This document shows positions 1 to 64,000 of a stretch of 64,000 nucleotides of DNA, one piece after another (the first letter of the stretch is position 1; each line of letters begins with the position of its first letter). The stretch is from contig CALKHR010000034.1 in assembly GCA_937988885.1 (NCBI GenBank), positions 23,310 through 87,309 on the forward strand. Direction: 5' to 3'. Under the pieces are notes generated by a model. The model did not search any database and was not told the DNA's origin. It was given only the letters and a program-made list of their open reading frames with translations. Source of the DNA: an uncultured Roseiflexaceae bacterium. Lineage in GTDB: Bacteria > Chloroflexota > Chloroflexia > Chloroflexales > Roseiflexaceae. The position numbers and the translations under genes are program-made.

Positions 1-1
1 T

Positions 2-967
2 GTGTACGTGTTGGTCGGTCGGCTCACTGGCCTTGACCACACGCGCGCGAGCCTGGCCACCATCAGCACGCTGATCGGGCGACTGGATATGGGGCCAGCG
101 CTGCGCAGCATCGCTCAGGTGCGCGAACTGCCCCGCCGCCCCCGCTACAGCGTCACCTCGAGCCATCTGGGCAAACGCAACTACTCGCGCTATGACATCG
201 AGCACGCCATCGAGCAGGGCTTGCGTGAGCCGTGGGTGTTCGTGCCGAACCGCCCCAGTGAGACGGCGCAGATCGGCCAACCCGCGCAGGACCTCGATCT
301 GCGCGTGCTGTTGGAGGACGATTGGGCACTGGTGGGCCTGCGGCTCGGCACCACACCCCTGCACCGTCGGCCCTACAAAGTCGCCAGCCAGCCCGGATCG
401 CTCAAAGCGCCCGTGGCCTACTGCTTGGCGCTGCTGGCCGACCTGCAGCCCGACGACATTGTACTCGACCCGATGTGCGGCGCGGGCACCATCCTGATCG
501 AAGCGCGCACCTGGCTGCGGAATGGCCGCTTGGTGGGTGGCGACCTGCAACCGAGCGCGTTGGCCTTCGCCGCCGAGAATATGCGCGCCGTCGGCCTCGC
601 CGTGCAGACAGTTGAGGAATCGGCGGTGGCGGAGGCGTTGCACACTGCGCCGTCCAGCTCGGCGCTGCTGTATCAGGGCGATGCGCGGGGCTTACGCCTG
701 CCCGAATCCAGCGTCCAGGCCGTGATCACCAATCTGCCGTGGGATCTGCAGGTGGCGGCGGGCGATAATGTCGCGGCGTTCTATCAGGCGGCGCTGCGCT
801 CGATCGCGCTGGTGTTGGCTCCGGGAGGCAGGGCGGTGCTGCTCAGCACGCAAATGGAACAGATGCAGGCAGCTCTGGCCCGTCGGCCCGAACTGCGCCA
901 AAACGATAGCTTCACCATCAGCCTGTTTGGTCAGCATCCCGCTGTGGTGCGTTTGCAGCGGGAGTGA
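2..967 (+). CDS. THUMP-domain class I SAM-dependent RNA methyltransferase (RlmL/Trm14-like), 5'-truncated by window edge
   Basis: ORF open from window start; SAM motif I DPMCGAGTILIEA and N-methylase motif IV NLPW; GC-rich native context. Confidence 0.7.
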   Translation: MYVLVGRLTGLDHTRASLATISTLIGRLDMGPALRSIAQVRELPRRPRYSVTSSHLGKRNYSRYDIEHAIEQGLREPWVFVPNRPSETAQIGQPAQDLDLRVLLEDDWALVGLRLGTTPLHRRPYKVASQPGSLKAPVAYCLALLADLQPDDIVLDPMCGAGTILIEARTWLRNGRLVGGDLQPSALAFAAENMRAVGLAVQTVEESAVAEALHTAPSSSALLYQGDARGLRLPESSVQAVITNLPWDLQVAAGDNVAAFYQAALRSIALVLAPGGRAVLLSTQMEQMQAALARRPELRQNDSFTISLFGQHPAVVRLQRE

Positions 968-977
968 GAGGTGCGCG

Positions 978-2072
978 ATGAGCGAGTGTCAACTGTACGA
1001 GTTTGTAGCGCTTGAGCAGTCACTCGATGCCAAAGCGCTGAAGTATGTGCGGGATCTATCGAGCCGCGCCCATGTCACCGCCACTCATGCACTATTCACC
1101 TATTCCTATGGCAATTTCCCTGCGGACCCATTAAACGTGTTAGCCAAGCACTACGACATGTTGCTGTACATGGCCAACTGGGGCACGCGACAATTAGCAT
1201 TTCGCTTTTCCAAGGGCACACTCGATGCCAAAGCGCTAGCGCCATACTACAACGGCACCGACGAAATCGAGATCAAGACCGTCGGCCAGTACGAGATTCT
1301 TGACATAACGATTCGTGATAATGAAGGTGGCGGTGAGTGGCTCTCCGACGAAGGGCAGATAGCGCCACTGATTGCCTTGCGCGGCGATTTGATGCGGGGC
1401 GATTTGCGGCTGTTGTATTTAGCCTGGCTCGCTGCTGCGATAGAGGAAGATCAACTTGAGCCGCCGGTGCCAGCGGGTCTCAACGAACTCAGCGCCCCGC
1501 TGCGTGCGTTCATCGAGTTCATCGGGATCGACCAAGATCTCGTTGTGGCGGCAGCCCGCGCAAGCGCTCCGCTCAAGGCCACCAAAGAGCCGATCGAGGA
1601 ATGGCTGCGACTGCTCCCCGCCACCGAGCGCGACGCGTTTCTGTTGCGTGCGGCGCAGGGCGAACTGATCAACGGCCCGCTGCTGCGGCGGCTGCGTGAG
1701 CTTGGTGGAGCTACCTGGCCGGATATCTCCACAGATTCACGGCGCAGCTTAGGGGAGATCATCGAACGCGCTGAGGAAGTTCAGCGGCTGCGCAAACAGC
1801 GTGAGCGCGCCGAGGCCGAAAAGGCGCGCCTTGCGAAACTTGCGAAGCTTGCCAAGCGCGAGGCAATGACGTGGGGCGAGGTCGCGGGGTATTTGACGAC
1901 GCGCAAGGCGTATGGCTACGACAAAGCCGTGGAGCTATTAGGCGAGTTGCATGAGCTGGCTGTGCACGAGAAGCGAGTGGATGCGTTCAACAAGCGCTTG
2001 CAGGAAGTGCTTGAGCCATACGCCAAATCGAAAGCCCTGCAGGAACGCCTGAAGCGGAGGGGGTTGTTGTAG
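978..2072 (+). CDS. hypothetical protein with C-terminal charged coiled-coil (KARLAKLAKLAKRE)
   Basis: Long ORF (track 768..2072); first ATG after upstream gene stop at 978; no recognisable family. Confidence 0.45.
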   Translation: MSECQLYEFVALEQSLDAKALKYVRDLSSRAHVTATHALFTYSYGNFPADPLNVLAKHYDMLLYMANWGTRQLAFRFSKGTLDAKALAPYYNGTDEIEIKTVGQYEILDITIRDNEGGGEWLSDEGQIAPLIALRGDLMRGDLRLLYLAWLAAAIEEDQLEPPVPAGLNELSAPLRAFIEFIGIDQDLVVAAARASAPLKATKEPIEEWLRLLPATERDAFLLRAAQGELINGPLLRRLRELGGATWPDISTDSRRSLGEIIERAEEVQRLRKQRERAEAEKARLAKLAKLAKREAMTWGEVAGYLTTRKAYGYDKAVELLGELHELAVHEKRVDAFNKRLQEVLEPYAKSKALQERLKRRGLL

Positions 2073-2142
2073 CGTCTTTATAGGAGGAAGATTTGCTTGT
2101 TCGATTTCGATGGAATGAGCATATCTTCCTGATCGAACATAT

Positions 2143-2171
2143 TTGCGAGCAATTCGACCCTTTTGTATAAT
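2143..2171 (+). promoter_or_regulatory. sigma70-like promoter TTGCGA-17-TATAAT, about 300 nt upstream of yhhQ-like gene
   Basis: -35 TTGCGA 2143-2148, 17-nt spacer, perfect -10 TATAAT 2166-2171; at the GC-drop boundary of the island. Confidence 0.3.
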
Positions 2172-2471
2172 GCGCGCGGTCATTTCTGCGCTATGCCATC
2201 ACGACTCCTCAAATCTCTATGCATCGTCGCACTTCCTCAAATGACAGTAGCGTTTTGACTGTAACGTTCAAAACGTGTCATCGTCGCTATAATCAGTGCT
2301 GAGTACTGGTGGAAGAACTACAGTGTAGTAGCGCATTGTTGTGCGCTGGTATCACCTGTGCAACATCGTGCGGTTTGAAAGAAAGAGAGGACAATTCGTC
2401 TCAAACTTGTTGGGAACGGTTGCCTAGGATGTTGAGTTCAAGTGTGCTGCTAATAGATAAGGAGGTTGTTT

Positions 2472-2999
2472 ATGGCGACTAAGGCAAAGTTGGGGATCAT
2501 TGCATTGATCAGCTATATCCTCACCATTTTTGCTGCCAATGTTGCAATTTCCTTGATAGGTGTTGTTCCTGTAGGTTTTGGCCTCATGGCCCCTGCTGGC
2601 GTTTATTTTGCTGGCCTCGCTTTTTCGCTGCGTGATGCTATTCAGGAGACGCTTGGGCGCCGTTGGGTTGTTGCCGCAATTTTGATCGGTGCGCTGGTTT
2701 CAGCGTTCCTTAGTGCACAACTCGCGCTTGCTAGTGGTATCGCATTTCTTCTAAGTGAGCTAGCTGATTTTGCTGTCTATACCCCACTTCGACAACGCTC
2801 TTGGTTTGCCGCTGTTGCTGTAAGCAACACTGTTGGTGCAGTAGTTGATAGTGCGTTATTCTTATGGTTAGCCTTTGGATCGCTAGAATTTTTGCTCGGC
2901 CAGATCACAGGTAAGCTTTGGATGACGCTCCTTGCAGTGGTGCTCATTACAGTGTGGCGGCGTTGGCAACTCAAATTCACCGCCTTCTCTCATAAGTAG
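2472..2999 (+). CDS. yhhQ: queuosine-precursor (preQ0/preQ1) transporter, VUT/YhhQ family (DUF165) integral membrane protein
   Basis: 175 aa, 5-6 TM helices, YhhQ-like sequence pattern (GLAFSLRDAIQE, FLLSELADFAVYTPLR); RBS AAGGAGG 6 nt before ATG 2472 (track ORF 2466..2999). Confidence 0.55.
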   Translation: MATKAKLGIIALISYILTIFAANVAISLIGVVPVGFGLMAPAGVYFAGLAFSLRDAIQETLGRRWVVAAILIGALVSAFLSAQLALASGIAFLLSELADFAVYTPLRQRSWFAAVAVSNTVGAVVDSALFLWLAFGSLEFLLGQITGKLWMTLLAVVLITVWRRWQLKFTAFSHK

Positions 3000-3044
3000 G
3001 TATTCGGTGAACTGCGAGACAACCATCTCGTTCAACAAATGTGA

Positions 3045-3632
3045 ATGGAAAAGGCAATGAGGATTCTCAACGTATCGGATCGCCAGATAACGTATGATGG
3101 CCGACAACTCGCGCCTCATTGGCTCTATCGTACGTTTAATCTATGCGGGGATGCTGCAGTGACTTTTATCGGGCCATGCAAAGTTGATCTCAGCGAAATG
3201 GTCGATATTGAGGATGTAAAAAATGCAGCGCCAATCTACAGTCCAATGATGCTTCATGTCATTGCTGAATTTTTTGGTAGTGACTTGCATCAAACAGTGT
3301 ATCGTCAGCGATTACTAATCGTGACTGCTAAGGAGTGGTTAGAGACCAAAACTGAGCGATCGGTGATCCGTAAGGGCGATGATCTCTACTTATCCCGTGC
3401 CGATGGAACCTTGGGTAAACTCTCAGTTTCAATCGCCACAGCAAGTATCACCTCAACTCTCATCCACACAGGTTTCAATATTCAGACCGATGGTACACCA
3501 GTGCCAACGGTCGGTCTCGCTGAACTTGGTATCGATCCGACTGAATTTGGCCAGGAATTGCTTCTGCGCTATGCAGAGGAAATTGAGGATATTTGGCTCG
3601 CCCGTTGTAAAGTGCGTGGGGTCAGCGAGTAA
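3045..3632 (+). CDS. hypothetical cytoplasmic protein (195 aa) inside the deazaguanine island
   Basis: Intact ORF, low-GC codon usage like its neighbours; no T-fold CxxxHGH or QueF motifs; family not recognised. Confidence 0.4.
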   Translation: MEKAMRILNVSDRQITYDGRQLAPHWLYRTFNLCGDAAVTFIGPCKVDLSEMVDIEDVKNAAPIYSPMMLHVIAEFFGSDLHQTVYRQRLLIVTAKEWLETKTERSVIRKGDDLYLSRADGTLGKLSVSIATASITSTLIHTGFNIQTDGTPVPTVGLAELGIDPTEFGQELLLRYAEEIEDIWLARCKVRGVSE

Positions 3633-3659
3633 ATACCCTCTCTTCCTAGGAGCGTAATG

Positions 3660-3691
3660 AGTGCTGTATTTTCATACGTTTCTGGTATGAT
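3660..3691 (+). promoter_or_regulatory. extended -10 promoter (TGgTATGAT) upstream of DUF328-like gene
   Basis: TGgTATGAT at 3683-3691, 62 nt upstream of ATG 3753; weak -35. Confidence 0.25.
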
Positions 3692-3752
3692 ACGCGGCTG
3701 GCACAGAATCTTAGGGTGCTAATGGGATGGTTGCATCATTCATGAGAAACGT

Positions 3753-4499
3753 ATGCGCTTGCTGATCCTAAATTGTTCTGCTCGCAAGCATGGCAGTGAA
3801 GATCTCATTCCTGCAATCGAGCGTTATGATGGTCCTGTTTGGCAGTTGCTGCGCAGTTATTTGCGCGACCATCAGCCTATAGTGCCACCTTTAGATGTAT
3901 ACGTCCTTTCAGCCGCGTTTGGCCTGATTCCTGCGGACAAGCCCATTCCCTGGTACGATCAAACAATGGATCCAGCACAGGCAGAATTGCTGCGTCCCTC
4001 GGTGTTGGCAACCTTCAAAACATTGATGCAGCGGGGATATGATCAACTCTGTCTTGGTTTGAGCCAACGGTATCTGCAAGCCATGCAAGGTTGGGAAGCT
4101 GTGGTACCTGTAACTGTACAAGTGACACTCACTGATGGCCCAATGGGTATGAAGTTGGGGCAATTACGTGCTTGGCTTAGGGGCTATGAATGGCAGCGGA
4201 ATGTTGAGCAACCACAACGCCTTGAGGCTGCTGAGCAACCGCGTGGTGAAGCTGTGATTGGTGGGGTAGCGCTTCGTCTCTCACAGGAAGAAGTTTTGGC
4301 TCAGGCACGCCTGGCGCTGGCGAATGATACAGTAGGTGCACAACGACGGTATCGTCATTGGTATGTGAGAATCGATGGAGCGCCTGTGGCCCCGAAATGG
4401 TTGGTGAGTCAACTGACCGGTTTGCCAACAAGCGCATTTGATGCGGGTGCTGCTCGTCGAGTATTGTTAGCGCTCGGCTTTGATATTGAGCATGTCTAG
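3753..4499 (+). CDS. DUF328/YaaA-like protein (DpdC-like) with extra about 70-aa C-terminal domain
   Basis: N-terminus LILNCSARK matches YaaA LILISPAKTL; LSAAFGLIPADKPIPWYDQTM matches YaaA [21 protein letters not shown]; 248 aa. Confidence 0.5.
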   Translation: MRLLILNCSARKHGSEDLIPAIERYDGPVWQLLRSYLRDHQPIVPPLDVYVLSAAFGLIPADKPIPWYDQTMDPAQAELLRPSVLATFKTLMQRGYDQLCLGLSQRYLQAMQGWEAVVPVTVQVTLTDGPMGMKLGQLRAWLRGYEWQRNVEQPQRLEAAEQPRGEAVIGGVALRLSQEEVLAQARLALANDTVGAQRRYRHWYVRIDGAPVAPKWLVSQLTGLPTSAFDAGAARRVLLALGFDIEHV

Positions 4500-4546
4500 G
4501 GCGCTCTGAGTTTGACAAGAATACCTACCAGACCTAGATCCTATCT

Positions 4547-4596
4547 AAAGATGTCGAGGCTTTGCATGATCGGCGCCTCGACATCTTTATTTTTAC
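4547..4596 (+). terminator. rho-independent terminator (14-bp stem aaagatgtcgaggc/gcctcgacatcttt followed by ATTTTTAC) between convergent genes
   Basis: Perfect inverted repeat 4547-4560 / 4575-4588 followed by T-run; stem shares the GATGTCGAGGC core of the dispersed palindromic repeat. Confidence 0.6.
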
Positions 4597-4608
4597 ATTG
4601 ACCAAGTC

Positions 4609-5781
4609 TTAAGCTTTAAGAGTCGCGCTCATTTGGAGTTGTTGATACAGTTGCCACGTATTGTGGAAACCTCGGCGTCGATTGCGGTTGTTACCACGGA
4701 AGATGATAACTTCGATGCCAATCTCACGACAGATACGGCATGGGCATTCTTGCCAAGGTCGGGCTTCAAGCGTTCGACGATAATCACTCTCTAAGCGTTC
4801 GCCTGGTGTTGTCCAAAGCGATGCGTACGCGAGTGCGTGCCGCAACGCTGCTTCTAATGTCGCTTCTCCTCGATCGTATGCACGTAGGATATTGAGGAGA
4901 TTTTGCTCTTGGCGAGAGATCTCGGTCTCATCAGCGTTTAACTTGCGAGCCAGGGTACGAGCTTCGGGGACTCGAATAGCTGTAAAGGTGAGATCACCAA
5001 TAAAGTAATTGCGGCGTCCATCCATCCAAGCGCGTCGGAGACGTGAAGCGCTATCGAAACTTGTCACCCCTAACTTCGCGAATTCTTGAATTTTTTCAGG
5101 GCGATTAACACCAAACAGATGAACTTGGGTGTCTAATCGTAATTCAGGCTGTATTTCCTTAAGGATGCGAAGAATCTCATTTGTTTGACTGCGAACCAAG
5201 CCACCGATCGCAATGTATTGATACCCCATGAGTAGCAGTTCGTGCACTGCTCTGCGATAGGAATCTGGACTCCACCCTTGAGCTACGCCGATAGGAGTAA
5301 AGGTATAACCACCGCTTTTGTGCAATTTGAGGAACTCCTCATTATTGCGCATGGTGATATTCCAGCGGCGCTCCTTTTCATCTTCGTGTTCTGCAAAAAT
5401 AAGATGATCGATCGAGACGCCGAGATCGAAGCCAAGGGTTTGATAGTATTCGAGCATTTCGGCGGTTTGATAAGGAGGCTCTGGTTGATCCCAATAACTA
5501 AACGCTCCGCAATCGCCGAGAACAAGGTGTTGTGCATCCTTAGGCCAACGCAAATAATTGTGTACTGATCCAAGGCTGACGATAGTTGCTTGCTTGCGAG
5601 TGTTATCTTCAATGACAGCACGTGAGAGTAACAGACCATCGTAGGGAGGGTCTGGATAGATCTCATGAGCATAACGATCATCTTGGTAAGGGTTGCGACC
5701 GACAGTATGAGTGTCTGTGAGAAAGTCATACCCGGGATCAACGCGGTCATCCCAGTCGGGAATATAGTATTGTATTGACAT
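4609..5781 (-). CDS. tRNA-guanine transglycosylase-like protein (DpdA-like 7-deazaguanine DNA transglycosylase candidate), 390 aa
   Basis: TGT-fold motifs: GDCGAF (substrate-pocket Asp region), GVAQGW, IAIGGL, zinc motif CPCRIC...H; no queuine-TGT signature. Confidence 0.65.
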   Translation of the reverse strand: MSIQYYIPDWDDRVDPGYDFLTDTHTVGRNPYQDDRYAHEIYPDPPYDGLLLSRAVIEDNTRKQATIVSLGSVHNYLRWPKDAQHLVLGDCGAFSYWDQPEPPYQTAEMLEYYQTLGFDLGVSIDHLIFAEHEDEKERRWNITMRNNEEFLKLHKSGGYTFTPIGVAQGWSPDSYRRAVHELLLMGYQYIAIGGLVRSQTNEILRILKEIQPELRLDTQVHLFGVNRPEKIQEFAKLGVTSFDSASRLRRAWMDGRRNYFIGDLTFTAIRVPEARTLARKLNADETEISRQEQNLLNILRAYDRGEATLEAALRHALAYASLWTTPGERLESDYRRTLEARPWQECPCRICREIGIEVIIFRGNNRNRRRGFHNTWQLYQQLQMSATLKA

Positions 5782-5805
5782 TGTTCATCTATCTATTTCT
5801 AATCG

Positions 5806-5837
5806 AAGAAAGGTTACTATAAGGTTCGACCTTTCTT
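5806..5837. promoter_or_regulatory. inverted repeat AAGAAAGGT-N14-ACCTTTCTT in divergent promoter region (candidate operator)
   Basis: 9-bp perfect arms 5806-5814 / 5829-5837 between the two divergent TGT-like genes. Confidence 0.3.
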
Positions 5838-5854
5838 GAGCGTGCTATCGTTTC

Positions 5855-5883
5855 TTGACAGATCATGAGGGGAAGGATATGCT
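5855..5883 (+). promoter_or_regulatory. sigma70-like promoter TTGACA-17-TATGCT for second TGT-like gene
   Basis: Consensus -35 5855-5860, 17-nt spacer, -10 TATGCT 5878-5883, about 95 nt upstream of ATG 5980. Confidence 0.35.
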
Positions 5884-5979
5884 ATTTTCGCTTGAGATGC
5901 AGCGTTACTGCTTTGTAGACCGTAAACATGCGCTCTGCATGATCTGTTTTAACCCCACCAGTTTTTAATATGTCTTCTT

Positions 5980-6876
5980 ATGGATTACTATGTTTCTTGG
6001 ACACACAGCGATCCTATTTATCAACAATACTTGGAAAATGTGCGGGCACTCGTCAGCCCTCCGAATGTGAATCGTACGTGGCATCCTAGCGATTGGGTTA
6101 CATTACCGAATGCTTTAATTCTCGATAGTGGAGCTTACCAATATCATCGAGAAGGTCGTAGCCCTGATCCCGCAGCGGTACTTGAACGACAACTTCAGAT
6201 GGTTGCCAACCTCACGATACCAGTAGGTATCTGCCATCTTGATGTGCCTTTGCCTGGTACACGCAACCTTGCAGAACTAGAGCGTCGCGTGGAACAGAAT
6301 TTAGTGAACGCACGTTGGCTGATACAAAGGGCTCAACAACTCGACTTGCCCTCGAATATTCGCCTGATCGGTGTAATTCAAGGTGCAACAAGCGAACAAA
6401 TTTATAGCGTCGCTTGTGTTCTCGCAGAACTTGGCTATCAATCGTTTGCTCTTGGATCATTGGCTCGTATGGTGGCATACGCGAAGGATGAACTGCTTCG
6501 GCGGGTTGAGTCAGCGCTTGAGGCTATTGGTTCGGGCCTGCATGTGCTTGGTGTGAGTTCCGCACCACTCCTTCCAGAACTTAGGCGTATTGGTGTCGAA
6601 TCAGCAGACTCAGGAGCTCCCATCCACGAGGCATGGCGCGGGGGAGTATTTTATAGCCATCCCTTCAGGCGCTATAAAATTGAAAGTCCTTATTTCAAAG
6701 AGTGGCAACGAAGTTATAGTTTTGCTGAACTTCTCTCTTCCCCATTGCCATGCGCTTGCCCTGTTTGTCAGCAAGATAGTAGCCAATTACTACAACCTCA
6801 AGGCAAGAAATTCGTTAACCTACGGGCGATTCACAACTATTACCACCTCGTACAGGAACTAGGCTCTTCAACATAG
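5980..6876 (+). CDS. short TGT-like protein (second DpdA-like paralog), 298 aa
   Basis: ALILDSGAYQY (TGT DSGGFQ-like catalytic Asp motif), VIQGATSEQ, zinc motif CACPVC...H; divergent from the 390-aa paralog. Confidence 0.6.
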   Translation: MDYYVSWTHSDPIYQQYLENVRALVSPPNVNRTWHPSDWVTLPNALILDSGAYQYHREGRSPDPAAVLERQLQMVANLTIPVGICHLDVPLPGTRNLAELERRVEQNLVNARWLIQRAQQLDLPSNIRLIGVIQGATSEQIYSVACVLAELGYQSFALGSLARMVAYAKDELLRRVESALEAIGSGLHVLGVSSAPLLPELRRIGVESADSGAPIHEAWRGGVFYSHPFRRYKIESPYFKEWQRSYSFAELLSSPLPCACPVCQQDSSQLLQPQGKKFVNLRAIHNYYHLVQELGSST

Positions 6877-7112
6877 CCCTAACGAGAGGCGAGTTTCGCT
6901 AATTTGTGCGATTGCCGCGCAAGTATACTCGACAGGGTCATGTAGGTCAAGAAGCCTTTTGGTAGATTGTATAAGTGGTTAAGTTGACATAAAATTAAAA
7001 GGCTTGACTATCGTTTTACCTAATGTACGACTCTTTGGCAGATCGACCCATCGAGTACTCCATGCCTAGAATAGATCTTACCAAACGCTATTCATACCGA
7101 TGGAGGTGCTCA

Positions 7113-8005
7113 ATGGATCGCGATGATTTTATCATCACTGTCTACTGTTTGGTGTGCGAGCAGTATCAGGCTATTTAGAGCCGCTATTCGCTCCGACGCG
7201 GGGATTTGCACCTGCCCTAATCGATGCCGAGGTGATCACACTCGAAATCTGTGGTGAGTACTTCAAGTTGAACACCGATCAAGACATCTTTGACTACTTT
7301 CGTACCCATTATCGGACTTGGTTTCCCGCTTTGACTGAACGCTCGCTGTTTGTTCGTCAAACTGCCAATCTCTGGCAAGTCAAGGCAGCGATACAGCAGC
7401 GTCTTACTCAAATCAGCGGTCAAGCTGCTGATCCGGTGCAAGTGATTGATACGCTGCCTTTACCAGTCTGTGCTCTCACACGCGCACCACGCGAGCGTTG
7501 CTTCACGATGCAGGCCGAGTATGGTTACTGTGTGGCCAAACAGATGCACTACTATAGTTTCAAACTTGGTTTGCGAGTGGCACGCTTGGGAATGATTACA
7601 TCGTTTCCGCTCTTGCCAGCCCGCCCACACGATACCAATATGCTTGACGATCTTGTCGATGGATGTACCGGTTTGACGCCAGCTGATAAAGGTTTTATCG
7701 ACGCGTTCCGTCAAGCCTTACTAGAAGAACGCCACGGTGTTCTGCTTGTAACGCCACCGCGTAAAGGGATGGCAGCCAGCAGCACGCCTGCTCTGCTGAA
7801 AGCCTGCCGATGCATCCGCAAGCGAGTGGAAATAGTTGCCTCGCAACTCACGGAACGATTTGCGATCTCGCGTATTCGGGTCCGTGATCTGTGGCACTTT
7901 CAGCAATGGCTGATACGCAAGGTGCTGGCGCGCACCATTGTGGTGTTTCTCAATCTGCAACTTGGTCGCGCTCCGCTTGATTTGGATAGCCTGGTCTCAG
8001 CTTAA
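7113..8005 (+). pseudogene. IS982-family transposase, disrupted by +1 frameshift near 7150-7175
   Basis: N-terminus MDRDDFIITVYCLVCEQYQAI (frame 0) runs into TAG; rest of the IS982-like DDE transposase continues in frame +1 from about 7153. Confidence 0.7.
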
Positions 8006-8132
8006 TTCTCTAAAAGTGTTGCACATTAGTATTACAACGCAGGGTTCAGGAAACACGGACTGCACTTGACCATAATAAGTGACATGGTATTCTCTCCTCA
8101 CAACGTTTCACACAATAGCAAGGAAGAACACC

Positions 8133-9561
8133 ATGTCCACGACTATTGTAGCACCGACTTGCCCATTGCCTTCCTGCAACCTGACCGAGCAGGATGTCCA
8201 GGAGTTACGTTCACAGCTCGACGCCTTTGTCACTCAATTTAACTCCTGTTTTGCTCGTGCCGACCAGCACGCTTGGGCTCACGCGTATCTCCAGGGTTTG
8301 CTTAGCGATCTTCCACGCAAGTCTATCAAACCTCGCGTTGGCTTTTGGTTTGTCGATACGCTCGCTACGAGCCTTCATCGGAAACAGCCCTTGGGACTAT
8401 GAACCGCTCTTGGCCCAGCAGCAAGCCCTCATGGCTCAAACTCTTGGTGACGAGGATGGCGTCTTGTTGGTCGATGAATCTGGCATGCCCAAACAAGGTC
8501 TGCATTCCGTTGGTGTCGCTCGCCAATACTGTGGCGCGCTTGGCAAGGTTACCTCCTGTCAGATGGGTGTGTTTATCGGCTATGCCACCACCAAGGGCTG
8601 TATCCTGGTGGATGGTCGCTTGTTTGTACCAGAGTGCTGGTTTGATGACGACCATGGTACCTTACGTGCCGAGGTTGGCATGCCTGCCGAGTTGACCTTT
8701 CAAACCAAACCTCAATTGGCTGTGCAATTGCTTGAGGCGATTGTCAAACGCGGTGTCTTGCAGGCGCGCTGAGTGGTAGCTAATGCGCTCTATGGCGATA
8801 GTCCTGCCTTTCGTGATGCAGTCGCAGCGATGGACCTATGGTACTTTACCGAGGTAGCCTGCTCGCAACTGATCTGGCGACGTCATCCGGCAGTGATTGT
8901 TTCTGCCTGGAAGGGTAAAGGACGTAAACCGACGCGTATGCAACTGAAAACACCGAGCAATCAACCATATCGTGTGGATGAACTGCTGTGGCGCTTGCCA
9001 AAGAGAGCTTGGATACGCGGAACCGTCAAGGAGGGCAGTAAAGGACCAATTGTGTGTGACTTCGCGTTTGTGTGTGTGACCGAAGCACGTGCTGGACTGC
9101 CAGGACCGCGACTGTGGCTGGTGATCCGACGAAACGTAAACGATCCCAGAGTGGTGAAGTACTATCTGTGCAATGCGCCAGAAACGATCGATACGGCACG
9201 GCTGGTGCGGATGTGTGGGATGCGCTGGCCGATTGAGCGGACATTTGAGGTCAGCAAAGACGAACTGGGCCTGGATCAGTACGAAACGCGCTCGTGGCTG
9301 GGTTGGCACCATCATATGAGTTTAGTGTTGCTAGCGCACCAATTTTTGGTATGGGTACGGGTACAGTGGCAGGAGCGAGCGCCAACCCTGACGCTGGCAC
9401 AGGTGCGACTATTGTTGACAAGTGTGATCCCGAAGTTGGTGCGGGACGCGACACGGGCGCTGATGATGGTGTGCTACTATCAACGGCGCAACCATGCCGC
9501 CTACCTTTCACATCGCAAACGCAAGTTGGCTTCGCTCGGTGCGCTTGATCCTGCGTTGTAA
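8133..9561 (+). pseudogene. IS701-family (IS4 superfamily) transposase, inactivated by a frameshift (about 8395-8405) and an in-frame TGA replacing conserved Trp (8770-8772)
   Basis: Three track ORFs (8079-8402, 8194-8772, 8773-9561) together form one IS701-type transposase (YGDSPAFRDAV, RWPIERTFEVSKDELGLDQYETRSWLGWHHHM); VLQAR-TGA-VVANALYGDS where intact copies have W. Confidence 0.7.
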
Positions 9562-9894
9562 TATTAGGTTATCGTTTTATATTGTTACTCGCACCAATCT
9601 AGGTACTTATGTCCGAGAGTGTTTAGGCCGTGTTATTGGGCGATGGTGGGTTTGATGGTACTGAATTGCAAGAGCATCTGCGAAACTCAATTGGTCATAT
9701 GTTTGAGGTAGTTATAATCACACCAACTCAGATGATGTGATGACGAAAGCCTACGGTTCAATCACACCGCAGGCCTTCTGAGAACACACTTCAAGGAACC
9801 AATCTGAGAAATCTAGATGCTATTGTAAAGTTGTACAAGAAGCAAGCATATAGTGTTATCGTTTTGTTGCAATCATAAAACGTGGTGATATACA

Positions 9895-11094
9895 CTATGG
9901 GGCGTATGGTGTTCCCTGCATTCCTGATTTATCACAAAAGTTTTTGAAATCGCAAACAGTACAGTTTTCTGGTTTTGGAATGGCTTCCCAAGACTGTGAA
10001 ATAGATGCACCTGCTTTCTCTTTGCTGATCGATAACTCAATATTTGAAACAACATTATCAAATTCTTGTAGACTTTGGCTGATCGTATGCTTTGTAATTG
10101 GTACTATGTGGATAGCACGTTGCAGACGATAGGCATCTGAAAGTTGTGGCAATGTATCTCTACGTCTCTTCGGATTCCAGGATGCCAAAACCTCTGCATC
10201 CTTCCCATTTGGCAGAATATCTGTTTTGGGTGCTCCATTGCCATGAATCTCTTCCCATAGATGTGTCAGATCCGTTTGGCTTGGCTCTAATTCATTCACA
10301 AATATGAGCATGCCAGCTAATACCTGATGGGAGTTTGCTTGTTGTTCACGTAGCCAAGCATAGGTTTGCAATTGCCATTCGTATTTTTGCAATGTATTAT
10401 CGGCAGGATCGTTGCTGGGGCGTCGCATGCCTTTATAGTCCACAATTATCTCAAACTGAGGTCGTGATAGATGTGACTGTTGCTTATGTGCCTCAGAGAT
10501 CATTTGCTGAATTTCTGAGTGGTTGAGGAGTGCTTGTAAAAGGATGTTGCTTGGATCGACTGCAGCCAATTGCAGAGATGTTAAAACATCTACTACCCCT
10601 GAGACTTCATAGTAATTGGAACGGGGCGTCGTCCCTTGTAGGTCTGGCATAGTTCGAATGCCTCGGAGACGCACTTCTGCTTGATCGATTAACAGAAATA
10701 AATATCTACCAATCTGGTTAATTAGCTTACGTGCGCGCACTTGAGCTATCTTAAGCATGGCTTGATTTCGATAGCGTAAACCCTGTGCAGCTAAGCGATT
10801 AATGATAGTGTTTTCAATATCTTCAAGCGTAGGAATATCCCAAGGGAAGGTCAATAATGGTCCAATGCCCTCGCCCGCCATCATAGCCTCTCGTTGATCG
10901 TGCCAACGTCGGTATGCTTCCTCCATAACACCGTGAATAAATTGGCCGAACCATAGTTGTACAGGTTTGGAGGGTGGTAGTGCACCACGATTATGATATC
11001 GATATTGGCGACCACAACTCATAAAGGATAAGAGATCGCCTGTTAAGCTATAGGAAGGAATAATATATGGTTCAGGCCGAGTTGACAGGCTCAC
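9895..11094 (-). CDS. Cas4/AddB-like PD-(D/E)XK nuclease with four-Cys Fe-S cluster motif
   Basis: N-terminal Cys (FMSCGRQYRY), RecB motif EIIVDYKG, C-terminal CTVCDFKNFC; 21 bp downstream of the UvrD-like gene (operon). Confidence 0.6.
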   Translation of the reverse strand: MSLSTRPEPYIIPSYSLTGDLLSFMSCGRQYRYHNRGALPPSKPVQLWFGQFIHGVMEEAYRRWHDQREAMMAGEGIGPLLTFPWDIPTLEDIENTIINRLAAQGLRYRNQAMLKIAQVRARKLINQIGRYLFLLIDQAEVRLRGIRTMPDLQGTTPRSNYYEVSGVVDVLTSLQLAAVDPSNILLQALLNHSEIQQMISEAHKQQSHLSRPQFEIIVDYKGMRRPSNDPADNTLQKYEWQLQTYAWLREQQANSHQVLAGMLIFVNELEPSQTDLTHLWEEIHGNGAPKTDILPNGKDAEVLASWNPKRRRDTLPQLSDAYRLQRAIHIVPITKHTISQSLQEFDNVVSNIELSISKEKAGASISQSWEAIPKPENCTVCDFKNFCDKSGMQGTPYAP

Positions 11095-11115
11095 AATATC
11101 ACCTCGTACTTTACT

Positions 11116-13455
11116 TTAAATATATACAATATTAGGTACGATTGGCCAACGTAGACCATTCGGAGAAGGATCTCTCCGATTCCAACCCAGTGCAATATTA
11201 GGGATTTTTGAATTGGGTTGATGCGTTTTTGGATCACGCAATCCTACCAATAAAAGGACATCTTGTGGACGGCTGAAAGCTACGAAATATAAGCGAAGTA
11301 AATCATCAAAGGCTCGGTCAAGTGCTGAACGTTTCGGTGTCAAGAGTGGAGAATGAGGACGAAGCGCATCCTCCAAGGCTTGCGGGCGACCATGTTGAGT
11401 GGGGAAGCGCTTAAAATGTTGTTTCCAATGGTTCCTTTTAAAATCGCTACCCACATCGACGATCACTAGAGGAAACTCTAAGCCTTTTGCTTGATGGATA
11501 GAAAGAATATTGAGACGATCCCGCGGAGTGGTTTCTAAAAGATCCTCATCGATTTCAATGTGGCCAGCAGCGAGAGGAGCTAAAATATCGTTGATTGCAG
11601 CCTCAACCGAAGCCTCATCAAATGAAGTTCCTGTGAAGATTTCTGCATTGTATCGACTGAAATGCGCAGATTGAGCCATAATGCGCGTAATAGCTTCCAA
11701 ATACACTAATCCTTCAGCATCCTCTTGCATTTCAGGTATCCATACGATTAAGTTGTAGAGTAACTCTATCAACCTAACAGACTGTGGCCAACCAGAACCA
11801 TGTTGTGGTTTCCGATCTTTCCAAGCTTGTACAAACTCCCCTAATGAATGCCGACGTATTCCTGGTGCTGGTGGGTTTGTTGCAATATATTCATTCGCCT
11901 TAGAACGCCAATCATTGAGGGTGTTGTATACATCGTTGGGTAATTTCCTGATGAGTCTGTTGGTCTGGACATCACCTTTGGGATCAATGCACTCTAGGAT
12001 TAAACCACAAATGCGTGCAACACTTTCAATTTCACTAAATTCCTGTCCCCGTGGATTAAAGACTCGGATCGATGGCAATAGGGCTTGTCGTAATAGCAAT
12101 GGCAAGCGTGGTTTTTTGCTACTGCTATATTCTTGTGGTGAACTTGATAGGAGAGCAATATCACCAACAGAGCCAGCCGAGGGGTTAATTGGAATATGAA
12201 CGTTACCGTGTTGTGTTGCGATAGTTCTTCCCTTATCAACAACGTCTTGAATAAAGGTTACGAGATCTGTAGCGAGACACTGAAGATCATCGCGAAACAT
12301 TGCTAAGATAGGGTATTCAACCGATGGTGTTGCTCGTCCTGCGATTAAAGGTGGCTTTCCTGCTACACGTGCCGCACTATAGTCAGGATCGTGTTGAAGG
12401 TACTTCATCGTATATTCAACAATTGAAGGGGTTGATCGATAGTTAGTATTTAAATAAATTGTTTGAGAAAGGATCCCTGTAGCGTCTTCGAGTCGATGTA
12501 CAAAATCACGGAACAAATCAACTGTTGCTCCGCGAAAACGATAGAGTGATTGATCATCATCTCCAACTACAGTTATCGATCCTTTATTTGCATGAGCAGC
12601 ACGAGCTAGAGTGAAATAGATTGACTCTTGAAGTAGATTGGTATCTTGATATTCATCTACTAAAACTACTTGAAGCGTATCTGTAAAACGTTTTAATGAA
12701 CCATCTTTTAGTCGTTGATAAAAACTTTGTTCTAATGATGCAAAATCGAGCACCTGTATGCTATCAAGATATTGTTCATAGGCGTCAATTACCTCAAAAA
12801 GTGCATTCACTTCAGTAGGTTGAGAGGCTCGAAATTGTTCTCTATCAACTTGATCATGAATGAAGCGTTGGCGGATCTCGCTAGCAAGTGAGGCAATATG
12901 ATGCGTAAGAATAGAATCTTCGCAGCATAAATTTTTGAGGTACAATTTTAGCGCTAGATTATTCCAAGCATTAGTTTCAAGGACTCCCTTACGGAACATA
13001 AACGTTCGACCAATAAACTCATCGATCATTACTGGAGGCTGCATTCCTGCTGAACGAAAATCAAGAAGCACCTGTTGTGCAATACTGTCAAGAGTTCCTA
13101 TGAATATTTGATTGAGATCGAGGCGTTCTAACCACTGTTGCTGTTCCTGATTTGCTTTAGATTTTAGGGTATCACGTAAATTATCTCCCCATCCAAGGAT
13201 GCGCGAGCGCAACTCAGCAGCAGCTCGCTTGGTAAAGGTTGTTGCAAGGATAGTGCTCGGAGGCACCTTATCCACAAATATAAGTTTTAATACTCGGAGT
13301 GCCAGTACAGTAGTTTTGCCACTACCTGGACCTGCCACTAGAAAGAGCGAATGCCCTTTATCCGCTGTTACAGCCTGATGTTGTTGTTTATTTGTAGTAA
13401 GATGTTTATCTAGTGCGACAGCAGTAGCATCTAAAAAATCTGGTAACTGAAACAT
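11116..13455 (-). CDS. UvrD/Rep/PcrA-family SF1 DNA helicase
   Basis: Motifs I GPGSGKTT, Ia TTFTKRAAAEL, II VLVDEYQDTN, III VGDDDQSLYRFRGA, IV NYRST, VI IHQAKGLEFPLV. Confidence 0.85.
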   Translation of the reverse strand: MFQLPDFLDATAVALDKHLTTNKQQHQAVTADKGHSLFLVAGPGSGKTTVLALRVLKLIFVDKVPPSTILATTFTKRAAAELRSRILGWGDNLRDTLKSKANQEQQQWLERLDLNQIFIGTLDSIAQQVLLDFRSAGMQPPVMIDEFIGRTFMFRKGVLETNAWNNLALKLYLKNLCCEDSILTHHIASLASEIRQRFIHDQVDREQFRASQPTEVNALFEVIDAYEQYLDSIQVLDFASLEQSFYQRLKDGSLKRFTDTLQVVLVDEYQDTNLLQESIYFTLARAAHANKGSITVVGDDDQSLYRFRGATVDLFRDFVHRLEDATGILSQTIYLNTNYRSTPSIVEYTMKYLQHDPDYSAARVAGKPPLIAGRATPSVEYPILAMFRDDLQCLATDLVTFIQDVVDKGRTIATQHGNVHIPINPSAGSVGDIALLSSSPQEYSSSKKPRLPLLLRQALLPSIRVFNPRGQEFSEIESVARICGLILECIDPKGDVQTNRLIRKLPNDVYNTLNDWRSKANEYIATNPPAPGIRRHSLGEFVQAWKDRKPQHGSGWPQSVRLIELLYNLIVWIPEMQEDAEGLVYLEAITRIMAQSAHFSRYNAEIFTGTSFDEASVEAAINDILAPLAAGHIEIDEDLLETTPRDRLNILSIHQAKGLEFPLVIVDVGSDFKRNHWKQHFKRFPTQHGRPQALEDALRPHSPLLTPKRSALDRAFDDLLRLYFVAFSRPQDVLLLVGLRDPKTHQPNSKIPNIALGWNRRDPSPNGLRWPIVPNIVYI

Positions 13456-13858
13456 AATTACGGAACAGTCCTTTGCTATTTATAAGGTTCCTATGTTATG
13501 CAGCTTTACTATAGTGGGGATTGATAAAACATTACCTATCGAGTGATGCTAATTATTTACTAGAAAGCAAAAATTACAATTGAGTAAGGAGTCTCATTGG
13601 GAAACCGTTTGTAAAGGAGGAGTAAGAGACTCTACAAACTAGAGTTTACATTGGTTGCTCTATGGGCAGGCGTGCAAATACGTTGTAGAGTGAGAGTGGG
13701 TTGTAGCTGTGTTCGAAGAGTGTATTGAGTTTGCCCTTGCACCATATACGTCCCATTGAACTTCCCATATAACGACGAACTCTTTTTATTCTACCAACAC
13801 GTAAGCACCAGAACAGCACCACGGAGCACAACTCCTTCCTAACAGTTCCACATTGCTA

Positions 13859-14980
13859 TTACCCCCGTGGCGTGCGGTACGGGCCAAGGTATCGCTGGAC
13901 CAAGGCGAGGTCGAACTGATTTTGTAAGGTGGTGCGGGCGCCTTCGGCGGTGGCGTCGAGCGCGCGCCCGATCTGCTTGCAGATCGCGTCGGCCAGGAAC
14001 TGCGGCAGTGGCTCCTGCACGCCATTGACCTGCAACGCGCTGCGGAAGGTCGCGAGCACCGCCCCCAACGGCTCGCGGGCGATCAGCGCGGCGGGCAGTT
14101 CGAGCCGATACGCTGGCCCTGTCTCGTCGGGGCGGTAGTAGATCACGTAGAGTTGGCCGTAGCCATGCTCGATCGCCATACGGCGCTCATTGAAATCGCG
14201 CAGATTGTTTGAGCGGTAGCCCGTCAGCAAGTGCGGGCGATCCTGCTTGATCAGCGGTACGGGCAACGAATGTTCACCCGCCTCCAGCACCGTGCTCCAC
14301 AGCGTGCGATCGGTGACGGTGCCCGAGAGGTGCGGCGCCAGTGCTGCCACATCGTCGGCGGCGGTGGCCTGCTTGGGGTGCGCAACCACACGCCGACACT
14401 CCAACACCAATCGCCAGTCCTGCTCATCGAAGAACTGTTCGAGCACCCTGCGGAACGGCGCCCACCAGCCCGGCATCTGCTCGCTGCGCGAGTCCTGCGC
14501 AAAGCGCATCAGCAGGCGGTTGACCTCGAGCAGCGCCGAGTAGAACGAACCATCCAAAACGAACAGACCTGTGCTGGTGGCGCGAATGCGCTTCGCCAAC
14601 AGCCGCAACTCCAGGATCGTGCGTAGACCGCCTAGAATGCTCTCCAACTCCTCGACGGGCGGCATCAGTTGCACCAGTACCGATTGATCGGTTAGGCTCG
14701 CCTCCTCGACGGCGACCGCCGCAACCGCCGCGAACGTTGCGCCAGCGGCGGGCACGGTGGCATGTGCGCCGTCAACCGCGCACAATCGCCGCACCGGGCC
14801 GTTGGGAGCCTTGCGAATCCGGCGCGCCAAAGCCTCGCGCAGACGGTCGCGGTCGCCTTCGAGTTGGAGCAACGTCTCGCGACAGGCATCGGCGCAGGCG
14901 TTGATCGCCGCGAGCACCGCCGCCGGCAACGCCGCAGGATCAAGCTCGTTGGGAGTTCCTGTCAAAGTGTGTGTGGTCAT
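13859..14980 (-). CDS. hypothetical protein, possible NurA-like nuclease domain
   Basis: 373 aa GC-rich ORF; VLDGSFYSALLE resembles the NurA (I/V)DGS catalytic motif; no HerA partner adjacent. Confidence 0.3.
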   Translation of the reverse strand: MTTHTLTGTPNELDPAALPAAVLAAINACADACRETLLQLEGDRDRLREALARRIRKAPNGPVRRLCAVDGAHATVPAAGATFAAVAAVAVEEASLTDQSVLVQLMPPVEELESILGGLRTILELRLLAKRIRATSTGLFVLDGSFYSALLEVNRLLMRFAQDSRSEQMPGWWAPFRRVLEQFFDEQDWRLVLECRRVVAHPKQATAADDVAALAPHLSGTVTDRTLWSTVLEAGEHSLPVPLIKQDRPHLLTGYRSNNLRDFNERRMAIEHGYGQLYVIYYRPDETGPAYRLELPAALIAREPLGAVLATFRSALQVNGVQEPLPQFLADAICKQIGRALDATAEGARTTLQNQFDLALVQRYLGPYRTPRG

Positions 14981-15225
14981 AGGCGGCTCTTATCGCTAGC
15001 AAGCGTTCAACTTCAGCACTACGAACACCTGTGCGTAGTATAGCATAGAGCGCAAGTTTGCTATTGGCATCGCGCGGTATCCCTGGTATACTCGCAGTAC
15101 ACACGTTTGGATTGATGCTTGCTTCGATTCGGGATCGCGCTGTCATCCCACAACCAACAGCCATCGCTGTTTGCTATTGCCTACCCACGTTTCGTTTCCT
15201 CGTTTGTATCATCGTAGGGAGCGTC

Positions 15226-16299
15226 ATGCTGCCGAAGCCCTTACAGAGATCACAACTCCCCTTCACCATCCTATTTACATGTCTTTGCGCCTTGATCTTC
15301 TGGTTGGTACATTCCTACGTAGATATCATCGCGCTAGCGTTGGTGATGGTGATAATTCTCAAGCCGCTGTACGATCGTATCTACATCCGCCTTAATCGTC
15401 ACGATGGCGCCGCCGTGTGGGTCACACTGCTGATCTTTTTCCTCGTTGTGATTATCCCCACGCTGTTCGTTTGGCAGGTGGTGAGCGCCCAGTTAGCTAC
15501 ATTTATTGCCTCATTTCAACAACCAAATGCGGTGCAACAAATTATTGACACGATCAATATGACGCTCGATGATTTATTGGGCCGCGATATTCAGGTGAGT
15601 GCCGCGCTTCAAGAGCAGATTCAGCAGATCTTGCTCAGCCTTACGAGTTGGCTTGCGAGTGTAGCGCTTGGGATGGGCACACAAATCGCCGACCTCGTTT
15701 CGCGCGTGATCATTTTTGTCGGCATTGTGGCTTCGCTTCTGCCTCGTTACGATGAGGTTGTGCGGCGAATCAGGCAATTTAGCCCGCTGAGTGACGAGCT
15801 CGATACGCTCTTTTTGTCGAAGATCAAAGTGACCGTGCAGGCGATGTTCTTGGGCATTTTTGTGATCGCCGTGGCACAAGGTTTGGTGTGTGGAATCTTT
15901 TTCTGGATCGCTGGCGTGCCCTATGCGCCGCTTTGGACGCTGCTCGCCGTGGTGGCCTCGCTGTTCCCGTTGGGCGCGAGCCTGGTGGCCGTGCCGATCG
16001 GCATTTTTCAGATCGTGATAGGCGATTATATTCAGGGCACGGTTGTGATCATCGGCTATTTTCTTGTAGTCTCGAATGTGGATACGCTGCTGCGCCCGCG
16101 TTTGGTGCCCAAAGAGGCCGAGATGAATTTTGTGTTGGTGCTGTTGAGCGCGTTGGGAGGCCTCGAACTGTTTGGCTTCTTCGGCGTGGTCTATGGCCCG
16201 GTGTTGATGGTCGTCTTTCTCACGGCGCTTTCGGTCTATGAGGCACAGCTTGTCGCCTCGACCCCAACCGTGCCCGAGCAGGAGGTGAGTGATGCCTAA
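15226..16299 (+). CDS. AI-2E family transporter (PerM/YhhT-like, UPF0118) membrane protein
   Basis: 8 TM polytopic protein with AI-2E-type C-terminal region (GVPYAPLWTLLAVVASLFPLGASLVAVPIGI); in-frame ATG 15226 with AGGGA RBS. Confidence 0.75.
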   Translation: MLPKPLQRSQLPFTILFTCLCALIFWLVHSYVDIIALALVMVIILKPLYDRIYIRLNRHDGAAVWVTLLIFFLVVIIPTLFVWQVVSAQLATFIASFQQPNAVQQIIDTINMTLDDLLGRDIQVSAALQEQIQQILLSLTSWLASVALGMGTQIADLVSRVIIFVGIVASLLPRYDEVVRRIRQFSPLSDELDTLFLSKIKVTVQAMFLGIFVIAVAQGLVCGIFFWIAGVPYAPLWTLLAVVASLFPLGASLVAVPIGIFQIVIGDYIQGTVVIIGYFLVVSNVDTLLRPRLVPKEAEMNFVLVLLSALGGLELFGFFGVVYGPVLMVVFLTALSVYEAQLVASTPTVPEQEVSDA

Positions 16300-16681
16300 T
16301 CCACACGCAGCGCAGTTTGCTGGGCGCTGGATCGGCGAGACGCAGGGCTACGAGATGCCCGCGCATATTTGGGATATTCGCGTGGTCGGCGATACGCTGT
16401 ATATCGAATCGCGCTGGGAGAACGATACCGCACTGGGGCGGATGTCCGGCAGAATGCACGCCGAGCAGGCGAGCTTCACGATAGGCCGTCATACCGCCGT
16501 GCTCGTCGATCCCCAGCACTTTATCATTCCTGGCTGGGATACCAACGATACGCGCGGCGGTATTGGCCCCGATTATGATGTGGTCTTTTCGCGCCCCGGC
16601 CTGCCCGAACTACAAGCCAGCCAAGTGTGGGAACGCTTTCGGGCCGCGCAGTCGGAGGGCACGCCCGAAGCGCAAGACTAG
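16295..16681 (+). CDS. hypothetical protein (about 128 aa)
   Basis: ORF overlapping stop of upstream gene by 4 nt (ATGCCTAA); no family recognised. Confidence 0.35.
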   Translation, partial: PNPHAAQFAGRWIGETQGYEMPAHIWDIRVVGDTLYIESRWENDTALGRMSGRMHAEQASFTIGRHTAVLVDPQHFIIPGWDTNDTRGGIGPDYDVVFSRPGLPELQASQVWERFRAAQSEGTPEAQD

Positions 16682-17841
16682 CTGTGCTTCAGCAGAGGCA
16701 CCACCTGCCCAAACGGGAAGCGCTGCGCTTGCAGGCCGCCCGGCGTCACCACCCACAGCACCGGCAAACGCGGCGCTTGCTTGGGAAAATGCCCGAACCC
16801 ATCGGTCATGTAAATCGCCACCGATGGCTCCCACGGCGGGCGGTGCTTGGGGATCTGCTCGAAGAACGGGCGAAAGTCGGTGCCGCCGCCGCCCATTGGC
16901 TGCGGCAACTCGCCACGGGCATTGAGCTTATGCGGGCCGTACAGCTTGGTATCGGCGAAGTAGAGCAGGCAGCGCAGATGCGGGTAACTGCGCATAATCG
17001 CCTGTACCTCGCTCAAAAAGAGTTGCACGCTGGCCTGATCGATCGAGCCGCTGGTATCCACGCCCAACAATACCGTTAGGCTTGTGCTGCTGATCGTCTC
17101 CAGGTACATGCCCCGGCCCACGAAGCGTCGGTCGTAATCCTCGAAGTCGGTGGGCGTTTTGACCAGGAACCGCCACAGCAGGCTGCGCCAATCGAGTTTG
17201 CAGGGCGAGAGCGCCCCCAGTTCGCGCGCGAACTCACCCGCTCCATGGCCGATCTGCTGCTGTTCGGCGTACTCTCGGGCCTGCTCCTGCGCGTGCTGCC
17301 AGTGCCGCTCAAGCTCCTGCTTCCGCGCCTCGGCATCGCCTGTCTGCTCGCCTGATGCGTTCTCGGCATCGGCGGGCGGCCCCTCCAACAGATCATCGGG
17401 TTGGTTCTTCCCCTGCTTCTGCTGATCCTGCTGCTTCTGAATCAGGATGTCGTAGACTTCCTCGGTGCTCAGATGCTCCAACTGTGGGTTGCGCAGCCCG
17501 CCTTCCGGCAATTCATACCGCTCCTTGAGCAGCATGCCGTTGATCACAATATCGGCGGCGACGTTCCACAGCTTCGGGTCGCGCCCGCCGCGCCGTGGCA
17601 AGTGCAGCAGCGCCGCGTGCAGCACCTCGTGCGCCAAGAGTCCATCGAGTTGCGCGGGTGTCTGTTTCACCACGAACTCTGGATTGACATAAATCGTCCG
17701 TCCGTCGGTGGCGGCGGTTGGGATGTGATGGCTGATCTCAAACTGGGCGAATAGCGCCAACGAACTGAAGAACGCGCTGCGCTGTTGCATGCGTTGAAGT
17801 GAGGCGCTGATCGCTTTGGCGGTGGCGGGATCGAGTTTCAT
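16678..17841 (-). CDS. VWA-domain protein with N-terminal putative zincin-like metallopeptidase domain (DUF2201-like, HEVLH motif), MoxR partner
   Basis: HEVLHAALLH motif, C-terminal VWA (LGVDTSGS ... MTDG); 4-nt overlap with upstream AAA ATPase gene. Confidence 0.65.
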   Translation of the reverse strand: MKLDPATAKAISASLQRMQQRSAFFSSLALFAQFEISHHIPTAATDGRTIYVNPEFVVKQTPAQLDGLLAHEVLHAALLHLPRRGGRDPKLWNVAADIVINGMLLKERYELPEGGLRNPQLEHLSTEEVYDILIQKQQDQQKQGKNQPDDLLEGPPADAENASGEQTGDAEARKQELERHWQHAQEQAREYAEQQQIGHGAGEFARELGALSPCKLDWRSLLWRFLVKTPTDFEDYDRRFVGRGMYLETISSTSLTVLLGVDTSGSIDQASVQLFLSEVQAIMRSYPHLRCLLYFADTKLYGPHKLNARGELPQPMGGGGTDFRPFFEQIPKHRPPWEPSVAIYMTDGFGHFPKQAPRLPVLWVVTPGGLQAQRFPFGQVVPLLKHS

Positions 17842-27874: not shown

Positions 27875-28600
27875 TCATCCCTGATAGCCCTCATCAACTG
27901 GCAGGTTAGCCCGTTGCATCGCTTGGCTGGCGAGTTGATGGCATCGCTCGTTCTCGGCACTGCCAGCGTGGCCGCGCACCTTCACAAAGCGCACCGCGTG
28001 CTGATCGCTCAGCGCCACAAGGCGCTGCCACAGATCCGCGTTTTTGACATCCACCATCTGCGCGCCCTCGGCCCGTTGCCACCCCGATTGTTGCCAGCGC
28101 CGTACCCAACCCTTCTGCATTGCGTCGATGACATACGCCGAATCGCTGAACAGCAACACCGACATCGGTTGCTTCAGCGCCTCCAAGCCCACGATGCACG
28201 CCATCAACTCCATACGGTTGTTCGTGGTGCGCGCGAACCCGCCGGAGAGCTCCTTGCGCCGATCCTTGTGCAGCAACACGACGCCGTAACTGCCCTTGCC
28301 GGGATTGCCATCGCAGCCGCCATCGGTGTAGATCAGCACCTTGCCCTCGGCGAGCCCTTGTTGGTGCAGCGCGAAGTAATCGTCGGCCTGCTCGTCCACC
28401 GGCTGCGTGAGGAAACTCGGCGCATCGTTCTTCGCACGGCTCTTGTACCACGCCTCGGCCTCGCTGAGCGACTGAAAGCTCTTGTAGACCGCGTTGGTCA
28501 AGCCCTTCACCTGCGCCTCCGCGCCCGCCTCGCCGAACCACTCATCGTACAGACCGGGCTTGCGGCCCACCACCACGGCGTAATATTTCTTCTTCGCCAT
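27875..28600 (-). CDS. rnhA: ribonuclease HI with N-terminal hybrid-binding (caulimovirus viroplasmin-like) domain
   Basis: N-terminal YYAVVVGRKPGLYDEWF...AVYKSFQSLSEAEAWY domain plus RNase H core IYTDGGCDGNPGKGSYGVVL. Confidence 0.85.
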   Translation of the reverse strand: MAKKKYYAVVVGRKPGLYDEWFGEAGAEAQVKGLTNAVYKSFQSLSEAEAWYKSRAKNDAPSFLTQPVDEQADDYFALHQQGLAEGKVLIYTDGGCDGNPGKGSYGVVLLHKDRRKELSGGFARTTNNRMELMACIVGLEALKQPMSVLLFSDSAYVIDAMQKGWVRRWQQSGWQRAEGAQMVDVKNADLWQRLVALSDQHAVRFVKVRGHAGSAENERCHQLASQAMQRANLPVDEGYQG

Positions 28601-28734
28601 ACCAACTCACTAGCTTCTTTTTCGGGTGAAAAAACCGCGTGGGCATCTCAGCGCCCTACTGGCATGCCCACGGATAACCCAGAGGCGCCGCCTCAACAGC
28701 AGGTTGGGCGGCACCCACACATCATAGAACGGCC

Positions 28735-29865
28735 TTATGCGAACTGGATAACCTGGCGCACCGCCGCGCCTCTCGCCAGCGCGTCGAAGGCCGGATTAAT
28801 CTCCTCCAGCGTGATCGTGCTGCTCATCAACCGATCGACGGGCAACAACCCAGCTTGATACATCGAGATAAAGCGGGGAATATCGCGGCGCGGCACTGCC
28901 GAACCCATATACGAGCCTTTGACGGTGCGCTCCTCGGCCACCAGGCTCACCGCCGAGATCGTGAACTGCTTGCTGGGGTGCGGCAATCCCACCGTCACCG
29001 TGGTGCCGCCGCGCCGCGTGCTCTGGTACGCCTGCGCCAACACCACCTCGTTGCCGACGCTCTCGAAGGTGTACTGCGCTCCGCCGCTGGTGATCTGCTT
29101 GATCGCCTCGACGACGTTTGGCTCCCGCGCGTTGACCGTGTGTGTCGCGCCGAGCGCACGGGCCAATTCCAGCTTCGAGTCGAGCAGATCCACCGCGACG
29201 ATCGGGTACGCGCCCGAGGCTCGCGCTCCCAAGATCGCGCTCAAGCCCACGCCGCCCAGGCCGAACACCGCCACGCTCGCGCCCGGCTCGACGCGGGCGG
29301 TGTTCACCACCGCGCCCACGCCCGTCATCACCGCGCAGCCGAACAGCGCCGCAGTCTGAAGCGGCAGCGTTGGGTCGATCTTCACCAGCGATTCTTGCGC
29401 GGCCACCGTGTAGTGCGAGAAGGCCGAGACACCCAGGTGGTGGTTAAGCGTCTGCCCGGCGGCGTTGCGGAAGCGGCGGTGCCCGCTGAGCAGTGAGCCA
29501 GCCGTGTTGCTCTGCGCGCCGTTCTCGCAGAGCACGGGTCGCCCGGTGGCGCAGGGCAGACAGCGGCTGCAACTCGGCACAAACGAGAACACCACGTGAT
29601 CATCGGGTGCAAAATCCACCACGCCCGCGCCAACCTCACGAACGATCCCTGCGGCCTCGTGGCCCATCACCATCGGCATCACGCGGGGGCGCGAGCCGTC
29701 GATCACCGACAGATCGGAATGGCATAATCCAGCGGCAACAACCTCCACCAATACCTCGCCCGGGCCGGGGCCTTCAAGCTCAAGCTCCTCGATCACAAGC
29801 GGTTGCGATGCGGCGTACGGGGCGGGTTGTTGCATATTGTACAGTACAGCGGCTTTTGTTTTCAT
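28735..29865 (-). CDS. Zn-dependent alcohol dehydrogenase, class III-like (formaldehyde dehydrogenase-like)
   Basis: GHEAAGIV catalytic-zinc motif, structural-zinc Cys cluster, Rossmann GLGGVG; start at ATG 29865 with GGAGAGGAT RBS (track ORF to 29946). Confidence 0.85.
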   Translation of the reverse strand: MKTKAAVLYNMQQPAPYAASQPLVIEELELEGPGPGEVLVEVVAAGLCHSDLSVIDGSRPRVMPMVMGHEAAGIVREVGAGVVDFAPDDHVVFSFVPSCSRCLPCATGRPVLCENGAQSNTAGSLLSGHRRFRNAAGQTLNHHLGVSAFSHYTVAAQESLVKIDPTLPLQTAALFGCAVMTGVGAVVNTARVEPGASVAVFGLGGVGLSAILGARASGAYPIVAVDLLDSKLELARALGATHTVNAREPNVVEAIKQITSGGAQYTFESVGNEVVLAQAYQSTRRGGTTVTVGLPHPSKQFTISAVSLVAEERTVKGSYMGSAVPRRDIPRFISMYQAGLLPVDRLMSSTITLEEINPAFDALARGAAVRQVIQFA

Positions 29866-29944
29866 GATCCTCTCCGATCTGGTCTCTCCTTGGAGTTGCC
29901 CTATTGTAGCGCAGATCGCTGTTCGGTGAAGGGGTGACGTGATC

Positions 29945-30495
29945 ATCCACAGATTACACAGATTGAATAAAGTGAGGGATTTAGAGCGCGACGAAAAGCG
30001 CTGTCATCTCGAACGAGCCGATAGGCGACGTGAGAGATCTCGACGTGTAGCGCTGCGGGCAGACAATGAGATTCTTCATTCCGCTGCGCTCCATTCAGAA
30101 TGACAATGAGGAAGCGACGAAATGCACTGTCATCATTCCGATGCGCTCCATTCAGAATGACAATGAGAGGCAACGAAAAAACGTTGTCATCTCGAATGAG
30201 CCGTCAGGCGAAATGAGAGATCTCAGCGGGGATGCAATGTGTTGCAATGGGAGGCAGTGAGGAAACAATGAGATTCCTCACTCCGTGCTACGCACTCCGT
30301 TCGGAATGACAGCGAAGAACGATGAAAAGCATTGTCATCCTGAACGGAACCGAAGGCGAAGTGAAGGATCTCATCGTGGAATCATCGCGTTGCGCAGTGG
30401 GTACACGATGAGATTCTTCATTCCGCTGCGCTCCATTCAGAATGACAATGAGGAGGCAATGAAAAACACTGCCCTCCATCGAATGACAACGACCA
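29945..30495. mobile_element. MITE-like element, left TIR atccacagattacacagatt followed by at least 4 expanded about 45-70-bp internal repeat units (gagattcttcattccgctgcgctccattcagaatgacaatgag...); right TIR missing
   Basis: 20-bp TIR identical (1 mismatch) to left TIR of 33273-33579 element; internal units share the ...gagattcttca.t.cg.gct.cgc.ct.c.ttcagaatgac core; small ORFs 30066-30536 are repeat artefacts. Confidence 0.6.
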
Positions 30496-30497
30496 CC

Positions 30498-31298
30498 CTA
30501 CCCCGCGAGAAACCGCAGGACCACCTCATTAAATAGCTCAGGCCGTTGCAGTGGCGCGAAGTGGCTGACGCCCGGCAGTAGCTCCCACGATGCGTTGGGG
30601 AGTTGCTGCACCAGGTATTCGGCGTGCTCGCGTTTGATGAACTCGTCGTGCTCGGCGTGCACCACCGCCACGGGCACGCGGATGCGCGCAAGGTCTTGCG
30701 CGGTGTAGTTCGGCTGCGTCGCCTGCATCAGGTTGACCGCCTCCATCAGATCGTCGAACTGCTGCGGTGTCGCCGAGAGGGCTGCGTAGTTTTGGCGGTG
30801 GCGCTGAATGCAGTGCTGCAACGTCGGCGGGAAATCAGTGAGCTCTTTGGTACCGCTGGGGTCCATGTTGCAGCCGAAGAATAGCACCGCCTCTACGCGC
30901 TGTGGCCGCCGATCCGCCAGGCAGAGCGCTGTGCAAGCGCCGTCGCTCCACCCCACCAGCTTGGCTGATGCGATGCCGAGATGGTCCATCACCGCCGCGA
31001 GGTCGTCGCCCATCAGCTCGTAGCTGTAGGGCTGCCCGTCGCGGGTGCTGCGCCCGTGCCCTCGGCTGTCGAGCAGCACCACCCGATAGCCGCCTGCCAG
31101 CAGCGCGGGCACTTGGTAGCCCCAGTTGCCGCTGTGGCCCAGCCCGCCGTGCAGCAGGAACACTGCTGGCCCCGCGCCGTAGGCCGCATACCAGAGCCGA
31201 GCGCCCGCGTGCTCCACCCAGCCTTGTTCGCCGCCAGCGGGCAGCGGCGTCGGACCTTCCGCCGCGAAGTGTGCCAGTTCGGGATCGGTGAAGGGCAT
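30498..31298 (-). CDS. alpha/beta-fold hydrolase
   Basis: HGGLGHS oxyanion region, GWSDG nucleophile elbow (GxSxG), C-terminal His; 266 aa. Confidence 0.85.
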   Translation of the reverse strand: MPFTDPELAHFAAEGPTPLPAGGEQGWVEHAGARLWYAAYGAGPAVFLLHGGLGHSGNWGYQVPALLAGGYRVVLLDSRGHGRSTRDGQPYSYELMGDDLAAVMDHLGIASAKLVGWSDGACTALCLADRRPQRVEAVLFFGCNMDPSGTKELTDFPPTLQHCIQRHRQNYAALSATPQQFDDLMEAVNLMQATQPNYTAQDLARIRVPVAVVHAEHDEFIKREHAEYLVQQLPNASWELLPGVSHFAPLQRPELFNEVVLRFLAG

Positions 31299-31767
31299 CG
31301 ATCTGTCCTTTCTCTGCGCTACACTGCCATGTTTCGTTTAGTATAGCACAAGTGTGCGTTTGGCGTGATAATTTGACCATATGACTTTGACAGTCACAAT
31401 GTGTTCAGAACTAGGCAAAGTGCAGCATTGGGAGACCGCGAGTAAGGCGGCGCGCGTTCTGGCGCGCAGCGCCACAGCTGTCCGAGCGCGCACACGTTGT
31501 GCACGACGTTGTTTGCCCGTAGCGACGGGAGTGAAGGCGCTGGTAACTCTTCTTCTCCAAAAACCTATCGTATTGGCTTACGTTGACATAAAGTTCTTCA
31601 AGAAGAGGAAGCTGCCGTGTGGGGAGGTCCGTGATCATGCTCTGGACTTTGGAGTGCTAGCCAGGGCGGAGGTGCAGGACTACGGCTCGCTACGGCGGTG
31701 TGATCCGGGCGCTGCGCCAAACGCCACCAAGTACAATGCTGGTATATCGGTGGCGTTTGACATAACG

Positions 31768-32400
31768 TTACTCGAAGCGCACGATCAGTTCGTTGAGCGG
31801 GCGGCGCGGGCGGCGCTGCGGGTCGGCGGCGGCGTAGCCGATGGTGATCAGGGCGTGCGGGATCAGCGCCGGGTCGAGGTCGAGCGCGGTCACGACGACT
31901 TCGGGGCAGAAGAGTGGCGCGCACATCCAACCGCCGTCCAGGCCGAGCTGGTAGGCGGTCAGCAGAATGTTCTGCACGGCGCAGCCCAGGCTCTGCACGG
32001 CCATGGTTGTCTCGGCGGCGTCGCGTGCGGCGTCGGGGTATTTGTCCAGGTCGGCTAGGTAGAGGCAGGGAATGATGATGGCTGGCGCGTTTTGGATGCG
32101 CTGTTTGGATTTGTTGAAGCGCGTCTCGATGATCTCGGGCGCTTGGCCGTCGAGCGAGAGTTGCCGCCGCCATTCGTCGCCCATCGAGTCGGCGAGGCGT
32201 TGCTTGATCTCGGGACGGGTCAGCACGACGAAGCGCCAGGGCTGCCGCCCGTGCGGCGAGGGTGCCCAGCGGGCCGCTTCGAGCATGGCCATGAGCGCTT
32301 CGTGGGGCACCGGACGGTCGTGGTAGCGGCGCACCGAGCGCCGCCCGCTGATGATCTCAGCCAAGGTGAGGTGTTCGCGATTGGGTGTTGTCTCTGCCAT
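31768..32400 (-). CDS. nitroreductase-family protein, FbiB C-terminal-domain-like (dehydro-F420-0 reductase candidate)
   Basis: Nitroreductase fold (RRSVRRY, APSPHGRQPWRF); immediately downstream of cofE as in split FbiB arrangements. Confidence 0.7.
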   Translation of the reverse strand: MAETTPNREHLTLAEIISGRRSVRRYHDRPVPHEALMAMLEAARWAPSPHGRQPWRFVVLTRPEIKQRLADSMGDEWRRQLSLDGQAPEIIETRFNKSKQRIQNAPAIIIPCLYLADLDKYPDAARDAAETTMAVQSLGCAVQNILLTAYQLGLDGGWMCAPLFCPEVVVTALDLDPALIPHALITIGYAAADPQRRPRRPLNELIVRFE

Positions 32401-32418
32401 GTGGCTTCCTAGTGCGGT

Positions 32419-33177
32419 CTAGCGGAATAGGTCTTTTTCGGGAGCGCGGATAAGCGCGCGGGAGTTGGCCTGCTCCGAGGGCGTGTAGGCGTAGCCGCGC
32501 ACGATCGCGATCGGCACCGCATCGACTTTGCCCATCACTAGCTCGGCGGCGGAGGCGAGTTCGTCGGCGACGGCCAGCATGCTCACGTGCATGGTGTAGC
32601 CGTAGGCGTCGGGTTGTCCGGCATAGTCGCTCAGCGGCAGCATGCCCGCCACGCCGATCGCGACGTTGACTTGGCCCTCGCGCCAGGGCCGCCCGAAGGT
32701 ATCCGAGATGATTACGGCGACATCGACTCCGGCGCGTTCGCGCAGGGCTTGGCGCAGCGCTGCGGCGGAGGCATCGGGATCGACGGGCAGCAGGGTGAGC
32801 AGGCCGTTGCCGTTCACGTTCGATTCATCGACGCCAGAGTTGGCGCAGATCCAGCCGTGGTGCGTCTCGGTGATCAGCACGCCACGGGTCATGCGCACGA
32901 CGCGGCGGCTTTCGCGCAGCACCACCTCGTAGTGGTGGGCGTCTTTAGCGCCCTGTTCGGCGATCTGCTGGGCGAAGTACGATGGCTCAACGGTCTTCGG
33001 GTCGATTACGCGGCCTTCGGCTTTGGAGACGACTTTCTGGGTGACGACGACGATATCGCCGTCGGCGAGGGTTTGCTGGTGCTGTTCGAGGGCCTGCAGC
33101 ATGAGTGCGGCGAGGTCGTCGCCGGGGTGAATATCGCCAATCCCACGCACTGGGATAATTCGTAGCTCACCTGTCAT
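32419..33177 (-). CDS. cofE: coenzyme F420-0:L-glutamate ligase
   Basis: CofE family sequence (ITETHHGWICANSGVDESN, ISDTFGRPWREGQ); start at ATG 33177 with AAAGGAA RBS. Confidence 0.8.
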   Translation of the reverse strand: MTGELRIIPVRGIGDIHPGDDLAALMLQALEQHQQTLADGDIVVVTQKVVSKAEGRVIDPKTVEPSYFAQQIAEQGAKDAHHYEVVLRESRRVVRMTRGVLITETHHGWICANSGVDESNVNGNGLLTLLPVDPDASAAALRQALRERAGVDVAVIISDTFGRPWREGQVNVAIGVAGMLPLSDYAGQPDAYGYTMHVSMLAVADELASAAELVMGKVDAVPIAIVRGYAYTPSEQANSRALIRAPEKDLFR

Positions 33178-33272
33178 ACTCGTTCCTTTTGCAGAGCATG
33201 GTAAAAAGACTCGGGCATTGTACAACGGATGCGATCCAGCGGCAACTTGCTGCGTATCCACAGAGATTTGGT

Positions 33273-33579
33273 ATCCACAGATTTCACAGATTGAGCAGTA
33301 TGGATGTATCGTTGTTACGGTTAACATAAAATTCTTCGTATGGTTCGTAGCAGCGTGCTGCTACCACTTCTAGACGTTCAAGGCTGGACGAGACGTGGAG
33401 ATTCTTCACTTCGTGCTACGCACTCGTTCAGAATGACTCTAAGGGCGATGTATTCCGCTCACCAAGTCACCAGCTCACCAAGTCACCTTGTCAAGACATC
33501 CAGAAGCTCAAGACAGGACGAGACATTGAACAGGAAAGCATCAACAACATCTTCCAAATAATCTGTGTAATCTGTGGAT
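33273..33579. mobile_element. complete about 307-bp MITE with 20-bp terminal inverted repeats atccacagatttcacagatt / aatctgtgtaatctgtggat
   Basis: Perfect-match TIRs (19/20) at 33273-33292 and 33560-33579; internal copy of the gagattcttcacttcgtgctacgcactcgttcagaatgac motif and a 14-bp tandem duplication ctcaccaagtcacc x2. Confidence 0.7.
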
Positions 33580-33813
33580 TATCCCTCCCCGATTGCTAGT
33601 GAATAAATTGTTATTCTGAGCCTGTATTTTCGCATTGACAAGCATTTCGATCGCTGCTAGGATAGGGCTACCCCGCAATCAACATCCCGCTCTCGTCTTC
33701 GCCCAAAGGTACCTACAACCCTTATCTTGGTTTCTTGGCTGTCCCGCATTTTGGCGGTGCTACAGCGCGTTGGCGTTTTCCCTTATCTGCTGTTGTCGCG
33801 AAAAGGAGTTGGT

Positions 33814-36800
33814 ATGCTTGGTACGCTTCCCTCCACACATAGTATGGCAGTGCGAGGATTAGGCCTGCTACGATTGTGGCTGGCGATCGTGATGATCCTG
33901 CTGAGTGTCGCTGTTGTGGCGTCGCCAGTATGGGCTGCAGGGACGATCAGTCTCACCAATTTGAATGTGGCGGTGTCCGAAGACTTCGATACGCTCGCCA
34001 GCTCTGGCACGTCGAGCACGGTGCCGAACGGCTGGGAGTTCTTGGAATCTGGCACGTCTGCCTCTGTAAATGGCTTGTACACCGCCGGTACTGGTTCAAG
34101 CAATACTGGCGATACGTACAGCTTCGGTGCAACTGGTAGCTCGGATCGGGCGCTCGGCGCGCTGCGCAGTGGCACAATCAATACGATCATCGGTGCACAT
34201 TTCACCAATGATACGGGCTCCACCATCACGCAGTTGACGATAAGTTACACGGGCGAGTTGTGGCGATTAGGAACTACTGGCCGTGATGATCGGATCGACT
34301 TCCAGTATAGCTTGACGGCCACTGGCCTCAACACTGGCGCGTTTGTCGATGTCAACGAGCTTGATGTGGTGACGCCCGATTCCAGTGGCACGGCTGGCGC
34401 ACGCGATGGTAACGACCCGCAGTTCCGCACAACTGTGAGCCACACTATCACTGGCCTGACGATCGATCCCGGCGCGTCGTTCTGGATTCGCTGGGTCGAT
34501 TTCGATGCGAGCGGTGCCGATGACGGATTGGCGATCGATGATTTCAGCCTGATTCCCGGTGGCGCTTCTTCCTCCACCAACCCGACAGGTTCGGCGACCG
34601 TTACGCCTGCGAGTGTGGATGCGGGCGATACCACGCTGATCACGGTCGATGTGACGCCCGGCACGAATCCGGCCAGCACCAACCTCAGCGTGGTGGCGAA
34701 TCTGGCGGCGATCGGCGGCTCGATCAACCAAACACTGTACGATGATGGTACGCATGGCGATGTGACGAGCGGCGACCTGACCTTCTCGTTTGAGGCCACG
34801 GTGGATGCCGCCACTACGGCGGGTATCTACGATCTGCCGATCACAATCAGCGATGATGAGGGGCGCAGCAGCAACACCAGCGTTGCCTTGACGGTGACCG
34901 CTCCGGCTGGCGATGCCAAGGTGGTGATCAGCCAGGTGTACGGCGGCGGCGGCAACGCGGATGCAACGCTGAAGAACGACTTTATCGAGTTGTACAACGC
35001 TGGCACCGCGAGCCAGAGTTTGGCTGGTTGGTCGGTGCAATACGCTAGTGCGGCGGGCACAAGTTGGCAGGTCACGACACTGTCGGGAGTGATTGCGCCC
35101 GGGCAGTATTACCTGATCCAACAGGCAGCTGGTAATGGCGGAACGCTCGATCTGCCGCCTCCGCACGCGATCGGTACGATTCCGATGAGTGCCACGAGCG
35201 GTAAGGTGGCCTTGGTATCGAGTGCCTCTCCGCTAAGCGGCGCATGCCCTATCGGCAATCCATTGGTCGTTGATTTCGTGGGCTACGGCTCGGCGAACTG
35301 CTTTGAGGGCAGCGGCCCCACCGATTTGCTCAGCAACACCACGGCGGCGCTGCGCTTGGGCGATGGTGCCACCGATACCGACGATAACGCCAACGACTTC
35401 GAGGTCGGCGCACCCTACCCGCTGCACGTCGATTATGCGCCGAGTGTGCTGAGCACTACTCCGGCCAGCAACGCAACCGACGTCGCTCCGGCTAGCTCGA
35501 TCGAGATCACTTTCAGTGAGCCGGTCGTCGTGACGGGTTCGTGGTTCTCGATCGTGTGTGCCAACAGCGGCAGCCACACGGCTACCGTGAGCGGCGGTCC
35601 GACCGTCTACACGCTCAATCCCGATGTCGATTTCGATGCCGACGAGCAGTGTACGGTCACGCTGGTGGCGTCGCAGATCAGCGATGTGGACAGCGACGAC
35701 CCGCCGGATACGATGGCCGCCAATTACGTCTGGAGCTTCACCACTGGCTCTGTTGCGGTCTGTGGCTCGACCTTCACGCCGATCTACGCGGTTCAGGGTA
35801 GCGGCATGAGCGCTGCGATCACTGGCATTGTGACGGTGGAAGGTGTGGTCATCGGTGACTTCGAGGGCAGTGGTGGCCTCGGCGGCTTCTACTTGCAAGA
35901 CCCGGAGGGCGATAACGACCCGACGACCTCTGATGGTATCTTCGTCTACACAGGCGGCACCGATACGGTTAGCGTTGGCCAGCACGTGCGCGTGACAGGC
36001 TACGCTCGTGAGCGTTTCAACCTGACCTCGCTCAACGGCGCGAACGACAACAACGCTGCGGTGCCAGCCGCCAACATCACGATCTGTGGTGAGGGCGCGG
36101 AGATCACTCCGGTTGAAGTGACGATGCCGTTCCCATCGAGCACCTACCTCGAGCGCTTCGAGGGCATGCTGGTGACGCTGCCGCAGGCGCTGACGATCGC
36201 CGAATACTTCGACTATGAGCGTTACGGCGAGATCGTGTTGTCGTACCCCGACGATATTGCAGCACTGACTGGGCCGAAGCGCTTCTACACGCCGACCGCG
36301 ATTGTTGCGCCGGGTGCGCCCGCTGCAGCGCTCGCCGCAGAGTACGAGCTGCGCAAAATCACGCTCGACGACGGTTTGGGCGTGCAGAACCCCAACACGT
36401 TGCGCCACCCCAACGGCCAGCCGTTCGGCATCAACAACTCCTTCCGTGGCGGCGATAAGGTGCAGGGTGTGACGGGCGTGCTGAGCTACGATTTCAGCCT
36501 CTACCGCATCCAGCCGACTGCTCCGGCCACCTACACTGCTGTGAACCCACGGCCAGCGGCTCCAGAGGATGTCGGCGGTCGCTTGAAGGTGGGTGCGTTC
36601 AACACGCTGAACTACTTCCTGACGTTGGATGCTCTCGACGACTCCACGAACAATGATGATCCCGCCGATAACGTGTGTGGAGGCAACGCCAATCTCGATT
36701 GTCGTGGCGCGGATCTGAGCCAGCCCAACGAGTTCCCACGACAACGGGCCAAATTGCTTCAAGCGATCATCGGCCTGGACGCCGATGTGCTGGGCCTGAA

Positions 36801-39048
36801 CGAGTTGGAGAACACGCCGGGCGTCGAGCCGCTGGCCGATATCGTCTCTGGCCTGAACGACATCCTCGGCCCGAACACGTACGCCTACATCGATACTGGC
36901 ACGCTGGGCACGGATGCCATCAAGGTTGGTATCATCTACAAGCCCGCCAAGGTCACGCCGGTCGGCAACTACGCGGTGCTCACATCGAGCGTTGACCCAC
37001 GCTTCGACGAGAGCCGCAACCGACCTTCGCTTGCGCAAACCTTCGAGGAGGTCGGCACTGGCGCACGCTTCACGGTGGCCGTCAACCACCTGAAGTCGAA
37101 GGGCTCGGCTTGTGCTGGTGATCCCGACACGGGCGATGGTCAGGGCAACTGTAACGGCACGCGCACCAACGCGGCGCGGGCGCTGGTCGATTGGCTCGCC
37201 TCCGACCCGACGGGCAGCGGCGACCCCGACTTCCTGATCTTGGGTGACCTGAACTCCTACGCGCAGGAAGATCCGATCAAAGCAATCATTGCGGGTGCCG
37301 ATGATACGCTTGGCACCAGCGACGATTGGACCAACCTGATCGCGCACTTCCAGGGTCTGTTCGCCTACTCCTACGTGTTCGATGGCCAGCTCGGCTACCT
37401 CGATCACGCATTGGCGAACGCCAGCATCTTCCCGCAGGTCACGGGCGCGACCGATTGGCATATCAATGCCGACGAATCGGATGTGTACGACTACGACACC
37501 AGCTTCAAACCAGCGTCGCAGCAGGCGATCTACGAGGAGAACGCCTATCGCACGGCGGATCACGATCCAGTGCTGATCGGCCTGAACCTAACTGCACCCA
37601 CACCGCCGAACAGTGCGCCGGTGGTCGTTGACGACAACTACACCGTCGATGCCAACGCCACCCTGACCGTTCCTGGAGAGGGTGTGCTCGCGAACGACAG
37701 CGACCCCGACAACGATCCACTGACGGCTGTTCTAGTGAGCGATGTGAGCAACGGTGTGCTCACGCTGAACCCGAATGGCTCGTTTACCTACACTCCTTCG
37801 GCTGGTTTCGTGGGCACCGATTCGTTTACCTACCAAGCCTCTGATGGCGAACTGACCTCGAATGTGGCGACGGTCACGATCACCGTGCAGGGGCAGAGTG
37901 GTCCACCCAGCATCGCGCCGATCGACGACCTTGTACCGCGCGGCGAGGTGCCCGTGGAGTTGTGTGCTCAGGGCACAGGTTGGCTCTACATTTCGGTCAC
38001 CGACCCGGACACTCCTGTTAACGCCCTCACGTTCAGCGCAAGCTCCACCAACAACGCGTTGGTGGGGGCGGGACAAGTGCAGGTCGCAGCACTATCGTCG
38101 CCCGCCAACGGCTTCCGCGTGCAGGTGACGCCGACCAACGGCCAGAGCGGCACCGCTCAGGTGACGCTCACGGTGAGCGATGGCACAGGCAGCGCGAGCT
38201 ACAGCTTCCGCGTTATCGTGGGCACCCCCGCTAACGAGACCCTCAACGGCAGCGACGGGCCGGATATCATCTTCGGTATGGGCGGCAACGACAAGCTGAA
38301 CGGCAAGGGCGGCAACGACATGCTTTGCGCTCCGAGCGGCAACGTGCAACTTGCTGGCGGTGCTGGCGCCGATATCCTAGTGAGCGGCGCGGGCAACGAC
38401 AAGTTGAGCGGCAACGACGGCAACGACATGCTCTTTGCCGGCGCGGGCAACGATACGCTTGAGGGCGGCAACGGCGACGATTGGCTCGAAGGCGACGCAG
38501 GCAACGATACGCTCAAGGGCGGTCCTGGCAACGATTCGTTGTTCGGCGGCGCAGACAATGACACACTAGAGGGCAGCGAAGGCGATGACCTGCTCGACGG
38601 TGGCGACGGTAAGGATGCACTCAAGGGCGGCGATGGCAACGACACCCTGCGCGGTGGCGCGGGCAACGACACCCTTGAGGGCGGCAACGGCGATGACACG
38701 CTGTATGGCGATGCCGACGACGATACACTCAAGGGCGGCAATGGCGACGACACGCTGTATGGCGGCGACGGCAAGGACTCCCTTGAGGGCGGCGAAGGCA
38801 TTGATATCCTGTACGGCGATGCCGGAGACGACACGCTCAAAGGTGGTAACGGCAACGACCTACTCTACGGCGGTGACGGTAACGACACTCTTGAGGGTGG
38901 CAACGGCGACGATGAGTTGTACGGCGGCGACGGCAACGACACCCTCAAAGGTGGTAACGGCGCCGACTTCTTCGATGGCGGCGAAGGCACCGATACCGCC
39001 AGCGACTTCAAGGCCAATCAGGGCGATACCCGGATCAACATCCCCTAA
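33814..39048 (+). CDS. giant secreted ExeM/NucH-family extracellular endonuclease (lamin-tail domain plus EEP nuclease domain) with cadherin/VCBS-like repeats and C-terminal RTX calcium-binding repeats
   Basis: Signal peptide after ATG 33814 (RBS GGAG); LTD ([26 protein letters not shown]); EEP motifs ([35 protein letters not shown]); more than 20 GGxGxDxL nonapeptide repeats 38.2-39.0 kb. Confidence 0.7.
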
Positions 39049-39237
39049 TCGTCCATAGGTCATCATCACCAGGGGCGTACTCACATCGCCGAGTGCGCCC
39101 CTTTGTTATGCGCTCGTTTCTTGTTTTGGTATGACCATATGACTTTTGTAGCCATAATATCAAAACACTAACCGAGATACAAAACGAGGGCATGCCATAC
39201 GTGGCATGCCCTCAACCGACAGTGTATCGACGTGCGA

Positions 39238-39846
39238 TTAATCGCTGTATCGCTCCTCGCGCCACGGGTCGGCGTTGTTGTTGTAGCCGTAGCGCTCCCA
39301 GAATCCCAGTTGATCCTGGCTCATAAACTCGACGCCGCGCAGCCACTTCGCGCTCTTCCAGAAGTACTTCTTCGGTGTGAGCGAGCGCAGCGGGAAGCCG
39401 TGTTCGGGGGTAAGCTCCGCGCCCTCGTAGCGATACGCCAACAGCGCCTCATCCTCCATCAAAATATCCAACGGCACATTGGTGGTGTAGCCCTGCTCGC
39501 AGTGGAACATCACAAACTTCGCGCTTGGCTTCAGCGCCGGAATATGCTTGAGGAACTCCTTGAACTGCACGCCCTCCCAATGGGTATCGAGCTTGCTCCA
39601 ACGGGTGACGCAATGAATATCCGTGGTAATTTGAATAGTTGGTAACGCCCGAAACTCAGCGAAAGAAAACCTCGCGGGGGCCTCAATTTCACCCCACACG
39701 CGCAGATCCCAGGTCTGCTCTAGATTTTGATAATGGGGAATATCGCCATAATGTAATACAGGGAACTTTTCGGTCAAATGTTGGCCGGGCGGAATGCGAT
39801 CTTGCAGATCGCCAGAATGAGCCTGGCGGTTAAACGCTTTGAACAT
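39238..39846 (-). CDS. molybdopterin-dependent oxidoreductase, sulfite-oxidase family (YedY/MsrP-like catalytic domain)
   Basis: Moco-binding Cys motif HCVTRWS; 202 aa. Confidence 0.7.
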   Translation of the reverse strand: MFKAFNRQAHSGDLQDRIPPGQHLTEKFPVLHYGDIPHYQNLEQTWDLRVWGEIEAPARFSFAEFRALPTIQITTDIHCVTRWSKLDTHWEGVQFKEFLKHIPALKPSAKFVMFHCEQGYTTNVPLDILMEDEALLAYRYEGAELTPEHGFPLRSLTPKKYFWKSAKWLRGVEFMSQDQLGFWERYGYNNNADPWREERYSD

Positions 39847-40035
39847 AACGGTGTGCTCCTAGTGTTGTTGCGAGCTGTGAAGCTTCCCACGCAGTTCGGC
39901 TTGCCGTGGTCGAAACTTCCATCAGAGTATACGGACGATAGCACGTTTTGGATCTTTAGCAAGCTACGCTGTACAAGCAAAGAAAAAGCTGGACGCATTG
40001 TGCATCCAGCTTCGTCTCATATCCACTATACATCA

Positions 40036-40434
40036 TCAAATCGGGAGACCATCAATATTTGTTGGGGTGAATGTAGCTTTTCGCCGATACGGAGCATAGC
40101 TTGAAATCTCTCGTAACGTCTGCTGAAGCGCTTCGCGCTCGAACGGCTCGTTGTACGTTTGAGCGAGACGGAAGATCGATTCGCAATGCTCTGGGTGTGG
40201 CCGATAACGGTAGATCGGCTCGCCATTCCCGGTTGATGTGGAGGTGAGCAACCCATCCTCTGTCATTTCGCTCAGCGCTTGACGAGTGCTCCAAATATCC
40301 CGATAAATCCGCTCTGCAATCTGACTTGCAGTTCCCTCAAAACGAGGATTCTCGTAGTACACCAAGAGGAGTTGCAATTTGATAGGTGTGTCGATCGCTC
40401 GTTCGAGAAGGTTCCGAACTGATGGATCAATCAT
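40036..40434 (-). CDS. hypothetical protein (132 aa)
   Basis: ATG 40434 preceded by AAGGAG RBS (track ORF extends to 40599 without RBS); no family recognised. Confidence 0.4.
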   Translation of the reverse strand: MIDPSVRNLLERAIDTPIKLQLLLVYYENPRFEGTASQIAERIYRDIWSTRQALSEMTEDGLLTSTSTGNGEPIYRYRPHPEHCESIFRLAQTYNEPFEREALQQTLREISSYAPYRRKATFTPTNIDGLPI

Positions 40435-40671
40435 TGACCTGTCTCCTTTCGAGATCGTCGCTGACCTCTGCATGCATTTGTTGTTAAACCTGCACTCTGG
40501 TACGTCGAGACGGCTTCCTGCATGCGGGGAAGGAGCCAGAACACCAGGCCAGAGTCGCATTATGGATGAGAACAAGTGCGGTACGGATCGACTCGGCAAT
40601 AACTCTCCATATCAGAACATTATACTCTATTTAAACAAGAATTTCTAGATATGTTACGACGATTTTTACAT

Positions 40672-41943
40672 TTACGGGCCATTAGCTGTTGCATAGAGCA
40701 ACTCTAATGCACGAGCGAGCTGAACATCTTCACCTTGTAAAAGTGCATTACGGTCTAATTCGGCTGCCTGCGAGGGCGAGAGCGGCACCACATTGGGCGG
40801 TAGGTCGATCTGCTCGTTTGGTTGAATGCCCACGCCGAACACGACTTCGCCCTTCGGCGTGAGCCATTGGGTCGTGCCGATCCGCACCTGTGCGCCATCG
40901 TTCAGATCGTAGGTGCGCAGGACGGTTGCTGTGCCATACGTCGGCATGCCGATCACCGTTGCGCGTTCGGCCTCCTTCAACGCCCCCGCCAGAATCTCGG
41001 CGGAACTCGCGCTATTCTCGTTCACCAGCACCACCAACGGGATGGAGGTGGCAACCCCGCCATCCTCTGCTAGGTAGGGCTTGCGATTGCCCGAGCGATC
41101 CTGCTCCAGCAGGATGGTGGTGCCCTTGGGCAAGAACTGGCTTGCGACACCCACTAACTCCTGTACCAAGCCGCCCGGATTGTTGCGCAGATCAAGGATC
41201 ACGGCTCGTGCGCCCTGCGCTTGGGCTTCGGTGAGCGCTTGTTTCATCTCTTGCGATGAGCGCGAGGCGAATTGGCTGAGCTGAATCATCGCCACATTGT
41301 CGGGCAGCATGCGCCAACTGACGCTTGGTACATTGATCGAAGCGCGCACAATGCTGATATCAACGGGTGTTGGCTCACCCACATGCTGCACGGTGAGCAC
41401 CACTGTGGTGCCCTTCGGCCCGCGCACCTTGTTGCGCAGCTCATCGACCGAGATGCCACGTACGTTTTCGCCATCGACCTTCAGGATGAGGTCGCCAGCC
41501 CGAATGCCCGCCTGTTCTGCGGGAGATCCTTCGATCGGCTGGACGATCATCGGTTGTTCGTCGCGGACATCGATATACGCGCCGATGCCCTCGAAGCGCC
41601 CTTCGAGCGATTCGCGTTCGGCAGCCGCCACATCGGCGGGAAGGTAGCGCGTGTGTCCTTTATCACCAAGGCTATCGAGCATCCCCTCGATAGCGCCATT
41701 GATCATCGCATCGGGTTTAATAGCCGAAGGATCAACGAAGTGCCGATCCACCAAATCCCAGGTTTTCCAGAAGTTTTGAAAATCTGCGCAGATATCGGCA
41801 CTTTGGGTGCACGCATAGGTGGGGTCGAGCTCGCCTCGGATCAGGTAGCCGCCACCCACGCCCAGCACGAACAGGAAACCTGCCACGGGGAGCACAACCC
41901 ACATAGGGATCTGTAGTTGTAACCATTTTAGGAGTTGTGACAT
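40672..41943 (-). CDS. S41-family C-terminal processing peptidase (Ctp/Prc) with PDZ domain
   Basis: N-terminal TM, PDZ region (GIRAGDLILKVDG), S41 catalytic block (VVLVNENSASSAEILAGALKE). Confidence 0.9.
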   Translation of the reverse strand: MSQLLKWLQLQIPMWVVLPVAGFLFVLGVGGGYLIRGELDPTYACTQSADICADFQNFWKTWDLVDRHFVDPSAIKPDAMINGAIEGMLDSLGDKGHTRYLPADVAAAERESLEGRFEGIGAYIDVRDEQPMIVQPIEGSPAEQAGIRAGDLILKVDGENVRGISVDELRNKVRGPKGTTVVLTVQHVGEPTPVDISIVRASINVPSVSWRMLPDNVAMIQLSQFASRSSQEMKQALTEAQAQGARAVILDLRNNPGGLVQELVGVASQFLPKGTTILLEQDRSGNRKPYLAEDGGVATSIPLVVLVNENSASSAEILAGALKEAERATVIGMPTYGTATVLRTYDLNDGAQVRIGTTQWLTPKGEVVFGVGIQPNEQIDLPPNVVPLSPSQAAELDRNALLQGEDVQLARALELLYATANGP

Positions 41944-42144
41944 TGCTCTTTATCGGGAGATTCCCGCTCCTTTGCTGTGTTATTCGGGTTCAGTATACCA
42001 TCCTGCCCAATCTGCTAGGATAAGAAGTCGATGAGCGCTGCCTAACGAGATCATCTCAATTCTGCAGATGGCGGCGATGTGGCAAAAGCAAAGTTGCCCT
42101 TTGGTACGCGAAAGGGCAACTTCTCAAGAGTTGTACCAACTGAA

Positions 42145-43084
42145 TTACTCGCCGAAGCGCGCCTGTTCGATGTCGCGCAGGCCGCGCCGCCAATCGATGG
42201 CGGAGAGTTGGCGCTTGCCGGCTGGCTGGACCAGGAGCAGTTCCAGGGTGCCATCGCCTGTGGCGACCCACACGCTGTCGGGGTGGGGCAGCAACTGCCC
42301 AGGGGTCGCGTCGATCGGACCGGTGTCGTGCGCCCGGGCGGCAATGATTTTGAACGGTTGACCCCGCCATAAGGTAGTCGCTGCGGGCCATGGGTCGTAG
42401 GCGCGCGTCATACGCTCGATGTGCACCGCCGACTGATTCCAATCGATGATGCCGTCGCTCTTTTTGAGCAGTGAGGTGTAGGTGGCCTGACTATCGTCCT
42501 GCGGGATCGGCTGGAGCTGCCCTGCCGCGTAGGCTGCGAGCGCCTCAAGCAGCATCGCCGCGCCAAGTTCGAACAGTTGCGTGGTCAGCACGCCCGCCCG
42601 CGCATCCGCCGAGAGCGTGACGCGCCGCTGCGCCAACAGTGGGCCTGCGTCCATCTTGCTGTTGAGCAGCATCACGCTGACGCCGCTCTCCGTATCGCCC
42701 GCCAAGATGGCGCCGTTCACCGGCGTTGGCCCACGGTGGCGGGGCAGCAGCGACGGATGAATGTTCAGGTAGCCCAAACGCGGGATCTCCAACACTTGCT
42801 TGCGCAGGATCTCGCCATAGGCCGCCACCACGCCGACATCGGGTTGTAGGGCCGCCACCTGCGCGATCGCTTCGGGATCGCGGAGCGTTTCGGGTTGCAG
42901 GACGGGGATGCCCAACCGCAGCGCTGCCTGCTTGACGGGTGGTGGCTCGGCGGTGCGCCCACGCCCCACCGGACGATCCGGCTGTGTGATCACGCCAACC
43001 ACCTCATAGCGCTTATCCTTCGCGAGCGCCTCCAGCGGGATGGTTGCGAACTCGGGGGTACCGAGGTACAAAACTCGTAACATC
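42145..43084 (-). CDS. fmt: methionyl-tRNA formyltransferase
   Basis: Fmt N-terminal formyl-transferase motifs (LNIHPSLLPRHRGPTPV, SLLP) and C-terminal domain; start ATG 43084 with GAGGAAA RBS. Confidence 0.9.
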
Positions 43085-43490
43085 TGCAATTTCCTCGTTT
43101 AATACCATGAGACCATGGTACCGTTCGTTCGAAAACAAGCTCAATAATTCGACAAGACCGTTGTATCAGCACTGGCAAACGGTGCTCCGCAGCCAAACCT
43201 ATTGCACGCGATGCGCGCCCTGTAGTATAATGCAACAACGGAGTGAATTATAGTGCATTATATTGCGCCATTTGCCCAATTACCAGTATAACGTTTTGTT
43301 ATCTCGAGATCCCCATATCGCGATGCGATATGGAGGGGCGCAAAGATTGGCCTTCACTACTCATTCAATAGCCACGTTCTGAGTTCACTCGGAAGCATTG
43401 CCCGACTCGTGCGGTAATTGCAGCTCCTAACTCGGCTGAATGCGCCAGTTGTAACCGCTTCTTTATCCTCCCTTTCGTAGCGAGATAATC

Positions 43491-44444
43491 ATGTACGCAC
43501 TCCTCTTTGATGATCAACTTCAGCTGGTAGATAATTATCCCGCGCCCACCCTTTTGCCCGGTGAGGCGATTATTAAGCCGCATTTAGTGGGCATTTGCAA
43601 TACCGATATCGAGATCACTCGTGGTTATAAAGGCTTTCGTGGTGTGCTTGGGCACGAATTTGTTGGCACCGTTGTAGCATGCACCGATCATTCGTGGATC
43701 GGGCAGCGCGTGGTCGGTGAGATCAACGCGGCCTGCGGCAATTGCCCCACCTGCCACTTGGGTGTGCCCAGCCACTGCCCGAATCGCACGACATTAGGCA
43801 TCTTCAAGCGCGATGGCGCGATGGCCGAGCGTTTCTCTCTGCCGATCGCCTGCTTGCATCGCGTTCCCGATACGCTCTCCGATGAGAAGGCGGTGTTTGT
43901 CGAGCCACTCGCCGCCGCTCTCGAGATCCTCGAACTCTCTCACGTTCGCCCGACCGATCGGGTGGCCGTGGTTGGTGATGGCAAGTTGGGCCTTCTCTGC
44001 GCACAAGTGCTGCGCCTGCCCGGCTGCTCCGTCACCGTGATCGGGCGGCATCCCGAGCGTTGCGCCTTCCTTCGCGATCAGGGAATCGAAATTCTCCACG
44101 TTAATGATGTTCAGCCCGATCGATTCGTGGCATATAACTTGGTTGTCGAGTGTACTGGCCAGGCATCCGGTTTGGCGATCGCTCGGCAAATCACGCAACC
44201 CCGAGGGCGTTTGGTGCTCAAAAGTACGTTCTCAGGCCAGACAACGCTCGATCTCAGTTCCTACGCAGTCGATGAGATCCAACTGCTTGGTTCGCGTTGT
44301 GGGCCGTTCGCTCCCGCCCTACGCCTGCTCGACGCAGGCTTGATCGCCACAGACCCCATGCTAGAAGGCCGTTTTCCGCTTCGTGAAGGTCTTGAAGCCT
44401 TCGCTGCCACTGCAGGGAGGTTAAAGATCGTACTGGAGGTCTAG
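43491..44444 (+). CDS. Zn-dependent alcohol dehydrogenase-family (MDR) oxidoreductase, threonine/sorbitol DH-like
   Basis: GHEFVGTV catalytic-zinc motif, CGNCPTCHLGVPSHC structural zinc, GDGKLG Rossmann. Confidence 0.85.
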   Translation: MYALLFDDQLQLVDNYPAPTLLPGEAIIKPHLVGICNTDIEITRGYKGFRGVLGHEFVGTVVACTDHSWIGQRVVGEINAACGNCPTCHLGVPSHCPNRTTLGIFKRDGAMAERFSLPIACLHRVPDTLSDEKAVFVEPLAAALEILELSHVRPTDRVAVVGDGKLGLLCAQVLRLPGCSVTVIGRHPERCAFLRDQGIEILHVNDVQPDRFVAYNLVVECTGQASGLAIARQITQPRGRLVLKSTFSGQTTLDLSSYAVDEIQLLGSRCGPFAPALRLLDAGLIATDPMLEGRFPLREGLEAFAATAGRLKIVLEV

Positions 44445-45599
44445 ATGCATGACAGGATCAAAAGCACTGCTAACGAGGCTGTCCTAGGTCTGTTGTTTGT
44501 ATCGCTCCTTGTGATCTACCAGGTCGTTCCGCAATCGAACCTGGTCATGTTCTTGAGTGTGGTTATTCTGGCGATCAGTTTGTTTATCGCTGTGAGCAGC
44601 GATTGGAGTGAACTGAACGTGCTGGCGGTGTTTGCTGGGATCATCTCGGTGGTGGCCGCCTTCTTCTTGGGGCGCACGCTGCGCTTCGGGAACTTCTCCG
44701 GCGTGGTCGTAGCGGTGTTATGGGGCGCGGCGCTCTACATGCTGAGCCAGCGGATTGTACGGGGTATTCGTGTGGTCTCGTCCGAGCCCGATGCCCCTGC
44801 GATTCTGATCGGCACAGGCGCGGATCGCCGTCCGTATATCGCCGAGCCGCCGCTTGTGATTCCTTGGTTCCAGCCGGTGGTGGCGCTCATCCCCCGCGAT
44901 GTGCTGATCGACGAGGTGGAAGTCACCAATATCAATACGAAAAAGGGCCATAACATCGAGAAGGTTGTGGTGCATGTGCGCTACCAGATCATCGATCCGG
45001 TGACGGCGTATCTGCAAACGCCACAGGTCACGCTCGATAGTGCGGCGAAGTCGTACAATAGGCCGCTTGAGGAAGCGAAACTCGATGTCTCCTTTTGGGA
45101 GCATTTGTTTGAGAAATACCTGTTGCGCGTCGATGTGGATAAGGCGGTGCGTGAGGTGGTGTTTGAGCGTCCCGGTGGAGCCAATACACATTACGAGGAG
45201 CGGAAGGAACTCGCTGAAACCATCAGTGGTCGTCTGAATGATCTGCTCGCCGAATGGGGCGCCACCGTTGTTGATGTTGAGTTGAATTACTTCGAGGTTA
45301 ATGCTGAACGCTTCCGCAATCCTGCCGAGCGGCGCAAAATAGAAGTGATCGAGGCAGAGCATCAGGCAACGATAGAGGCGATGCGCATACGCCAAGTGCT
45401 GAACTCCGAGGTGAATGCTGAGGCCGAGCGCGTGAAGGCGATCGTGCGTGCCTTGCGTGAATCGAATGTTGAGATCACACCTGAAGTGGTGATTCGAGCT
45501 ATTCGTGCAGCGTCCGATTGGGTTATGGAGAGCGATTATACCTTGTTGCAGCCTCCAGGAGGGTCTGCGAAGGTGGTGGCTTCTCATGAAAAGAAATAA
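44445..45599 (+). CDS. SPFH/Band-7 (stomatin/prohibitin-like) domain membrane protein
   Basis: N-terminal TM helices followed by SPFH-like domain and coiled-coil C-terminus. Confidence 0.6.
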   Translation: MHDRIKSTANEAVLGLLFVSLLVIYQVVPQSNLVMFLSVVILAISLFIAVSSDWSELNVLAVFAGIISVVAAFFLGRTLRFGNFSGVVVAVLWGAALYMLSQRIVRGIRVVSSEPDAPAILIGTGADRRPYIAEPPLVIPWFQPVVALIPRDVLIDEVEVTNINTKKGHNIEKVVVHVRYQIIDPVTAYLQTPQVTLDSAAKSYNRPLEEAKLDVSFWEHLFEKYLLRVDVDKAVREVVFERPGGANTHYEERKELAETISGRLNDLLAEWGATVVDVELNYFEVNAERFRNPAERRKIEVIEAEHQATIEAMRIRQVLNSEVNAEAERVKAIVRALRESNVEITPEVVIRAIRAASDWVMESDYTLLQPPGGSAKVVASHEKK

Positions 45600-45632
45600 C
45601 AGTCTGTGCAAACAGAACGAAACTCCAATGGT

Positions 45633-46958
45633 ATGATAAAGCGTATCCTGATTGCCGATGATGAACCTGCGGTGCGCCAACTCCTTGAAGTTGTGCTTGT
45701 GAGTCAAGGCTACGAAGTGTTGCAGGCACACAATGGAGATCAGTTAGTACGAATGGCTCAGGAGCGGGTTCCTGATTTGGTCTTGGTCGATTTGATGATG
45801 CCCTATCTAGATGGCTACGAAGCTATTCGGCAGTTGCGCAACGATACTCGTACTGCGCACCTGCCGATGATCATTTTGACCGCCAAGTCGGCCCCCGATG
45901 ATCTCGTCACGGGCTTTGAGACAGGCGCGGATGATTATGTGACGAAGCCATTTAATATCCCCGAGTTGTTGGCGCGGATCAAAAGCCATCTGCGCCGCGC
46001 CTCTCAGCGCCCTGTGCGCAACCCGCTCACCGATCTGCCCGGGAATGTATTGATTACAGAAGAAATCAAATATCGGCTCAAGCAACCCGAGCCGTTTGTT
46101 TTCATGTATATTGACCTCGATAATTTTAAAGCGTTCAATGATACGTATGGTCCCGCTCGTGGCGATCGGGTGATTCGCCTGCTCGCCGATATTCTTACCG
46201 AGAAAGTTCGTGGGCAGGGCGGCAGCACCGATTTTATTGGCCATATCGGCGGCGATGATTTTGTGGTGATCACCAGCCCTGCCAATGCCGAACAGATCAG
46301 CAAACTCATTATCGAGGCGTTTGATGAACGTGTGCGGCTGTTGTACGATGCAAGCGATCTCGAACGGGGGTATCTTCCGGGCACCGACCGCCAGGGGATG
46401 ACCCGCCAGTTCCCGATCATGACCTTGTCGATTGGAGCTGTCTCGAATGCACAGCGCACCTTCACCGATCACGAGGAGATGGTGCGCGTCGCTGCCGAGA
46501 TGAAACAGTTCGCCAAGCAGCAAGCGAACAGCTACTATGCGCTCGATGCCCGCGATGGGCAGACGGTCGCGATACCAACCGAGCGACGCGGCAGCGCCCT
46601 ACCCACGATCTTGCTGCTGAGCGGTGATGCTCAATTGCGTGCGATGTTGTACACTGCGCTCCAATCGGGGCTGTACCGTGTGCTCGAAGCATCCGATGTG
46701 CTCGCGGCAAACGCTCTGCTAGTTCAAGAGCCTCAGCCCGCGATGATTATTGGGGATGCGCGCCTCGGTGAGCCGCTGTGGGATATGTTCGATTCGCTGC
46801 GCAGCACTTCGCCGCATATACCGTTGTTGTTGTTTACCACACGCGTCGAAGATGAACAAGTCGCTTTGAGCCATGGCGTAAACGCCATCATTCGCCAGCC
46901 GTTCCAAATTCAACAAGTTCTTGATGCTGTTTCTCAGCTCGTCCGGCCTGGAGAGTAG
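45633..46958 (+). CDS. response regulator: receiver domain plus GGDEF-family domain with non-canonical GGDDF motif plus degenerate C-terminal receiver-like domain
   Basis: REC motifs (LIADDEP, DLVLVDLMMP, ILTAK), GGDEF-domain blocks (YIDLDNFKAFNDTYG, RLLAD, GHIGGDDFVVI); start ATG 45633. Confidence 0.75.
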   Translation: MIKRILIADDEPAVRQLLEVVLVSQGYEVLQAHNGDQLVRMAQERVPDLVLVDLMMPYLDGYEAIRQLRNDTRTAHLPMIILTAKSAPDDLVTGFETGADDYVTKPFNIPELLARIKSHLRRASQRPVRNPLTDLPGNVLITEEIKYRLKQPEPFVFMYIDLDNFKAFNDTYGPARGDRVIRLLADILTEKVRGQGGSTDFIGHIGGDDFVVITSPANAEQISKLIIEAFDERVRLLYDASDLERGYLPGTDRQGMTRQFPIMTLSIGAVSNAQRTFTDHEEMVRVAAEMKQFAKQQANSYYALDARDGQTVAIPTERRGSALPTILLLSGDAQLRAMLYTALQSGLYRVLEASDVLAANALLVQEPQPAMIIGDARLGEPLWDMFDSLRSTSPHIPLLLFTTRVEDEQVALSHGVNAIIRQPFQIQQVLDAVSQLVRPGE

Positions 46959-46959
46959 T

Positions 46960-49900
46960 ATGCCGAATGCGTATGTTGTGGTGTTGGTTGTTCTGCTTCT
47001 TGGCCTTGCCATTGCCTTCCTCTTGCCCTCTAGCCGTAGTGTGCTGATTGGGCAGTATCATCGTCTGCGTGCTCGGATGGCGCCGAAGCCCGCACCTCAG
47101 GACGAGAGCCAAACGGCGTTGATCGACGAGAACGGAGATGTCGTTCCGCTTGATCCGCCTGAAGATGCCCCTACCGCTCACACGGGTGAGACGCTGCGTG
47201 TACGACGGCAGCGCGAGTGGTCGATACAGGATAATCGCCGTACAATCGTGTCGGTTGTGGTGATTCTGATCGGTCTGCTGGCCTTGTGGCAGTTGCCCAA
47301 TCTGTTGCCCAACCGCATGAACCGCTTCATTGTGCTGGTTGCCCCTTTCAACGATGCTGATAATCAGGTGAGCGCCACTGGCTCGGCGATGGCCGATCAG
47401 TTGGTGAAGTTGTTGAACGATTCGCGACGAGGCGTTCAGGCGGTGCGCGCCGAATCTCGCCCCACCGATCTGGCGCAAGCGATGGAGATGCTGGAGAACT
47501 CCGGAGCCGATGTGCTGGTATGGGGCACGGTCAGTTCCGGCGCGATGCTCAACCAGGATTCGCTGATCCCTGCGCTGTTGTATCGGCCAAATGGCACGTA
47601 TGCCCCGTACGCCTGGGATGGCTACACTGGCCGCTTCGCGATGCCGCAGTTCTTCGCGATCGCCGATGCTCCGATCAATGGCGAGGATGTGTTAGCGCGT
47701 TTGCTGTATGCGCTCGGTGATTACGGGGCGGGCCGCTCCGAACAGGCCTTTACAGCGCTGGGTGATCTGGTCGAGTCGAATCCCGCGCTGATCGCTACGC
47801 TGCCTTCCGCGTTGCGTGGCAACCTGCTGTGGGCGCGCGGCGAGTATGATCGGGCGGCTGGCGAGTATCGCCGTGCGATCAACGATGTTGCGCGCTTCGA
47901 TGCGCAGCTTGGCGACCCACGGGCGGAGCTCAACAACAACCTCGGCGCGATCCTGTACGATGCTCACGCGCCGGAGGCATCGGCGGTGTTGCTGCAGACG
48001 GTCGGCATGCTAGAGGCGCGCGATTCCGCGAATCGCGATCTTGGGGCGCTGCGCTACAACCTCGGCTTGGAGTATCTGCGCAGTGGCCGTGTCGAGGAGG
48101 CGGTGCAGTCACTCGAGATCGCCCGCAACCTGTTGCCTCGGCAGGTCGATCTTGAACTGGCGCTCAGTGAGGCGTATCGGCGGATGCACAACGTCGATGA
48201 TGCGCTCGCTCGTGCGCGAACGGCCCTCAACTCTGCATCGCAGCAGGTCGAGTACGAAGCGCAACTGGCTCCTTCGAATTTGAATCGTTTGGTCGAGCAG
48301 CGCTTGCAGGCGAATGTGAGCCAACAGCAGGCGCTGGTGCGTTTGACCGAGTTGCTGAACACGCACGAAAATCTGTTGTGGGAACTGCAGGGCAGCGATG
48401 TCTACGATGCGGCTGCGCTTGAGGAGATCCGCGATGAATTCGCGAAGGCTGTTGAGCAGACGAGTGTGTTGGCGCAATCGTGGAATCGTCGCTCGGCCAG
48501 CGAAGAATCTGCCAATCAGACCTTTGATAGCCTGTTGGCGCTGCATCAGTTCCAGCGGGCCAGCCAGTTGTTGAGCGAGCGCTCGTTGGGGTTGTCGGCG
48601 CTGGAGATCGAGTTGGCGCGGATGCGCGGCGTCGAGCCGCCAACGGGTATCGGCGTGATCTGGAATCGCATGTTCGGCAGCCGCACGGCGCTGGCCCAAA
48701 TGCAGAACGAGTTGAAGCGCCGCGTTGATCTGCAGCCCAACGATATTGATGCGGCGATGCTCTATGGCGAATCGCTGATGCTGACGGCGGGTCCGTCGGC
48801 GGCGGCGAAGATCTTCGACCAGGCGGCTGCGGTTGCTCCAGTGCGCGCCGAGCCGGTGTTCGGGCAGGCGTTGGTCGCCGATGCGCAGGGTGAACTGCCC
48901 CGTGCGGTTGAGTTGCTACGCACATCGATCTCGCTTAATAGCGATTATTTTCCGGCTCGTCAGCGCTTGGCCGAGTTGGCCGAGCGTCTGGAGGATTGGC
49001 CGCTAGCCGTGGAGCAACGGCGTTGGCTGGCGGATCATCGGCCAAGCACGGCTGCCACGCTGGCGCTCGCCGAGGCGCTGCACAACAACGGCAATTCGAC
49101 CTACGCCGATGCCGAGCAAGAGTTACTGGAGGTGATCAACGATCCCTCGTTGACGGAGAGCCAACGGGTGCCCGCGTTGACCGCGTTGGGTCGCTTGTAC
49201 TACACGATCGGCAATATCGATAGCGCCCACGAGATTTTGACGCGTGCCCAGAACGCTGCGCCCGAGAATCCTAATGTGGCGTACGAGTTGGGGCGCGTGT
49301 TGGTGGCGCGCGGCCAAAGCTCCGCCGCTGCCGAGCAGTTTCGCCTCGCAATCGAGAAGGACCCGCAGCCTGTACGGGCCTATTTAGAGCTTGCGAATTT
49401 CTACAAAGAGCAGGCCAATAACGCGTTGCTCGAAGGAACGGATACGGCTGCTTCGACCTCGACGGCGACGCAGCAGCGCCAGCAACGCCTTCAACGCTAC
49501 ATCGAGAATATCAACGCGGCGACCAATCAGTATCGGGCGGCGTACCGTGTCGGCGCGAGCGATGCGACGAGCCTGCGACAGATCGGCGAGCACCTGATGG
49601 CCGTGGGCGATTACGAAGGTGCCGCGCAGGCGTATATGCGCTTGACGGAGCGCAACACCGAGGATCGGGCTGGCTATGAGCGTTTGGCCCAGGCGTACAT
49701 CCCGTTGGCGCGCTACGAGCAGGCCCAAGCGGCGGCCCGTCGCGCGATCGATCTCGGCAACGGCTATAATCCCACCGCGATTGTGACGTTGGGCGATATC
49801 GCGCGGCTGCGCAATCAGCCGGAGCAAGCCACGCAGCAGTACAACGCGGCGTTGGAGCAGAATCCTGATCAGGGCAGCGCGTATATCGGCCTGGGGCGCT

Positions 49901-50649
49901 TGGCCGCCGATGCTGGCAACTGGTCGGTGGCGGCTGCGCACTTCCAGCGCGGTATCGTGCACGAGAGTGGCTCGGCGGAGGCGCACTACTGGTTGGCACA
50001 GGCTCTGGTCGAGCAGGGCGACATCAACAACGCGATCAGCGAGTATCGCCAGGCGTTGGGCTTGCGGCCCGAATATGCCGAGGCGTACTACGGCCTTGCG
50101 ATGGCGCAGTTGCGCAGCAGCCAGGTCGAGCAGCGCGAGCAGGCCCGCTCGAACATCGAGTTGGCGCTGCTCATTCGGCCCGATTACGCCGAGGCGTGGC
50201 TCGAAAAGGGCAAGCTTGAGGAGGCGGCGGGGCGCGATCAGGCGGCGCTCGATGCGTACAGTCAGGCGATCTCGAGCAATGGGCGCTTGGCCGAACCGCG
50301 CTATCAGCGGGCGCGCCTCTACATTCGCCAGGATCAGATGAGCGATGCCGAACGCGATCTGGAGATGGCGATCCGCGCGCGGCCCAACTTCCCCGAGGCG
50401 CACTATTGGCTTGGGCGCGTGTATCAGGCCCAGAATCGCCAGCAACTCGCTCGCGAGGAGTTCGGCTTGGCGGTGGCGCAGCGCGATGGCAACTTCCCCG
50501 ATGCTCGCTTCTACCAGGGCATCGCCGAGGAACAGCTTGGCTTGCGCGATGCGGCATTGGAATCGTTTAGAGTTGCACTGGAGCAGAGCGATTCTAGCCC
50601 GTGGGCTAGCGATGCGCGTGCAGCTTTGGCTCGGTTAGGTTCGCAGTAG
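46960..50649 (+). CDS. large membrane-anchored tetratricopeptide-repeat protein
   Basis: N-terminal TM (YVVVLVVLLLGLAIAFLL), about 1200 aa of TPR-like repeats (AxxxY/WxxLGxxxxxxGxxxxA); RBS GGAGAG before ATG 46960. Confidence 0.8.
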   Translation: MPNAYVVVLVVLLLGLAIAFLLPSSRSVLIGQYHRLRARMAPKPAPQDESQTALIDENGDVVPLDPPEDAPTAHTGETLRVRRQREWSIQDNRRTIVSVVVILIGLLALWQLPNLLPNRMNRFIVLVAPFNDADNQVSATGSAMADQLVKLLNDSRRGVQAVRAESRPTDLAQAMEMLENSGADVLVWGTVSSGAMLNQDSLIPALLYRPNGTYAPYAWDGYTGRFAMPQFFAIADAPINGEDVLARLLYALGDYGAGRSEQAFTALGDLVESNPALIATLPSALRGNLLWARGEYDRAAGEYRRAINDVARFDAQLGDPRAELNNNLGAILYDAHAPEASAVLLQTVGMLEARDSANRDLGALRYNLGLEYLRSGRVEEAVQSLEIARNLLPRQVDLELALSEAYRRMHNVDDALARARTALNSASQQVEYEAQLAPSNLNRLVEQRLQANVSQQQALVRLTELLNTHENLLWELQGSDVYDAAALEEIRDEFAKAVEQTSVLAQSWNRRSASEESANQTFDSLLALHQFQRASQLLSERSLGLSALEIELARMRGVEPPTGIGVIWNRMFGSRTALAQMQNELKRRVDLQPNDIDAAMLYGESLMLTAGPSAAAKIFDQAAAVAPVRAEPVFGQALVADAQGELPRAVELLRTSISLNSDYFPARQRLAELAERLEDWPLAVEQRRWLADHRPSTAATLALAEALHNNGNSTYADAEQELLEVINDPSLTESQRVPALTALGRLYYTIGNIDSAHEILTRAQNAAPENPNVAYELGRVLVARGQSSAAAEQFRLAIEKDPQPVRAYLELANFYKEQANNALLEGTDTAASTSTATQQRQQRLQRYIENINAATNQYRAAYRVGASDATSLRQIGEHLMAVGDYEGAAQAYMRLTERNTEDRAGYERLAQAYIPLARYEQAQAAARRAIDLGNGYNPTAIVTLGDIARLRNQPEQATQQYNAALEQNPDQGSAYIGLGRLAADAGNWSVAAAHFQRGIVHESGSAEAHYWLAQALVEQGDINNAISEYRQALGLRPEYAEAYYGLAMAQLRSSQVEQREQARSNIELALLIRPDYAEAWLEKGKLEEAAGRDQAALDAYSQAISSNGRLAEPRYQRARLYIRQDQMSDAERDLEMAIRARPNFPEAHYWLGRVYQAQNRQQLAREEFGLAVAQRDGNFPDARFYQGIAEEQLGLRDAALESFRVALEQSDSSPWASDARAALARLGSQ

Positions 50650-50664
50650 AATTAAGAGGAAGCT

Positions 50665-51975
50665 ATGTCGCTTCAAGAGCAGATTAGTCATCTTTCGCCT
50701 GTATGGGGTCGGTATACGAATATTCTTGTCGAGCGTGCCGAGGGTGCGTACATCTACGGCACCGATGGTCGGAAGTACCTCGACTTCACCTGCGGCATTG
50801 GCGTGACGAATACGGGGCACTGCCACCCGAAGGTGGTGGAGGCGATCCGCGAGCAGGCTGGCTTGCTGCTGCACGGTCAGGCCAATATCGTGTACCACAA
50901 GCCGATGCTTGAGTTGGTGCGTTCGCTGCGCGAGTTGCTGCCGCCGAGCCTCGACACCTTCTTCTTCACAAACAGCGGCGCTGAGGCGGTGGAGAGCGCT
51001 GTGAAGCTCGCTCGCCACGCGACGGGCCGTAACGATGTGGTCGTATTCCAGGGCGGCTTCCATGGCCGCACAGCGGGCGCGATGGCGCTGACCAGCAGCA
51101 AGGGCAAATATCGCGGTGGCTACGGCAATATGCCATCGGGTGTGCACTTCGCGCCCTACGCGTCGCTGTACCGCAGCGCGGTGCTGCGGGCGGCTGGCAA
51201 GGATGTGGCCGCGCTCTCGTGGGCCGCGCCGTTCGTCGAGGAGGGCTTCGAGGAGCCGCTGGCGCAGCTGCGCCATATGCTGCAGACCGAGACGGTGCCC
51301 GAGGATGTGGCGGCGATCCTGGTCGAGCCGGTGCAGGGCGAGGGTGGCTACGTGGTGCCGCCGATCGGCTTTTTGCAGGGTCTACGCCAGATCTGCGACG
51401 AGTACGGGATTCTGCTGATCGCCGATGAGGTGCAGACGGGTTTTGGCCGCACTGGCGCGTTCTTTGCGATCGAGCACTTCGGCATTACGCCCGATATTCT
51501 GTTGATGGCGAAGGGTTTGGCCTCCGGCTTGCCGCTCTCGGGTGTGGTGGCGCGCCGCGAGTTGATGGAGCGCTGGCATACCAGTTCGCACGGCGGTACC
51601 TATGGCGGCAACGCGGTGGCCTGCGCGGCGGCGGTCGCCACGATCGCCACGATCCGCGAGGAGAACTTGGTCGCGAATGCGGCGCAGCAGGGCGCGCTGC
51701 TGAAGAACGAGCTTGGCGCGCTGCGCTCCCGCGATTCGCGCATCGGCGATGTGCGCGGCTTGGGCCTGATGATCGGCGTGGAACTGGTCGGCGCGAACGA
51801 CGCCCCCGATGGCGCGCTGGCGAAGCGTGTGTTGGCGAGCGCGCTTGAGCGCGGCTTGATACTGTTGAACTGTGGGCCGTACGATAATGTCGTGCGCTTT
51901 ATCCCGCCGCTGGTGGTGACAGAGGAGCAGGTGCGTGAGGCGGTGGCGATCTTCGAGGCGGCTTTGGCGAGCTAA
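50665..51975 (+). CDS. class III aminotransferase (4-aminobutyrate/omega-aminotransferase-like)
   Basis: GabT-like motifs (DEVQTGFGRTG, MAKGLASGLPLSG lysine region, HGGTYGGN). Confidence 0.85.
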   Translation: MSLQEQISHLSPVWGRYTNILVERAEGAYIYGTDGRKYLDFTCGIGVTNTGHCHPKVVEAIREQAGLLLHGQANIVYHKPMLELVRSLRELLPPSLDTFFFTNSGAEAVESAVKLARHATGRNDVVVFQGGFHGRTAGAMALTSSKGKYRGGYGNMPSGVHFAPYASLYRSAVLRAAGKDVAALSWAAPFVEEGFEEPLAQLRHMLQTETVPEDVAAILVEPVQGEGGYVVPPIGFLQGLRQICDEYGILLIADEVQTGFGRTGAFFAIEHFGITPDILLMAKGLASGLPLSGVVARRELMERWHTSSHGGTYGGNAVACAAAVATIATIREENLVANAAQQGALLKNELGALRSRDSRIGDVRGLGLMIGVELVGANDAPDGALAKRVLASALERGLILLNCGPYDNVVRFIPPLVVTEEQVREAVAIFEAALAS

Positions 51976-52054
51976 CGCCGCTCACGCGAACGGAGCGCGG
52001 TTGCGAATGCGGCTGCGCTGATCTTCCCACAAAGCAGACGGTATTTTGAAATGG

Positions 52055-52105
52055 AACAACGTGCTGGGATAGCTCTCAAGGCGATCTCAGCACGTTGTTT
52101 GTTTT
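52055..52105 (+). terminator. rho-independent terminator (stem aacaacgtgctg/cagcacgttgtt followed by TGTTTT)
   Basis: 12-bp perfect inverted repeat 52055-52066 / 52088-52099 followed by T-run, 80 nt after aminotransferase stop. Confidence 0.6.
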
Positions 52106-52154
52106 ATACCAAATCCGAATGATGAATGGCAAAAAGGCACACTTCCTGAAAACG

Positions 52155-52231
52155 TGATGTCGAGGCGCTGCTACGCGCAGCGCCTCGACATCACAAAAAG
52201 AAGAAAGTACCTTGCTGCCGCAGGCTAAAAC
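52155..52231 (-). repeat. about 75-bp dispersed REP-like palindromic repeat (copy 2, inverted relative to 24687-24764); probable terminator for gmd
   Basis: gatgtcgaggcgctgctacgcgcagcgcctcgacatc plus conserved flank; lies just downstream of the minus-strand gmd stop. Confidence 0.7.
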
Positions 52232-52267
52232 GAGTTTGTTACTGACACTGTCCAACCGGATTTAGTA

Positions 52268-53251
<984 letters not shown>

Positions 53252-53407
53252 TTAGGGCAGTGCAACAACACGCACCGCTCGGTATGGTATGCTGAGTATA
53301 GTGCAAGCACGGCGAGCCGTCTGCTAAGTGAGTTAGCGGATGTGACGTGGCGCGCGTGGCACAATACAGGCGTTGATAGTGTTTTTGTTTTCCGTTACAA
53401 TGCGTGT

Positions 53408-53875
53408 ATGATAGCACAACTTCCTAGCTCGCCCGAAGTGCTGGGCCAACGGATCGCTCGTCTGCGGGCGCAGCGGGGGTGGACACAGCAGGAACTAGCG
53501 GAACGGTTAGCGGCCTCGCGGGTGGCCGTGTCGCACTTTGAGATGGGCTTGGCGATGCCGAGCGAGCGCACGGTGGTGTTGTTGGCGGGTCTATTCGGTT
53601 TTGAGCCGCATGAGTTTGTGGAGGGGACGAATTATCCGGTTGCGAAGGCTGAGCGTTTGCCGTTGGTGACCTGCCGCTATACGGAGGTTGAGCATCAGTT
53701 AGCGCTGATGCATCGCGATCTTAGTTGGCTTGAGCGCGTTGAGCGGCCCGATCTGCGCGAGGCGGTGCTGACCGAATGGCGCGAGAAGCTTCTTCACCTC
53801 ATCTCCACGACCTTCGATTCCCATGAACTTCAGTTGCTTGCCCAGGCTCAGGCAACACTGCTTTCAGCTTGCTAA
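53408..53875 (+). CDS. XRE-family helix-turn-helix transcriptional regulator
   Basis: Cro/C1-type HTH (LRAQRGWTQQELAERLAASRVAVSHFEMG); in-frame ATG 53408. Confidence 0.55.
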   Translation: MIAQLPSSPEVLGQRIARLRAQRGWTQQELAERLAASRVAVSHFEMGLAMPSERTVVLLAGLFGFEPHEFVEGTNYPVAKAERLPLVTCRYTEVEHQLALMHRDLSWLERVERPDLREAVLTEWREKLLHLISTTFDSHELQLLAQAQATLLSAC

Positions 53876-54012
53876 AGGCTGTTCTTCCCTAGCCCTTTGG
53901 CCTGTTTATCGTGCGGTGTGTCACATCTTGAATAAAATGCGATAAAACTGGTTCTTTGAAACGTTACAATTGGTGGTATAAAGAAAAGAGTGTAATGCGG
54001 TTGGGAGGGTGT

Positions 54013-54504
54013 ATGCAGAATGAATCTGTGGCTTCGGTCGATGAAGCTTCAATGGCGCGTATGCAACGGCGCGTGGAGCTCATCAATCAATTTAAAAACG
54101 GCGCGAATTGGTTTTGGTGGATCGCAGGCCTGTCGGTAGTTAACTCTGTGATCTTTTGGTTGAACGGGAGTTGGGGTTTTGTGATTGGCCTGGGAATCAC
54201 GCAATTGATCGATGGATTCGCTTGGGTCCTCATCGACCAAGGTTTTGTTCCTATTCGTACGCTGATCATTGCACTTGCTATTGTGCTCGACCTTCTGTTA
54301 GTGATCCTCTTCGTCGGATTTGGCTATTTTGCGCGTCAACGCTTGGTTTGGGCGTTTATCATCGGTATGGCGTTGTACATCTGTGATTCGTTTATCGCCC
54401 TGGCAGCGCAAAGCTGGCTCAATCTTGGTTTTCACACTTTTGCCCTTTTTGGTTTGTATGGCGGCTACAATGCGCTTAAGACGTTGAACGCATTGGAAAA
54501 ATAA
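54013..54504 (+). CDS. hypothetical integral membrane protein (4 TM)
   Basis: RBS GGAGGG before ATG 54013; no family recognised. Confidence 0.45.
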   Translation: MQNESVASVDEASMARMQRRVELINQFKNGANWFWWIAGLSVVNSVIFWLNGSWGFVIGLGITQLIDGFAWVLIDQGFVPIRTLIIALAIVLDLLLVILFVGFGYFARQRLVWAFIIGMALYICDSFIALAAQSWLNLGFHTFALFGLYGGYNALKTLNALEK

Positions 54505-54564
54505 TCGCCTGCCGTGCTTGCATTGCAGTCTTATTCGGGAATCTGGTTTTATGAGGAGATGCGC

Positions 54565-55185
54565 ATGCGATCGTTTCTATCGACCCTGATGTTCGTGAGT
54601 GGCTGTGTCCTGTTCGCACTGAGTTTGGTGTTGACGCCAAGCGCAAGTTATGCGCAGCCACCTCGCCCAACAATTGTGCCCACTGCCACCCCCGAACCGA
54701 CGGAAACACCACAGCCTGCTGCGACGCCGCGCCCACGTAACGACAAGAATGATAATGACGCCGCTCCGCTGGGTCGTATCACTGGTACAGTGATCGATCA
54801 GACCACCGGCGCGCCGGTCTCCGGCATCACCGTGCTGGTGGGCGATATGCAGGTGCAAACCGATGCCAACGGCAACTACGAGCGCGTTGATTTGCCCGCA
54901 GGCTCCTACACCGTCTCGCTAGTGTTGAGCGCCGAGCAGGGTGTCGCCGCCCAGGAGCCGCTGGTTGTGCAGCTTGAGGCGGGCGCAAATGTGGTGCAGC
55001 ACCTCGCGTTTGCTAGCCCGCAGCCCGCCGAGGAGCCCGCGCCCGAAGCTACGCCAGAGCCTGCTCCCGCACCCGCCGAACTGCCCCGCACCGGCGGCGA
55101 GTCGACCGCTGCCACGTTGATGCTCTGGGCAGCATTCGCGCTGATGATTGGCGGGTTCGTGCTGCGCAAAGCTCGAGCGCAATAA
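54565..55185 (+). CDS. secreted carboxypeptidase-regulatory-like (beta-sandwich) domain protein with C-terminal LPXTG sortase anchor
   Basis: Signal peptide; Pro/Thr-rich linker; ITGTVIDQTTGAPVSGITVLV (CarbopepD_reg-like); C-terminal LPRTGG plus hydrophobic segment plus RKARAQ. Confidence 0.55.
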   Translation: MRSFLSTLMFVSGCVLFALSLVLTPSASYAQPPRPTIVPTATPEPTETPQPAATPRPRNDKNDNDAAPLGRITGTVIDQTTGAPVSGITVLVGDMQVQTDANGNYERVDLPAGSYTVSLVLSAEQGVAAQEPLVVQLEAGANVVQHLAFASPQPAEEPAPEATPEPAPAPAELPRTGGESTAATLMLWAAFALMIGGFVLRKARAQ

Positions 55186-55348
55186 CTTCACCAACACACA
55201 TAGTTACGATACTGTGGAGGATGGGCACAATCGCCCATCCTCTTCGCGTCGGCGGGCGAATCGTGGTATGATAGGGCCACACGACTATCGGCAAGCAACC
55301 GTCATCAGGCCTGTGCAGGCGTTGATCGGGTTATCCCCAAACAAAAAC

Positions 55349-56491
55349 ATGAAACACATATCTTCTAAGCTCGCCGAGTCCGCGATCATCTCCCCTACCT
55401 CAGATTTTCGAAGCTACGGGACGCAGCCCAACGATGCGCTTGATCCGGCCACACGTTCGCCGCTCTGGATGGTTACGAGTGAGCCGCTGCTCAATGAGTT
55501 CGTGCTCGATCTCAAGAATCTGCAACAAGAACTCTCTCAAGCGCCGCTCGTCTGTGCCGAATTGCGTTTTTCGCGCGCCCGTATCGAGGCGATTCGCGCC
55601 GCCTTCAGCCGTATGATCCGCCATGGCGAGGAGGCTCTGCATCAACTCTCGTTGCTGCTCGCCAACCGTTTCCTCAACGGCTACCAATTGCAGAGCGTCG
55701 TGATCGGCGCAGTGGACACCACCCAGGAGCGTTTCACGCTCAGCCAGACAATCACGCCCGCCGATCTGTTCTCGACCACCGACATCGATCTCGGCAACCG
55801 CCAACTCAGCAAGCTGCAATTCTTCGACGGCACCAACTGGAGCCGCGCGTCGCTGGTGGCGAACACCGTCGATTATCAGCCCACCGAGCCGAACCCGCTC
55901 GGCATCCACCGCATCAGCACCCGCATCAAAGCGGAGGAGCAGATCTGGAACAAGGTCGTCGATGAACTGTTCGATCTCGACCACATCGTGCGCAACGACA
56001 AGCAACTGCGCCACCTCAGCCAGTACGTCAAGGATATTTTCGGCATCAAACTGGTGATCGGCTCGACCGACGATATCTACCGCGTGCAGCGCATCCTTCA
56101 GGAGCTTGAATGGTCCGACGAGGCACTGCGCGAATGGTCGGTGACGCCGAGCCGCAGTACACGGCGGCTCGAATGGGTCGAGGTGAAGGATTACATCGCC
56201 GAGGGCGAACGCAAGCGCTCGGGCTGGGAGGCGCTGAAATCGGTGGTGCGCTGGTCGGATCGCCTGATCGAGATCCAGATACAGCCGTTGCGCAACTTCC
56301 TCAGCGAGCGCGAACGCCTCACGAGCGAGAGTCACGTCAGCTTCAAGCTCAATCGCGAGCGCGTACGGGCGCAAGTGGCCGAGCGCATCCCGCTCTTTAG
56401 CTTCTACCAAGAGCTATTGCGCTGGCTGTTCCTCGATCCCGCCGCGCCGCCGCCTACGCATCCAGGTGTCAGCGTGTCTCTCGTTGATTAG
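55349..56491 (+). CDS. RelA/SpoT-synthetase-fold nucleotidyltransferase domain protein (orphan small-alarmone-synthetase-like)
   Basis: RIKAEEQIWNKV matches RVKSIYSIYKKM; DIFGIKLVIGSTDDIYRV matches DLLAFRIIVDTVEDCYRV; GWEALKSVV matches GYQSLHTVV; EIQIQP matches EIQIRT of Rel/RelA synthetase domain. Confidence 0.55.
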   Translation: MKHISSKLAESAIISPTSDFRSYGTQPNDALDPATRSPLWMVTSEPLLNEFVLDLKNLQQELSQAPLVCAELRFSRARIEAIRAAFSRMIRHGEEALHQLSLLLANRFLNGYQLQSVVIGAVDTTQERFTLSQTITPADLFSTTDIDLGNRQLSKLQFFDGTNWSRASLVANTVDYQPTEPNPLGIHRISTRIKAEEQIWNKVVDELFDLDHIVRNDKQLRHLSQYVKDIFGIKLVIGSTDDIYRVQRILQELEWSDEALREWSVTPSRSTRRLEWVEVKDYIAEGERKRSGWEALKSVVRWSDRLIEIQIQPLRNFLSERERLTSESHVSFKLNRERVRAQVAERIPLFSFYQELLRWLFLDPAAPPPTHPGVSVSLVD

Positions 56492-56619
56492 GCTGTTGTT
56501 TTTGGGGAAAAAAGAACGCGTTGTCAGCCGCCGCGCTGTACTGGCATGCCTCAGCGATACCCAAGCGCGTGGCGACTGACAACACGCCTCGTGACGCTAC
56601 GGGGGAGTGGTGCCGCTAC

Positions 56620-57486
56620 TCACTGCGATGATCTGAGTCCACTCGCGCGCCCCACCGAGCCAAACTGCGCCAATTTCTCGGCCACCACCGCCTGCATCGC
56701 CGCCACCGCCTGCTGCATCAGCGCCACCAAATCGGGCGGCTTGGGCGCGTCCAACGCCTGCCGGAGCGCCGCCACATACGCCTCGCGCACCTCGGTGTTG
56801 ACGTTCAACTTACAGATGCCCATCTCGATCGCGCGGCGCACCTGCTCGCTGGGCAGCCCCGACGCGCCGTGCAGCACCAACGGCACCTCCACCGCCCGCC
56901 CGATCGCCGCAAGCCGCTCGAAATCGAGTTGTGGCGAACTGCGATAATGCCCGTGCACATTGCCGATGCAGACCGCAAGCATATCCGCACCAGTGGCCGC
57001 TAAGAACGCGCTGGCCTGCTGCGGATCGGTCAGTTTAGCCTCGTACTCCGCCACCGTCAAGCCGTCCTCGGTGCCGCTCAGGCGACCCAACTCCGCCTCG
57101 ACCGCCGCGCCCACCGCGTGGGCTCGCTCGGCCATGGCGCGGGTGAAGGCCACATTCGCCTCGTAATCGAGGTGCGAGCCATCGGCCATGATCGAACTCA
57201 CGCCCGCCGCCAGCGCCTGCTCGATCGCCCCAGCATCGCTGCTGTGATCGAGGTGCACGGCCACGGGCACGCTGGCAGCCTGCGCGGCGGCCTGGCACAG
57301 CGCAATCAACGGTGCCCCGCCGAACGTCAGCGCGGCGGGGTGAACCTGGAGCATCACCGGACTATCGGCGGCCTCGGCGGCGGCGATCACCGCTCGCACA
57401 CCTTCGAGGTTGTAGACATTGAACGCGCCGATCGCATAGCGCTCGGCTTGGGCGTGGCGCAACAGCGCGCTGGTCGGGAACAGCAT
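56620..57486 (-). CDS. class II ketose-bisphosphate aldolase (fructose/tagatose-bisphosphate aldolase family)
   Basis: FBA-II/GatY-like motifs (PVMLQ, VHLDHS, GNVHG, VLHGASG). Confidence 0.85.
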   Translation of the reverse strand: MLFPTSALLRHAQAERYAIGAFNVYNLEGVRAVIAAAEAADSPVMLQVHPAALTFGGAPLIALCQAAAQAASVPVAVHLDHSSDAGAIEQALAAGVSSIMADGSHLDYEANVAFTRAMAERAHAVGAAVEAELGRLSGTEDGLTVAEYEAKLTDPQQASAFLAATGADMLAVCIGNVHGHYRSSPQLDFERLAAIGRAVEVPLVLHGASGLPSEQVRRAIEMGICKLNVNTEVREAYVAALRQALDAPKPPDLVALMQQAVAAMQAVVAEKLAQFGSVGRASGLRSSQ

Positions 57487-57518
57487 TGGTCAACCCTCTG
57501 ATTCGGCAAGTGGCAAGG

Positions 57519-58244
57519 CTACACTTTACGCTCGTGCGAGACGATCTGGCCGTCGCGCAACTGGTACACATCGGTGGCGAACTCGGCTGCCGCCGGATCG
57601 TGCGTGGCGATCAGCAGCGTGACACCCTCGTGATCGGCGAGGCCGCGCAGCAGCGTCAAAACCTGCTCGCCGGTCTTGGTGTCGAGGTCGCCGGTCGGCT
57701 CGTCGGCCAGGATGATGCGCGGACGGATCGCGAGGGCGCGGGCGATCGCCACGCGCTGCTGTTGGCCACCGCTCATCTCGTAGGGGCGGTGGTCCATCCA
57801 AGCGCTCAGCCCAACCGCAGCCAAGCAGCGGCGGATGCGAGTATCCCACTCGTTGCGTGGCACACTGCGCGAGAGCCGCAGGCCCAGTTCGACATTCTCG
57901 TAGGCCGAGGCGGTCGGCATCAACGCAAAACTCTGGAAGATGAAGCCGATCTGGCGGCGGATGTTGGCGCGCTCGCGCTCGCTCAGTTTATTGATCGGCT
58001 GCTGTTCGAGCATCACAGAGCCGTTCGTCGGTCGGTCGAGCCCGCCGACGATATTGAGCAACGTGGTCTTGCCGCTGCCGCTCGGACCCATCAGCACCAC
58101 CATCGCGCCCCGTGCGATGTGCATATCGACGCCGCGCAACGCCTTGACGCTGCGTTCGCGCACGCTGAAGGTGCGCTCGACGCCGTTGATATCGATGGCT
58201 AACTCTTGTTCGCTCTGTTCGCTCATGCTGTGGTTCGTTTCCAT
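57519..58244 (-). CDS. ABC transporter ATP-binding protein (MacB/LolD-type)
   Basis: Walker [10 protein letters not shown], signature [15 protein letters not shown], Walker B ILADEPTG. Confidence 0.9.
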
Positions 58245-58253
58245 CTGGTGGTG

Positions 58254-59282
58254 CTACTTCTTTTTCTTTTTGCCAAACAACCCTTTGCGCTGCTTGGGTG
58301 TGGCCTGCTCGGGTGGCTCGGTGCTGTAGATCGTGCTGTAGAGCGGCAGTTCCTCGGCTGGCTCGGCGGTCGCCTCCTCCTCGGCTTGCGCGCCCCGATC
58401 ATCGTCGCTGGGGCGGATGAGGATGCCGCCATCGACCAACTCCACCCGCGCGCGCCGCCCAATGCCCGCCAGCATGCGCTGGTCGATCGGCAGTTGCAAG
58501 CGCCCGGCGCGGTCGAGCACCACCAGTTCTTCCACCGTCGGCTTCTCGGTGTTCTCGTCGGCATGCTCGTCGCTGGTGCGCACGCGCTCGGTGCTGGTGC
58601 GCCCATCGCGGATCGCCACCACGCGGTCGGCCCACTCCGCCACACGCGGGTCGTGCGTGACCAGCACGATGGTTTGGCCGTAGCGCTCGCGCAGTTCGCG
58701 CAGCAGTTTCAGGATCATCTGCGCGGTGGGCCAATCGACCTCACCCGTCGGCTCGTCGGCCAGCAGGATGTCGGGCTTGTTGGCGAGGGCGCAGGCGATC
58801 GAGATGCGCTGCTGCTGGCCGCCGGAGAGTTGCGGCGGCTTCTGCTTGGCGCGCTCGGTCATACCGACCGCCTCCAGCAACTCGTCGGTCCAAGCGCGGC
58901 GCTCGCGCCAACCGCGCCCGGCCAACGTCATCAGCAGTTCGATGTTTTGGCGAGCGGTCAGGTAGGGCAGCAGGTTGCGGGCGGTCTGCTGCCACACGAA
59001 TCCGACTCGTTCGCGGCGATAGGTCGTAAGCTGTTTCTGGTTGAATTTGAGCAGGTCTTGGCCGTTCACAAGGAGTTTGCCCGCCGAGGGTCGGTCGAGA
59101 CCGCCCAGCGCGTTCAGCAGCGTCGATTTGCCGGAGCCGGACGGGCCGACCAGCGCGAGGATCTCGCCACGGCTGACTTCGAGATCGAGGCCTTGGAGGG
59201 CCTGCACTTCGAGATCAGCGACTTGGAAGATTTTGACCAAGCCCGTGGCCGAAATAAATGGCTCGTTGTTGTTTGTGGTCAT
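58254..59282 (-). CDS. ABC transporter ATP-binding protein with about 110-aa acidic/Lys-rich C-terminal extension
   Basis: Walker A GPSGSGKST, signature LSGGQQQRISIACAL, Walker B LLADEPTG; C-terminal tail ends GLFGKKKKK. Confidence 0.9.
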   Translation of the reverse strand: MTTNNNEPFISATGLVKIFQVADLEVQALQGLDLEVSRGEILALVGPSGSGKSTLLNALGGLDRPSAGKLLVNGQDLLKFNQKQLTTYRRERVGFVWQQTARNLLPYLTARQNIELLMTLAGRGWRERRAWTDELLEAVGMTERAKQKPPQLSGGQQQRISIACALANKPDILLADEPTGEVDWPTAQMILKLLRELRERYGQTIVLVTHDPRVAEWADRVVAIRDGRTSTERVRTSDEHADENTEKPTVEELVVLDRAGRLQLPIDQRMLAGIGRRARVELVDGGILIRPSDDDRGAQAEEEATAEPAEELPLYSTIYSTEPPEQATPKQRKGLFGKKKKK

Positions 59283-59296
59283 CGTCGTTTCCGGCG

Positions 59297-62206
59297 TTAA
59301 TTGGCATCGCCAAGCTTAATAGCTTGGAACAGCTTCATACGGCCAAGTGTGAACGAGAGCGCGAACAGCGTGAGCAACAGCGCCACTGCGAATACGGCAT
59401 AGATCAGCATCACCTGATCCCAGGCGATCTGCGGCGGGTAAGCGGGTGTGCCTGGGTGCGGCCCAGCGCCGACTTGCAGCAGGGGCACCACCAACTTCGC
59501 GGCCAACAGGCCGATGCCCGTGCCCGCGCCGATGCCCGCTGCGACCAGCAACACCTGCTCGATGGTCAACTCGATGGCGACCTGCCAGCCCGCCATGCCC
59601 AGCGCCCGCAGCACACCAAGATCGATGGCGCGGCGGCGCGCGCTGATCAGCGCGGCGATCAGAAAGCCCAACAGCGTCAGCATACCTGAGGCGATGAAGC
59701 CGACCGAGAGCAGGCCGAACAAGCCTTGGCGACGCGGCTGCATCTGCTCCTCCACGATCATCGTTTGGGCGTCCCGCGCATCGACCACTGCGATGCCGAG
59801 TTTACGCACGCCGCTGACAATCGCATCGACATCGGAGTCGGGTGTGCGGTTGATCCACACATCGTACGGGTACTGGCCACCCATCTGATCGAAGATGTAG
59901 TTCAGGTTCGCCACAACGATCGGGCCATCCTGCGGATAATAACCTGGCCACAGGTCAACCGCGGCGAGGATGCGGAAGCGCACTTCGCGGCGGTCGCCGT
60001 AGAGCGAGAGCGTGGCGGGCATCAGATCGCCGACCTTGTAGCCCCGCGAGAGCACATCGCGGCTCACCAGCACGCCATCGGGACTGCGGGCCAGCATATT
60101 CATCAGGTGGCCGAGCGAGAGACCGTCGGCCCAGCGGCGGTCGAAATTGGTGACCACCTTGGGGTAATCGACCCGATCGATGCCGACCAGTTGCGCGAGT
60201 TGATTGACACCTCCCATCGGGATGGTTGCGTCGTAGGTGCCGACGCGCGTGGCGGCGGTGATGCCCTCCACCTCCAGATGGTCGGAGACGGGCACGAACA
60301 GCCAGCGCGCTTCGTCGCGAATGTCGACGGGCGTCTGGGGTTGATTGTTGTTGTCCCGTTGCTCGGTGCTCTGGCCTGTTTCGAGCAGTTGGGTTGGCGC
60401 ACCGACCTGATAGGTGATCGCTTGGTCAAGCGCGCCGTCGAGTGTGGCCGCCATCGAAGCGCTGAACGAGGCCAGGCTGAGCGTGAGAATCAGCAGCAGC
60501 AGCGGGCCGCGATAACTGCTCGGTTGGCGAGCGAGCGCTCGCAGGGCGATCAGCGGCGACACCCAACTTGGGCGGCTAGCGAGGCGTGCCAACACCTCCA
60601 GGATCATCGGGATGATGCGCACGGCGATCAGGCCCAAGGCGAAGCAGAACAGCATCGGCACCACCAGCAGCAGCGGGTTATCGAGCGGGTTGGCGCCCTG
60701 CATCGAGCCGCCGATGACGCGGTTGCCGCCGAGCGAGAGTTGCATGCCACCCGTTCGGTCGAGTTGGTAGATGCCGTAGGCCGGCGGGATGAGCAACAAA
60801 AAGTCGATGTAGAAGCGCTGCCACAGTGGCTTGCGAATGGCGCGCGCAGCCTGTTGCTGCTCGTCCACCAGCGTGCGCCGCGTGGCGACGGCTGCGGGGA
60901 TCAGCGCGGCTAGCACACCCAGCACCACGGCAGCGATGCCGTAGTTCAGGTTCTGCGAGGTGAGCGCGAGTTGCAGCGGCTCCATGCTCTCGGCCTCGGC
61001 GATCTGCAGGAACGAGCGGGTGCGGCCCATAAACTCCGCGAAGCCCAGTCCCAGCGCCGGACCGACCAACAGCGCTAGTCCGCCCATGATCAGCCATTCG
61101 ATCAGGTAGATGCCCAGGATCTGCGAGTTGCGCACGCCACGTGTCTTGAGCAGCGCGATCTCACCCCGTTGGCGGGCCACCAGTAATCCGGCTACCAGCG
61201 CCACGAAGTAGAACACCAGGCCCAAGATCGGCGCGCTGAACACGAACAGTTGGAAGGTGAGCGCAGCGGAGCCGCTCCGATAGCGGTTGAGTGCTTCGGC
61301 GGGGCTCTGTTCGAGCTTGAGGCCCTGGATGGCACCACCGAGCCGCGCGTTGAGTGCGTTGATGCGCCCGAGCAGCGGCGTCGCTTGGGTAGCGGTCAAG
61401 TTGTCGCCGTTCAGGCGTGCGAACCAAACGATCTGGCCCACTTCGTTGCGCAGCGCACTGGCGATCGGCCCACCGAACGACTCCTCGTTGGTGAGGATGA
61501 CATCCTTGAAGGACGAGGGCGGGAAGAACCACGCCGGATCGCGGGAGTTGATCGGCGACCACAATCCGCTGATGCGGATGGGGATCGAGACGACTTGGCT
61601 GCCCGCCTGCCCCACCAGGCTGAACTCCTCGCCAACGTTGATGCCCATCTCGTCGGCGAGTTCGCGCATCAGCATCACTTCGACCGGTTGCGAGAGGCTT
61701 TGCGCTGGCTTGGGCGCGCTCCCATCGACCAGTTGGATGCGCTCGTCCATGCCGTCGAGGAAGCCGAGCGTGACGTTCTTGAGGAACGGGTTCTGCGCAC
61801 CGCTCGAAGGTGGCAGGAACAGCCGCAGTTGGTCGGTGCGTGCGTGGCGCGCCAAGCCATTCAGCGGGAGTGCGAGGCTGCGCAGCCCGACCCCCCGAAT
61901 AAACTCATCGACGGGCTTGACCTGCTCCCACTCAAGCGGCTTATTCCAAGCGCCCACGTAGCGAAACAGCAGCGAGAACGGCGAGCGGTTATTCTGCTGT
62001 TCTTGGCGCGCGATCTCGGCCTTCAGCAGGCGCAAACTCGCGCCCTCGGCGTACACCGGGATGCTGACCGAAAGCGCTACTGCGGCGATCAGCGCGATCA
62101 GGGCGCAGAGCGCGAGCCCAGCGTTGGCGCGCAAACGCTTGAGTGCGGTGGTGAAGACCGCTATCGTTCTAAGGAGAAAGTTGACTACAATCACAAGTAC
62201 CTGCAC
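59297..62206 (-). CDS. large ABC transporter permease with two FtsX-like domains (MacB-type, ATPase-less)
   Basis: 969 aa, two sets of four TM helices each preceded by a large extracytoplasmic domain. Confidence 0.8.
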   Translation of the reverse strand: MQVLVIVVNFLLRTIAVFTTALKRLRANAGLALCALIALIAAVALSVSIPVYAEGASLRLLKAEIARQEQQNNRSPFSLLFRYVGAWNKPLEWEQVKPVDEFIRGVGLRSLALPLNGLARHARTDQLRLFLPPSSGAQNPFLKNVTLGFLDGMDERIQLVDGSAPKPAQSLSQPVEVMLMRELADEMGINVGEEFSLVGQAGSQVVSIPIRISGLWSPINSRDPAWFFPPSSFKDVILTNEESFGGPIASALRNEVGQIVWFARLNGDNLTATQATPLLGRINALNARLGGAIQGLKLEQSPAEALNRYRSGSAALTFQLFVFSAPILGLVFYFVALVAGLLVARQRGEIALLKTRGVRNSQILGIYLIEWLIMGGLALLVGPALGLGFAEFMGRTRSFLQIAEAESMEPLQLALTSQNLNYGIAAVVLGVLAALIPAAVATRRTLVDEQQQAARAIRKPLWQRFYIDFLLLIPPAYGIYQLDRTGGMQLSLGGNRVIGGSMQGANPLDNPLLLVVPMLFCFALGLIAVRIIPMILEVLARLASRPSWVSPLIALRALARQPSSYRGPLLLLILTLSLASFSASMAATLDGALDQAITYQVGAPTQLLETGQSTEQRDNNNQPQTPVDIRDEARWLFVPVSDHLEVEGITAATRVGTYDATIPMGGVNQLAQLVGIDRVDYPKVVTNFDRRWADGLSLGHLMNMLARSPDGVLVSRDVLSRGYKVGDLMPATLSLYGDRREVRFRILAAVDLWPGYYPQDGPIVVANLNYIFDQMGGQYPYDVWINRTPDSDVDAIVSGVRKLGIAVVDARDAQTMIVEEQMQPRRQGLFGLLSVGFIASGMLTLLGFLIAALISARRRAIDLGVLRALGMAGWQVAIELTIEQVLLVAAGIGAGTGIGLLAAKLVVPLLQVGAGPHPGTPAYPPQIAWDQVMLIYAVFAVALLLTLFALSFTLGRMKLFQAIKLGDAN

Positions 62207-63816
62207 TACTGTCCGACGATGATATCGCCTTCTTCCAATCCCTCAAGGATTTCGACACGATCTTGTGTCTCGATGCCGACCTTGATTGTCACCCGACGTT
62301 CGCGATCGCCTTCACGCACCACCACAAAGCGGCGGCCCTCGAAAGAGCGGATGGCCTCTGGCGGGAGCCACAGCACATCTTGTTTGCTTTCGAGCACGAT
62401 CCGAATACGGGCCACTGTACCGGGCACAAGTTCTTGGCCTTTGGTATCTTCGATATGGAATCGAGTAGTGCGATCTTGTTCTTGAACCGCACCGCTGCCA
62501 CCCGAGCCGTAGGGTGCAGGCATCCGACGGATGACCGCGGGCATGATCACATCGGGCCGCGAGAGCAGCGAGACCTCGACTGGCTGGCCCTCGGCCAATT
62601 GGCGCATCTGCTCGCCGCTCATCTCGACGGCGACCTCGAGGTTAGAGGGGTCGGCGATCTCGATCACCGATTCAAACTCCTCGACCTGATCGCCTTCGCG
62701 GATCGAAATAGCCAGCACTTCGCCAGCCTGCGGGGCGATCACGCGGCCATCCTCGACCTTTTTGCGCGCTTTTTCGAGTGCCCGCTGGGCGTTCTCGATC
62801 ATTTTGCGCTGACTGTTGAAGGTCTCTTGGCGCGCTTCCTCAAGATTGAGTTGCGCCTCCTCTACCGCTCTCCTAGCGGCGGTGATCTCCTTACTATTGC
62901 CTGCTAGCAATTTATCAAGCTCGCGCTGGGCTTCCTCGACCTTCTTATTGGCATCGTTGTTGCCGTCGATTTCGGCTTGGCGCGCTTTATCCAGATCGCG
63001 TTGGGCTTGTACCAGGGCACGCTCGGCTTCACGCAGGGCGCGCTCGCTTTGGATGAGCTTTTCCTTGAATTCTTCCTTCTCTTTATCGGTCAGTTTGCGG
63101 TGGCCGAGCTTATCGCTGCCCGAGATCACCTCAGTGGCGACGGGATCGGTGCCATAACGCTCCACCCAATCGTTGTCCCACCAGGCTTGGCTGTAGTTTT
63201 TCTGCGCATCTTGCACTGCTTCGGTGGCAGTGAGGAGCGCGTGTTCAGCGGCAGTTTTCGCCTCCGAGCCACTCGCATCGACTTGGGCGCGTTCGCGTAG
63301 CGCGAGTTCCAGCGCTTGTTGCGCGGCGCGAATGGGGTCATCTTCGCCACCGGGCAGCAATCGCATGAGATCTTCGTTGGCATTGTTGAGCGCTAACTCG
63401 GCCTGGCGGATCTGTTTGGCTTGGGCCTGTTGTGCCTCGGCCAGGTCGCGTTGGGCCTGCACAAGCGTGTCTTCGGCCTCGCGCAGTTCTTCGAGCGCCT
63501 CGTCTTGTTGGAGTTCGGCCAGCACATCGCCGCCCTGCACGATATCGCCACGTGCCACATTGACTGTGCTCACCCGTCCTGAACGGTGGAAGGAGAGGCG
63601 CACGAGATCGACGGGCGTGATACGTCCATTGATCTCAAGCACTCGCTCGACCGTGCCGCGCTCGACCGTGTAGGTTGGTCGTTCAAGTGCGGGGTCGGGC
63701 GGTAGAGGTGTGGGTGTCGGCGGTTCTTGCTGGGCTGTGCTCGAGGTGCCACAAGCGCTCAGCAACGACAGCAGGGCAAGGAGAGTAAGTATAGCCAGGG
63801 TAATTCTGCGATTCAT
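62206..63816 (-). CDS. efflux periplasmic adaptor (HlyD/membrane-fusion protein) lipoprotein
   Basis: Lipobox LLSLLSACG, long coiled-coil middle, C-terminal beta-barrel/MP domains typical of MFPs; start overlaps permease stop. Confidence 0.8.
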   Translation of the reverse strand: MNRRITLAILTLLALLSLLSACGTSSTAQQEPPTPTPLPPDPALERPTYTVERGTVERVLEINGRITPVDLVRLSFHRSGRVSTVNVARGDIVQGGDVLAELQQDEALEELREAEDTLVQAQRDLAEAQQAQAKQIRQAELALNNANEDLMRLLPGGEDDPIRAAQQALELALRERAQVDASGSEAKTAAEHALLTATEAVQDAQKNYSQAWWDNDWVERYGTDPVATEVISGSDKLGHRKLTDKEKEEFKEKLIQSERALREAERALVQAQRDLDKARQAEIDGNNDANKKVEEAQRELDKLLAGNSKEITAARRAVEEAQLNLEEARQETFNSQRKMIENAQRALEKARKKVEDGRVIAPQAGEVLAISIREGDQVEEFESVIEIADPSNLEVAVEMSGEQMRQLAEGQPVEVSLLSRPDVIMPAVIRRMPAPYGSGGSGAVQEQDRTTRFHIEDTKGQELVPGTVARIRIVLESKQDVLWLPPEAIRSFEGRRFVVVREGDRERRVTIKVGIETQDRVEILEGLEEGDIIVGQ

Positions 63817-64000
63817 GTTGGTCGCTACTCCCGTGAATAGGGTCAGACGCGATTGAACAATATTGTACCAAATGCAGATGACGTTGTTTGCTTTTCTTTT
63901 GTTCCAAACGTTGGCTACATCTTTTAAGACGTTATACGCATCTGATTTGTGACTACTCCCCCGCCGAAAGGCTGGGGGCTTCTTGGAGCCGTAGCCCCTG

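Follow-up and report, generated by a model that had tools for sequence, protein, structure and literature searches.

A low-GC island in a Roseiflexaceae genome that probably holds a partly decayed Dpd-type system with two TGT-family transglycosylases and no DpdB

Can a Dpd-type DNA-modification system do without the ATPase DpdB, and what would take its place? A low-GC island in a 64-kb window of an uncultured Roseiflexaceae genome (the window being the whole stretch of 64,000 nucleotides that was analysed) raises this question. DpdA of Salmonella enterica serovar Montevideo requires the DpdB ATPase in vitro; the DpdA/B/C modification arm alone has been worked out biochemically, which leaves the reading of the mark by restriction and the ATPase need of DpdA to be explained (PMC10164549). 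Our analysis makes it probable that the island arrived by horizontal transfer and carries, in partly decayed form, a Dpd-type system, one that marks DNA with 7-deazaguanine bases and restricts DNA without the mark. It would belong to a variant with two TGT-family transglycosylases and no DpdB (Table 1).

Table 1. Features of the island, in window coordinates
Feature	Position	Strand	Basis
Low-GC island, probably horizontally acquired	2073..13858	.	GC 0.468 vs 0.596
Short Vut_1/YhhQ-type membrane transporter, 177 aa	2466..2999	+	Pfam PF02592
DUF366 protein, 195 aa	3045..3632	+	PF04017, 205.7 bits
DpdC-like protein, 248 aa: N-terminal DUF6884/YaaA-fold domain and conserved C-terminal domain of ~80 aa	3753..4499	+	
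bDpdA, putative DNA-guanine transglycosylase, 390 aa	4609..5781	-	NCBIfam NF041059
TGTL, compact second TGT-fold transglycosylase (putative), 298 aa	5980..6876	+	TGT PF01702
3' stump of c10 gene	6871..6978	-	c10 HMM, family motif
Insertion sequence 1, DDE_Tnp_1_3 transposase (ORF 7154-8005)	7020..8029	+	Pfam, 52 bits
Insertion sequence 2, DDE_5 transposase split over ORFs 8079-8402, 8194-8772 and 8773-9561	8027..9566	+	Pfam DDE_5, 117 bits
Cas4-like Fe-S PD-(D/E)XK nuclease, 399 aa	9895..11094	-	PDDEXK_1, 47.6 bits
UvrD-like SF1 helicase, 779 aa, in operon with the nuclease	11116..13455	-	UvrD-helicase, 164 bits

The sharp fall in GC that a sequence-only reading of this DNA had described is real: the island has 46.8% GC, compared with 59.6% for the window outside it (14-64 kb). 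Individual island genes lie between 0.42 and 0.54, and the two flanking genes are at 0.595 and 0.657. No tRNA gene was found within the 64-kb window, and no direct or inverted repeats of at least 10 nt at the island ends. Rfam, searched with 1800-14200 at E<=1, gave no preQ1 or other riboswitch 5' of the transporter. Homologs of the island, and a native protease 54% identical to one in locus L012, show an indirect affinity to Chloroflexota. Promoter and terminator counts in the island did not exceed shuffle expectation, so that scan is uninformative. The flanking NurA gene was considered as a member of the system and set aside, as it has native GC and is unlike the NurA of DUF6884-NurA-HerA clusters. 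Missing from the sequence-only reading were the DUF366 gene, the two insertion sequences (together 7020-9566) and the gene stump on the minus strand.

By sequence, the 390-aa protein is a true, orthodox bDpdA. It scores 465.3 bits on the NF041059 DpdA equivalog (cut-off 200) and 432 bits on the PADLOC DpdA model, and aligns over the full length with 7UI4, the structure of DpdA from S. Montevideo (E 4.5e-94). Residues D90, D125 and D243 correspond to D95, D130 and D256 of the Salmonella enzyme, and C346, C348, C351 and H373 form the zinc site. Scores on the tRNA models fall well short, at 34.5 bits for bacterial Tgt (cut-off 306.75) and 44.5 bits for archaeal TgtA (cut-off 350), supporting the earlier view of a Dpd-type 7-deazaguanine DNA-modification locus rather than a tRNA-TGT locus. 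We predict that bDpdA would swap guanine in DNA for preQ0 via the conserved Asp pair D90/D243.

The second TGT-fold protein, here called TGTL, is of another kind, and the earlier picture of two comparably divergent TGT paralogs has to be given up. TGTL matches PF01702 at 43 bits and the DpdA equivalog at 57.6 bits only; it falls below the TgtA cut-off (43.3 bits, cut-off 350), barely passes that of tgt_general (47.8 bits, cut-off 47.6) and has no extra domains. Both proteins match PF01702 and carry the CxCxxC...H zinc motif. The top PDB match of the TGTL profile is again DpdA 7UI4 (E 3.5e-18), and its AF2 model (pLDDT 90.7) is closer to cellular TGT/DpdA (TM 0.7-0.78) than to viral DpdA-like models (TM 0.5-0.67). 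Invariant residues are D49, D88, Q134, D210, C258/C260/C263 and H285/H289. The family is small: 1.84 billion proteins yielded 45 representatives at E<=1e-30, and clustering at 50% identity leaves ~45 groups. Neither a tblastn search of 50,697 phage records nor PHROGs yielded a homolog. As judged from these comparisons, TGTL is a separate small clade, nearest to DpdA, that keeps all catalytic and zinc residues.

We compared the gene neighbourhoods of TGTL across 41 related loci, which come from Chloroflexota, Bacillota and further phyla. TGTL stands beside a ~1000-aa DpdH-like ATPase in 34 and beside a ~256-aa DpdG-like protein (c2) in 31. On the DpdH model of NCBIfam the ATPase of these relatives reaches 73 bits (cut-off 450), and c2 weakly matches a 253-aa neighbour of a canonical DpdH. 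Downstream effector genes vary from locus to locus and include NACHT, a 1659-aa protein, SNF2 helicases and DpdD/J/K; in some loci with QueCDE, DpdD, DpdJ and DpdK, TGTL is the sole TGT-family gene and there is no DpdA. Relatives carry DpdD, DpdJ, DpdK-like and DpdH-like genes, and the window has none of the DpdD-K restriction genes. DpdB, a ParB/DndB-like DGQHR ATPase required for insertion, had no NCBIfam or PADLOC match among island proteins, and tblastn with two Bradyrhizobium DpdB queries detected it neither in the 64-kb window nor in 43 related TGTL loci. A ~264-aa protein of Bacillota loci (c5) has a faint Pfam DndB match (E 0.03) and no BLAST match to DpdB. QueC, QueD and QueE were likewise absent from the 64-kb window by tblastn, so that the earlier observation of missing DpdB and preQ0 synthesis genes stands.

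The DpdC position is occupied by a 248-aa protein with the YaaA fold and DUF6884 motifs, in agreement with its earlier designation as YaaA-like, and with a score just below the Pfam DUF6884 cut-off. DpdC, which has been assigned to DUF6884 (PMC11888242), is represented by HMMs that match this protein at E ~1e-4 only; given both weak scores, its chemistry may differ from that of DpdC. A phage family, phrog_5935, matches it at 32 bits, and the existence of DUF6884-DpdA fusions favours the assignment. In the proposed pathway this protein would act as DpdC does and turn the preQ0 of the DNA into its amide, ADG.

Precursor supply may depend on the 177-aa transporter, which presumably takes up a 7-deazaguanine base. 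With 39.4 bits on PF02592 Vut_1 (cut-off 27.2) it is of the YhhQ type recognised earlier, though short and below the NCBIfam YhhQ equivalog cut-offs (TIGR00697, 36.2 bits against 50.95; NF008406, 28.3 bits against 252). Its entire length is matched by phrog_4899 (126 bits), and its homologs adjoin dpdA in 15 of 41 related loci; yhhQ within dpd clusters had already been noted (PMC5699537). The neighbouring DUF366 protein resembles a hypothetical protein of solved structure (PDB 2DDZ; E 1e-34), and the literature searched contained no paper on DUF366. DUF366 adjoins queC in 41 of 49 loci, and Vut1-DUF366-DUF6884 operons were also found. Gene neighbourhood ties it to 7-deazaguanine metabolism as a likely component of the precursor pathway: the permease would import a base such as preQ0, and DUF366, linked to the pathway by its conserved queC adjacency, would act on or with the imported precursor.

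At the other end of the island lies the helicase/nuclease operon that the sequence-only reading had described. The nuclease has a DYK motif (219-221), QxxxY (243-247) and four cysteines, C27 and C378-x2-C381-x5-C387; it shows the PD-(D/E)XK core and four-Cys cluster of Cas4/AddB-type enzymes and lies below the Cas4 equivalog cut-off (19.8 bits, cut-off 65). Homologous pairs adjoin dpdA in the Roseiflexus island and on plasmids of Picosynechococcus and Bradyrhizobium, with identities of 62%, 40% and 37% for the nuclease and 64%, 46% and 39% for its helicase partner. Gabija was considered and rejected: the helicase matches GajB models (129 bits), but GajA is lacking and the partner is the Cas4-like nuclease. 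As had been suspected, the two proteins probably make up an alternative arm for restriction, unlike DpdD-K.

It could instead be an independent defence pair that happens to share the island with an orphan modification module (Vut1-DUF366-DpdC-like-DpdA-TGTL) that does no more than put an epigenetic or anti-restriction mark on host DNA. We think this unlikely. GC is indeed lower in the helicase and nuclease genes (0.42-0.44) than in those for modification (0.47-0.52), the two insertion sequences stand between them, the effector genes downstream vary across TGTL loci and the pair is missing from most of these. Against this, homologous pairs directly adjoin dpdA in three further unrelated replicons, the Roseiflexus pair is co-oriented and tightly packed with DpdG/H-like genes, and in identity to Roseiflexus the pair (62-64%) comes close to DpdA and TGTL (59-60%).

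Reading the island as one Dpd-type system, we next consider its decay. The two insertion sequences, bounded by 17-nt inverted repeats (imperfect, at 7020-7036 and 8013-8029, in the first; at 8027-8043 and 9550-9566 in the second), stand where relatives have the DpdG-like and DpdH-like genes, which are kept in the closest relative (TGTL 80% identical) and in Roseiflexus. The region of the elements has no nucleotide similarity to plasmids. Next to them is a stump that reads ...LLDLHDPVEYTCAAIAQISETR..., compared with the family motif LDLLRLVEYTxxSxxLVxERR of c10, a gene that follows the DpdH-like gene in intact relatives; of the 2006 peptides in the six-frame translation of the window, none matches the c10 HMM better (E 0.0029). 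No frame of the 64 kb showed a remnant of the genes for the 370-aa, c2 or DpdH-like proteins. A counterpart of the 370-aa Roseiflexus protein is itself detectable in neither Picosynechococcus nor Bradyrhizobium. We propose an ancestral restriction operon in the order UvrD helicase, Cas4-like nuclease, 370-aa protein, DpdG-like, DpdH-like and c10, whose last four genes the two insertion sequences would have removed, leaving intact TGTL, the other modification genes and the pair of helicase and nuclease. If precursor is available the locus probably still modifies DNA, and discriminating restriction has most likely been lost in this copy. With no DpdB and the candidate DpdG/H-like substitutes deleted, DpdA may also be inactive here. 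The earlier proposal of a new variant of deazaguanine-based defence survives in part: what the window holds is no intact minimal system but an insertion-truncated copy of a larger one. We found no description of this layout in the literature searched, to which the first Dpd reports (PNAS 2016, Mol Microbiol 2018) do not belong; two-TGT clusters may have been mentioned there.

Two further explanations have little left to recommend them. A phage or prophage DNA-hypermodification cassette, kept as a remnant and serving restriction evasion rather than cellular defence, would fit the low GC, the insertion sequences and the phage families that resemble the transporter and the DUF6884 protein; it is nonetheless very improbable, since the island is without phage structural, integrase or replication genes, TGTL is unmatched in phage records and PHROGs and matches viral DpdA-like models less well than cellular TGT/DpdA, and relatives have DpdH, DpdD, DpdJ and DpdK-type restriction genes. 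Scarcely credible is a tRNA modification locus in which both enzymes, fed by YhhQ salvage, put queuosine or archaeosine precursors into tRNA, for although both match PF01702 and JGI annotates TGTL homologs as '7-cyano-7-deazaguanine tRNA-ribosyltransferase', the 390-aa protein scores 465 bits as DpdA against 34.5 and 44.5 as Tgt and TgtA, TGTL at 298 aa is too short for the tRNA-binding C-terminal domain and has DpdA as best solved relative, and the context is one of defence and DNA genes (DpdH-like, DpdD/J/K, helicases, nucleases).

For the Dpd-type variant, gene context suggests a role for TGTL as a second, catalytically intact transglycosylase that would work with the DpdG-like protein and the DpdH-like P-loop ATPase in intact relatives. 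The three together would stand in for DpdB, as a machine that drives insertion with ATP or as a reader of modification status. More speculatively, and as a possibility that we rate as somewhat doubtful, the trio would be an unrecognised three-protein machine that replaces DpdB in a widespread Dpd branch (Chloroflexota, Bacillota, Deinococcota, Cyanobacteria), its second DNA transglycosylase either inserting 7-deazaguanine with ATP-driven help or probing guanines for modification status in restriction; DUF366 would be a missing component of preQ0 metabolism working with QueC. A DpdB-less branch that always pairs an intact second transglycosylase with DpdG/H-like proteins offers a handle on mark reading and on the ATPase need. 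The UvrD and Cas4-like module that recurs beside dpdA in three phyla is a candidate compact alternative effector arm, and the queC-DUF366 linkage gives a structurally solved DUF a testable function. The copy in the window illustrates island decay, the insertion sequences having apparently taken the DpdG/H-like genes, the presumed sensing part, with modification genes and nuclease left intact.

Compared with known systems, the island is closest to Dpd of S. Montevideo (dpdA-K; PMC10164549, PMC5699537). The two have orthologous DpdA proteins that agree in Asp pair and zinc site, and both lie on a mobile island; a DUF6884/YaaA-fold protein is the candidate for DpdC here, and relatives of the island add DpdH-like and DpdG-like genes and, in some loci, DpdD, DpdJ and DpdK. 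They differ in that DpdB is in neither the window nor any TGTL locus searched, in the extra TGTL clade tightly coupled to DpdG/H-like genes, and in the UvrD and Cas4-like pair, which contrasts with the DpdE/F/J helicases and DpdK PLD nuclease. The window DpdA also has Gln in place of H181 of the Salmonella enzyme, DUF366 is present, queCDE are absent and the DpdG/H-like genes of this copy are lost to insertion sequences.

Phage DpdA1-DpdA4, which insert 7-deazaguanines into DNA without DpdB, have a short TGT fold, and TGTL is of similar size (~300 aa) (PMC6884629, PMC10516641). TGTL differs from them in having no phage or PHROG sequence match, in being structurally nearer to cellular TGT/DpdA, and in its chromosomal or plasmid-borne location and linkage to a DpdH-like ATPase. 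BREX-related capture (BRC) likewise uses a TGT-family enzyme in a DpdB-less defence system, with an NTPase proposed as the DpdB substitute, and is built on HerA/FtsK, PglZ, BrxC-like and STAND proteins without DpdC (PMC12839542); the island has none of these components and encodes a bona fide bDpdA and TGTL. Lastly, the eukaryotic heterodimeric TGT (QTRT1/QTRT2) also combines two TGT-fold paralogs, and by analogy a DpdA-TGTL heterodimer is a possibility only. Unlike the non-catalytic QTRT2, TGTL has its full set of catalytic residues, and it occurs also without DpdA.

The drop in GC content recognised in the sequence-only reading of this DNA was borne out: the island at 2073-13858 has 46.8% GC compared to 59.6% across 14-64 kb of the window, with individual island genes at 42-54%, the flanking gene at 768-2072 at 59.5% and a flanking NurA gene at 13859-14980 at 65.7%. 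Neither terminal repeats nor a tRNA gene were found at the island ends. The island is made up of nine features, among which the transporter, the 248-, 390- and 298-aa proteins, the helicase and the nuclease had been listed in that reading, but a DUF366 gene had been missed. A contig with identical genes recurs across many metagenome assemblies.

Features of the low-GC island, with window coordinates, strand and supporting evidence
Vut_1/YhhQ-type membrane protein, 177 aa	2466-2999	+	Pfam 39.4 bits, over cut-off
DUF366 protein	3045-3632	+	205.7 bits
DpdC-like protein, 248 aa	3753-4499	+	DUF6884 motifs
DpdA, 390 aa	4609-5781	-	NCBIfam DpdA equivalog 465 bits
TGTL, 298 aa	5980-6876	+	TGT fold
Insertion sequence 1	7020-8029		17-nt terminal inverted repeats
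Insertion sequence 2	8027-9566		Split DDE_5 transposase; 17-nt terminal inverted repeats
PD-(D/E)XK nuclease	9895-11094	-	Cas4/AddB-type cysteine set, DYK, QxxxY
UvrD-type SF1 helicase	11116-13455	-	UvrD family

At the left edge of the island, positions 2-2072 of the window encode a UPF0020 (RlmKL-like) methyltransferase, which hits N6_Mtase weakly, next to a 434-aa ORF that matches no family; longer contigs have a 706-aa gene ahead of the two. These genes might form another defence or modification unit. Further right, a DUF2201 metallopeptidase/VWA protein has an AAA_5 (MoxR-like) ATPase as its partner (16678-18896), and a second lower-GC patch (about 0.49-0.55) contains two large ORFs of 695 and 572 aa lacking a Pfam match (20080-23928). 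The 1773-aa protein encoded at 33727-39048 combines RTX calcium-binding repeats with cadherin-like, Big and lamin-tail domains and is presumably a secreted adhesin.

The 390-aa protein is assigned as DpdA on its sequence, with an NCBIfam equivalog score far over the cut-off of 200 bits, a PADLOC DpdA score of 432 bits and scores far under the tRNA Tgt and TgtA cut-offs. Mutagenesis has defined D95, D130 and D256 of DpdA as catalytic and recognition residues (PMC10164549); D90, D125 and D243 of the window protein occupy these positions and the zinc site is kept, with Gln168 in place of His181. The 248-aa protein had been read as DUF328/DpdC-type. Pfam does not place it as DUF328, but it is DpdC-like by its DUF6884 motifs: CxxxK and LSAxxG, the motifs given by Pfam curators (PMC11701544), are invariant throughout its family. 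It scores 28.8 bits with Pfam DUF6884, slightly below the cut-off of 30, and matches PADLOC DpdC models at E about 1e-4 only; some homologs match PF21818 as well as PF03883, and one genome-mining study placed DpdC in DUF6884 (PMC11888242). N-terminal fusion of a DUF6884 domain to DpdA in Bacillota, Picosynechococcus and one metagenomic relative is strong evidence that the two function jointly. HhH-GPD glycosylases accompany DpdA in four comparison loci (L011, L019, L020 and L051), and none occurs in the window.

The second TGT-fold protein, TGTL, is confidently predicted to form a compact TIM barrel (pLDDT 90.7) that lacks a tRNA-binding extension. In 39 homologs, the most distant at 34% identity, D49, D88, Q134, D210, C258/C260/C263 and H285/H289 are invariant, and because these include the catalytic and zinc residues the enzyme should be catalytically competent. 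Among solved structures the TGTL profile lies nearest to DpdA (E 3.5e-18), followed by archaeal (4e-11) and bacterial TGT (5e-9). TGTL is missing the 130-residue Ins8 insertion of DpdA. A profile search of 1.84 billion cluster representatives returned just 45 proteins at E<=1e-30, almost all of them fragments or close to 300 aa long, below which scores drop to a zone of ~100 bits occupied by 650-740-aa fusion proteins and 400-aa proteins of the bDpdA type, to which the 390-aa protein belongs. By these profile comparisons TGTL is a separate clade. We considered whether it could be one of the phage enzymes DpdA1-4 and rejected this, since there were no homologs among 50,697 phage records or in PHROGs and TGTL is less like viral DpdA-like models than like cellular TGT/DpdA. 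On a 7791-bp contig of JGI 3300071358, the nearest TGTL relative (80% identity) adjoins an HhH-GPD glycosylase and a nucleoside 2-deoxyribosyltransferase, with a 499-aa TGT-like gene alongside.

A GTDB-wide pattern scan and contig look-ups yielded 41 usable TGTL loci from Chloroflexota (Roseiflexus, Oscillochloris, Chloroflexales) and Bacillota (Paenibacillus, Bacillus, Laceyella, Desulfosporosinus, Dethiobacter). ORF clustering revealed that TGTL adjoins a ~256-aa protein, c2, in 31 of the 41 loci and a ~950-1190-aa P-loop ATPase in 34; the latter is a distant DpdH relative (NF041065 73 bits, cut-off 450; PADLOC DpdH E 5e-13). On a Deinococcus taeanensis plasmid (NZ_CP083460, 58270-78747) this trio sits beside canonical DpdE, DpdF and DpdH and a DUF6884-TGT fusion. 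There, the 253-aa neighbour of canonical DpdH matches the c2 profile weakly (E 1e-5), and c2 is therefore probably DpdG-like. The arrangement on this plasmid suggests that DpdG and DpdH have paralogs among the trio.

Three arrangements recur among these loci. In Chloroflexota, [Vut1-DUF366]-DUF6884-(HhH-GPD)-DpdA is divergent from TGTL, followed by a convergent operon ending in c2, the DpdH-like gene and a further gene, c10. Bacillota loci contain Vut1, a DUF6884-DpdA fusion, c5, TGTL, c2, the DpdH-like gene, QueC/D/E and an SNF2-type helicase. The third layout has no bDpdA at all and combines TGTL, c2 and the DpdH-like gene with QueC/D/E, DpdD (PF28109), a PLD DpdK-like protein and a 1507-aa helicase, an arrangement arguing that the DNA transglycosylase can be TGTL itself. 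Bradyrhizobium DpdB used as a query had no match in any TGTL locus searched; as DpdB was present in 92% of dpdA genomes in an earlier survey (PMC5699537), the trio and DpdB look like alternatives. In Bacillota, the ~264-aa c5 of Paenibacillus and Bacillus loci (at about 9100-9894 in L027) invariably separates the DUF6884-DpdA fusion from TGTL. Pfam DndB matches one member faintly (E 0.03), and c5 could be a reduced DpdB relic.

The absence of preQ0 synthesis genes held up, with no queC, queD or queE in the 64-kb window. The 177-aa transporter reaches neither of the NCBIfam YhhQ equivalog cut-offs, and its whole length aligns with phage family phrog_4899; no riboswitch was found upstream. Its subfamily occurs with dpdA in 15 of the 41 loci, and yhhQ inside dpd clusters is already on record, implying salvage (PMC5699537). 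DUF366 is packed tightly between the transporter and the DpdC-like gene in the window and its relatives. The sole solved relative in this family (PF04017) is the uncharacterised PH0223 (PDB 2DDZ), and a literature search found no paper on DUF366. Of 49 metagenomic loci spanning 4 kb or more (including L054, L068-L070 and L082-L134), 41 place DUF366 beside queC, arranged as QueC-QueD-QueE-DUF366 in Chloroflexota or, in contigs from gut and rumen, as HEAT-repeat protein-QueC-DUF366-SPOR protein. We infer that DUF366 would act in 7-deazaguanine base metabolism, the queC linkage being a functional lead that connects it to preQ0.

Other Chloroflexota metagenome contigs (L056, L059-L062, L065-L067) carry Vut1-DUF366-DUF6884-NurA (497 aa)-HerA (594 aa) and a protein of about 350-373 aa with weak TGT similarity (PF01702 24.7 bits). 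This layout may represent an additional system of the deazaguanine type that uses NurA/HerA as its effector. The NurA-domain gene at the right edge of the island (13859-14980) has native GC and no HerA partner nearby, and it bears no similarity to the NurA of these clusters.

The Cas4/AddB-type cysteine set of the island nuclease comprises C27 and C378xxC381x5C387. Homologs of the helicase and nuclease lie beside dpdA on a Picosynechococcus PCC 73109 plasmid (46% and 40% identity), which also encodes a DUF6884-DpdA fusion and, flanked by two DEAD-box helicases, a second short TGT. They do so again on a Bradyrhizobium 41S5 plasmid (39% and 37%), where the dpdA is canonical and is accompanied by queCDE and two copies of dpdB, with no DpdD-K. 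The pair adjoins dpdA in Roseiflexus and these two further replicons, and this recurrence supports its proposed role as an alternative effector arm of Dpd-type systems. Gabija was excluded because GajA is absent.

Roseiflexus sp. SKYB12 has, opposite TGTL, a single packed operon of UvrD (791 aa), Cas4-like nuclease (392 aa), a 370-aa protein, c2, the DpdH-like protein (942 aa) and c10. This intact cluster lies on JANXAL010000025.1 at about 31.6-52.5 kb; a Paenibacillus example is that of P. amylolyticus on NZ_CP194938, at 2.918-2.939 Mb. Identity to the first two Roseiflexus products is 64% for the window helicase and 62% for the window nuclease, a divergence similar to that of DpdA and TGTL (59-60%). 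In the window, the interval between nuclease and TGTL holds two insertion sequences alone. Immediately beyond the stop codon of TGTL, minus-strand positions 6871-6978 encode the conserved c10 C-terminal motif (...LLDLHDPVEYTCAAIAQISETR...), preceded by a stop codon and unrelated sequence; among all 2006 six-frame window peptides this segment ranks first with the c10 HMM (E 0.0029, next 0.34). No remnant of the 370-aa, c2 or DpdH-like genes was found anywhere in the 64 kb, and the nearest TGTL relative retains HTH, c10-like and 944-aa ATPase genes. The simplest reading would be that a deletion associated with the insertion sequences took about 5 kb out of the restriction operon. This loss is common to all sampled copies of the contig, and the window copy of the system is degenerate.

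The locus would work like a Dpd system, with its chemistry inferred throughout. The island shares an orthologous DpdA with canonical Dpd but is without two of its defining features, DpdB and DpdD-K; TGTL, DUF366 and the UvrD/Cas4-like pair come in addition. BRC systems (PMC12839542) are an earlier proposal of defence systems that enlist TGT homologs and have no DpdB, but their components are not those of the island.

Follow-up and report, generated by a model that had tools for sequence, protein, structure and literature searches.

Gene content of the island

The window, as we call the whole 64-kb stretch of DNA under analysis, contains an island with a GC content of 50%, compared with 59.5% in the rest of the window. 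In this island, two divergently transcribed genes of the TGT superfamily, separated by 198 bp, code for proteins of 390 and 298 aa (Table 1), as stated in the preliminary description of this DNA. We refer to the longer product as DpdA and to the shorter one as sTGT.

Table 1 Features of the locus and their positions in the window
Feature	Position	Strand	Remarks
VUT/YhhQ-family queuosine-precursor (preQ0/preQ1) transporter homolog	2466..2999	+	177-aa ORF; start codon possibly further upstream
DUF366 protein, 195 aa, function unknown	3045..3632	+	Pfam DUF366 205.7 bits
DUF6884 (DpdC-type) protein, 248 aa; candidate dPreQ0-to-dADG hydratase	3753..4499	+	Pfam DUF6884 28.8 bits (cutoff 30)
Canonical bacterial DpdA, DNA-guanine transglycosylase (preQ0 insertase), 390 aa	4609..5781	-	NF041059 465.3 bits
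Divergent intergenic region, 198 bp, 40% GC	5782..5979	.	Promoter-like match and repeats
sTGT, short TGT-fold paralog, 298 aa; predicted active 7-deazaguanine transglycosylase	5980..6876	+	Pfam TGT 43.2 bits
h155 3'-end relic, ~36 codons and stop	6868..6978	-	Matches from five h155 queries
IS982-family transposase ORF, 283 aa	7154..8005	+	NCBIfam transpos_IS982 181 bits (cutoff 130)
IS701-family element	8027..9566	+	NCBIfam transpos_IS701 139.9 and 154.6 bits on transposase halves
PD-(D/E)XK nuclease, 399 aa; possible island accessory	9895..11094	-	Pfam PDDEXK_1 47.6 bits
UvrD/GajB-like SF1 helicase, 779 aa	11116..13455	-	Pfam UvrD-helicase 164 bits; PADLOC GajB 129 bits
NurA-domain nuclease, 373 aa	13859..14980	-	Pfam NurA 35.5 bits

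The transporter homolog matched Pfam Vut_1 with 39.4 bits and NCBIfam TIGR00697 with 36.2 bits, below the cutoff of the latter model (50.95), and Vut_1 homologs occupy the equivalent position in sTGT loci of Chloroflexia and Paenibacillus. Homologs of the DUF366 protein, 69 to 78% identical, are present in loci L008 to L011 and L036 and adjoin QueC/Vut_1 in L008 and L036. The DUF6884 protein gave weak PADLOC DpdC matches (E 9e-5) and carries CxxxK (CSARK) and LSAxxG (LSAAFG), the motifs of the DUF6884/DpdC family (PMC11701544), DUF6884 being the DpdC domain (PMC11888242). An in-frame stop codon at 8770-8772 divides the IS701 transposase into two ORFs (8194-8772 and 8773-9561), and the element has terminal inverted repeats (8027-8045 and 9548-9566) matching at 17 of 19 positions. 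In L004 and L015, the sTGT system is bordered by homologs of the PD-(D/E)XK nuclease (60 to 61% identity) that are paired with a UvrD-like helicase. No NurA-domain nuclease was seen adjoining this system in other loci.

DpdA far exceeded the cutoff of NF041059 (200 bits), the NCBIfam model of its family, with residues 3-383 aligned to model positions 1-404 of 406. It scored 432 bits with PADLOC DpdA, 55.4 bits with Pfam TGT (gathering cutoff 26.3), and 318.9 bits (E 4.5e-94) against crystal structure 7UI4. The protein contains the motifs GDCGAF (89-94), SIDHL (123-127), FDSAS (242-246), CPCRIC (346-351), and GFHNTW (371-376); D90, D125, and D243 are invariant in its alignment, and the Zn ligands C346, C348, C351, and H373 are present. 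These matches identify the product of 4609-5781 as a standard bacterial DpdA at the equivalog level. In Salmonella DpdA, replacement of the acid/base or the nucleophile Asp by Ala abolished guanine exchange (PMC10164549).

sTGT passed Pfam PF01702 (TGT; cutoff 26.3), which places it in the TGT superfamily, and, narrowly, TIGR00449 (tgt_general; 47.8 bits, cutoff 47.6), but failed all curated equivalog cutoffs. It scored 57.6 bits with NF041059 (cutoff 200), over model positions 92-266 only, and 43.3 bits with the arcTGT equivalog TIGR00432 (cutoff 350), and gave no match at E ≤ 0.01 with the bTGT equivalog TIGR00430. The PADLOC scan matched DpdA models only (51 bits), and annotation pipelines label the protein a queuine tRNA-ribosyltransferase or a 7-cyano-7-deazaguanine tRNA-ribosyltransferase. 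Its motifs are DSGAYQ (49-54), CHLD (85-88), SADSGA (208-213), CACPVC (258-263), and AIHNYYH (283-289). Across 26 diverse homologs, down to 34% identity, D49, D88, Q134, D210, C258, C260, C263, and H285 are invariant, and a profile-profile alignment matched the catalytic and Zn residues one-to-one with D90, D125, D243, and the Zn site of DpdA. The transglycosylase active site is complete, with D49 as the general acid/base, D88 and Q134 as base-recognising residues, D210 as the nucleophile, and a Cys3-His Zn site. Both proteins thus keep the Zn site and the catalytic Asp residues, as had been claimed, and the alignment argues against either being a pseudo-enzyme. An AF2 model of sTGT (pLDDT 90.7) adopts the TGT TIM barrel, with TM scores of 0.7 to 0.78 to bTGT, arcTGT, and DpdA in Foldseek. 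Besides this fold, sTGT has the DSGxFQ, LD, QG, GGL-like, and DS motifs and the CxCxxC..H Zn site expected of the superfamily.

DpdA and sTGT are ~24% identical over 229 aa by tblastn (E 4.6e-7) and 23% identical by profile-profile alignment with hhalign (E 1.5e-34), which starts at residue 22 of sTGT and residue 49 of DpdA. sTGT lacks the N-terminal segment of DpdA (~45 residues) and an insertion of ~85 residues before the Zn motif, which hhalign places as a gap between D210..Y225 and C258. Sequence comparison thus identifies the two proteins as old paralogs rather than a recent duplication, in line with the dissimilarity noted earlier. The sTGT profile scored 70 bits to 7UI4, 49.5 to arcTGT, and at most 37.8 to bTGT. 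In a search of 1.84 billion representative proteins, the family formed ~50 clusters at 50% identity, and the next matches were DpdA-length and DUF6884-DpdA fusion proteins. These scores identify bacterial DpdAs as the nearest relatives of sTGT, which represents a distinct, small, and apparently undescribed family of short TGT-fold proteins. Neither protein clusters with tRNA TGTs, the longer one being an equivalog DpdA and the shorter one closest to DpdAs.

The preliminary description had also proposed a shared operator between the two genes. The promoter-like TTGACA-17-TATGCT sequence (5855-5883, plus strand) and the perfect 9-bp inverted repeat AAGAAAGGT/ACCTTTCTT (5806-5814 and 5829-5837) exist at the claimed positions. 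A promoter scan of 4400-7200 returned 3 sites compared with 3.6 expected from shuffles, so that the match carries no statistical weight. The repeat arises in 0.9% of spacer shuffles, but the actual window sequence contains 0.14 perfect repeats of this type per 198 bp. The spacer also contains a second perfect inverted repeat, of 10 bp (5858-5867 and 5938-5947), missed earlier, and direct repeats TTTCTTGA at 5832 and 5851. The operator proposal found no support: the spacer sequence (5782-5979) shows no conservation with any related locus, and most relatives have an XRE-type HTH gene between DpdA and sTGT that is absent from the window.

sTGT loci in relatives and decay of the window copy

The comparison covered 45 related sTGT loci, which belong to three phyla, the Chloroflexota, Bacillota, and Deinococcota. 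DpdA is present in 35 of them, and the pairing of the two families is therefore far beyond chance. The genes are adjacent in Chloroflexales, have one gene between them in Bacillota, and lie ~5 kb apart in Ktedonobacteria. In at least four loci (L127, L128, L012, and L013), sTGT is the only TGT within the available flanks (3.6-10 kb); L127 and L128 are Dpd-like clusters with DpdD, PLD, a DpdJ-like helicase, and preQ0 genes. As sTGT occurs without DpdA, it is not merely a DpdA accessory.

Gene-family clustering of the neighbourhoods (42 loci and the window) revealed two partners, an unannotated protein of ~257 aa, h257, in 32 and an NTPase in 36. The latter is a P-loop protein of ~950-1060 aa with intact Walker A and B motifs, whose N-terminus resembles DpdH, the sole recognisable similarity beyond the P-loop. 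The gene order is sTGT > h257 > NTPase, and the ORFs overlap or abut in Paenibacillus and Deinococcus. Relatives of the window have a convergent operon h155/P-loop NTPase/h257, with h155 first, and in Chloroflexales the NTPase operon is transcribed apart from DpdA. The functional unit is thus larger than the TGT pair, sTGT normally travelling with h257 and the NTPase. The loci also hold dpdE/F/J/K, DpdD, queCDE, and Vut_1; QueC is common and, together with QueD and QueE, makes up a normal preQ0 pathway, and several loci contain HhH-GPD glycosylases. The distribution of sTGT is patchy and island-borne, on bacterial chromosomes or plasmids.

The module, defined as sTGT with both partners, is incomplete in the window, where no h155, NTPase, or h257 homolog was found over 64 kb. 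In a Roseiflexus locus (L004), these three genes lie exactly between sTGT and the PD-(D/E)XK/UvrD pair. Analyses of the window downstream of sTGT revealed an h155 relic, followed by the IS982 and IS701 elements. Five h155 queries matched the same spot and strand (E 0.002-0.014), the relic reading LLDLHDPVEYTCAAIAQISETRLSL where relatives have LDLLRLVEYTSAAVALVQERRSAL, and a stop codon interrupts its frame on the upstream side. The window has lost the h155/NTPase/h257 operon by deletion, and IS982 and IS701 have taken its place. The XRE regulator and HhH-GPD glycosylase of close relatives are missing as well, and no dpdD-K genes were found in the window, whose Dpd genes are dpdA and the DpdC-like gene only. 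Because the NTPase module, the regulator, and the glycosylase are gone, DpdA and sTGT, although intact, represent either an orphan remnant of the modification side or a pair that has already lost its function; the pair would be inactive if insertion depends on the NTPase. Both TGT ORFs are intact despite the loss of the NTPase, which fits either NTPase-independent TGTs or a very recent deletion.

Absence of DpdB and possible roles of the module

No DpdB was detected in the 64-kb window or the 45 sTGT loci with 10 DpdB queries (E ≤ 0.01), nor by PADLOC among the unannotated partner proteins and window proteins scanned. We also analyzed 80 independent metagenomic DpdA loci, which were those most similar to the window DpdA and not a random sample. 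A second TGT paralog was present in 15, DpdB (searched by tblastn with three queries only) in 19, and both in none. When at least 4 kb of flank was available on each side, 8 loci had the paralog only, 9 had DpdB only, 5 had neither, and none had both (Fisher p = 0.0055). DpdB is required for activity in Salmonella. Canonical DpdA is inactive in vitro without it (PMC10164549), and something in sTGT loci must therefore replace DpdB. The earlier suggestion that the TGT pair compensates for the missing DpdB thus gains real, if correlative, support: DpdB is absent and exclusive with the paralog. The NTPase is, however, the more plausible substitute. The exclusion might also only mark two Dpd lineages rather than a functional replacement, given that 5 of the 22 well-flanked loci have neither.

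Our preferred reading, with a probability of about 0.6, takes the locus to be a Dpd variant without DpdB, whose alternative module for 7-deazaguanine insertion is made up of sTGT, h257, and the NTPase, and the window to hold a degraded copy. The precursor preQ0 would be imported by the YhhQ homolog or synthesised by QueCDE, and sTGT would exchange guanine in DNA for it. We infer DNA as the substrate from gene context only. The NTPase, as a putative DpdB analogue, would provide the ATP-driven step that DpdB gives to canonical DpdA, with h257 as a possible non-catalytic adaptor, and the DUF6884/DpdC-type protein would turn dPreQ0 into dADG. In loci with DpdA and sTGT, both would be active insertases on common machinery; any division of labour would most likely concern different sequence contexts or 7-deazaguanine substrates. 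A bolder form of this proposal, possible but doubtful, makes sTGT a sixth subfamily of DNA 7-deazaguanine transglycosylases, bacterial and DpdB-independent, with the NTPase and the 257-aa adaptor as obligate partners. The DpdA and sTGT marks would then differ by motif or derivative (e.g., dADG via the DpdC-linked DpdA, and dPreQ0, dPreQ1, or dG+ via sTGT), giving a two-mark self-recognition code.

The module could instead act on the restriction side, as its NTPase is similar to DpdH, a protein that canonical systems encode in their restriction operon (PMC11888242, PMC10164549). sTGT would then flip out and test target guanines; in foreign DNA it would bind or excise G that lacks the modification and would alert the DpdH-like NTPase and associated helicases and nucleases, while DpdA alone modifies. 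Such a sensing arm would fit the separate transcription of the Chloroflexales NTPase operon, the HhH-GPD glycosylases of several loci, and the window, which lost the module and kept DpdA, the DpdC-like protein, the YhhQ homolog, and sTGT. Loss of restriction genes is a tolerated route in the decay of restriction-modification systems. However, the four clusters in which sTGT is the sole TGT have preQ0 synthesis and Dpd restriction genes, and nothing else there could insert the base because they contain no other transglycosylase. Furthermore, the inactivity of DpdA without DpdB in vitro (PMC10164549) calls for a replacement in these loci, and sTGT is intact in the window though its supposed restriction partners are lost. 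We consider a restriction arm unlikely.

The chances are slim that sTGT is a non-catalytic or regulatory partner of DpdA, comparable to QTRT2 in its heterodimer with QTRT1, that stabilises DNA binding and makes DpdB dispensable. TGTs do act as dimers, the eukaryotic enzyme being a paralog heterodimer (PMC10164549; bioRxiv 10.1101/2025.04.06.647259), and the co-occurrence of DpdA and sTGT in 35 of 45 loci, with adjacency in Chloroflexales, is consistent with a complex. The invariance of all catalytic residues would be unexpected for a structural subunit, however, and sTGT is found without DpdA; in genetic linkage, h257 and the NTPase are closer to it than is DpdA, from which it is set apart in Bacillota and Ktedonobacteria.

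It is scarcely credible that sTGT is a queuosine- or archaeosine-type tRNA-guanine transglycosylase and a chance neighbour of dpdA: the narrow tgt_general pass and the pipeline names point that way, but the protein lies far below the arcTGT cutoff and does not match the bTGT equivalog, its 298 aa are too few to accommodate the PUA-type domains with which arcTGT binds tRNA at its C-terminus, and its distribution is patchy and island-borne, with dpd restriction genes, not translation genes, as neighbours in ~45 loci. Nothing speaks for the division of labour between DNA and tRNA that had been considered. Just as improbable is an action on a protein-nucleobase conjugate (deazaguanylation), in which h257 or the NTPase would carry the modification: with Cap10 of type IV CBASS, there is an earlier case of a TGT paralog in a defence island that has turned to a protein target, and many sTGT loci have QueC, but Cap10 has lost the Zn site, which stabilises binding to nucleic acids (bioRxiv 10.1101/2025.04.06.647259), QueC comes with QueD and QueE, and the PADLOC matches of sTGT were to DpdA models only. 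Cap10 belongs to an operon with a CD-NTase and the QueC-like Cap9. Identification of sTGT as a Cap10 was rejected on its invariant Zn ligands and the absence of a CD-NTase from all loci examined.

The dependence of canonical DpdA on its ATPase, DpdB, is a recognised puzzle (PMC10164549). Dpd systems that swap DpdB for a second transglycosylase and an unrelated P-loop NTPase or, in another lineage, for a second transglycosylase and two helicases would offer an independent probe of the ATP-driven step. The sTGT family would extend the DpdA classification, a signature for 7-deazaguanine in DNA. sTGT islands are under-called because curated models miss sTGT or label it a tRNA enzyme, and genome-mining screens that demand dpdA and dpdB exclude the class by design (PMC11888242). 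For the genome of the window, the message is more modest: its island is a decayed copy broken by insertion sequences.

Comparison with known systems

The bacterial loci listed in PMC10516641 and PMC5699537 have a single DpdA, as the preliminary description had noted, and the subfamilies given there are bDpdA and DpdA1-4. Like the canonical Dpd system (dpdA-dpdK; Salmonella Montevideo; PMC10164549, PMC5699537), the window has a bDpdA, a DUF6884/DpdC-type protein, and a preQ0 transporter in a low-GC island flanked by IS elements, and sister sTGT loci have queCDE, DpdD, dpdE/F/J/K-type helicases, and a PLD nuclease. In contrast, dpdB is absent from the window and all 45 sTGT loci, and the variant has a second TGT-fold enzyme, h257, and a P-loop NTPase that is DpdH-like at its N-terminus only. 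The canonical set (dpdA, dpdB, and dpdC plus dpdD-K) is thus incomplete, with DpdD, E, F, J, and K found in sister loci but never DpdB.

bDpdA (NF041059; 7UI4) and sTGT have in common the TIM barrel, the Asp triad, the stacking aromatic of DSGA(F/Y)Q, and the CxCxxC...H Zn site, but they are 23% identical, and the partner of sTGT is the P-loop NTPase, not DpdB. His181 of Salmonella DpdA is Gln in sTGT, as it is in the window's own DpdA. The DpdA1-DpdA4 subfamilies of phages and viruses consist of short DNA transglycosylases of the TGT fold that stand alone and do not depend on DpdB (PMC6884629, PMC10516641). sTGT is likewise short but is tied to the NTPase module and to a bacterial chromosome or plasmid. 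It gave no tblastn match at E ≤ 1e-3 among 50,697 phage records and none to PHROG at E ≤ 0.01, and its assignment to DpdA1-4 was rejected on these grounds. Cyanobacterial dpdA loci also have a second short TGT: on plasmid pNOS3756_2 of Nostoc sp. NIES-3756, a locus that lacks DpdB and encodes NTPases and a DUF6884-DpdA fusion includes a TGT paralog of 315 aa, WP_067777439.1. This protein is not a member of the sTGT family (hhalign E 8e-20 over 190 columns to sTGT) and lies between two DEAD/DEAH helicases, whereas sTGT adjoins h257 and the P-loop NTPase. Finally, QTRT1/QTRT2 and Cap10 of CBASS type IV are, as in the case of sTGT, TGT paralogs that were paired or recruited to defence; QTRT2 is non-catalytic and Cap10 is a protein-binding protein without the Zn site (bioRxiv 10.1101/2025.04.06.647259), whereas neither the catalytic set nor the Zn site has been lost in sTGT.

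Two divergent transglycosylase genes

The preliminary description had reported divergent TGT-like ORFs of 390 and 298 aa separated by a 198-bp spacer, and both products indeed scored above the Pfam TGT gathering score (55.4 and 43.2 bits, respectively). The quoted Zn and Asp-type motifs were located in both proteins, GDCGAF at residues 89-94 and CPCRIC at 346-351 of the longer one, DSGAYQ at 49-54 and CACPVC at 258-263 of the shorter one. The longer gene, gene A, codes for an ordinary bacterial DpdA. Its product matched the NCBIfam DpdA equivalog model end to end with 465 bits (cutoff 200), the PADLOC DpdA model with 432 bits, and the Salmonella DNA preQ0 insertase (crystal structure 7UI4) with 319 bits (E 4.5e-94). 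The key residues of Salmonella DpdA, i.e., the acid/base Asp95, the base-binding Asp130, the nucleophile Asp256 and the Zn site (PMC10164549), have counterparts in D90, D125, D243 and C346/C348/C351/H373 of gene A.

On curated models the shorter protein, sTGT, obtained only 57.6 bits with DpdA, 43.3 with arcTGT (cutoff 350) and 47.8 with the generic TGT superfamily (cutoff 47.6). It had no PHROG match and no match among the 50,697 phage genomes searched. Among 5.8 billion proteins, 124 homologs were detected, the full-length ones nearly all of 290-346 aa. Across 26 members with identities down to 34%, the residues D49-S50-G51, D88, Q134-G135, G159-S160, H188, G191, D210-S211, C258, C260, C263 and H285 are invariant, and by profile alignment they pair with D90, D125, D243 and the Zn motif of DpdA. 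They represent the complete TGT catalytic and Zn-binding set. The possibility raised earlier that one paralog is a pseudo-enzyme was ruled out for sTGT because its catalytic and Zn residues are invariant. The AlphaFold2 model of sTGT was confident (pLDDT 90.7) and superposed on bTGT, arcTGT and DpdA with TM values of 0.7-0.78. Compared with DpdA, sTGT lacks approximately 45 N-terminal residues and an insertion of approximately 85 residues ahead of the Zn motif.

Profile comparison with the characterised enzymes placed sTGT nearer DpdA than arcTGT, the family profile reaching 70 bits against 7UI4, 49.5 against arcTGT and no more than 37.8 against bTGT. Among 1.84 billion representative proteins, some 50 sTGT family clusters at E<=1e-30 were followed by DpdA-length proteins and DUF6884-DpdA fusions (DUF6884 being a DpdC-type domain) as the next matches. 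sTGT forms a family apart from DpdA, with the DpdAs as its nearest relatives. Gene A and sTGT share approximately 24% identity, and their profile-profile alignment (E 1.5e-34) gave 23% identity over 269 columns. A recent duplication, already dismissed in the preliminary description, was rejected because identity is only 23-24%; the two genes are old paralogs. On haloarchaeal plasmids (Halomicrobium, Salinigranum, Haloferax, Natronorubrum and others), annotated tRNA-guanine transglycosylases match sTGT with 26-28% identity over 74-86% of its length.

Coordinates of features in the window and in related loci (L numbers, loci of other genomes; P0001, contig of the closest relative, 80% identity)
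Feature	Location	Strand	Remarks
UPF0020/Trm14-like methyltransferase	window 2-967		cut by window start
434-aa ORF	window 768-2072		
DUF366 protein	window 3045-3632		
Gene A, DpdA	window 4609-5781	-	390-aa ORF
10-bp inverted repeat	window 5858-5867 / 5938-5947		
sTGT	window 5980-6876	+	298-aa ORF
h155 C-terminus relic	window 6868-6978	-	~36 codons, directly past sTGT stop codon
IS982 transposase	window 7154-8005		
IS701-family element	window 8027-9566		terminal inverted repeats 17/19, 8027-8045 / 9548-9566
PD-(D/E)XK nuclease + UvrD/GajB-like helicase	window 9895-13455		pair; with NurA nuclease, 9895-14980 overall
Related nuclease/helicase pairs	L004 16273-19845; L015 4-3449		
DUF366 in related loci	L008 1340-1942; L036 ~7328-7900		also L009-L011
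Truncated sTGT locus	L009 8871-10741		Chloroflexales bacterium ZM16-3
HhH-GPD glycosylase	L001 7694-8389; L127 4316-5059		also L007, L008, L009, L038, P0001 contig
Nostoc-type short TGT	L043 15167-16114		Nostoc sp. NIES-3756 plasmid; also L056, L058, L080, L111

Partner genes of sTGT and the distribution of DpdB

We analyzed 45 sTGT loci, 38 from one-genome-per-species contigs and the rest from plasmids and metagenome contigs; canonical DpdA is found within the covered flank in 35 of them. When all ORFs of the window and of 42 of the loci were clustered, an unannotated protein of approximately 257 aa, h257, emerged in 32 loci and a P-loop NTPase of 950-1060 aa in 36. The pairing of DpdA and sTGT is conserved; the closest partners of sTGT, however, are h257 and the NTPase. 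The latter matches Pfam AAA_22 with invariant Walker A and B motifs, and its first ~120 residues match the PADLOC DpdH models (E 1e-16). Pfam and PADLOC gave no significant match for h257 or for two other partner families, h264 and h155 (at most marginal ones, E>0.01, far under the cutoffs), and the best match in PDB profile searches with h257 and the NTPase was to a Walker A motif only.

The gene order in Bacillota is Vut_1 (preQ0/preQ1 transporter family), DUF6884-DpdA fusion, h264, sTGT, h257 and NTPase, the ORFs overlapping or abutting, followed by queCDE and/or a SNF2 helicase, or by dpdJ and dpdK instead in an annotated plasmid. In Deinococcus, dpdF, dpdE, a DUF6884-TGT fusion and an HTH gene are divergent from sTGT, the partner gene h243, the NTPase and WYL. 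Chloroflexales have DpdA and sTGT divergent as in the window, with a convergent h155/NTPase/h257 operon after sTGT. In many sTGT loci, the immediate neighbor of DpdA or of the HTH gene is an HhH-GPD DNA glycosylase of ~230-247 aa, which on the P0001 contig is joined by a gene for a nucleoside 2-deoxyribosyltransferase.

Using 10 DpdB queries, we found DpdB, the ATPase helper of canonical DpdA, neither in any sTGT locus nor in the 64-kb window, and PADLOC detected none among the unannotated partner proteins. A separate sample comprised the 80 metagenomic loci most similar to the window's DpdA. Ten carry sTGT, 8 of them with h257 and the NTPase within the covered flank; 5 carry a different short TGT, of the type that a Nostoc plasmid encodes between two DEAD/DEAH helicases; and 19 carry DpdB. 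When each flank had to span at least 4 kb, the loci comprised 0 with both, 8 with the paralog only, 9 with DpdB only and 5 with neither (Fisher p = 0.0055). As Salmonella DpdA is inactive without the ATPase of DpdB (PMC10164549) and the swap is recurrent, we suggest that "second TGT plus NTPase" modules supply the missing function, DpdB being replaced and not merely absent. The earlier proposal that one paralog takes over from DpdB gains correlative support: a second TGT and DpdB occur together in 0/80 loci, but what appears to be swapped for DpdB is a second TGT plus an NTPase.

The second short TGT family (315 aa), unrelated to sTGT, occurs in loci that lack DpdB and carry a DUF6884-DpdA fusion, where it is located between the two helicases. 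These Nostoc-type loci look like an independent swap of DpdB for an extra TGT plus NTPases.

In the gene tables of loci L127 and L128, sTGT is the sole TGT gene, the absence of DpdA referring to the flanks examined; L012 and L013 resemble them. L127 has queE, queD, queC, HhH-GPD, HTH, NTPase and h257 genes divergent from sTGT, and then DpdD, a PLD nuclease and a DpdJ-like helicase. In L128, genes for a DpdJ-like helicase, PLD, DpdD, the NTPase and h257 are divergent from sTGT on one side, and those for QueF-like, QueC, GATase, QueD, QueE and Vut_1 proteins follow sTGT. The existence of loci with sTGT as sole transglycosylase is the strongest argument that sTGT may itself be an insertase rather than a mere accessory of DpdA.

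The island remnant, its neighbors and the spacer

The 64-kb window as a whole yielded no h155, NTPase or h257 homolog. In Roseiflexus (L004), these three genes occupy precisely the interval from sTGT to a PD-(D/E)XK nuclease/UvrD helicase pair, which is 61-64% identical to the pair at 9895-13455 of the window; in the window this interval harbors an IS982 transposase and an IS701 element instead. One in-frame stop (8770-8772) interrupts the IS701 transposase gene, leaving ORFs 8194-8772 and 8773-9561, and the element is probably an inactivated copy. The h155 relic, matched by 5 queries (E 0.002-0.014), reads LLDLHDPVEYTCAAIAQISETRLSL where relatives read LDLLRLVEYTSAAVALVQERRSAL, and a stop codon cuts its frame upstream. 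Two genes of close relatives are missing from the window, an XRE-type HTH gene that separates DpdA from sTGT and an HhH-GPD glycosylase gene adjoining DpdA. PADLOC and Pfam analyses of the large ORFs revealed no dpdB or dpdD-K elsewhere in the window, where large ORFs code only for housekeeping, RTX, TPR and transport proteins. With the module, HTH gene and glycosylase missing and no other dpd genes present, the remnant therefore consists of a YhhQ-type transporter, DUF366, a DUF6884/DpdC-type protein that keeps the CxxxK and LSAxxG motifs, DpdA and sTGT. The GC content is 50.4% in the island (1-15,000), 48.2% at 2400-6900 and 59.5% in the rest of the window (15001-64000); the low island value is consistent with horizontal acquisition. 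The locus of Chloroflexales bacterium ZM16-3 has apparently lost DpdA together with the first ~49 sTGT codons, so that the HhH-GPD gene abuts the truncated sTGT; it is a further decayed copy of the same island.

Nuclease/helicase pairs 60-64% identical to that of the window flank the sTGT system, in different arrangements, in two other Chloroflexota genomes, and may represent an accessory restriction or repair module. A NurA nuclease follows the pair in the window. The DUF366 protein (Pfam, 206 bits) adjoins the Vut_1 transporter, and related Chloroflexia loci have DUF366 beside QueC and Vut_1, which suggests that DUF366 has a so far unrecognised part in supplying or salvaging 7-deazaguanine precursors. 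The UPF0020/Trm14-like methyltransferase (PADLOC mad2, 57 bits) overlaps the start of an ORF without family match.

The spacer does contain the reported TTGACA-17-TATGCT match and 9-bp inverted repeat. Promoter-like matches are no commoner than in shuffled sequence (3 found versus 3.6 expected), and the 9-bp repeat, found in 0.9% of shuffles yet with a window background of 0.14 per 198 bp, is unusual only against shuffles. The preliminary description lacked a perfect 10-bp inverted repeat (ACAGATCATG / CATGATCTGT, 70 nt apart). This repeat overlaps the -35 box of the promoter-like match, and 32 nt separate its end from the start codon of sTGT. When conservation of the promoter and repeats was sought, the spacer resembled none of the equivalent regions of 12 related loci at the nucleotide level, most of which hold an XRE-HTH gene. 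No HTH-gene remnant was detected in the spacer, the sole weak HTH match in the window being at 53441-53596, and an Rfam gathering scan of the whole window was negative for riboswitches, of the preQ1 or any other type, inside and outside the spacer. The spacer may hold a shared operator, whose natural candidate regulator, the XRE-HTH gene, is absent from this genome segment.

A proposed Dpd variant and known systems

We favor, with a probability of about 0.6, a DpdB-less Dpd variant in which sTGT would swap DNA guanine for preQ0, the P-loop NTPase would supply an ATP-dependent step and h257 would be an adaptor. The DpdC-type protein would then turn dPreQ0 into dADG, and DpdA would represent a second insertase on the same machinery. 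We infer all these functions from sequence and context. The main rival, which we consider unlikely, is that the sTGT/h257/NTPase trio is a sensing or restriction arm: the NTPase is DpdH-like, and the window has lost that module and kept the modification genes, but the sTGT-only loci speak against it. There is only a slight chance that sTGT is a QTRT2-like structural partner. Source databases name sTGT homologs tRNA enzymes or hypothetical proteins; that sTGT is a tRNA enzyme is very improbable, and it did not cluster with tRNA TGTs, its profile scoring best on DpdA. A Cap10-like, protein-directed enzyme is hardly credible either, as the Zn site lost in Cap10 is kept in sTGT (bioRxiv 10.1101/2025.04.06.647259).

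A DpdB-less variant with sTGT matters to the 7-deazaguanine DNA-modification field, its weight being tempered by the truncated copy in the window and the putative nature of the functions. The literature covered, which did not extend to the discovery paper of 2016 or the review of 2024, describes no second TGT paralog at dpd loci, so that an earlier mention is possible; a QueC-family preprint mentions neither TGT nor Dpd. In scans of Pfam, NCBIfam (June 2026), PADLOC and PHROGs, sTGT matched general TGT or DpdA-type models only, under every equivalog cutoff, and h257 had no significant match. The DpdA groups recognised in the literature are bDpdA and DpdA1-4, and the bacterial insertion machinery is regarded there as DpdA with DpdB (PMC10516641, PMC10164549, PMC5699537). 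A genome-mining survey demanded dpdA and dpdB together (PMC11888242), and sTGT loci would therefore have been excluded from it.

Follow-up and report, generated by a model that had tools for sequence, protein, structure and literature searches.

Genes of the low-GC island

We have analysed a stretch of 64,000 nucleotides from an uncultured Roseiflexaceae bacterium (the window), in which the genes of a helicase and a nuclease lie at the right end of a low-GC island that also carries DNA-modification genes and two insertion sequences:

2466..2999, plus strand: YhhQ/Vut_1 queuosine-precursor (preQ0/preQ1) transporter (Pfam Vut_1 1e-09; NCBIfam TIGR00697 5.3e-09, under cutoff)
3045..3632, plus strand: DUF366 protein within the modification module (Pfam DUF366 5.5e-61)
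3753..4499, plus strand: DUF6884 (DpdC-family, YaaA-like) protein (Pfam DUF6884 1.6e-06, 28.8 bits, slightly below the 30-bit cutoff)
4609..5781, minus strand: DpdA, DNA 7-deazaguanine transglycosylase (NCBIfam NF041059 1.5e-139, 465 bits vs cutoff 200; PADLOC DpdA 3.8e-130)
5980..6876, plus strand: TGT-like paralogue "TGT2", 298 aa (Pfam TGT 3.4e-11; PADLOC DpdA 1.9e-14)
7154..8005, plus strand: second IS transposase, DDE_Tnp_1_3 (Pfam 9.3e-14)
8027..9566, plus strand: IS element with DDE_5 transposase (Pfam DDE_5 1.1e-33 and 3.7e-07), between the nuclease and TGT genes
9895..11094, minus strand: Fe-S PD-(D/E)XK (RecB/AddB/Cas4-type) nuclease, 399 aa, GTG start with GAGGTG 5' of it
11116..13455, minus strand: UvrD-type SF1A helicase, 779 aa, ATG start, complete motif set, without nuclease domain
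13456..13858, no strand: AT-rich 403-bp intergenic stretch 5' of the helicase, right boundary of the low-GC island, presumed promoter region

The initial annotation described a minus-strand pair of low GC, 21 bp apart, formed by a helicase with all UvrD motifs and no nuclease domain and by a nuclease with a DYK motif and the 1+3 cysteine pattern of Cas4/AddB, and all of this was borne out. Pfam detected UvrD-helicase (5.7e-48), AAA_19 and UvrD_C in the helicase and no nuclease domain, and the motifs GPGSGKT, DEYQD, GDDDQSLYRFRGA, NYRS, HQAKGLEF and YFVAFSR are legible in its translation. The closest solved relatives in PDB were UvrD (3lfu, 8.9e-27), PcrA, AddA and AdnB, and against the NCBIfam equivalogs PcrA, UvrD, AddA and Rep every score was far under the cutoff. 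The nuclease matched PDDEXK_1 (2.6e-12), and both its cysteines (C27 and C378/C381/C387) and its active-site residues (D169, E215, D219-Y220-K221, Q241...Y245) are invariant in 26 homologues. The AF2 model of this protein (pLDDT 84.8) had as top Foldseek matches the nuclease domains of AddA/AddB, the Cas4-family ACE1, Dna2, RecE and RecB. In the window copy both ORFs and all the catalytic residues are intact, and no 7-deazaguanine reader domain is recognisable in the pair. PADLOC gave only generic GajB/UvrD matches for the helicase and weak Cas4 matches for the nuclease, in agreement with the claim that neither is homologous to dpdD-K, and none of its models of validated stand-alone defence systems matched the pair. 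The two proteins are probably the motor and nuclease subunits of one complex.

The GC content of the nuclease (0.438), the helicase (0.421) and the intergenic stretch upstream (0.404) can be set against 0.573 for the whole window and 0.657 for the immediate neighbour of the pair, the gene of the DNA-repair nuclease NurA. In close Roseiflexaceae relatives NurA is kept (84-87% identity) and the pair is absent beside it; the pair is thus accessory in the host lineage, and NurA belongs to the conserved core and has no relation to the island. The intergenic stretch had been taken for a promoter region, but a scan for the sigma-70 consensus found 9 sites against 9.5 expected from shuffled sequence, so that it counts only as AT-rich intergenic DNA.

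The adjoining DNA-modification module is real. Its DpdA is 59% identical to that of Roseiflexus and 42% to that of Methanoperedens. TGT2 has diverged from DpdA, shows a C-x-C-x2-C...H motif and is conserved among Chloroflexota relatives (60% identity to the Roseiflexus counterpart). The DUF6884 protein, a family to which DpdC has been assigned (10.1101/2025.02.24.639861), gave weak DpdC matches and PDC-M57A with PADLOC, contains the motifs CxxxK (C8xxxK12) and LSAxxG (LSAAFG), and over 144 aa shares 33% identity with the product of the DUF6884 gene at the head of the archaeal four-gene operon (see below). The transporter gene forms the left end of the island, the DUF366 gene was found in none of the other loci examined, and DpdB was undetectable anywhere in the window.

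Overlooked in the initial annotation was that two IS elements split the pair from the modification genes and that genes are missing there. The element at 8027..9566 has 17-nt terminal inverted repeats (8027-8043 and 9550-9566), and its transposase is divided by an in-frame stop into ORFs 8194-8772 and 8773-9561; at least 24 contigs, which come from many sequencing runs, have this layout. Despite the separation, the helicase and nuclease ORFs remain intact in these contigs. The nearest relatives carry a DpdH-like ATPase, r254 and possibly one more small-protein gene between the nuclease and TGT genes, all absent from the window, and the Dpd-type system may therefore be only partly functional here.

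Distribution of the pair and its association with DpdA

The pairing is strict. Of 151 unique loci, 137 have a helicase homologue immediately 5' of the nuclease gene, and the trees of the two proteins are correlated (r=0.83). Two genomic settings could be distinguished. In Methanobacteriales (80 loci) this is a syntenic core pair, often adjoining or in operon with Mre11-Rad50 (the order in Methanobacterium is Mre11-Rad50-helicase-nuclease), and in Methanobrevibacter its copies are immediately beside the gene of a COG1205/MZB helicase; DpdA was found within 10 kb in none of the 80. This core position beside Mre11-Rad50 and away from DpdA indicates that processing of DNA ends is the intrinsic activity of this helicase-nuclease and needs no modification. 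Orthologues in a repair context and lacking modification genes, named at the outset as evidence against a defence role, do exist in this one clade.

Outside Methanobacteriales the pair is mobile and its distribution patchy, with 70 loci in at least 10 phyla, including three plasmids. The proposed tie to modification genes was upheld here: 47 of these loci carry DpdA, or 38 of the 53 with informative flanks (a linkage of 67-72%), the other 15 having no DpdA in the available sequence. The co-occurrence with TGT-like genes involves true DpdA, with PADLOC values of 1e-123 to 1e-130 for the TGT adjoining the pair in homologous loci, and all three plasmid-borne homologues are Dpd-linked. DpdA lies directly downstream of the nuclease in 24 loci and a DUF6884/DpdC-like gene directly upstream of the helicase in 14, the typical operon being DpdC-like, helicase, nuclease, DpdA. 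In Methanoperedens and Methanotrichaceae the ORFs of this four-gene operon overlap (4-bp) or abut, and the same order is repeated in many metagenome loci. The distance matrices of nuclease and DpdA are also correlated (r=0.51, Mantel p about 0.001). DpdB was detectable in only 7 loci and in none of the four-gene operons. No paper describing the DpdA link of the pair was found in the literature.

Two rhizobial replicons have the pair in the position of dpdD-K, beside dpdB-dpdA-dpdB-queE and queC or queD. In Rhizobium (locus L176) a single strand carries helicase-nuclease-307aa-DpdB-DpdA-DpdB-QueE-QueC-YhhQ, and in Bradyrhizobium pB41S5 the genes queD-queE-dpdB-dpdA-dpdB-DpdC-like are divergent from the pair, with the repair-type neighbours dinB and Ku, a kind found in some DpdA-linked loci; no dpdD-K genes were seen in either stretch. 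The presence of dpdB in both indicates that the pair is more than a DpdB substitute. All the closest relatives of the window pair (58-73% identity) belong to islands of Dpd or Druantia type. Copies without DpdA adjoin type III Mod/Res (as in locus L016, where the pair follows these genes), type IIG/I-like R-M (HSDR_N+N6_Mtase), DUF499, NERD-UvrD or Druantia-like DruC/D/E genes.

Comparison with known systems

Like the Dpd system (dpdA-K; Salmonella Montevideo and others), the locus is on a horizontally acquired island and has a true DpdA (NF041059), a DUF6884/DpdC-family protein and a preQ0 transporter, and related loci hold queC/D/E and in some cases DpdB, with the DpdH-like ATPase in the nearest relatives. 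Unlike Dpd, it lacks dpdD-K, its candidate restriction arm being an SF1 helicase and an Fe-S nuclease without homology to DpdD-K; DpdB is undetectable in most versions (that of the window among them), and the system, most often a four-gene operon, is present in archaea and bacteria.

The combination of a UvrD/PcrA-like SF1A motor with a RecB-family nuclease recalls AddAB, AdnAB and RecBCD, as does the link of one clade to a double-strand break repair operon (Mre11-Rad50). The nuclease in particular has an AddB-type 1+3 Cys Fe-S cluster and the AddA/AddB nuclease domains as top structural match. However, in the pair each function has a small protein of its own (779 and 399 aa) instead of two large helicase-nuclease fusion subunits, there is a single motor and a single nuclease, a Chi-reader domain of the inactivated-helicase kind is lacking, and the NCBIfam AddA and RecB scores are far below the cutoffs. 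The archaeal end-resection helicase-nuclease HerA-NurA, encoded with Mre11-Rad50, resembles it in operon position (in Methanobacterium) and in joining a motor and a nuclease for DNA ends, but this is only an analogy, since neither HerA, a hexameric ATPase of FtsK/HerA type, nor NurA, a nuclease resembling RNase H, is related in fold to the proteins of the pair.

Closer in composition are the systems with an SF1 UvrD-like helicase and a pfam12705 Cas4-like nuclease described by Hudaiberdiev et al. 2017 (PMC5704561), which include UvrD-Cas4-like fusions, unfused UvrD and Cas4-like operons and links of Cas4-like proteins with COG1205. There too an ancillary helicase-nuclease is joined to defence that relies on modification (type III Mod/Res, Dcm/Vsr), and the L016 and Methanobrevibacter neighbourhoods match such links. 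Unlike the fusions, the present pair is unfused and its main partner is DpdA/DpdC-like; the nuclease family is discrete (163 clusters at E<=1e-30), the longest among its best 150 representatives having at most 501 aa. The unfused pair of that paper is from Clostridiales. A search of its text found none of the words "transglycosylase", "Mre11" and "Rad50".

Gabija (GajA-GajB) is also a two-gene system of a nuclease and a UvrD-like protein, and GajB models were the best PADLOC matches of the helicase, but these are partial and come from the common UvrD core; GajA (OLD-family ATPase-TOPRIM) is missing, and what accompanies the helicase is a PD-(D/E)XK Fe-S nuclease. The RecB-like core and four Fe-S cysteines are shared with CRISPR Cas4 and the Argonaute-associated ACE1, the latter also a top structural match, but at 399 aa the nuclease is about twice their size, with large helical insertions, and scores 19.8 where TIGR00372 has its cutoff at 65. 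The pair has neither cas nor Argonaute genes next to it.

Possible role of the pair

To explain these data we favour, with a probability of about one half, that the pair degrades DNA as the restriction arm of a compact, hitherto undescribed self-marking system of Dpd type without dpdD-K, a reading that rests on gene context. It is suggested by the identity and intactness of the two proteins, the strict pairing, the DpdA link, the end-processing nature seen in the Mre11-Rad50 operons and a behaviour typical of defence islands (patchy spread, plasmids, accessory status, low GC, defence neighbours and the DpdH-like ATPase of the nearest relatives). We also count as a precedent the UvrD-Cas4 fusion proteins, for which Hudaiberdiev et al. 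2017 (PMC5704561) predicted an ancillary part in type III R-M and in Dcm/Vsr systems. DpdA, here with TGT2 and the DpdC-like DUF6884 protein as partners, would mark the DNA of the cell itself with a 7-deazaguanine derived from preQ0, the precursor being brought in by YhhQ. As expected from the protein families, the two genes would form a two-subunit AddAB-like helicase-nuclease in which the UvrD-type SF1A motor would unwind unmarked DNA from an end or nick, with a polarity likewise predicted, and pass a single strand on for degradation by the Fe-S RecB/Cas4-type nuclease. On self DNA the mark, or its writer or reader proteins, would restrain the pair in the way that Chi does for AddAB/RecBCD. 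Since the pair is present and evidently non-toxic in Methanobacteriales without DpdA, it cannot by itself attack any unmodified DNA, and the discrimination must lie in its partners or in control of the entry site. This role is proposed for the window genome and most carriers outside Methanobacteriales. The same family would be a modular effector, joined elsewhere to type III R-M, type IIG/I-like R-M, DUF499 or Druantia-like modules and fixed in Methanobacteriales as a core partner of Mre11-Rad50. Against a restriction arm speak the IS interruption and missing genes in the window, the DpdA-less loci, the repair-type neighbours and the absent reader domain; besides, in the DpdB-less four-gene operons the helicase might provide the ATPase function for base insertion.

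This last point leads to a doubtful alternative, that the pair serves the 7-deazaguanine pathway and has no part in restricting foreign DNA. By opening or resecting DNA it may allow DpdA to exchange guanine, replacing the DpdB ATPase in the DpdB-less operons, or it may clear abasic sites, nicks or stalled DpdA-DNA adducts left by base exchange. The four-gene operons, in which the overlapping ORFs flanking the pair are only modification genes, would fit such a helper, and so would the lack of detectable DpdB in most DpdA-linked loci and the whole window, the Mre11-Rad50 context of the other clade, and dinB and Ku in pB41S5. Furthermore, the DUF6884 member YfjM has been reported among the interactors of abasic and RNA-base lesions (PMC11701544). 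Yet in Rhizobium and Bradyrhizobium the pair stands alongside two DpdB copies, and in its nuclease neither the active site nor the Fe-S cysteines vary. The DpdA-less copies adjoin other defence systems and not modification pathways in need of help, and the nearest relatives add a DpdH-like gene, DpdH being part of the canonical restriction operon. Phage DpdAs, moreover, are not known to need any helicase or DpdB for modifying DNA.

Equally improbable in our view is a self-sufficient two-gene defence system or "back-up" degrader, independent of 7-deazaguanine, that would target the ends or replication intermediates of phage or plasmid DNA and merely co-travel with Dpd and other systems in defence islands. 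The initial annotation had offered an independent system as its alternative, and this is partly right, as DpdA-less copies lie beside other defence genes. The occurrence of the pair alone in Methanobacteriales, the moderate nuclease-DpdA tree correlation, the ORFs kept intact behind the IS elements and the similar "ancillary" view of UvrD-Cas4 fusions (Hudaiberdiev et al. 2017, PMC5704561) point the same way as those copies. Chance co-location, on the other hand, leaves unexplained the DpdA linkage and the fixed order, with the pair between dpdC-like and dpdA genes and 4-bp overlaps in distant phyla of both domains, and a stand-alone system would have no counterpart among the validated PADLOC models. 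Finally, that the pair is here a housekeeping AddAB/AdnAB-like enzyme of double-strand break end resection in a coincidental Dpd neighbourhood is very unlikely: the Mre11-Rad50 operons and conserved synteny of Methanobacteriales, the AddAB-like nuclease fold and the adjacent NurA would agree with it, but NurA is a core gene that relatives keep without the pair, the GC of the pair (0.42-0.44) is at island level against 0.66 for NurA, and its closest relatives all belong to Dpd- or Druantia-type islands.

The helicase-nuclease pair and its island

The two genes of the initial annotation were found on the minus strand as ORFs of 779 aa (13455 to 11116) and 399 aa (11094 to 9895), separated by a 21 bp gap, the second one with a GTG start and the ribosome-binding sequence GAGGTG just before it. 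They lie in a low-GC island that spans from ~2.4 to 13.86 kb and contains, in this order, a YhhQ-type preQ0/preQ1 transporter, a DUF366 protein, a DUF6884 protein, the DNA 7-deazaguanine transglycosylase DpdA and a divergent TGT-like paralogue.

Genes of the island and the upstream neighbour of the helicase (window coordinates)
3045-3632, plus strand: DUF366 protein (Pfam 5.5e-61), flanked by the YhhQ and DpdC-like genes
3753-4499, plus strand: DUF6884 protein (Pfam DUF6884 28.8 bits, cutoff 30; PADLOC DpdC 9e-05)
4609-5781, minus strand: DpdA (NF041059 465 bits, cutoff 200; PADLOC DpdA 3.8e-130)
5980-6876, plus strand: TGT-like paralogue, ~300 aa, Zn-motif cysteines present (also at 16537-17451 in the homologous locus L001 and 8485-9396 in L087)
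7154-8005, plus strand: IS transposase DDE_Tnp_1_3, between the modification module and the nuclease
8027-9566, plus strand: complete DDE_5 IS element with 17-nt terminal inverted repeats, also between the modification module and the nuclease
9895-11094, minus strand: PD-(D/E)XK nuclease (Pfam PDDEXK_1 2.6e-12)
11116-13455, minus strand: UvrD/PcrA-type SF1A helicase (Pfam UvrD-helicase 5.7e-48, AAA_19, UvrD_C)
13859-14980: NurA-domain gene, solitary, at host GC (0.657), with no HerA gene adjacent

As had been noted, the full motif set can be read in the helicase sequence and Pfam finds no nuclease domain in it. The closest solved structures are UvrD, PcrA, AddA and AdnB. All the NCBIfam equivalogs compared (PcrA, UvrD, Rep, AddA TIGR02785 with 133 bits against a cutoff of 708, and RecB with 93 against 696) score far under their cutoffs, so that the protein represents a separate subfamily. 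The Fe-S RecB/AddB/Cas4 signature proposed for the nuclease was recovered in an alignment of 26 homologues, in which C27, C378/C381/C387, D169, E215, D219-Y220-K221 and Q241...Y245 are invariant. Searching the solved structures by sequence with the nuclease or its profile retrieved nothing meaningful, and a structure prediction followed by a fold search was therefore needed. The AlphaFold2 model (pLDDT 84.8) most resembled the nuclease domains of AddA and AddB in Foldseek, with the AddB-type Fe-S RecB fold matched at probability 1.00 (4cei_A, 4cej_B, 3u4q_B), followed by the Argonaute-associated Cas4-family ACE1, Dna2, RecE and RecB.

The pair has a GC content of 0.42-0.44 and the 403-bp stretch upstream of it 0.40, versus 0.66 for the next gene (NurA). 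This stretch had been called a promoter region, but a consensus scan of it did no better than chance, as judged from shuffled sequence, and a terminator scan likewise gave nothing above shuffled sequence. With the exception of this unproven promoter, the observation was confirmed.

The DpdA of the window is bona fide. The DUF6884 protein contains the CxxxK and LSAxxG motifs and, as far as its sequence tells, is a member of the family, although canonical DpdC is far longer and less divergent. DUF6884, the domain family to which DpdC belongs (10.1101/2025.02.24.639861), is YaaA-like (PMC11701544). The PADLOC candidate model PDC-M57A matches a short DUF6884 protein that heads a four-gene operon (9e-13; homologous locus L003, 7177-7641), and the candidate system it belongs to may overlap with the present one through its first gene only. 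PDC-M57A matches the DUF6884 gene alone, and no PDC-M57 model is among the matches listed for the pair. The DUF366 protein has no homologue in ~170 related loci. The TGT-like paralogue, which the Chloroflexota versions and several metagenome loci (L122, L126, L134) encode divergently from DpdA, may be a partner subunit or provide a second specificity.

Four DpdB sequences compared by phmmer with all ORFs of at least 70 aa in the 64 kb gave no match at E<=1e-4, and no island ORF scanned matched the DpdB models. Neither the five PADLOC matches of the nuclease nor the 25 listed of the 50 of the helicase include DpdD-K. In tblastn searches of the window, the DpdH-like protein of the relatives had no match and no remnants were found of their genes for the 370-aa protein and the small proteins (r370, r254/r268). 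The place of the DpdH-like ATPase and small-protein genes of these relatives is occupied here by the two IS elements, the second one with its transposase split by an in-frame stop (8194-8772 and 8773-9561), and for this reason the insertions probably came with a deletion. At least 24 contigs, drawn from many sequencing runs, share this layout with the IS elements, and their helicase and nuclease proteins are identical. No tRNA gene that could mark an island boundary was found in the window, and a repeat search for att-type boundaries yielded only the IS inverted repeats and short matches at chance level. The window copy is an IS-interrupted and gene-depleted example, and the best experimental models are therefore to be found elsewhere.

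The NurA gene was rejected as a component of the system. Its GC is like that of the host, and the gene belongs to the conserved core of Roseiflexaceae/Chloroflexales, with an identity of 74-87% across many MAGs that places the host in this lineage. In two relatives it has different neighbours and the pair is absent, indicating that the pair is accessory in this lineage and that NurA is outside the system. NurA is also dissimilar to the 370-aa gene located after the Roseiflexus nuclease.

A two-gene unit and its association with DpdA

The nuclease family has 1689 members at 90% clustering, and 163 clusters match the window protein at E<=1e-30 among 1.84 billion representatives; at the sequence level it is a small and sharply defined family. 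The best 150 of its 501 representatives are all of 501 aa or less, which leaves no helicase fusions among them, and a search of 50,697 phage records gave no homologue of the nuclease. We fetched the loci of the best 80 of 270 species genomes and of the best 80 of 356 metagenome contigs, plus several individual contigs. A helicase homologue was directly upstream of the nuclease and co-oriented with it in 137 of 151 unique loci, most of the exceptions being contig ends, and the distance matrices of the two proteins were correlated (r=0.83). Helicase and nuclease are thus a fixed two-gene unit. The window proteins are 58-73% identical to their nearest family members, with the invariant cysteines and the DYK motif present in the nuclease. 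Some DpdA-linked loci have two copies of the pair, in tandem (L157, 4422-12934) or convergent (L036, 1-7519), which recalls enzymes with two motors such as AdnAB.

In a neighbour-joining tree, the nucleases fell into a Methanobacteriales clade of 80 loci and a remainder of 70 loci plus the window. Outside this clade, bacterial copies are spread over Chloroflexota, Bacillota, Bacteroidota, Planctomycetota, Desulfobacterota, Cyanobacteriota and Pseudomonadota, and archaeal ones occur in MAGs assigned to Methanoperedens, Methanotrichaceae, Altiarchaeota, Theionarchaea and Nitrosotalea. Co-occurrence with TGT-like genes, the check suggested at the outset, was evident: DpdA is found in 47 of the 70 loci outside Methanobacteriales (38 of the 53 with informative flanks), immediately downstream of the nuclease in 24, and a short DUF6884 gene immediately precedes the helicase in 14. 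These TGTs are true DpdA orthologues (PADLOC 1e-123 to 1e-130). Typical operons show 4-bp overlaps, as in the homologous locus L005, which reads as follows:

Operon of locus L005
7269-7649: DUF6884 protein
7646-9982: helicase
10001-11191: nuclease
11195-12547: DpdA

The nuclease and DpdA distance matrices are also correlated (r=0.51, Mantel p about 0.001), which indicates frequent co-transfer with some module shuffling. In the nearest relatives, L087 (72% identity) and Roseiflexus (62%), extra genes separate the nuclease from the TGT-like paralogue and DpdA: a ~950-aa ATPase whose N-terminal part matches DpdH (~1e-12), plus one or two small proteins. The proposed functional tie to the DNA-modification module is thus strongly supported by a gene order conserved in both domains; the effector role that came with it is one we only infer. 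The reading that we find best supported, for the window and its relatives alike, makes the helicase-nuclease the degradative arm of a compact system of Dpd type, and we put its probability at roughly 0.5.

DpdB is detectable in seven related loci and missing from most DpdA-linked ones, and in view of this the helicase could replace the DpdB ATPase. Two rhizobial replicons bear on this point. Rhizobium sp. WYJ-E13 (L176) has, on one strand, helicase-nuclease-(307 aa)-DpdB-DpdA-DpdB-QueE-QueC-YhhQ, in which the two DpdB copies score 444 and 385 bits, and DpdA 562 bits, against the NCBIfam equivalogs. In Bradyrhizobium pB41S5 (L175), queD-queE-dpdB-dpdA-dpdB-(DpdC-like) is divergent from helicase-nuclease. 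The pair coexists with two DpdB genes in both, and we rejected simple DpdB replacement as the sole explanation; the three plasmid-borne homologues argue against it as the main role of the pair. Furthermore, dpdD-K are absent from both stretches, and the pair occupies the position where the canonical restriction operon would be. That the pair has a part in installing the modification or in repairing its intermediates seems to us unlikely.

The copies without DpdA outside Methanobacteriales sit in defence islands: directly after a type III-like Mod/Res (L016), near an HSDR_N+N6_Mtase/Eco57I-type enzyme (L110), near a DUF499 ATPase (L119), after a NERD-UvrD protein and a DEAD helicase (L017), or directly upstream of DruC/DruD/DruE-like genes (L086, 3451-14647, and L088, 7567-21129, with nucleases 70% and 58% identical to the window one). 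The pair thus behaves like a module that can be joined to one or another system of self/non-self discrimination. A generic defence helicase-nuclease that acts irrespective of the modification and only happens to travel along with Dpd would be at home in such islands; in view of the conserved DpdA operons we consider it improbable, to the same degree as a part in installing the mark. In L086 and L088 a ~550-aa protein homologous to the 370-aa gene after the Roseiflexus nuclease follows the pair, and the L086 helicase is split into two ORFs.

The Methanobacteriales clade

None of the 80 Methanobacteriales loci has a TGT within the 10-kb flanks. In Methanobrevibacter the order is conserved across species, with a divergent MrfA-like DEAD/MZB helicase, the pair and DUF169, and with Rad50 and Mre11 ~4.5 kb downstream (e.g. 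L057, 7527-19654). Methanobacterium-type loci have Mre11-Rad50-helicase-nuclease on one strand with abutting ORFs (L025, 2434-9901; also L019, L028, L033, L133, L137, L139, L144 and L148). In this clade the pair has the traits of a core component passed on vertically, in a setting of double-strand-break repair. Thermophilic archaea encode HerA-NurA with Mre11-Rad50, and the Methanobacteriales pair is a candidate to stand in functionally for HerA-NurA in end resection. The reading of the pair as defence only has to be qualified accordingly, one whole clade of orthologues being a core pair in a repair context. Plain housekeeping recombination, a setting that this clade illustrates, is very unlikely as the role of the pair in the window and its relatives. 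In the literature we found no account of the pair with Mre11-Rad50 in Methanobacteriales.

Known systems and a possible mechanism

The system of the window has in common with canonical Dpd the DpdA, a probable DpdC-family protein and the precursor genes, but it is devoid of dpdD-K, and DpdB is mostly missing. With AddAB, AdnAB and RecBCD the pair shares a motor and the Fe-S RecB nuclease chemistry; here, in contrast, the subunits are minimal and unfused, with a separate 399-aa nuclease instead of a large helicase-nuclease fusion, and there is no Chi-reader domain. PADLOC, to which the initial annotation had referred the search for known defence systems, returned, among the matches listed, only generic GajB/UvrD ones for the helicase and weak Cas4 matches for the nuclease. 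Gabija was discarded, as the GajB match of the helicase (3.6e-38) is partial and its neighbour, for which no GajA match was obtained, encodes a PD-(D/E)XK nuclease. CRISPR Cas4 was also discarded, with 19.8 bits against a cutoff of 65 for TIGR00372, weak PADLOC matches and a neighbourhood of helicase, IS elements, TGT genes and NurA.

UvrD-Cas4 fusion proteins associated with type III R-M and Dcm/Vsr have been described (Hudaiberdiev et al. 2017, PMC5704561). They are single polypeptides, whereas here there are two ORFs 21 bp apart. The same work reports an unfused UvrD/Cas4 pair in Clostridiales and Cas4-like plus COG1205 helicases in mesophilic archaea (PMC5704561), and a search of its text for the words "transglycosylase", "Mre11" and "Rad50" gave nothing. 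Full-text literature searches retrieved no paper that ties DpdA to a UvrD-type helicase or a Cas4-like nuclease (earlier mentions of this or of the Mre11-Rad50 association in Thiaville 2016 or Constantinesco 2004 are possible). A 2025 survey of dpd islands, anchored on dpdAB, lists some "lacking the restriction operon" and names no alternative (10.1101/2025.02.24.639861). If the degradative-arm reading is true, it would explain some of these dpdAB(C) islands, and Dpd-type immunity would extend to archaea (the MAGs assigned to Methanoperedens, Methanotrichaceae, Altiarchaeota and Theionarchaea).

In AddAB, AdnAB and RecBCD the motor hands a strand to the Fe-S RecB-type nuclease. By analogy, the 3'-5' SF1A motor would unwind DNA from an end or nick, as expected for its family, and pass the unwound strand to the nuclease, a mechanism that fits the Mre11-Rad50 context. 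DpdA and its partners would write the 7-deazaguanine mark on self DNA and unmarked DNA would be degraded. The pair alone cannot attack all unmodified DNA, since it is tolerated without DpdA in Methanobacteriales. Discrimination would have to reside either in the control of entry sites, for example through breaks at unmodified DpdA target sites or through DpdH-like or other partners, or in a stalling of the machine at modified bases, the mark playing a Chi-like role.

Put together, the operon of DpdC-like protein, UvrD helicase, Fe-S nuclease and DpdA would be an undescribed minimal 7-deazaguanine restriction-modification system of bacteria and archaea, in which the base written by DpdA acts as a chemical "Chi" that restrains an AddAB-like end-processing machine and unmarked DNA is degraded processively; Methanobacteriales would have domesticated the same machine as their missing Mre11-Rad50 resection partner, replacing HerA-NurA. 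We hold this joint proposal as possible though doubtful. If true, one helicase-nuclease module would connect a core repair pathway of archaea with a mobile form of immunity.

To our knowledge the mechanism of canonical Dpd restriction is still poorly understood, and its operon of eight genes is hard to dissect. The four-gene version, with one motor, a nuclease, a transglycosylase and a DpdC-like protein, found in bacteria and archaea, would be a far more tractable model and could reveal how the 7-deazaguanine mark is read and converted to DNA degradation. The sister clade of Methanobacteriales offers a candidate end-resection enzyme, beside Mre11-Rad50 in the loci examined, and, taken together, the two clades are a tangible example of exchange between the machineries of repair and of defence.

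Elsewhere in the window, at 16678-18896, the gene of a MoxR-type AAA ATPase is followed by that of a DUF2201 metallopeptidase/VWA-like protein, and their ORFs overlap. The DUF2201 gene adjoins an arginine-deiminase-like gene and is unrelated to the pair. Two large ORFs (695 and 572 aa) without Pfam match are found at 20080-23928, in a region of lower GC (0.49-0.55), and further on (33727-39048) there is a 1773-aa RTX/cadherin/Ig-repeat protein.

Follow-up and report, generated by a model that had tools for sequence, protein, structure and literature searches.

Palindromic modules resembling rRNA intervening sequences and REP hairpins beside F420 genes of an uncultured Roseiflexaceae bacterium

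The repeats that surround an alpha/beta hydrolase, a nitroreductase and cofE in the 64-kb stretch of DNA analysed here (the window) on balance probably belong to two unrelated classes of palindromic module that adjoin at this place, namely a family of arms resembling the intervening sequences (IVSs) of rRNA and a set of REP-like hairpins. In the first class two outward-facing arms would base-pair to give a long stem that encloses a variable interior, which may consist of a few nucleotides, of nested palindromes or of a small selfish-type gene, and the window would hold one complete copy without cargo (33273-33579) and one solo arm (29945). An initial annotation had described the same repeats as a single family of MITEs with 20-bp terminal inverted repeats (TIRs).

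Arms and hairpin units in the window

The 20-mer ATCCACAGATTWCACAGATT, composed of ATC and two tandem 9-mers CACAGATTN, occurs three times, in direct and in inverted orientation (Table 1), as had been noticed before, with 0.00 occurrences expected from 100 dinucleotide shuffles; no further copy was found across the window at up to three mismatches. Two of these arms, 20 nt each and 95% complementary, form the ends of the 307-bp element, confirming the compact unit with both TIRs that had been proposed. The arm at 29945 does lack a right arm as stated, none being found in the 64-kb scan at up to three mismatches, and it is 96% complementary to the arm at 33560 over 24 nt, a better match than that of the arm at 33273. 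The identity of the flanked genes as alpha/beta hydrolase, nitroreductase and cofE was also correct.

The interior of the 307-bp element is non-coding and mostly non-palindromic, no protein remnant was found inside it and the element as a whole folds weakly (z about -2.3). A tandem repeat is called at 33254-33284, over its left arm, and the element is flanked by TTGGT and TATCC, with no extended pairing of the flanks around it. All five strain variants that cover the element carry it with 100% identity. A promoter-like -35 hexamer is located 15-56 nt downstream of each window arm, and the element sits between divergent cofE and RTX promoter-like sites (consensus-based), from which it follows that it possibly lies outside both transcripts. 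There is no rRNA in the window, the copies being located in spacers of protein genes, and Rfam gave no matches in the window at gathering score.

The block at 29945-30495 had been taken for a version of the 307-bp element that had expanded internally to at least four tandem units. Four copies of this unit are indeed present in the orientation then given (30068, 30130, which is truncated, 30270 and 30410) and one more is located within the 307-bp element at 33398, but three copies that face the other way (30003, 30186 and 30334) had been overlooked. The block is therefore an alternating array with no head-to-tail expansion, and instead of an expanded copy we find a solo arm followed by eight REP-like hairpin units, seven of them complete or nearly so and one a fragment. 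When complete the units measure 37-41 nt, and both orientations are present as in BIMEs, with the unit type following the orientation (A-type one way, B-type the other) and forward and reverse units alternating. They share a three-helix plan (GTC-5 bp-GA-2 bp-loop-apical stem-loop-2 bp-GA-5 bp-CTC) that is well preserved across 20 distinct units, with 97% of cells paired, compensatory changes in five of the seven stem pairs and a pairing score that was reached by none of 500 shuffles. Since the stems of these 20 units contain no G.U pairs at all, a palindrome at the DNA level fits at least as well as one in RNA. The small ORFs that overlap the repeats (30066-30260, 30285-30536 and 33340-33561 among others), earlier regarded as spurious, had no family match where tested.

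Table 1. Arms, hairpin units and related features around the hydrolase, nitroreductase and cofE genes (positions in the window).
Feature	Positions	Strand	Remarks
Solo arm, CACAGATT family (ATC + 2 tandem 9-mers)	29945-29964	+	partner absent nearby; ADH-side end of hairpin array
B-type hairpin unit GTCATCTC...GAGATCTC, 39 nt	30003-30041	+	repeat and fold analysis
A-type hairpin unit, 37 nt; minus strand GTCATTCT...AGAATCTC	30068-30104	-	commonest unit
A-type unit without 3' part	30130-30161	-	contains A/B crossover interval
B-type hairpin unit, 39 nt	30186-30224	+	repeat and fold analysis
A-type hairpin unit, 41 nt	30270-30310	-	ATTCC/GGAAT outer stem, GTGC-gta-GCAC apex
B-type hairpin unit, 39 nt	30334-30372	+	ATCCT/AGGAT outer stem
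A-type hairpin unit	30410-30446	-	identical to 30068-30104
Partial unit (..CTCCATCGAATGAC)	30470-30487	-	adjoins hydrolase stop codon; read from sequence
Left arm of 307-bp element	33257-33292	+	20-mer at 33273-33292, preceded by degenerate third repeat CCACAGAGATTTGGT
307-bp arm-bounded element	33273-33579	.	basal stem 20 bp, one T.T mismatch
A-type hairpin unit, single, within 307-bp element	33398-33437	-	repeat and fold analysis
Tandem 8-mers, CACCAAGT-like	33457-33487	+	arm-like, unpartnered, within 307-bp element
Right arm of 307-bp element	33560-33579	-	exact complement of the 20-nt arm at 29945

Spread, setting and cargo of the two families

Both motifs are present elsewhere, in genomes, viral contigs and metagenome contigs, and thus represent dispersed families; as they recur in many genomes and viral contigs, the reservation of the initial annotation that they might occur nowhere else does not apply. 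Stretches containing the 20-mer number at least 119 in genomes and at least 120 in viral contigs, and the arm family, which follows the formula of ATC and then two or three tandem 9-mers C(A/G)CAGATTN, extends over at least ten phyla (Acidobacteriota, Planctomycetota, Verrucomicrobiota, Chloroflexota, Bacteroidota, Cyanobacteria, Gemmatimonadota, Proteobacteria, Spirochaetes and Nitrospirota). Among pairs no more than 320 nt apart, 51 outward-facing ones enclose interiors of 1-225 nt that are unrelated in sequence from copy to copy, and in locus L026 the interior reaches the size of a small gene, the elements ranging from about 40 nt up to the length of a cassette. The copies are mostly intergenic, often starting 3-27 nt past a stop codon and occupying the whole spacer; they nest and make tandem arrays (L049, L078), and near-perfect nested hairpins among them reach z values of -13 to -22. 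The stem often runs on into the non-conserved flanks, which are complementary over at least 3 bp in nine elements (0.8 expected) and over at least 4 bp in six (0.2 expected). With a hairpin-apex geometry seen in about 40% of the external copies, arm elements appear to sit at the apexes of hairpins. A G.U strand-consistency test for pairing of the arms at the RNA level was hampered by a search pattern that biased the set of genomes and by a near-lack of informative pairs in the unbiased viral set.

The hairpin unit was found as a near-exact 37-mer in 23 unrelated metagenome contigs with 34-69% G+C, mostly as an inverted doublet, and most other genomes have one copy or one doublet per contig as opposed to hundreds. 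The order of arm and then array recurs in locus L255, and the arrays take in other palindromic modules and terminate in a CACAGATT arm. The repeat search gave no match in cultured phage genomes, and the only plasmids matched were five replicons of Bacteroides finegoldii. In 18 hairpin-bearing loci the Rfam matches were limited to tRNAs and a fluoride riboswitch, and there was at a permissive threshold one chance snoRNA match (E = 0.3) and nothing relevant. No relevant report was found in a literature search on the arm and unit sequences.

Some arms enclose genes. A decayed GxxExxY/PDDEXK_3 gene is surrounded by CACAGATT arms in L026, and other arms made of tandem 7-9-mers surround five of six distinct S23p genes (S23p-carrying loci L115, L015 and L277-282) as well as a second GxxExxY gene; the repeat units of such equivalent arms are GACAGGA, CACGAAG, GAGTAGG or AGGGTGT. 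The arm-bracketed genes of viral contigs had no Pfam or PHROG match and for this reason were left out of the cargo count, and they may simply be flanked by two independent intergenic arms. An apparent methylase motif was unconfirmed on follow-up. No relatives were found in viral contigs by a locus search based on GxxExxY, and the literature on GxxExxY and the four-helix-bundle protein yielded nothing on flanking structure.

The build of the arms is the same as that of the S23p/GxxExxY cassettes and of the Coxiella 23S rRNA IVS. The latter has a 28-bp inverted-repeat stem with an S23p ORF in its loop, the stem contains two to three tandem GACAGAT heptamers in variable copy number and is cut in the middle by RNase III, and IVSs take the place of tetraloops in rRNA helices (PMC4990558). 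Like the IVSs of Coxiella, Leptospira, Salmonella and others, only some of which carry an S23p ORF (PF05635/TIGR02436), the arm family has an inverted-repeat stem of 20-30 bp that is made of tandem short repeats (two to three CACAGATTN here), a loop that is empty or contains either a small S23p-type gene or a gene in decay, and an apparent position at the apex of an existing hairpin. In contrast to IVSs the elements are found in protein-gene spacers and viral contigs and not in rRNA, the window copies not being located in helix 9, 25 or 45 of 23S rRNA; the cargo of the family includes GxxExxY/PDDEXK_3, and the window copy has neither an S23p-type ORF nor a remnant of one and is possibly untranscribed. 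The arm sequence is also distinct and the same arm is repeated over many phyla, so that the link is one of shared architecture without homology of the arms, CACAGATT and GACAGAT sharing just ACAGAT. By analogy to IVSs, a transcribed arm stem would be a substrate that RNase III cuts, with the insert being excised from the RNA, and such excision would allow inserts to be tolerated where spacers are very short, in rRNA helices and in viral contigs.

Recombination between arrays in strain variants

In L121 two direct arrays, A and B, are located around a 5.9-kb NACHT gene segment, and each of them ends in a CACAGATT-type arm as in the window. In a three-way alignment the window array follows array A with 100% identity as far as base 30141 and array B with 100% identity from there on, the crossover interval being the shared TCATTCCG at 30133-30140 with 30141 as the diagnostic base. 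The window array is an A/B hybrid that resulted from homologous exchange between the two direct arrays, and this exchange removes or adds the NACHT gene segment. The truncated unit at 30130 was considered as a product of the recombination and rejected, as it is already present in array B. A third allele carries additional modules at the array, and copies vary between strains that are 99.7% identical in the flanking genes, which together with the nesting and the tandem arrays indicates turnover.

The variable segment lies outside the bracket formed by the arms, i.e. apart from the F420 genes. Thus the earlier suggestion of a past mobilisation or rearrangement of the bracketed genes is right in that the repeats drove a rearrangement, but it was the NACHT segment that was affected. 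The hydrolase-nitroreductase-cofE block does not vary among the strain variants in which it is covered, the adjacency of cofE and nitroreductase is retained in relatives without the elements, and neither strain variants nor relatives gave evidence for a mobilisation of the F420 genes. The window result thereby removes the idea that these genes were moved by a composite transposon. No pair of an empty and a filled site was found for the 307-bp element, and no empty site could be recovered via CofE relatives (77-81% identity) because the upstream synteny is not conserved.

Comparison with known elements and alternative explanations

In a classical MITE a transposase from another locus would bind the 20-bp TIRs, the left copy would be damaged and internally expanded and a composite with the F420 genes would be conceivable. 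We consider this explanation distinctly unlikely, even if inverted 20-mers do enclose a 307-bp non-coding unit, the outer arms at 29945 and 33560 have the right polarity along with their 24-nt complementarity, and the family consists, like Correia, Nezha or RUP, which often form hairpins in transcripts as well, of many small intergenic copies without coding content between inverted repeats, and reaches viral contigs as a mobile element would. Such dispersed, TIR-bounded copies are what remains of the initial MITE assignment, as neither target-site duplications nor a shared interior, a transposase or genome specificity were found in the loci covered. No direct repeats were detected at the 51 + 23 arm pairs inspected, where target-site duplications had been proposed as a check and where the flanks instead often complement each other, and the search for a cognate transposase proposed along with them was equally negative in the fetched DNA. 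Arms 1.5-2.5 kb apart enclose ordinary genes and no transposase, and tblastn with an IS200/RAYT probe of approximate sequence found no Y1 transposase in the window or in about 2.9 Mb fetched from related and unrelated loci. Moreover, interiors shrink to 1-10 nt, copies nest and vary from about 40 nt to a cassette, the exact arm is common to many phyla, the left block belongs to a different repeat class, and the bracketed genes are invariant in the covering strain variants, the variable segment being located outside the bracket.

Closer to the hairpin units are the REP, BIME and REPIN elements of Proteobacteria, and one could imagine that the GTCAT...ATCTC hairpins, and perhaps the arms, are spread by an IS200-like RAYT encoded elsewhere, with the arrays being BIMEs. 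REPs are likewise imperfect palindromes of about 35-40 nt that are intergenic, mostly located after genes, and act as substrates for recombination and rearrangement; the units described here have conserved 5' and 3' tails, alternate in clusters of two types as do the Y and Z REPs of BIMEs, form REPIN-like inverted doublets with 14-22-nt spacers in other genomes and show strictly Watson-Crick stem compensation as for DNA hairpins. Nevertheless we regard a RAYT-driven spread as unlikely. No RAYT or IS200-like gene was detected in the window or the 2.9 Mb at BLAST level with the approximate probe. REP families are generally known as species- or genus-specific, whereas the units here are near-identical throughout the above range of G+C without lineage specificity and mostly as single copies or doublets, the host is a Chloroflexales bacterium, and the arrays include further kinds of palindrome besides the terminal CACAGATT arm. 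It is distinctly improbable that the modules are non-selfish RNA hairpins serving the host as terminators, 3'-end stabilisers or processing sites and resembling each other through a shared optimal sequence. Their typical position just past stop codons in co-directional or convergent spacers, their very stable folds and the window array directly following the hydrolase stop codon would suit such a role, but most have no U-tract of an intrinsic terminator, function needs no identical 20-37-mers over phyla and G+C contents, some copies bracket selfish-type genes, and the differences between nearly identical strains, like the nesting and the tandem arrays, speak for turnover. That the tandem 9-mers are protein-binding sites (operators or iterons such as DnaA-box clusters) is highly improbable. 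Their 9-bp periodicity recalls that of DnaA boxes, TTATCCACA / TGTGGATAA is found at about 10 of 45 hairpin bases and the window arms lie upstream of promoter-like hexamers; against this, most copies follow stop codons and are not at promoters, the second and third 9-mers depart from the DnaA consensus, and the same architecture is built from quite different repeat units (GACAGGA and the others named above). With positions 1-2 not conserved (CC, CG, TG and GT are as common as TT) and the conserved CAGATT falling outside the box, a DnaA-box reading of TTATCCACA as the main function was ruled out.

Returning to two adjoining classes of module, we infer their mobility mechanism and function: the hairpin units may serve as hairpins at the 3' end of the hydrolase transcript and as portable substrates for recombination. 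A wider reading, possible but rather doubtful as a whole, is that IVSs are part of a cross-phylum superfamily of modular palindromes with tandem 7-9-mer arms, which would include the CACAGATT arms and the GTCAT hairpins as two kinds of module. Its members would enter DNA hairpins at the apex, be these terminators, rRNA helix loops or one another, and this would account for the nesting. Their copying would be aided by the GxxExxY PD-(D/E)XK nuclease or the Avd-like four-helix-bundle S23p, cargo-less hairpins riding along as non-autonomous members, they would neutralise themselves at the RNA level through RNase III, and they would move between phyla, possibly on viruses.

IVSs and the arm family are alike in a sporadic distribution with horizontal transfer and in having no known transposase or means of moving, and the origin and mobility of IVSs have been an open question for more than 30 years (PMC4990558). 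If the same architecture is truly present in ordinary spacers and viral contigs of many phyla, with arm types that can be recognised and two small cargo proteins that recur, the question of IVS origin and mobility becomes testable. In practice the modules give rise to spurious ORFs and hypothetical proteins and to assembly breaks, and they provide portable homology by which genes are added or deleted between near-identical strains.

Repeats around the F420 genes

The 20-mer ATCCACAGATTWCACAGATT, which consists of ATC followed by two tandem 9-mers CACAGATT and is called the arm here, occurs in the window in two direct copies and one inverted copy as described in the initial annotation. None is expected by chance in the window, and a fourth copy is absent from it with up to three mismatches allowed. 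We could also confirm that the last two arms bound a compact 307-bp element with both terminal repeats and that an internal unit is repeated in the left block, which starts with the remaining solo arm. A sensitive self-comparison restricted the repeats to the spacers 29870-30500 and 33179-33730. CofE, encoded between them, has its nearest named relatives in Roseiflexaceae and Chloroflexaceae MAGs with 73-77% identity, which assigns the window to a Chloroflexales bacterium. At gathering score the 64-kb window has no match to any Rfam family, tRNA and rRNA included, and no Rfam family covers the hairpins described below. The RTX protein next to the 307-bp element (1773 aa) combines domains of the Ig-like, cadherin-like and lamin-tail types with RTX nonapeptides in at least 13 stretches, and a repeat with a period of 108 bp (38384-38997) encodes part of it; its region is only 97.8% identical in the strain variant L120.

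Features of the window and arm-bracketed genes at external loci
Locus	Feature	Position	Strand	Arm unit
Window	Zinc alcohol dehydrogenase (ADH)	28735-29866	minus	
Window	Solo arm	29945	plus	CACAGATT
Window	Left block (hairpin array)	29945-30495		
Window	Internal hairpin unit, copies	30068, 30130 (incomplete), 30270, 30410, 33398		
Window	Opposite-strand hairpin units	30003, 30186, 30334		
Window	Alpha/beta hydrolase, nitroreductase, CofE (flanked genes)	between the repeat spacers		
Window	307-bp element	33273-33579		
Window	Left arm of the 307-bp element	33273	plus	CACAGATT
Window	Right arm of the 307-bp element	33560	minus	CACAGATT
Window	Giant RTX/cadherin protein, far side of the 307-bp element	33727-39048		
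L026	GxxExxY/PDDEXK_3 (decayed)			CACAGATT
L115	GxxExxY/PDDEXK_3			CACGAAG
L115	S23p			GACAGGA
L015	S23p			TAAGGG
L277	S23p			GAGTAGG
L279	S23p			TAGTGGT
L280-282	S23p			AGGGTGT

The hairpin array and its strain alleles

The left block had been taken for an internally expanded copy of the 307-bp element, a view that does not hold. Setting all copies in one orientation revealed that three further units lie on the opposite strand, so that orientation alternates along the array, with units having ATTCT/ATTCC outer stems all facing one way and those having ATCTC/ATCCT outer stems the other. Every unit folds into one common hairpin of three helices, whose internal loops (GA/GA and G(G)A) are symmetric. 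In a set of 20 distinct units, drawn from metagenomes and viral contigs as well as from the window and its strain variants, 97% of the cells in the outer helices are paired. Compensatory double changes affect five of the seven pairs, and none of the shuffles reached the observed score. This pairing was not imposed by sampling, as the collecting pattern left Y and R free at these positions. The outer-helix pairs of these units include no G.U intermediates, and thus a palindrome acting at the DNA level fits no worse than an RNA structure. The logic of the left block is that of REP units in BIME clusters rather than that of a MITE interior.

The commonest 37-mer (three degenerate positions) was found in 23 metagenome contigs ranging from 34 to 69% G+C, usually as one half of a doublet, 14-22 nt from a different unit that faces the other way, and often nested inside a further palindrome; variants are also present in four viral contigs. 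That the unit stays so constant over this range of base composition is not expected for REP families and is the most puzzling point; it suggests that the unit either spread horizontally in recent times or is strongly and sequence-specifically recognised by some factor. One more type of palindromic module, made of GACCTGTCAGGTGC and GCACCTGACAGGTC about 30 nt apart with AATGC..CATTGCC on its flanks, lies between the hairpin units of the strain variant L124 (4330-4830) and of the relative L255 (1590-1700) and is absent from the window array.

In metagenome contigs the identical hydrolase gene occurs in three structural alleles; the JGI samples 3300059434 and 3300051389 are among those in which this population is present. 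L122 carries the window allele, and L120 and L121 contain an extra segment with a NACHT/HEAT gene of 1529 aa between two direct copies of array plus arm. L123 and L125 resemble them on the side of the first array (A) and stop short of the second (B). The L124 array, which lies between flanking genes of 99.7% identity, includes a palindromic module other than the hairpin unit in three copies. A three-way alignment showed the window array to match array A at 100% as far as base 30141 and array B at 100% beyond it, with the crossover inside the shared TCATTCCG (30133-30140). The window allele is therefore reciprocal to that of L121 through homologous recombination between the arrays, in which about 5.9 kb was lost or gained. 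The NACHT/HEAT gene (L121:4315-8904; absent from window 29964-30497) is present or absent between strains otherwise 98-100% identical; it is of the STAND-type NTPases, a class often linked to defence. The relative L255 also has an arm at the end of its hairpin array, as have both L121 arrays, so that the solo arm plus array is a recurrent composite of this lineage.

We found nothing to show that the F420 genes were themselves mobilised. The hydrolase-nitroreductase-cofE block is constant in all contigs covering it and the cofE-nitroreductase adjacency is kept in relatives without these elements. Within the 470-bp hydrolase-nitroreductase spacer about 210 bp (31363-31571) are 73% similar to L121 9179-9399, just upstream of array B, either as a duplicated promoter region or as one more non-coding module of the dispersed kind.

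The arm family and the MITE interpretation

Scanning one genome per species yielded at least 119 stretches with arms. Among the matches listed, the hosts are Acidobacteriota (many Pyrinomonadaceae), Planctomycetota, Verrucomicrobiota, Chloroflexota, Bacteroidota, Cyanobacteria, Gemmatimonadota, Alpha-, Gamma- and Deltaproteobacteria, Treponemataceae, Nitrospirota, Caldithrix and one archaeal MAG; some Pyrinomonadaceae MAGs have at least 4 copies. A separate scan of viral contigs gave at least 120 stretches, with up to about ten copies on a single contig of 36 kb. The 20-mer is thus dispersed and multi-copy and not specific to one genome. One solo arm (L042:5090-5115) lies on a contig of high G+C that binning assigned to a Thermoplasmatota archaeon; it could come from a mis-binned bacterial contig or be a real archaeal copy.

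All 51 listed pairs not more than 320 nt apart share one polarity with ATC-CACAGATT outward; their arms have two or three tandem 9-mers and their interiors 1-225 nt. Several elements are near-perfect nested hairpins (z = -13 to -22), in whose arms runs of one tandem short repeat are followed by runs of another. Arms are overwhelmingly intergenic, typically starting 3-27 nt past the upstream stop codon and filling the spacer, and the pairs lie in 25 co-directional, 8 convergent and 5 divergent spacers. Tandem arrays with a period of 266-276 bp were found twice, with 6-7 whole elements head-to-tail in a Gemmatimonadales MAG (L049:5200-6900; CGCAG in left versus CTGTG in right arms) and two in Asticcacaulis sp. 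AC402 (L078:2870-3400). A cyanobacterial contig (L061:1420-1640) has five CACAGATT arms in one orientation with GTCTGAAGGAGG linkers and without an inverted partner, showing that direct arrays of arms are also possible.

The MITE interpretation is only partly supported by these data. Its repeats are real and dispersed, but no direct target duplication is present beside any arm copy inspected, and the left block is a different repeat. Non-conserved flanks are instead complementary beyond chance, with at least three consecutive pairs in 9 elements versus 0.8 expected and at least four in 6 versus 0.2, and a slid control gave no element with three or more. Where arms are spaced by 1.5-2.5 kb, the genes between them are ordinary ones and include no transposase, and an IS200-type probe had no match in about 2.9 Mb. 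The literature searched contained no match to arm or hairpin sequences.

The 307-bp element has only a basal stem of 20 bp with one T.T mismatch, no extended flank pairing, and a non-palindromic, non-coding interior that includes a single hairpin unit and consecutive 8-mers; it is 100% identical across the five strain variants covering it. By consensus prediction it sits between divergent promoter-like sites of cofE (-35 at 33245) and RTX (-35 at 33635), and the solo arm lies 15 nt upstream of that of ADH. If these predictions hold, transcription may bypass the element altogether.

Cargo genes and the parallel to rRNA intervening sequences

In L026 a short spacer between co-directional genes contains the decayed GxxExxY/PDDEXK_3 gene, tightly bracketed by CACAGATT arms. 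A second GxxExxY gene and S23p (23S_rRNA_IVP, TIGR02436) genes, a family of small genes for a distantly Avd-like four-helix bundle, have inverted arms made of other tandem 7-9-mers around them. With L026 included, five of six distinct S23p and both GxxExxY genes are bracketed by arms. On either strand the 5' arm is always purine-rich in L015, L115, L277-L282 and the window (GACAGGA, GAGTAGG, AGGGTGT, TAAGGG, CACGAAG, CACAGATT), with Shine-Dalgarno-like AGGAG or GGAG within several; one case, L098, has the pyrimidine-rich arm first.

This build is exactly that of the experimentally studied intervening sequence (IVS) of Coxiella 23S rRNA. IVSs take the place of rRNA-helix tetraloops and are sporadically distributed, and their mobility has long been suspected with no known mechanism (PMC4990558). 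IVSs lie inside rRNA, whereas the CACAGATT elements lie outside it, and from the shared build we read the latter as IVS-like palindromic elements living outside rRNA. By this analogy and the flank data insertion would take place at a hairpin apex, and RNase III would excise the element from the transcript.

The repeats are best described as palindromic modules of two classes, both shared across phyla. One is an IVS-like element bounded by arms; the other consists of REP-like hairpins, whose BIME-like array serves as a substrate for recombination. For both, we infer the mechanism of spread and any function. Arm and hairpin modules matter for their identity across phyla and for their link to the unsolved problem of the IVS.
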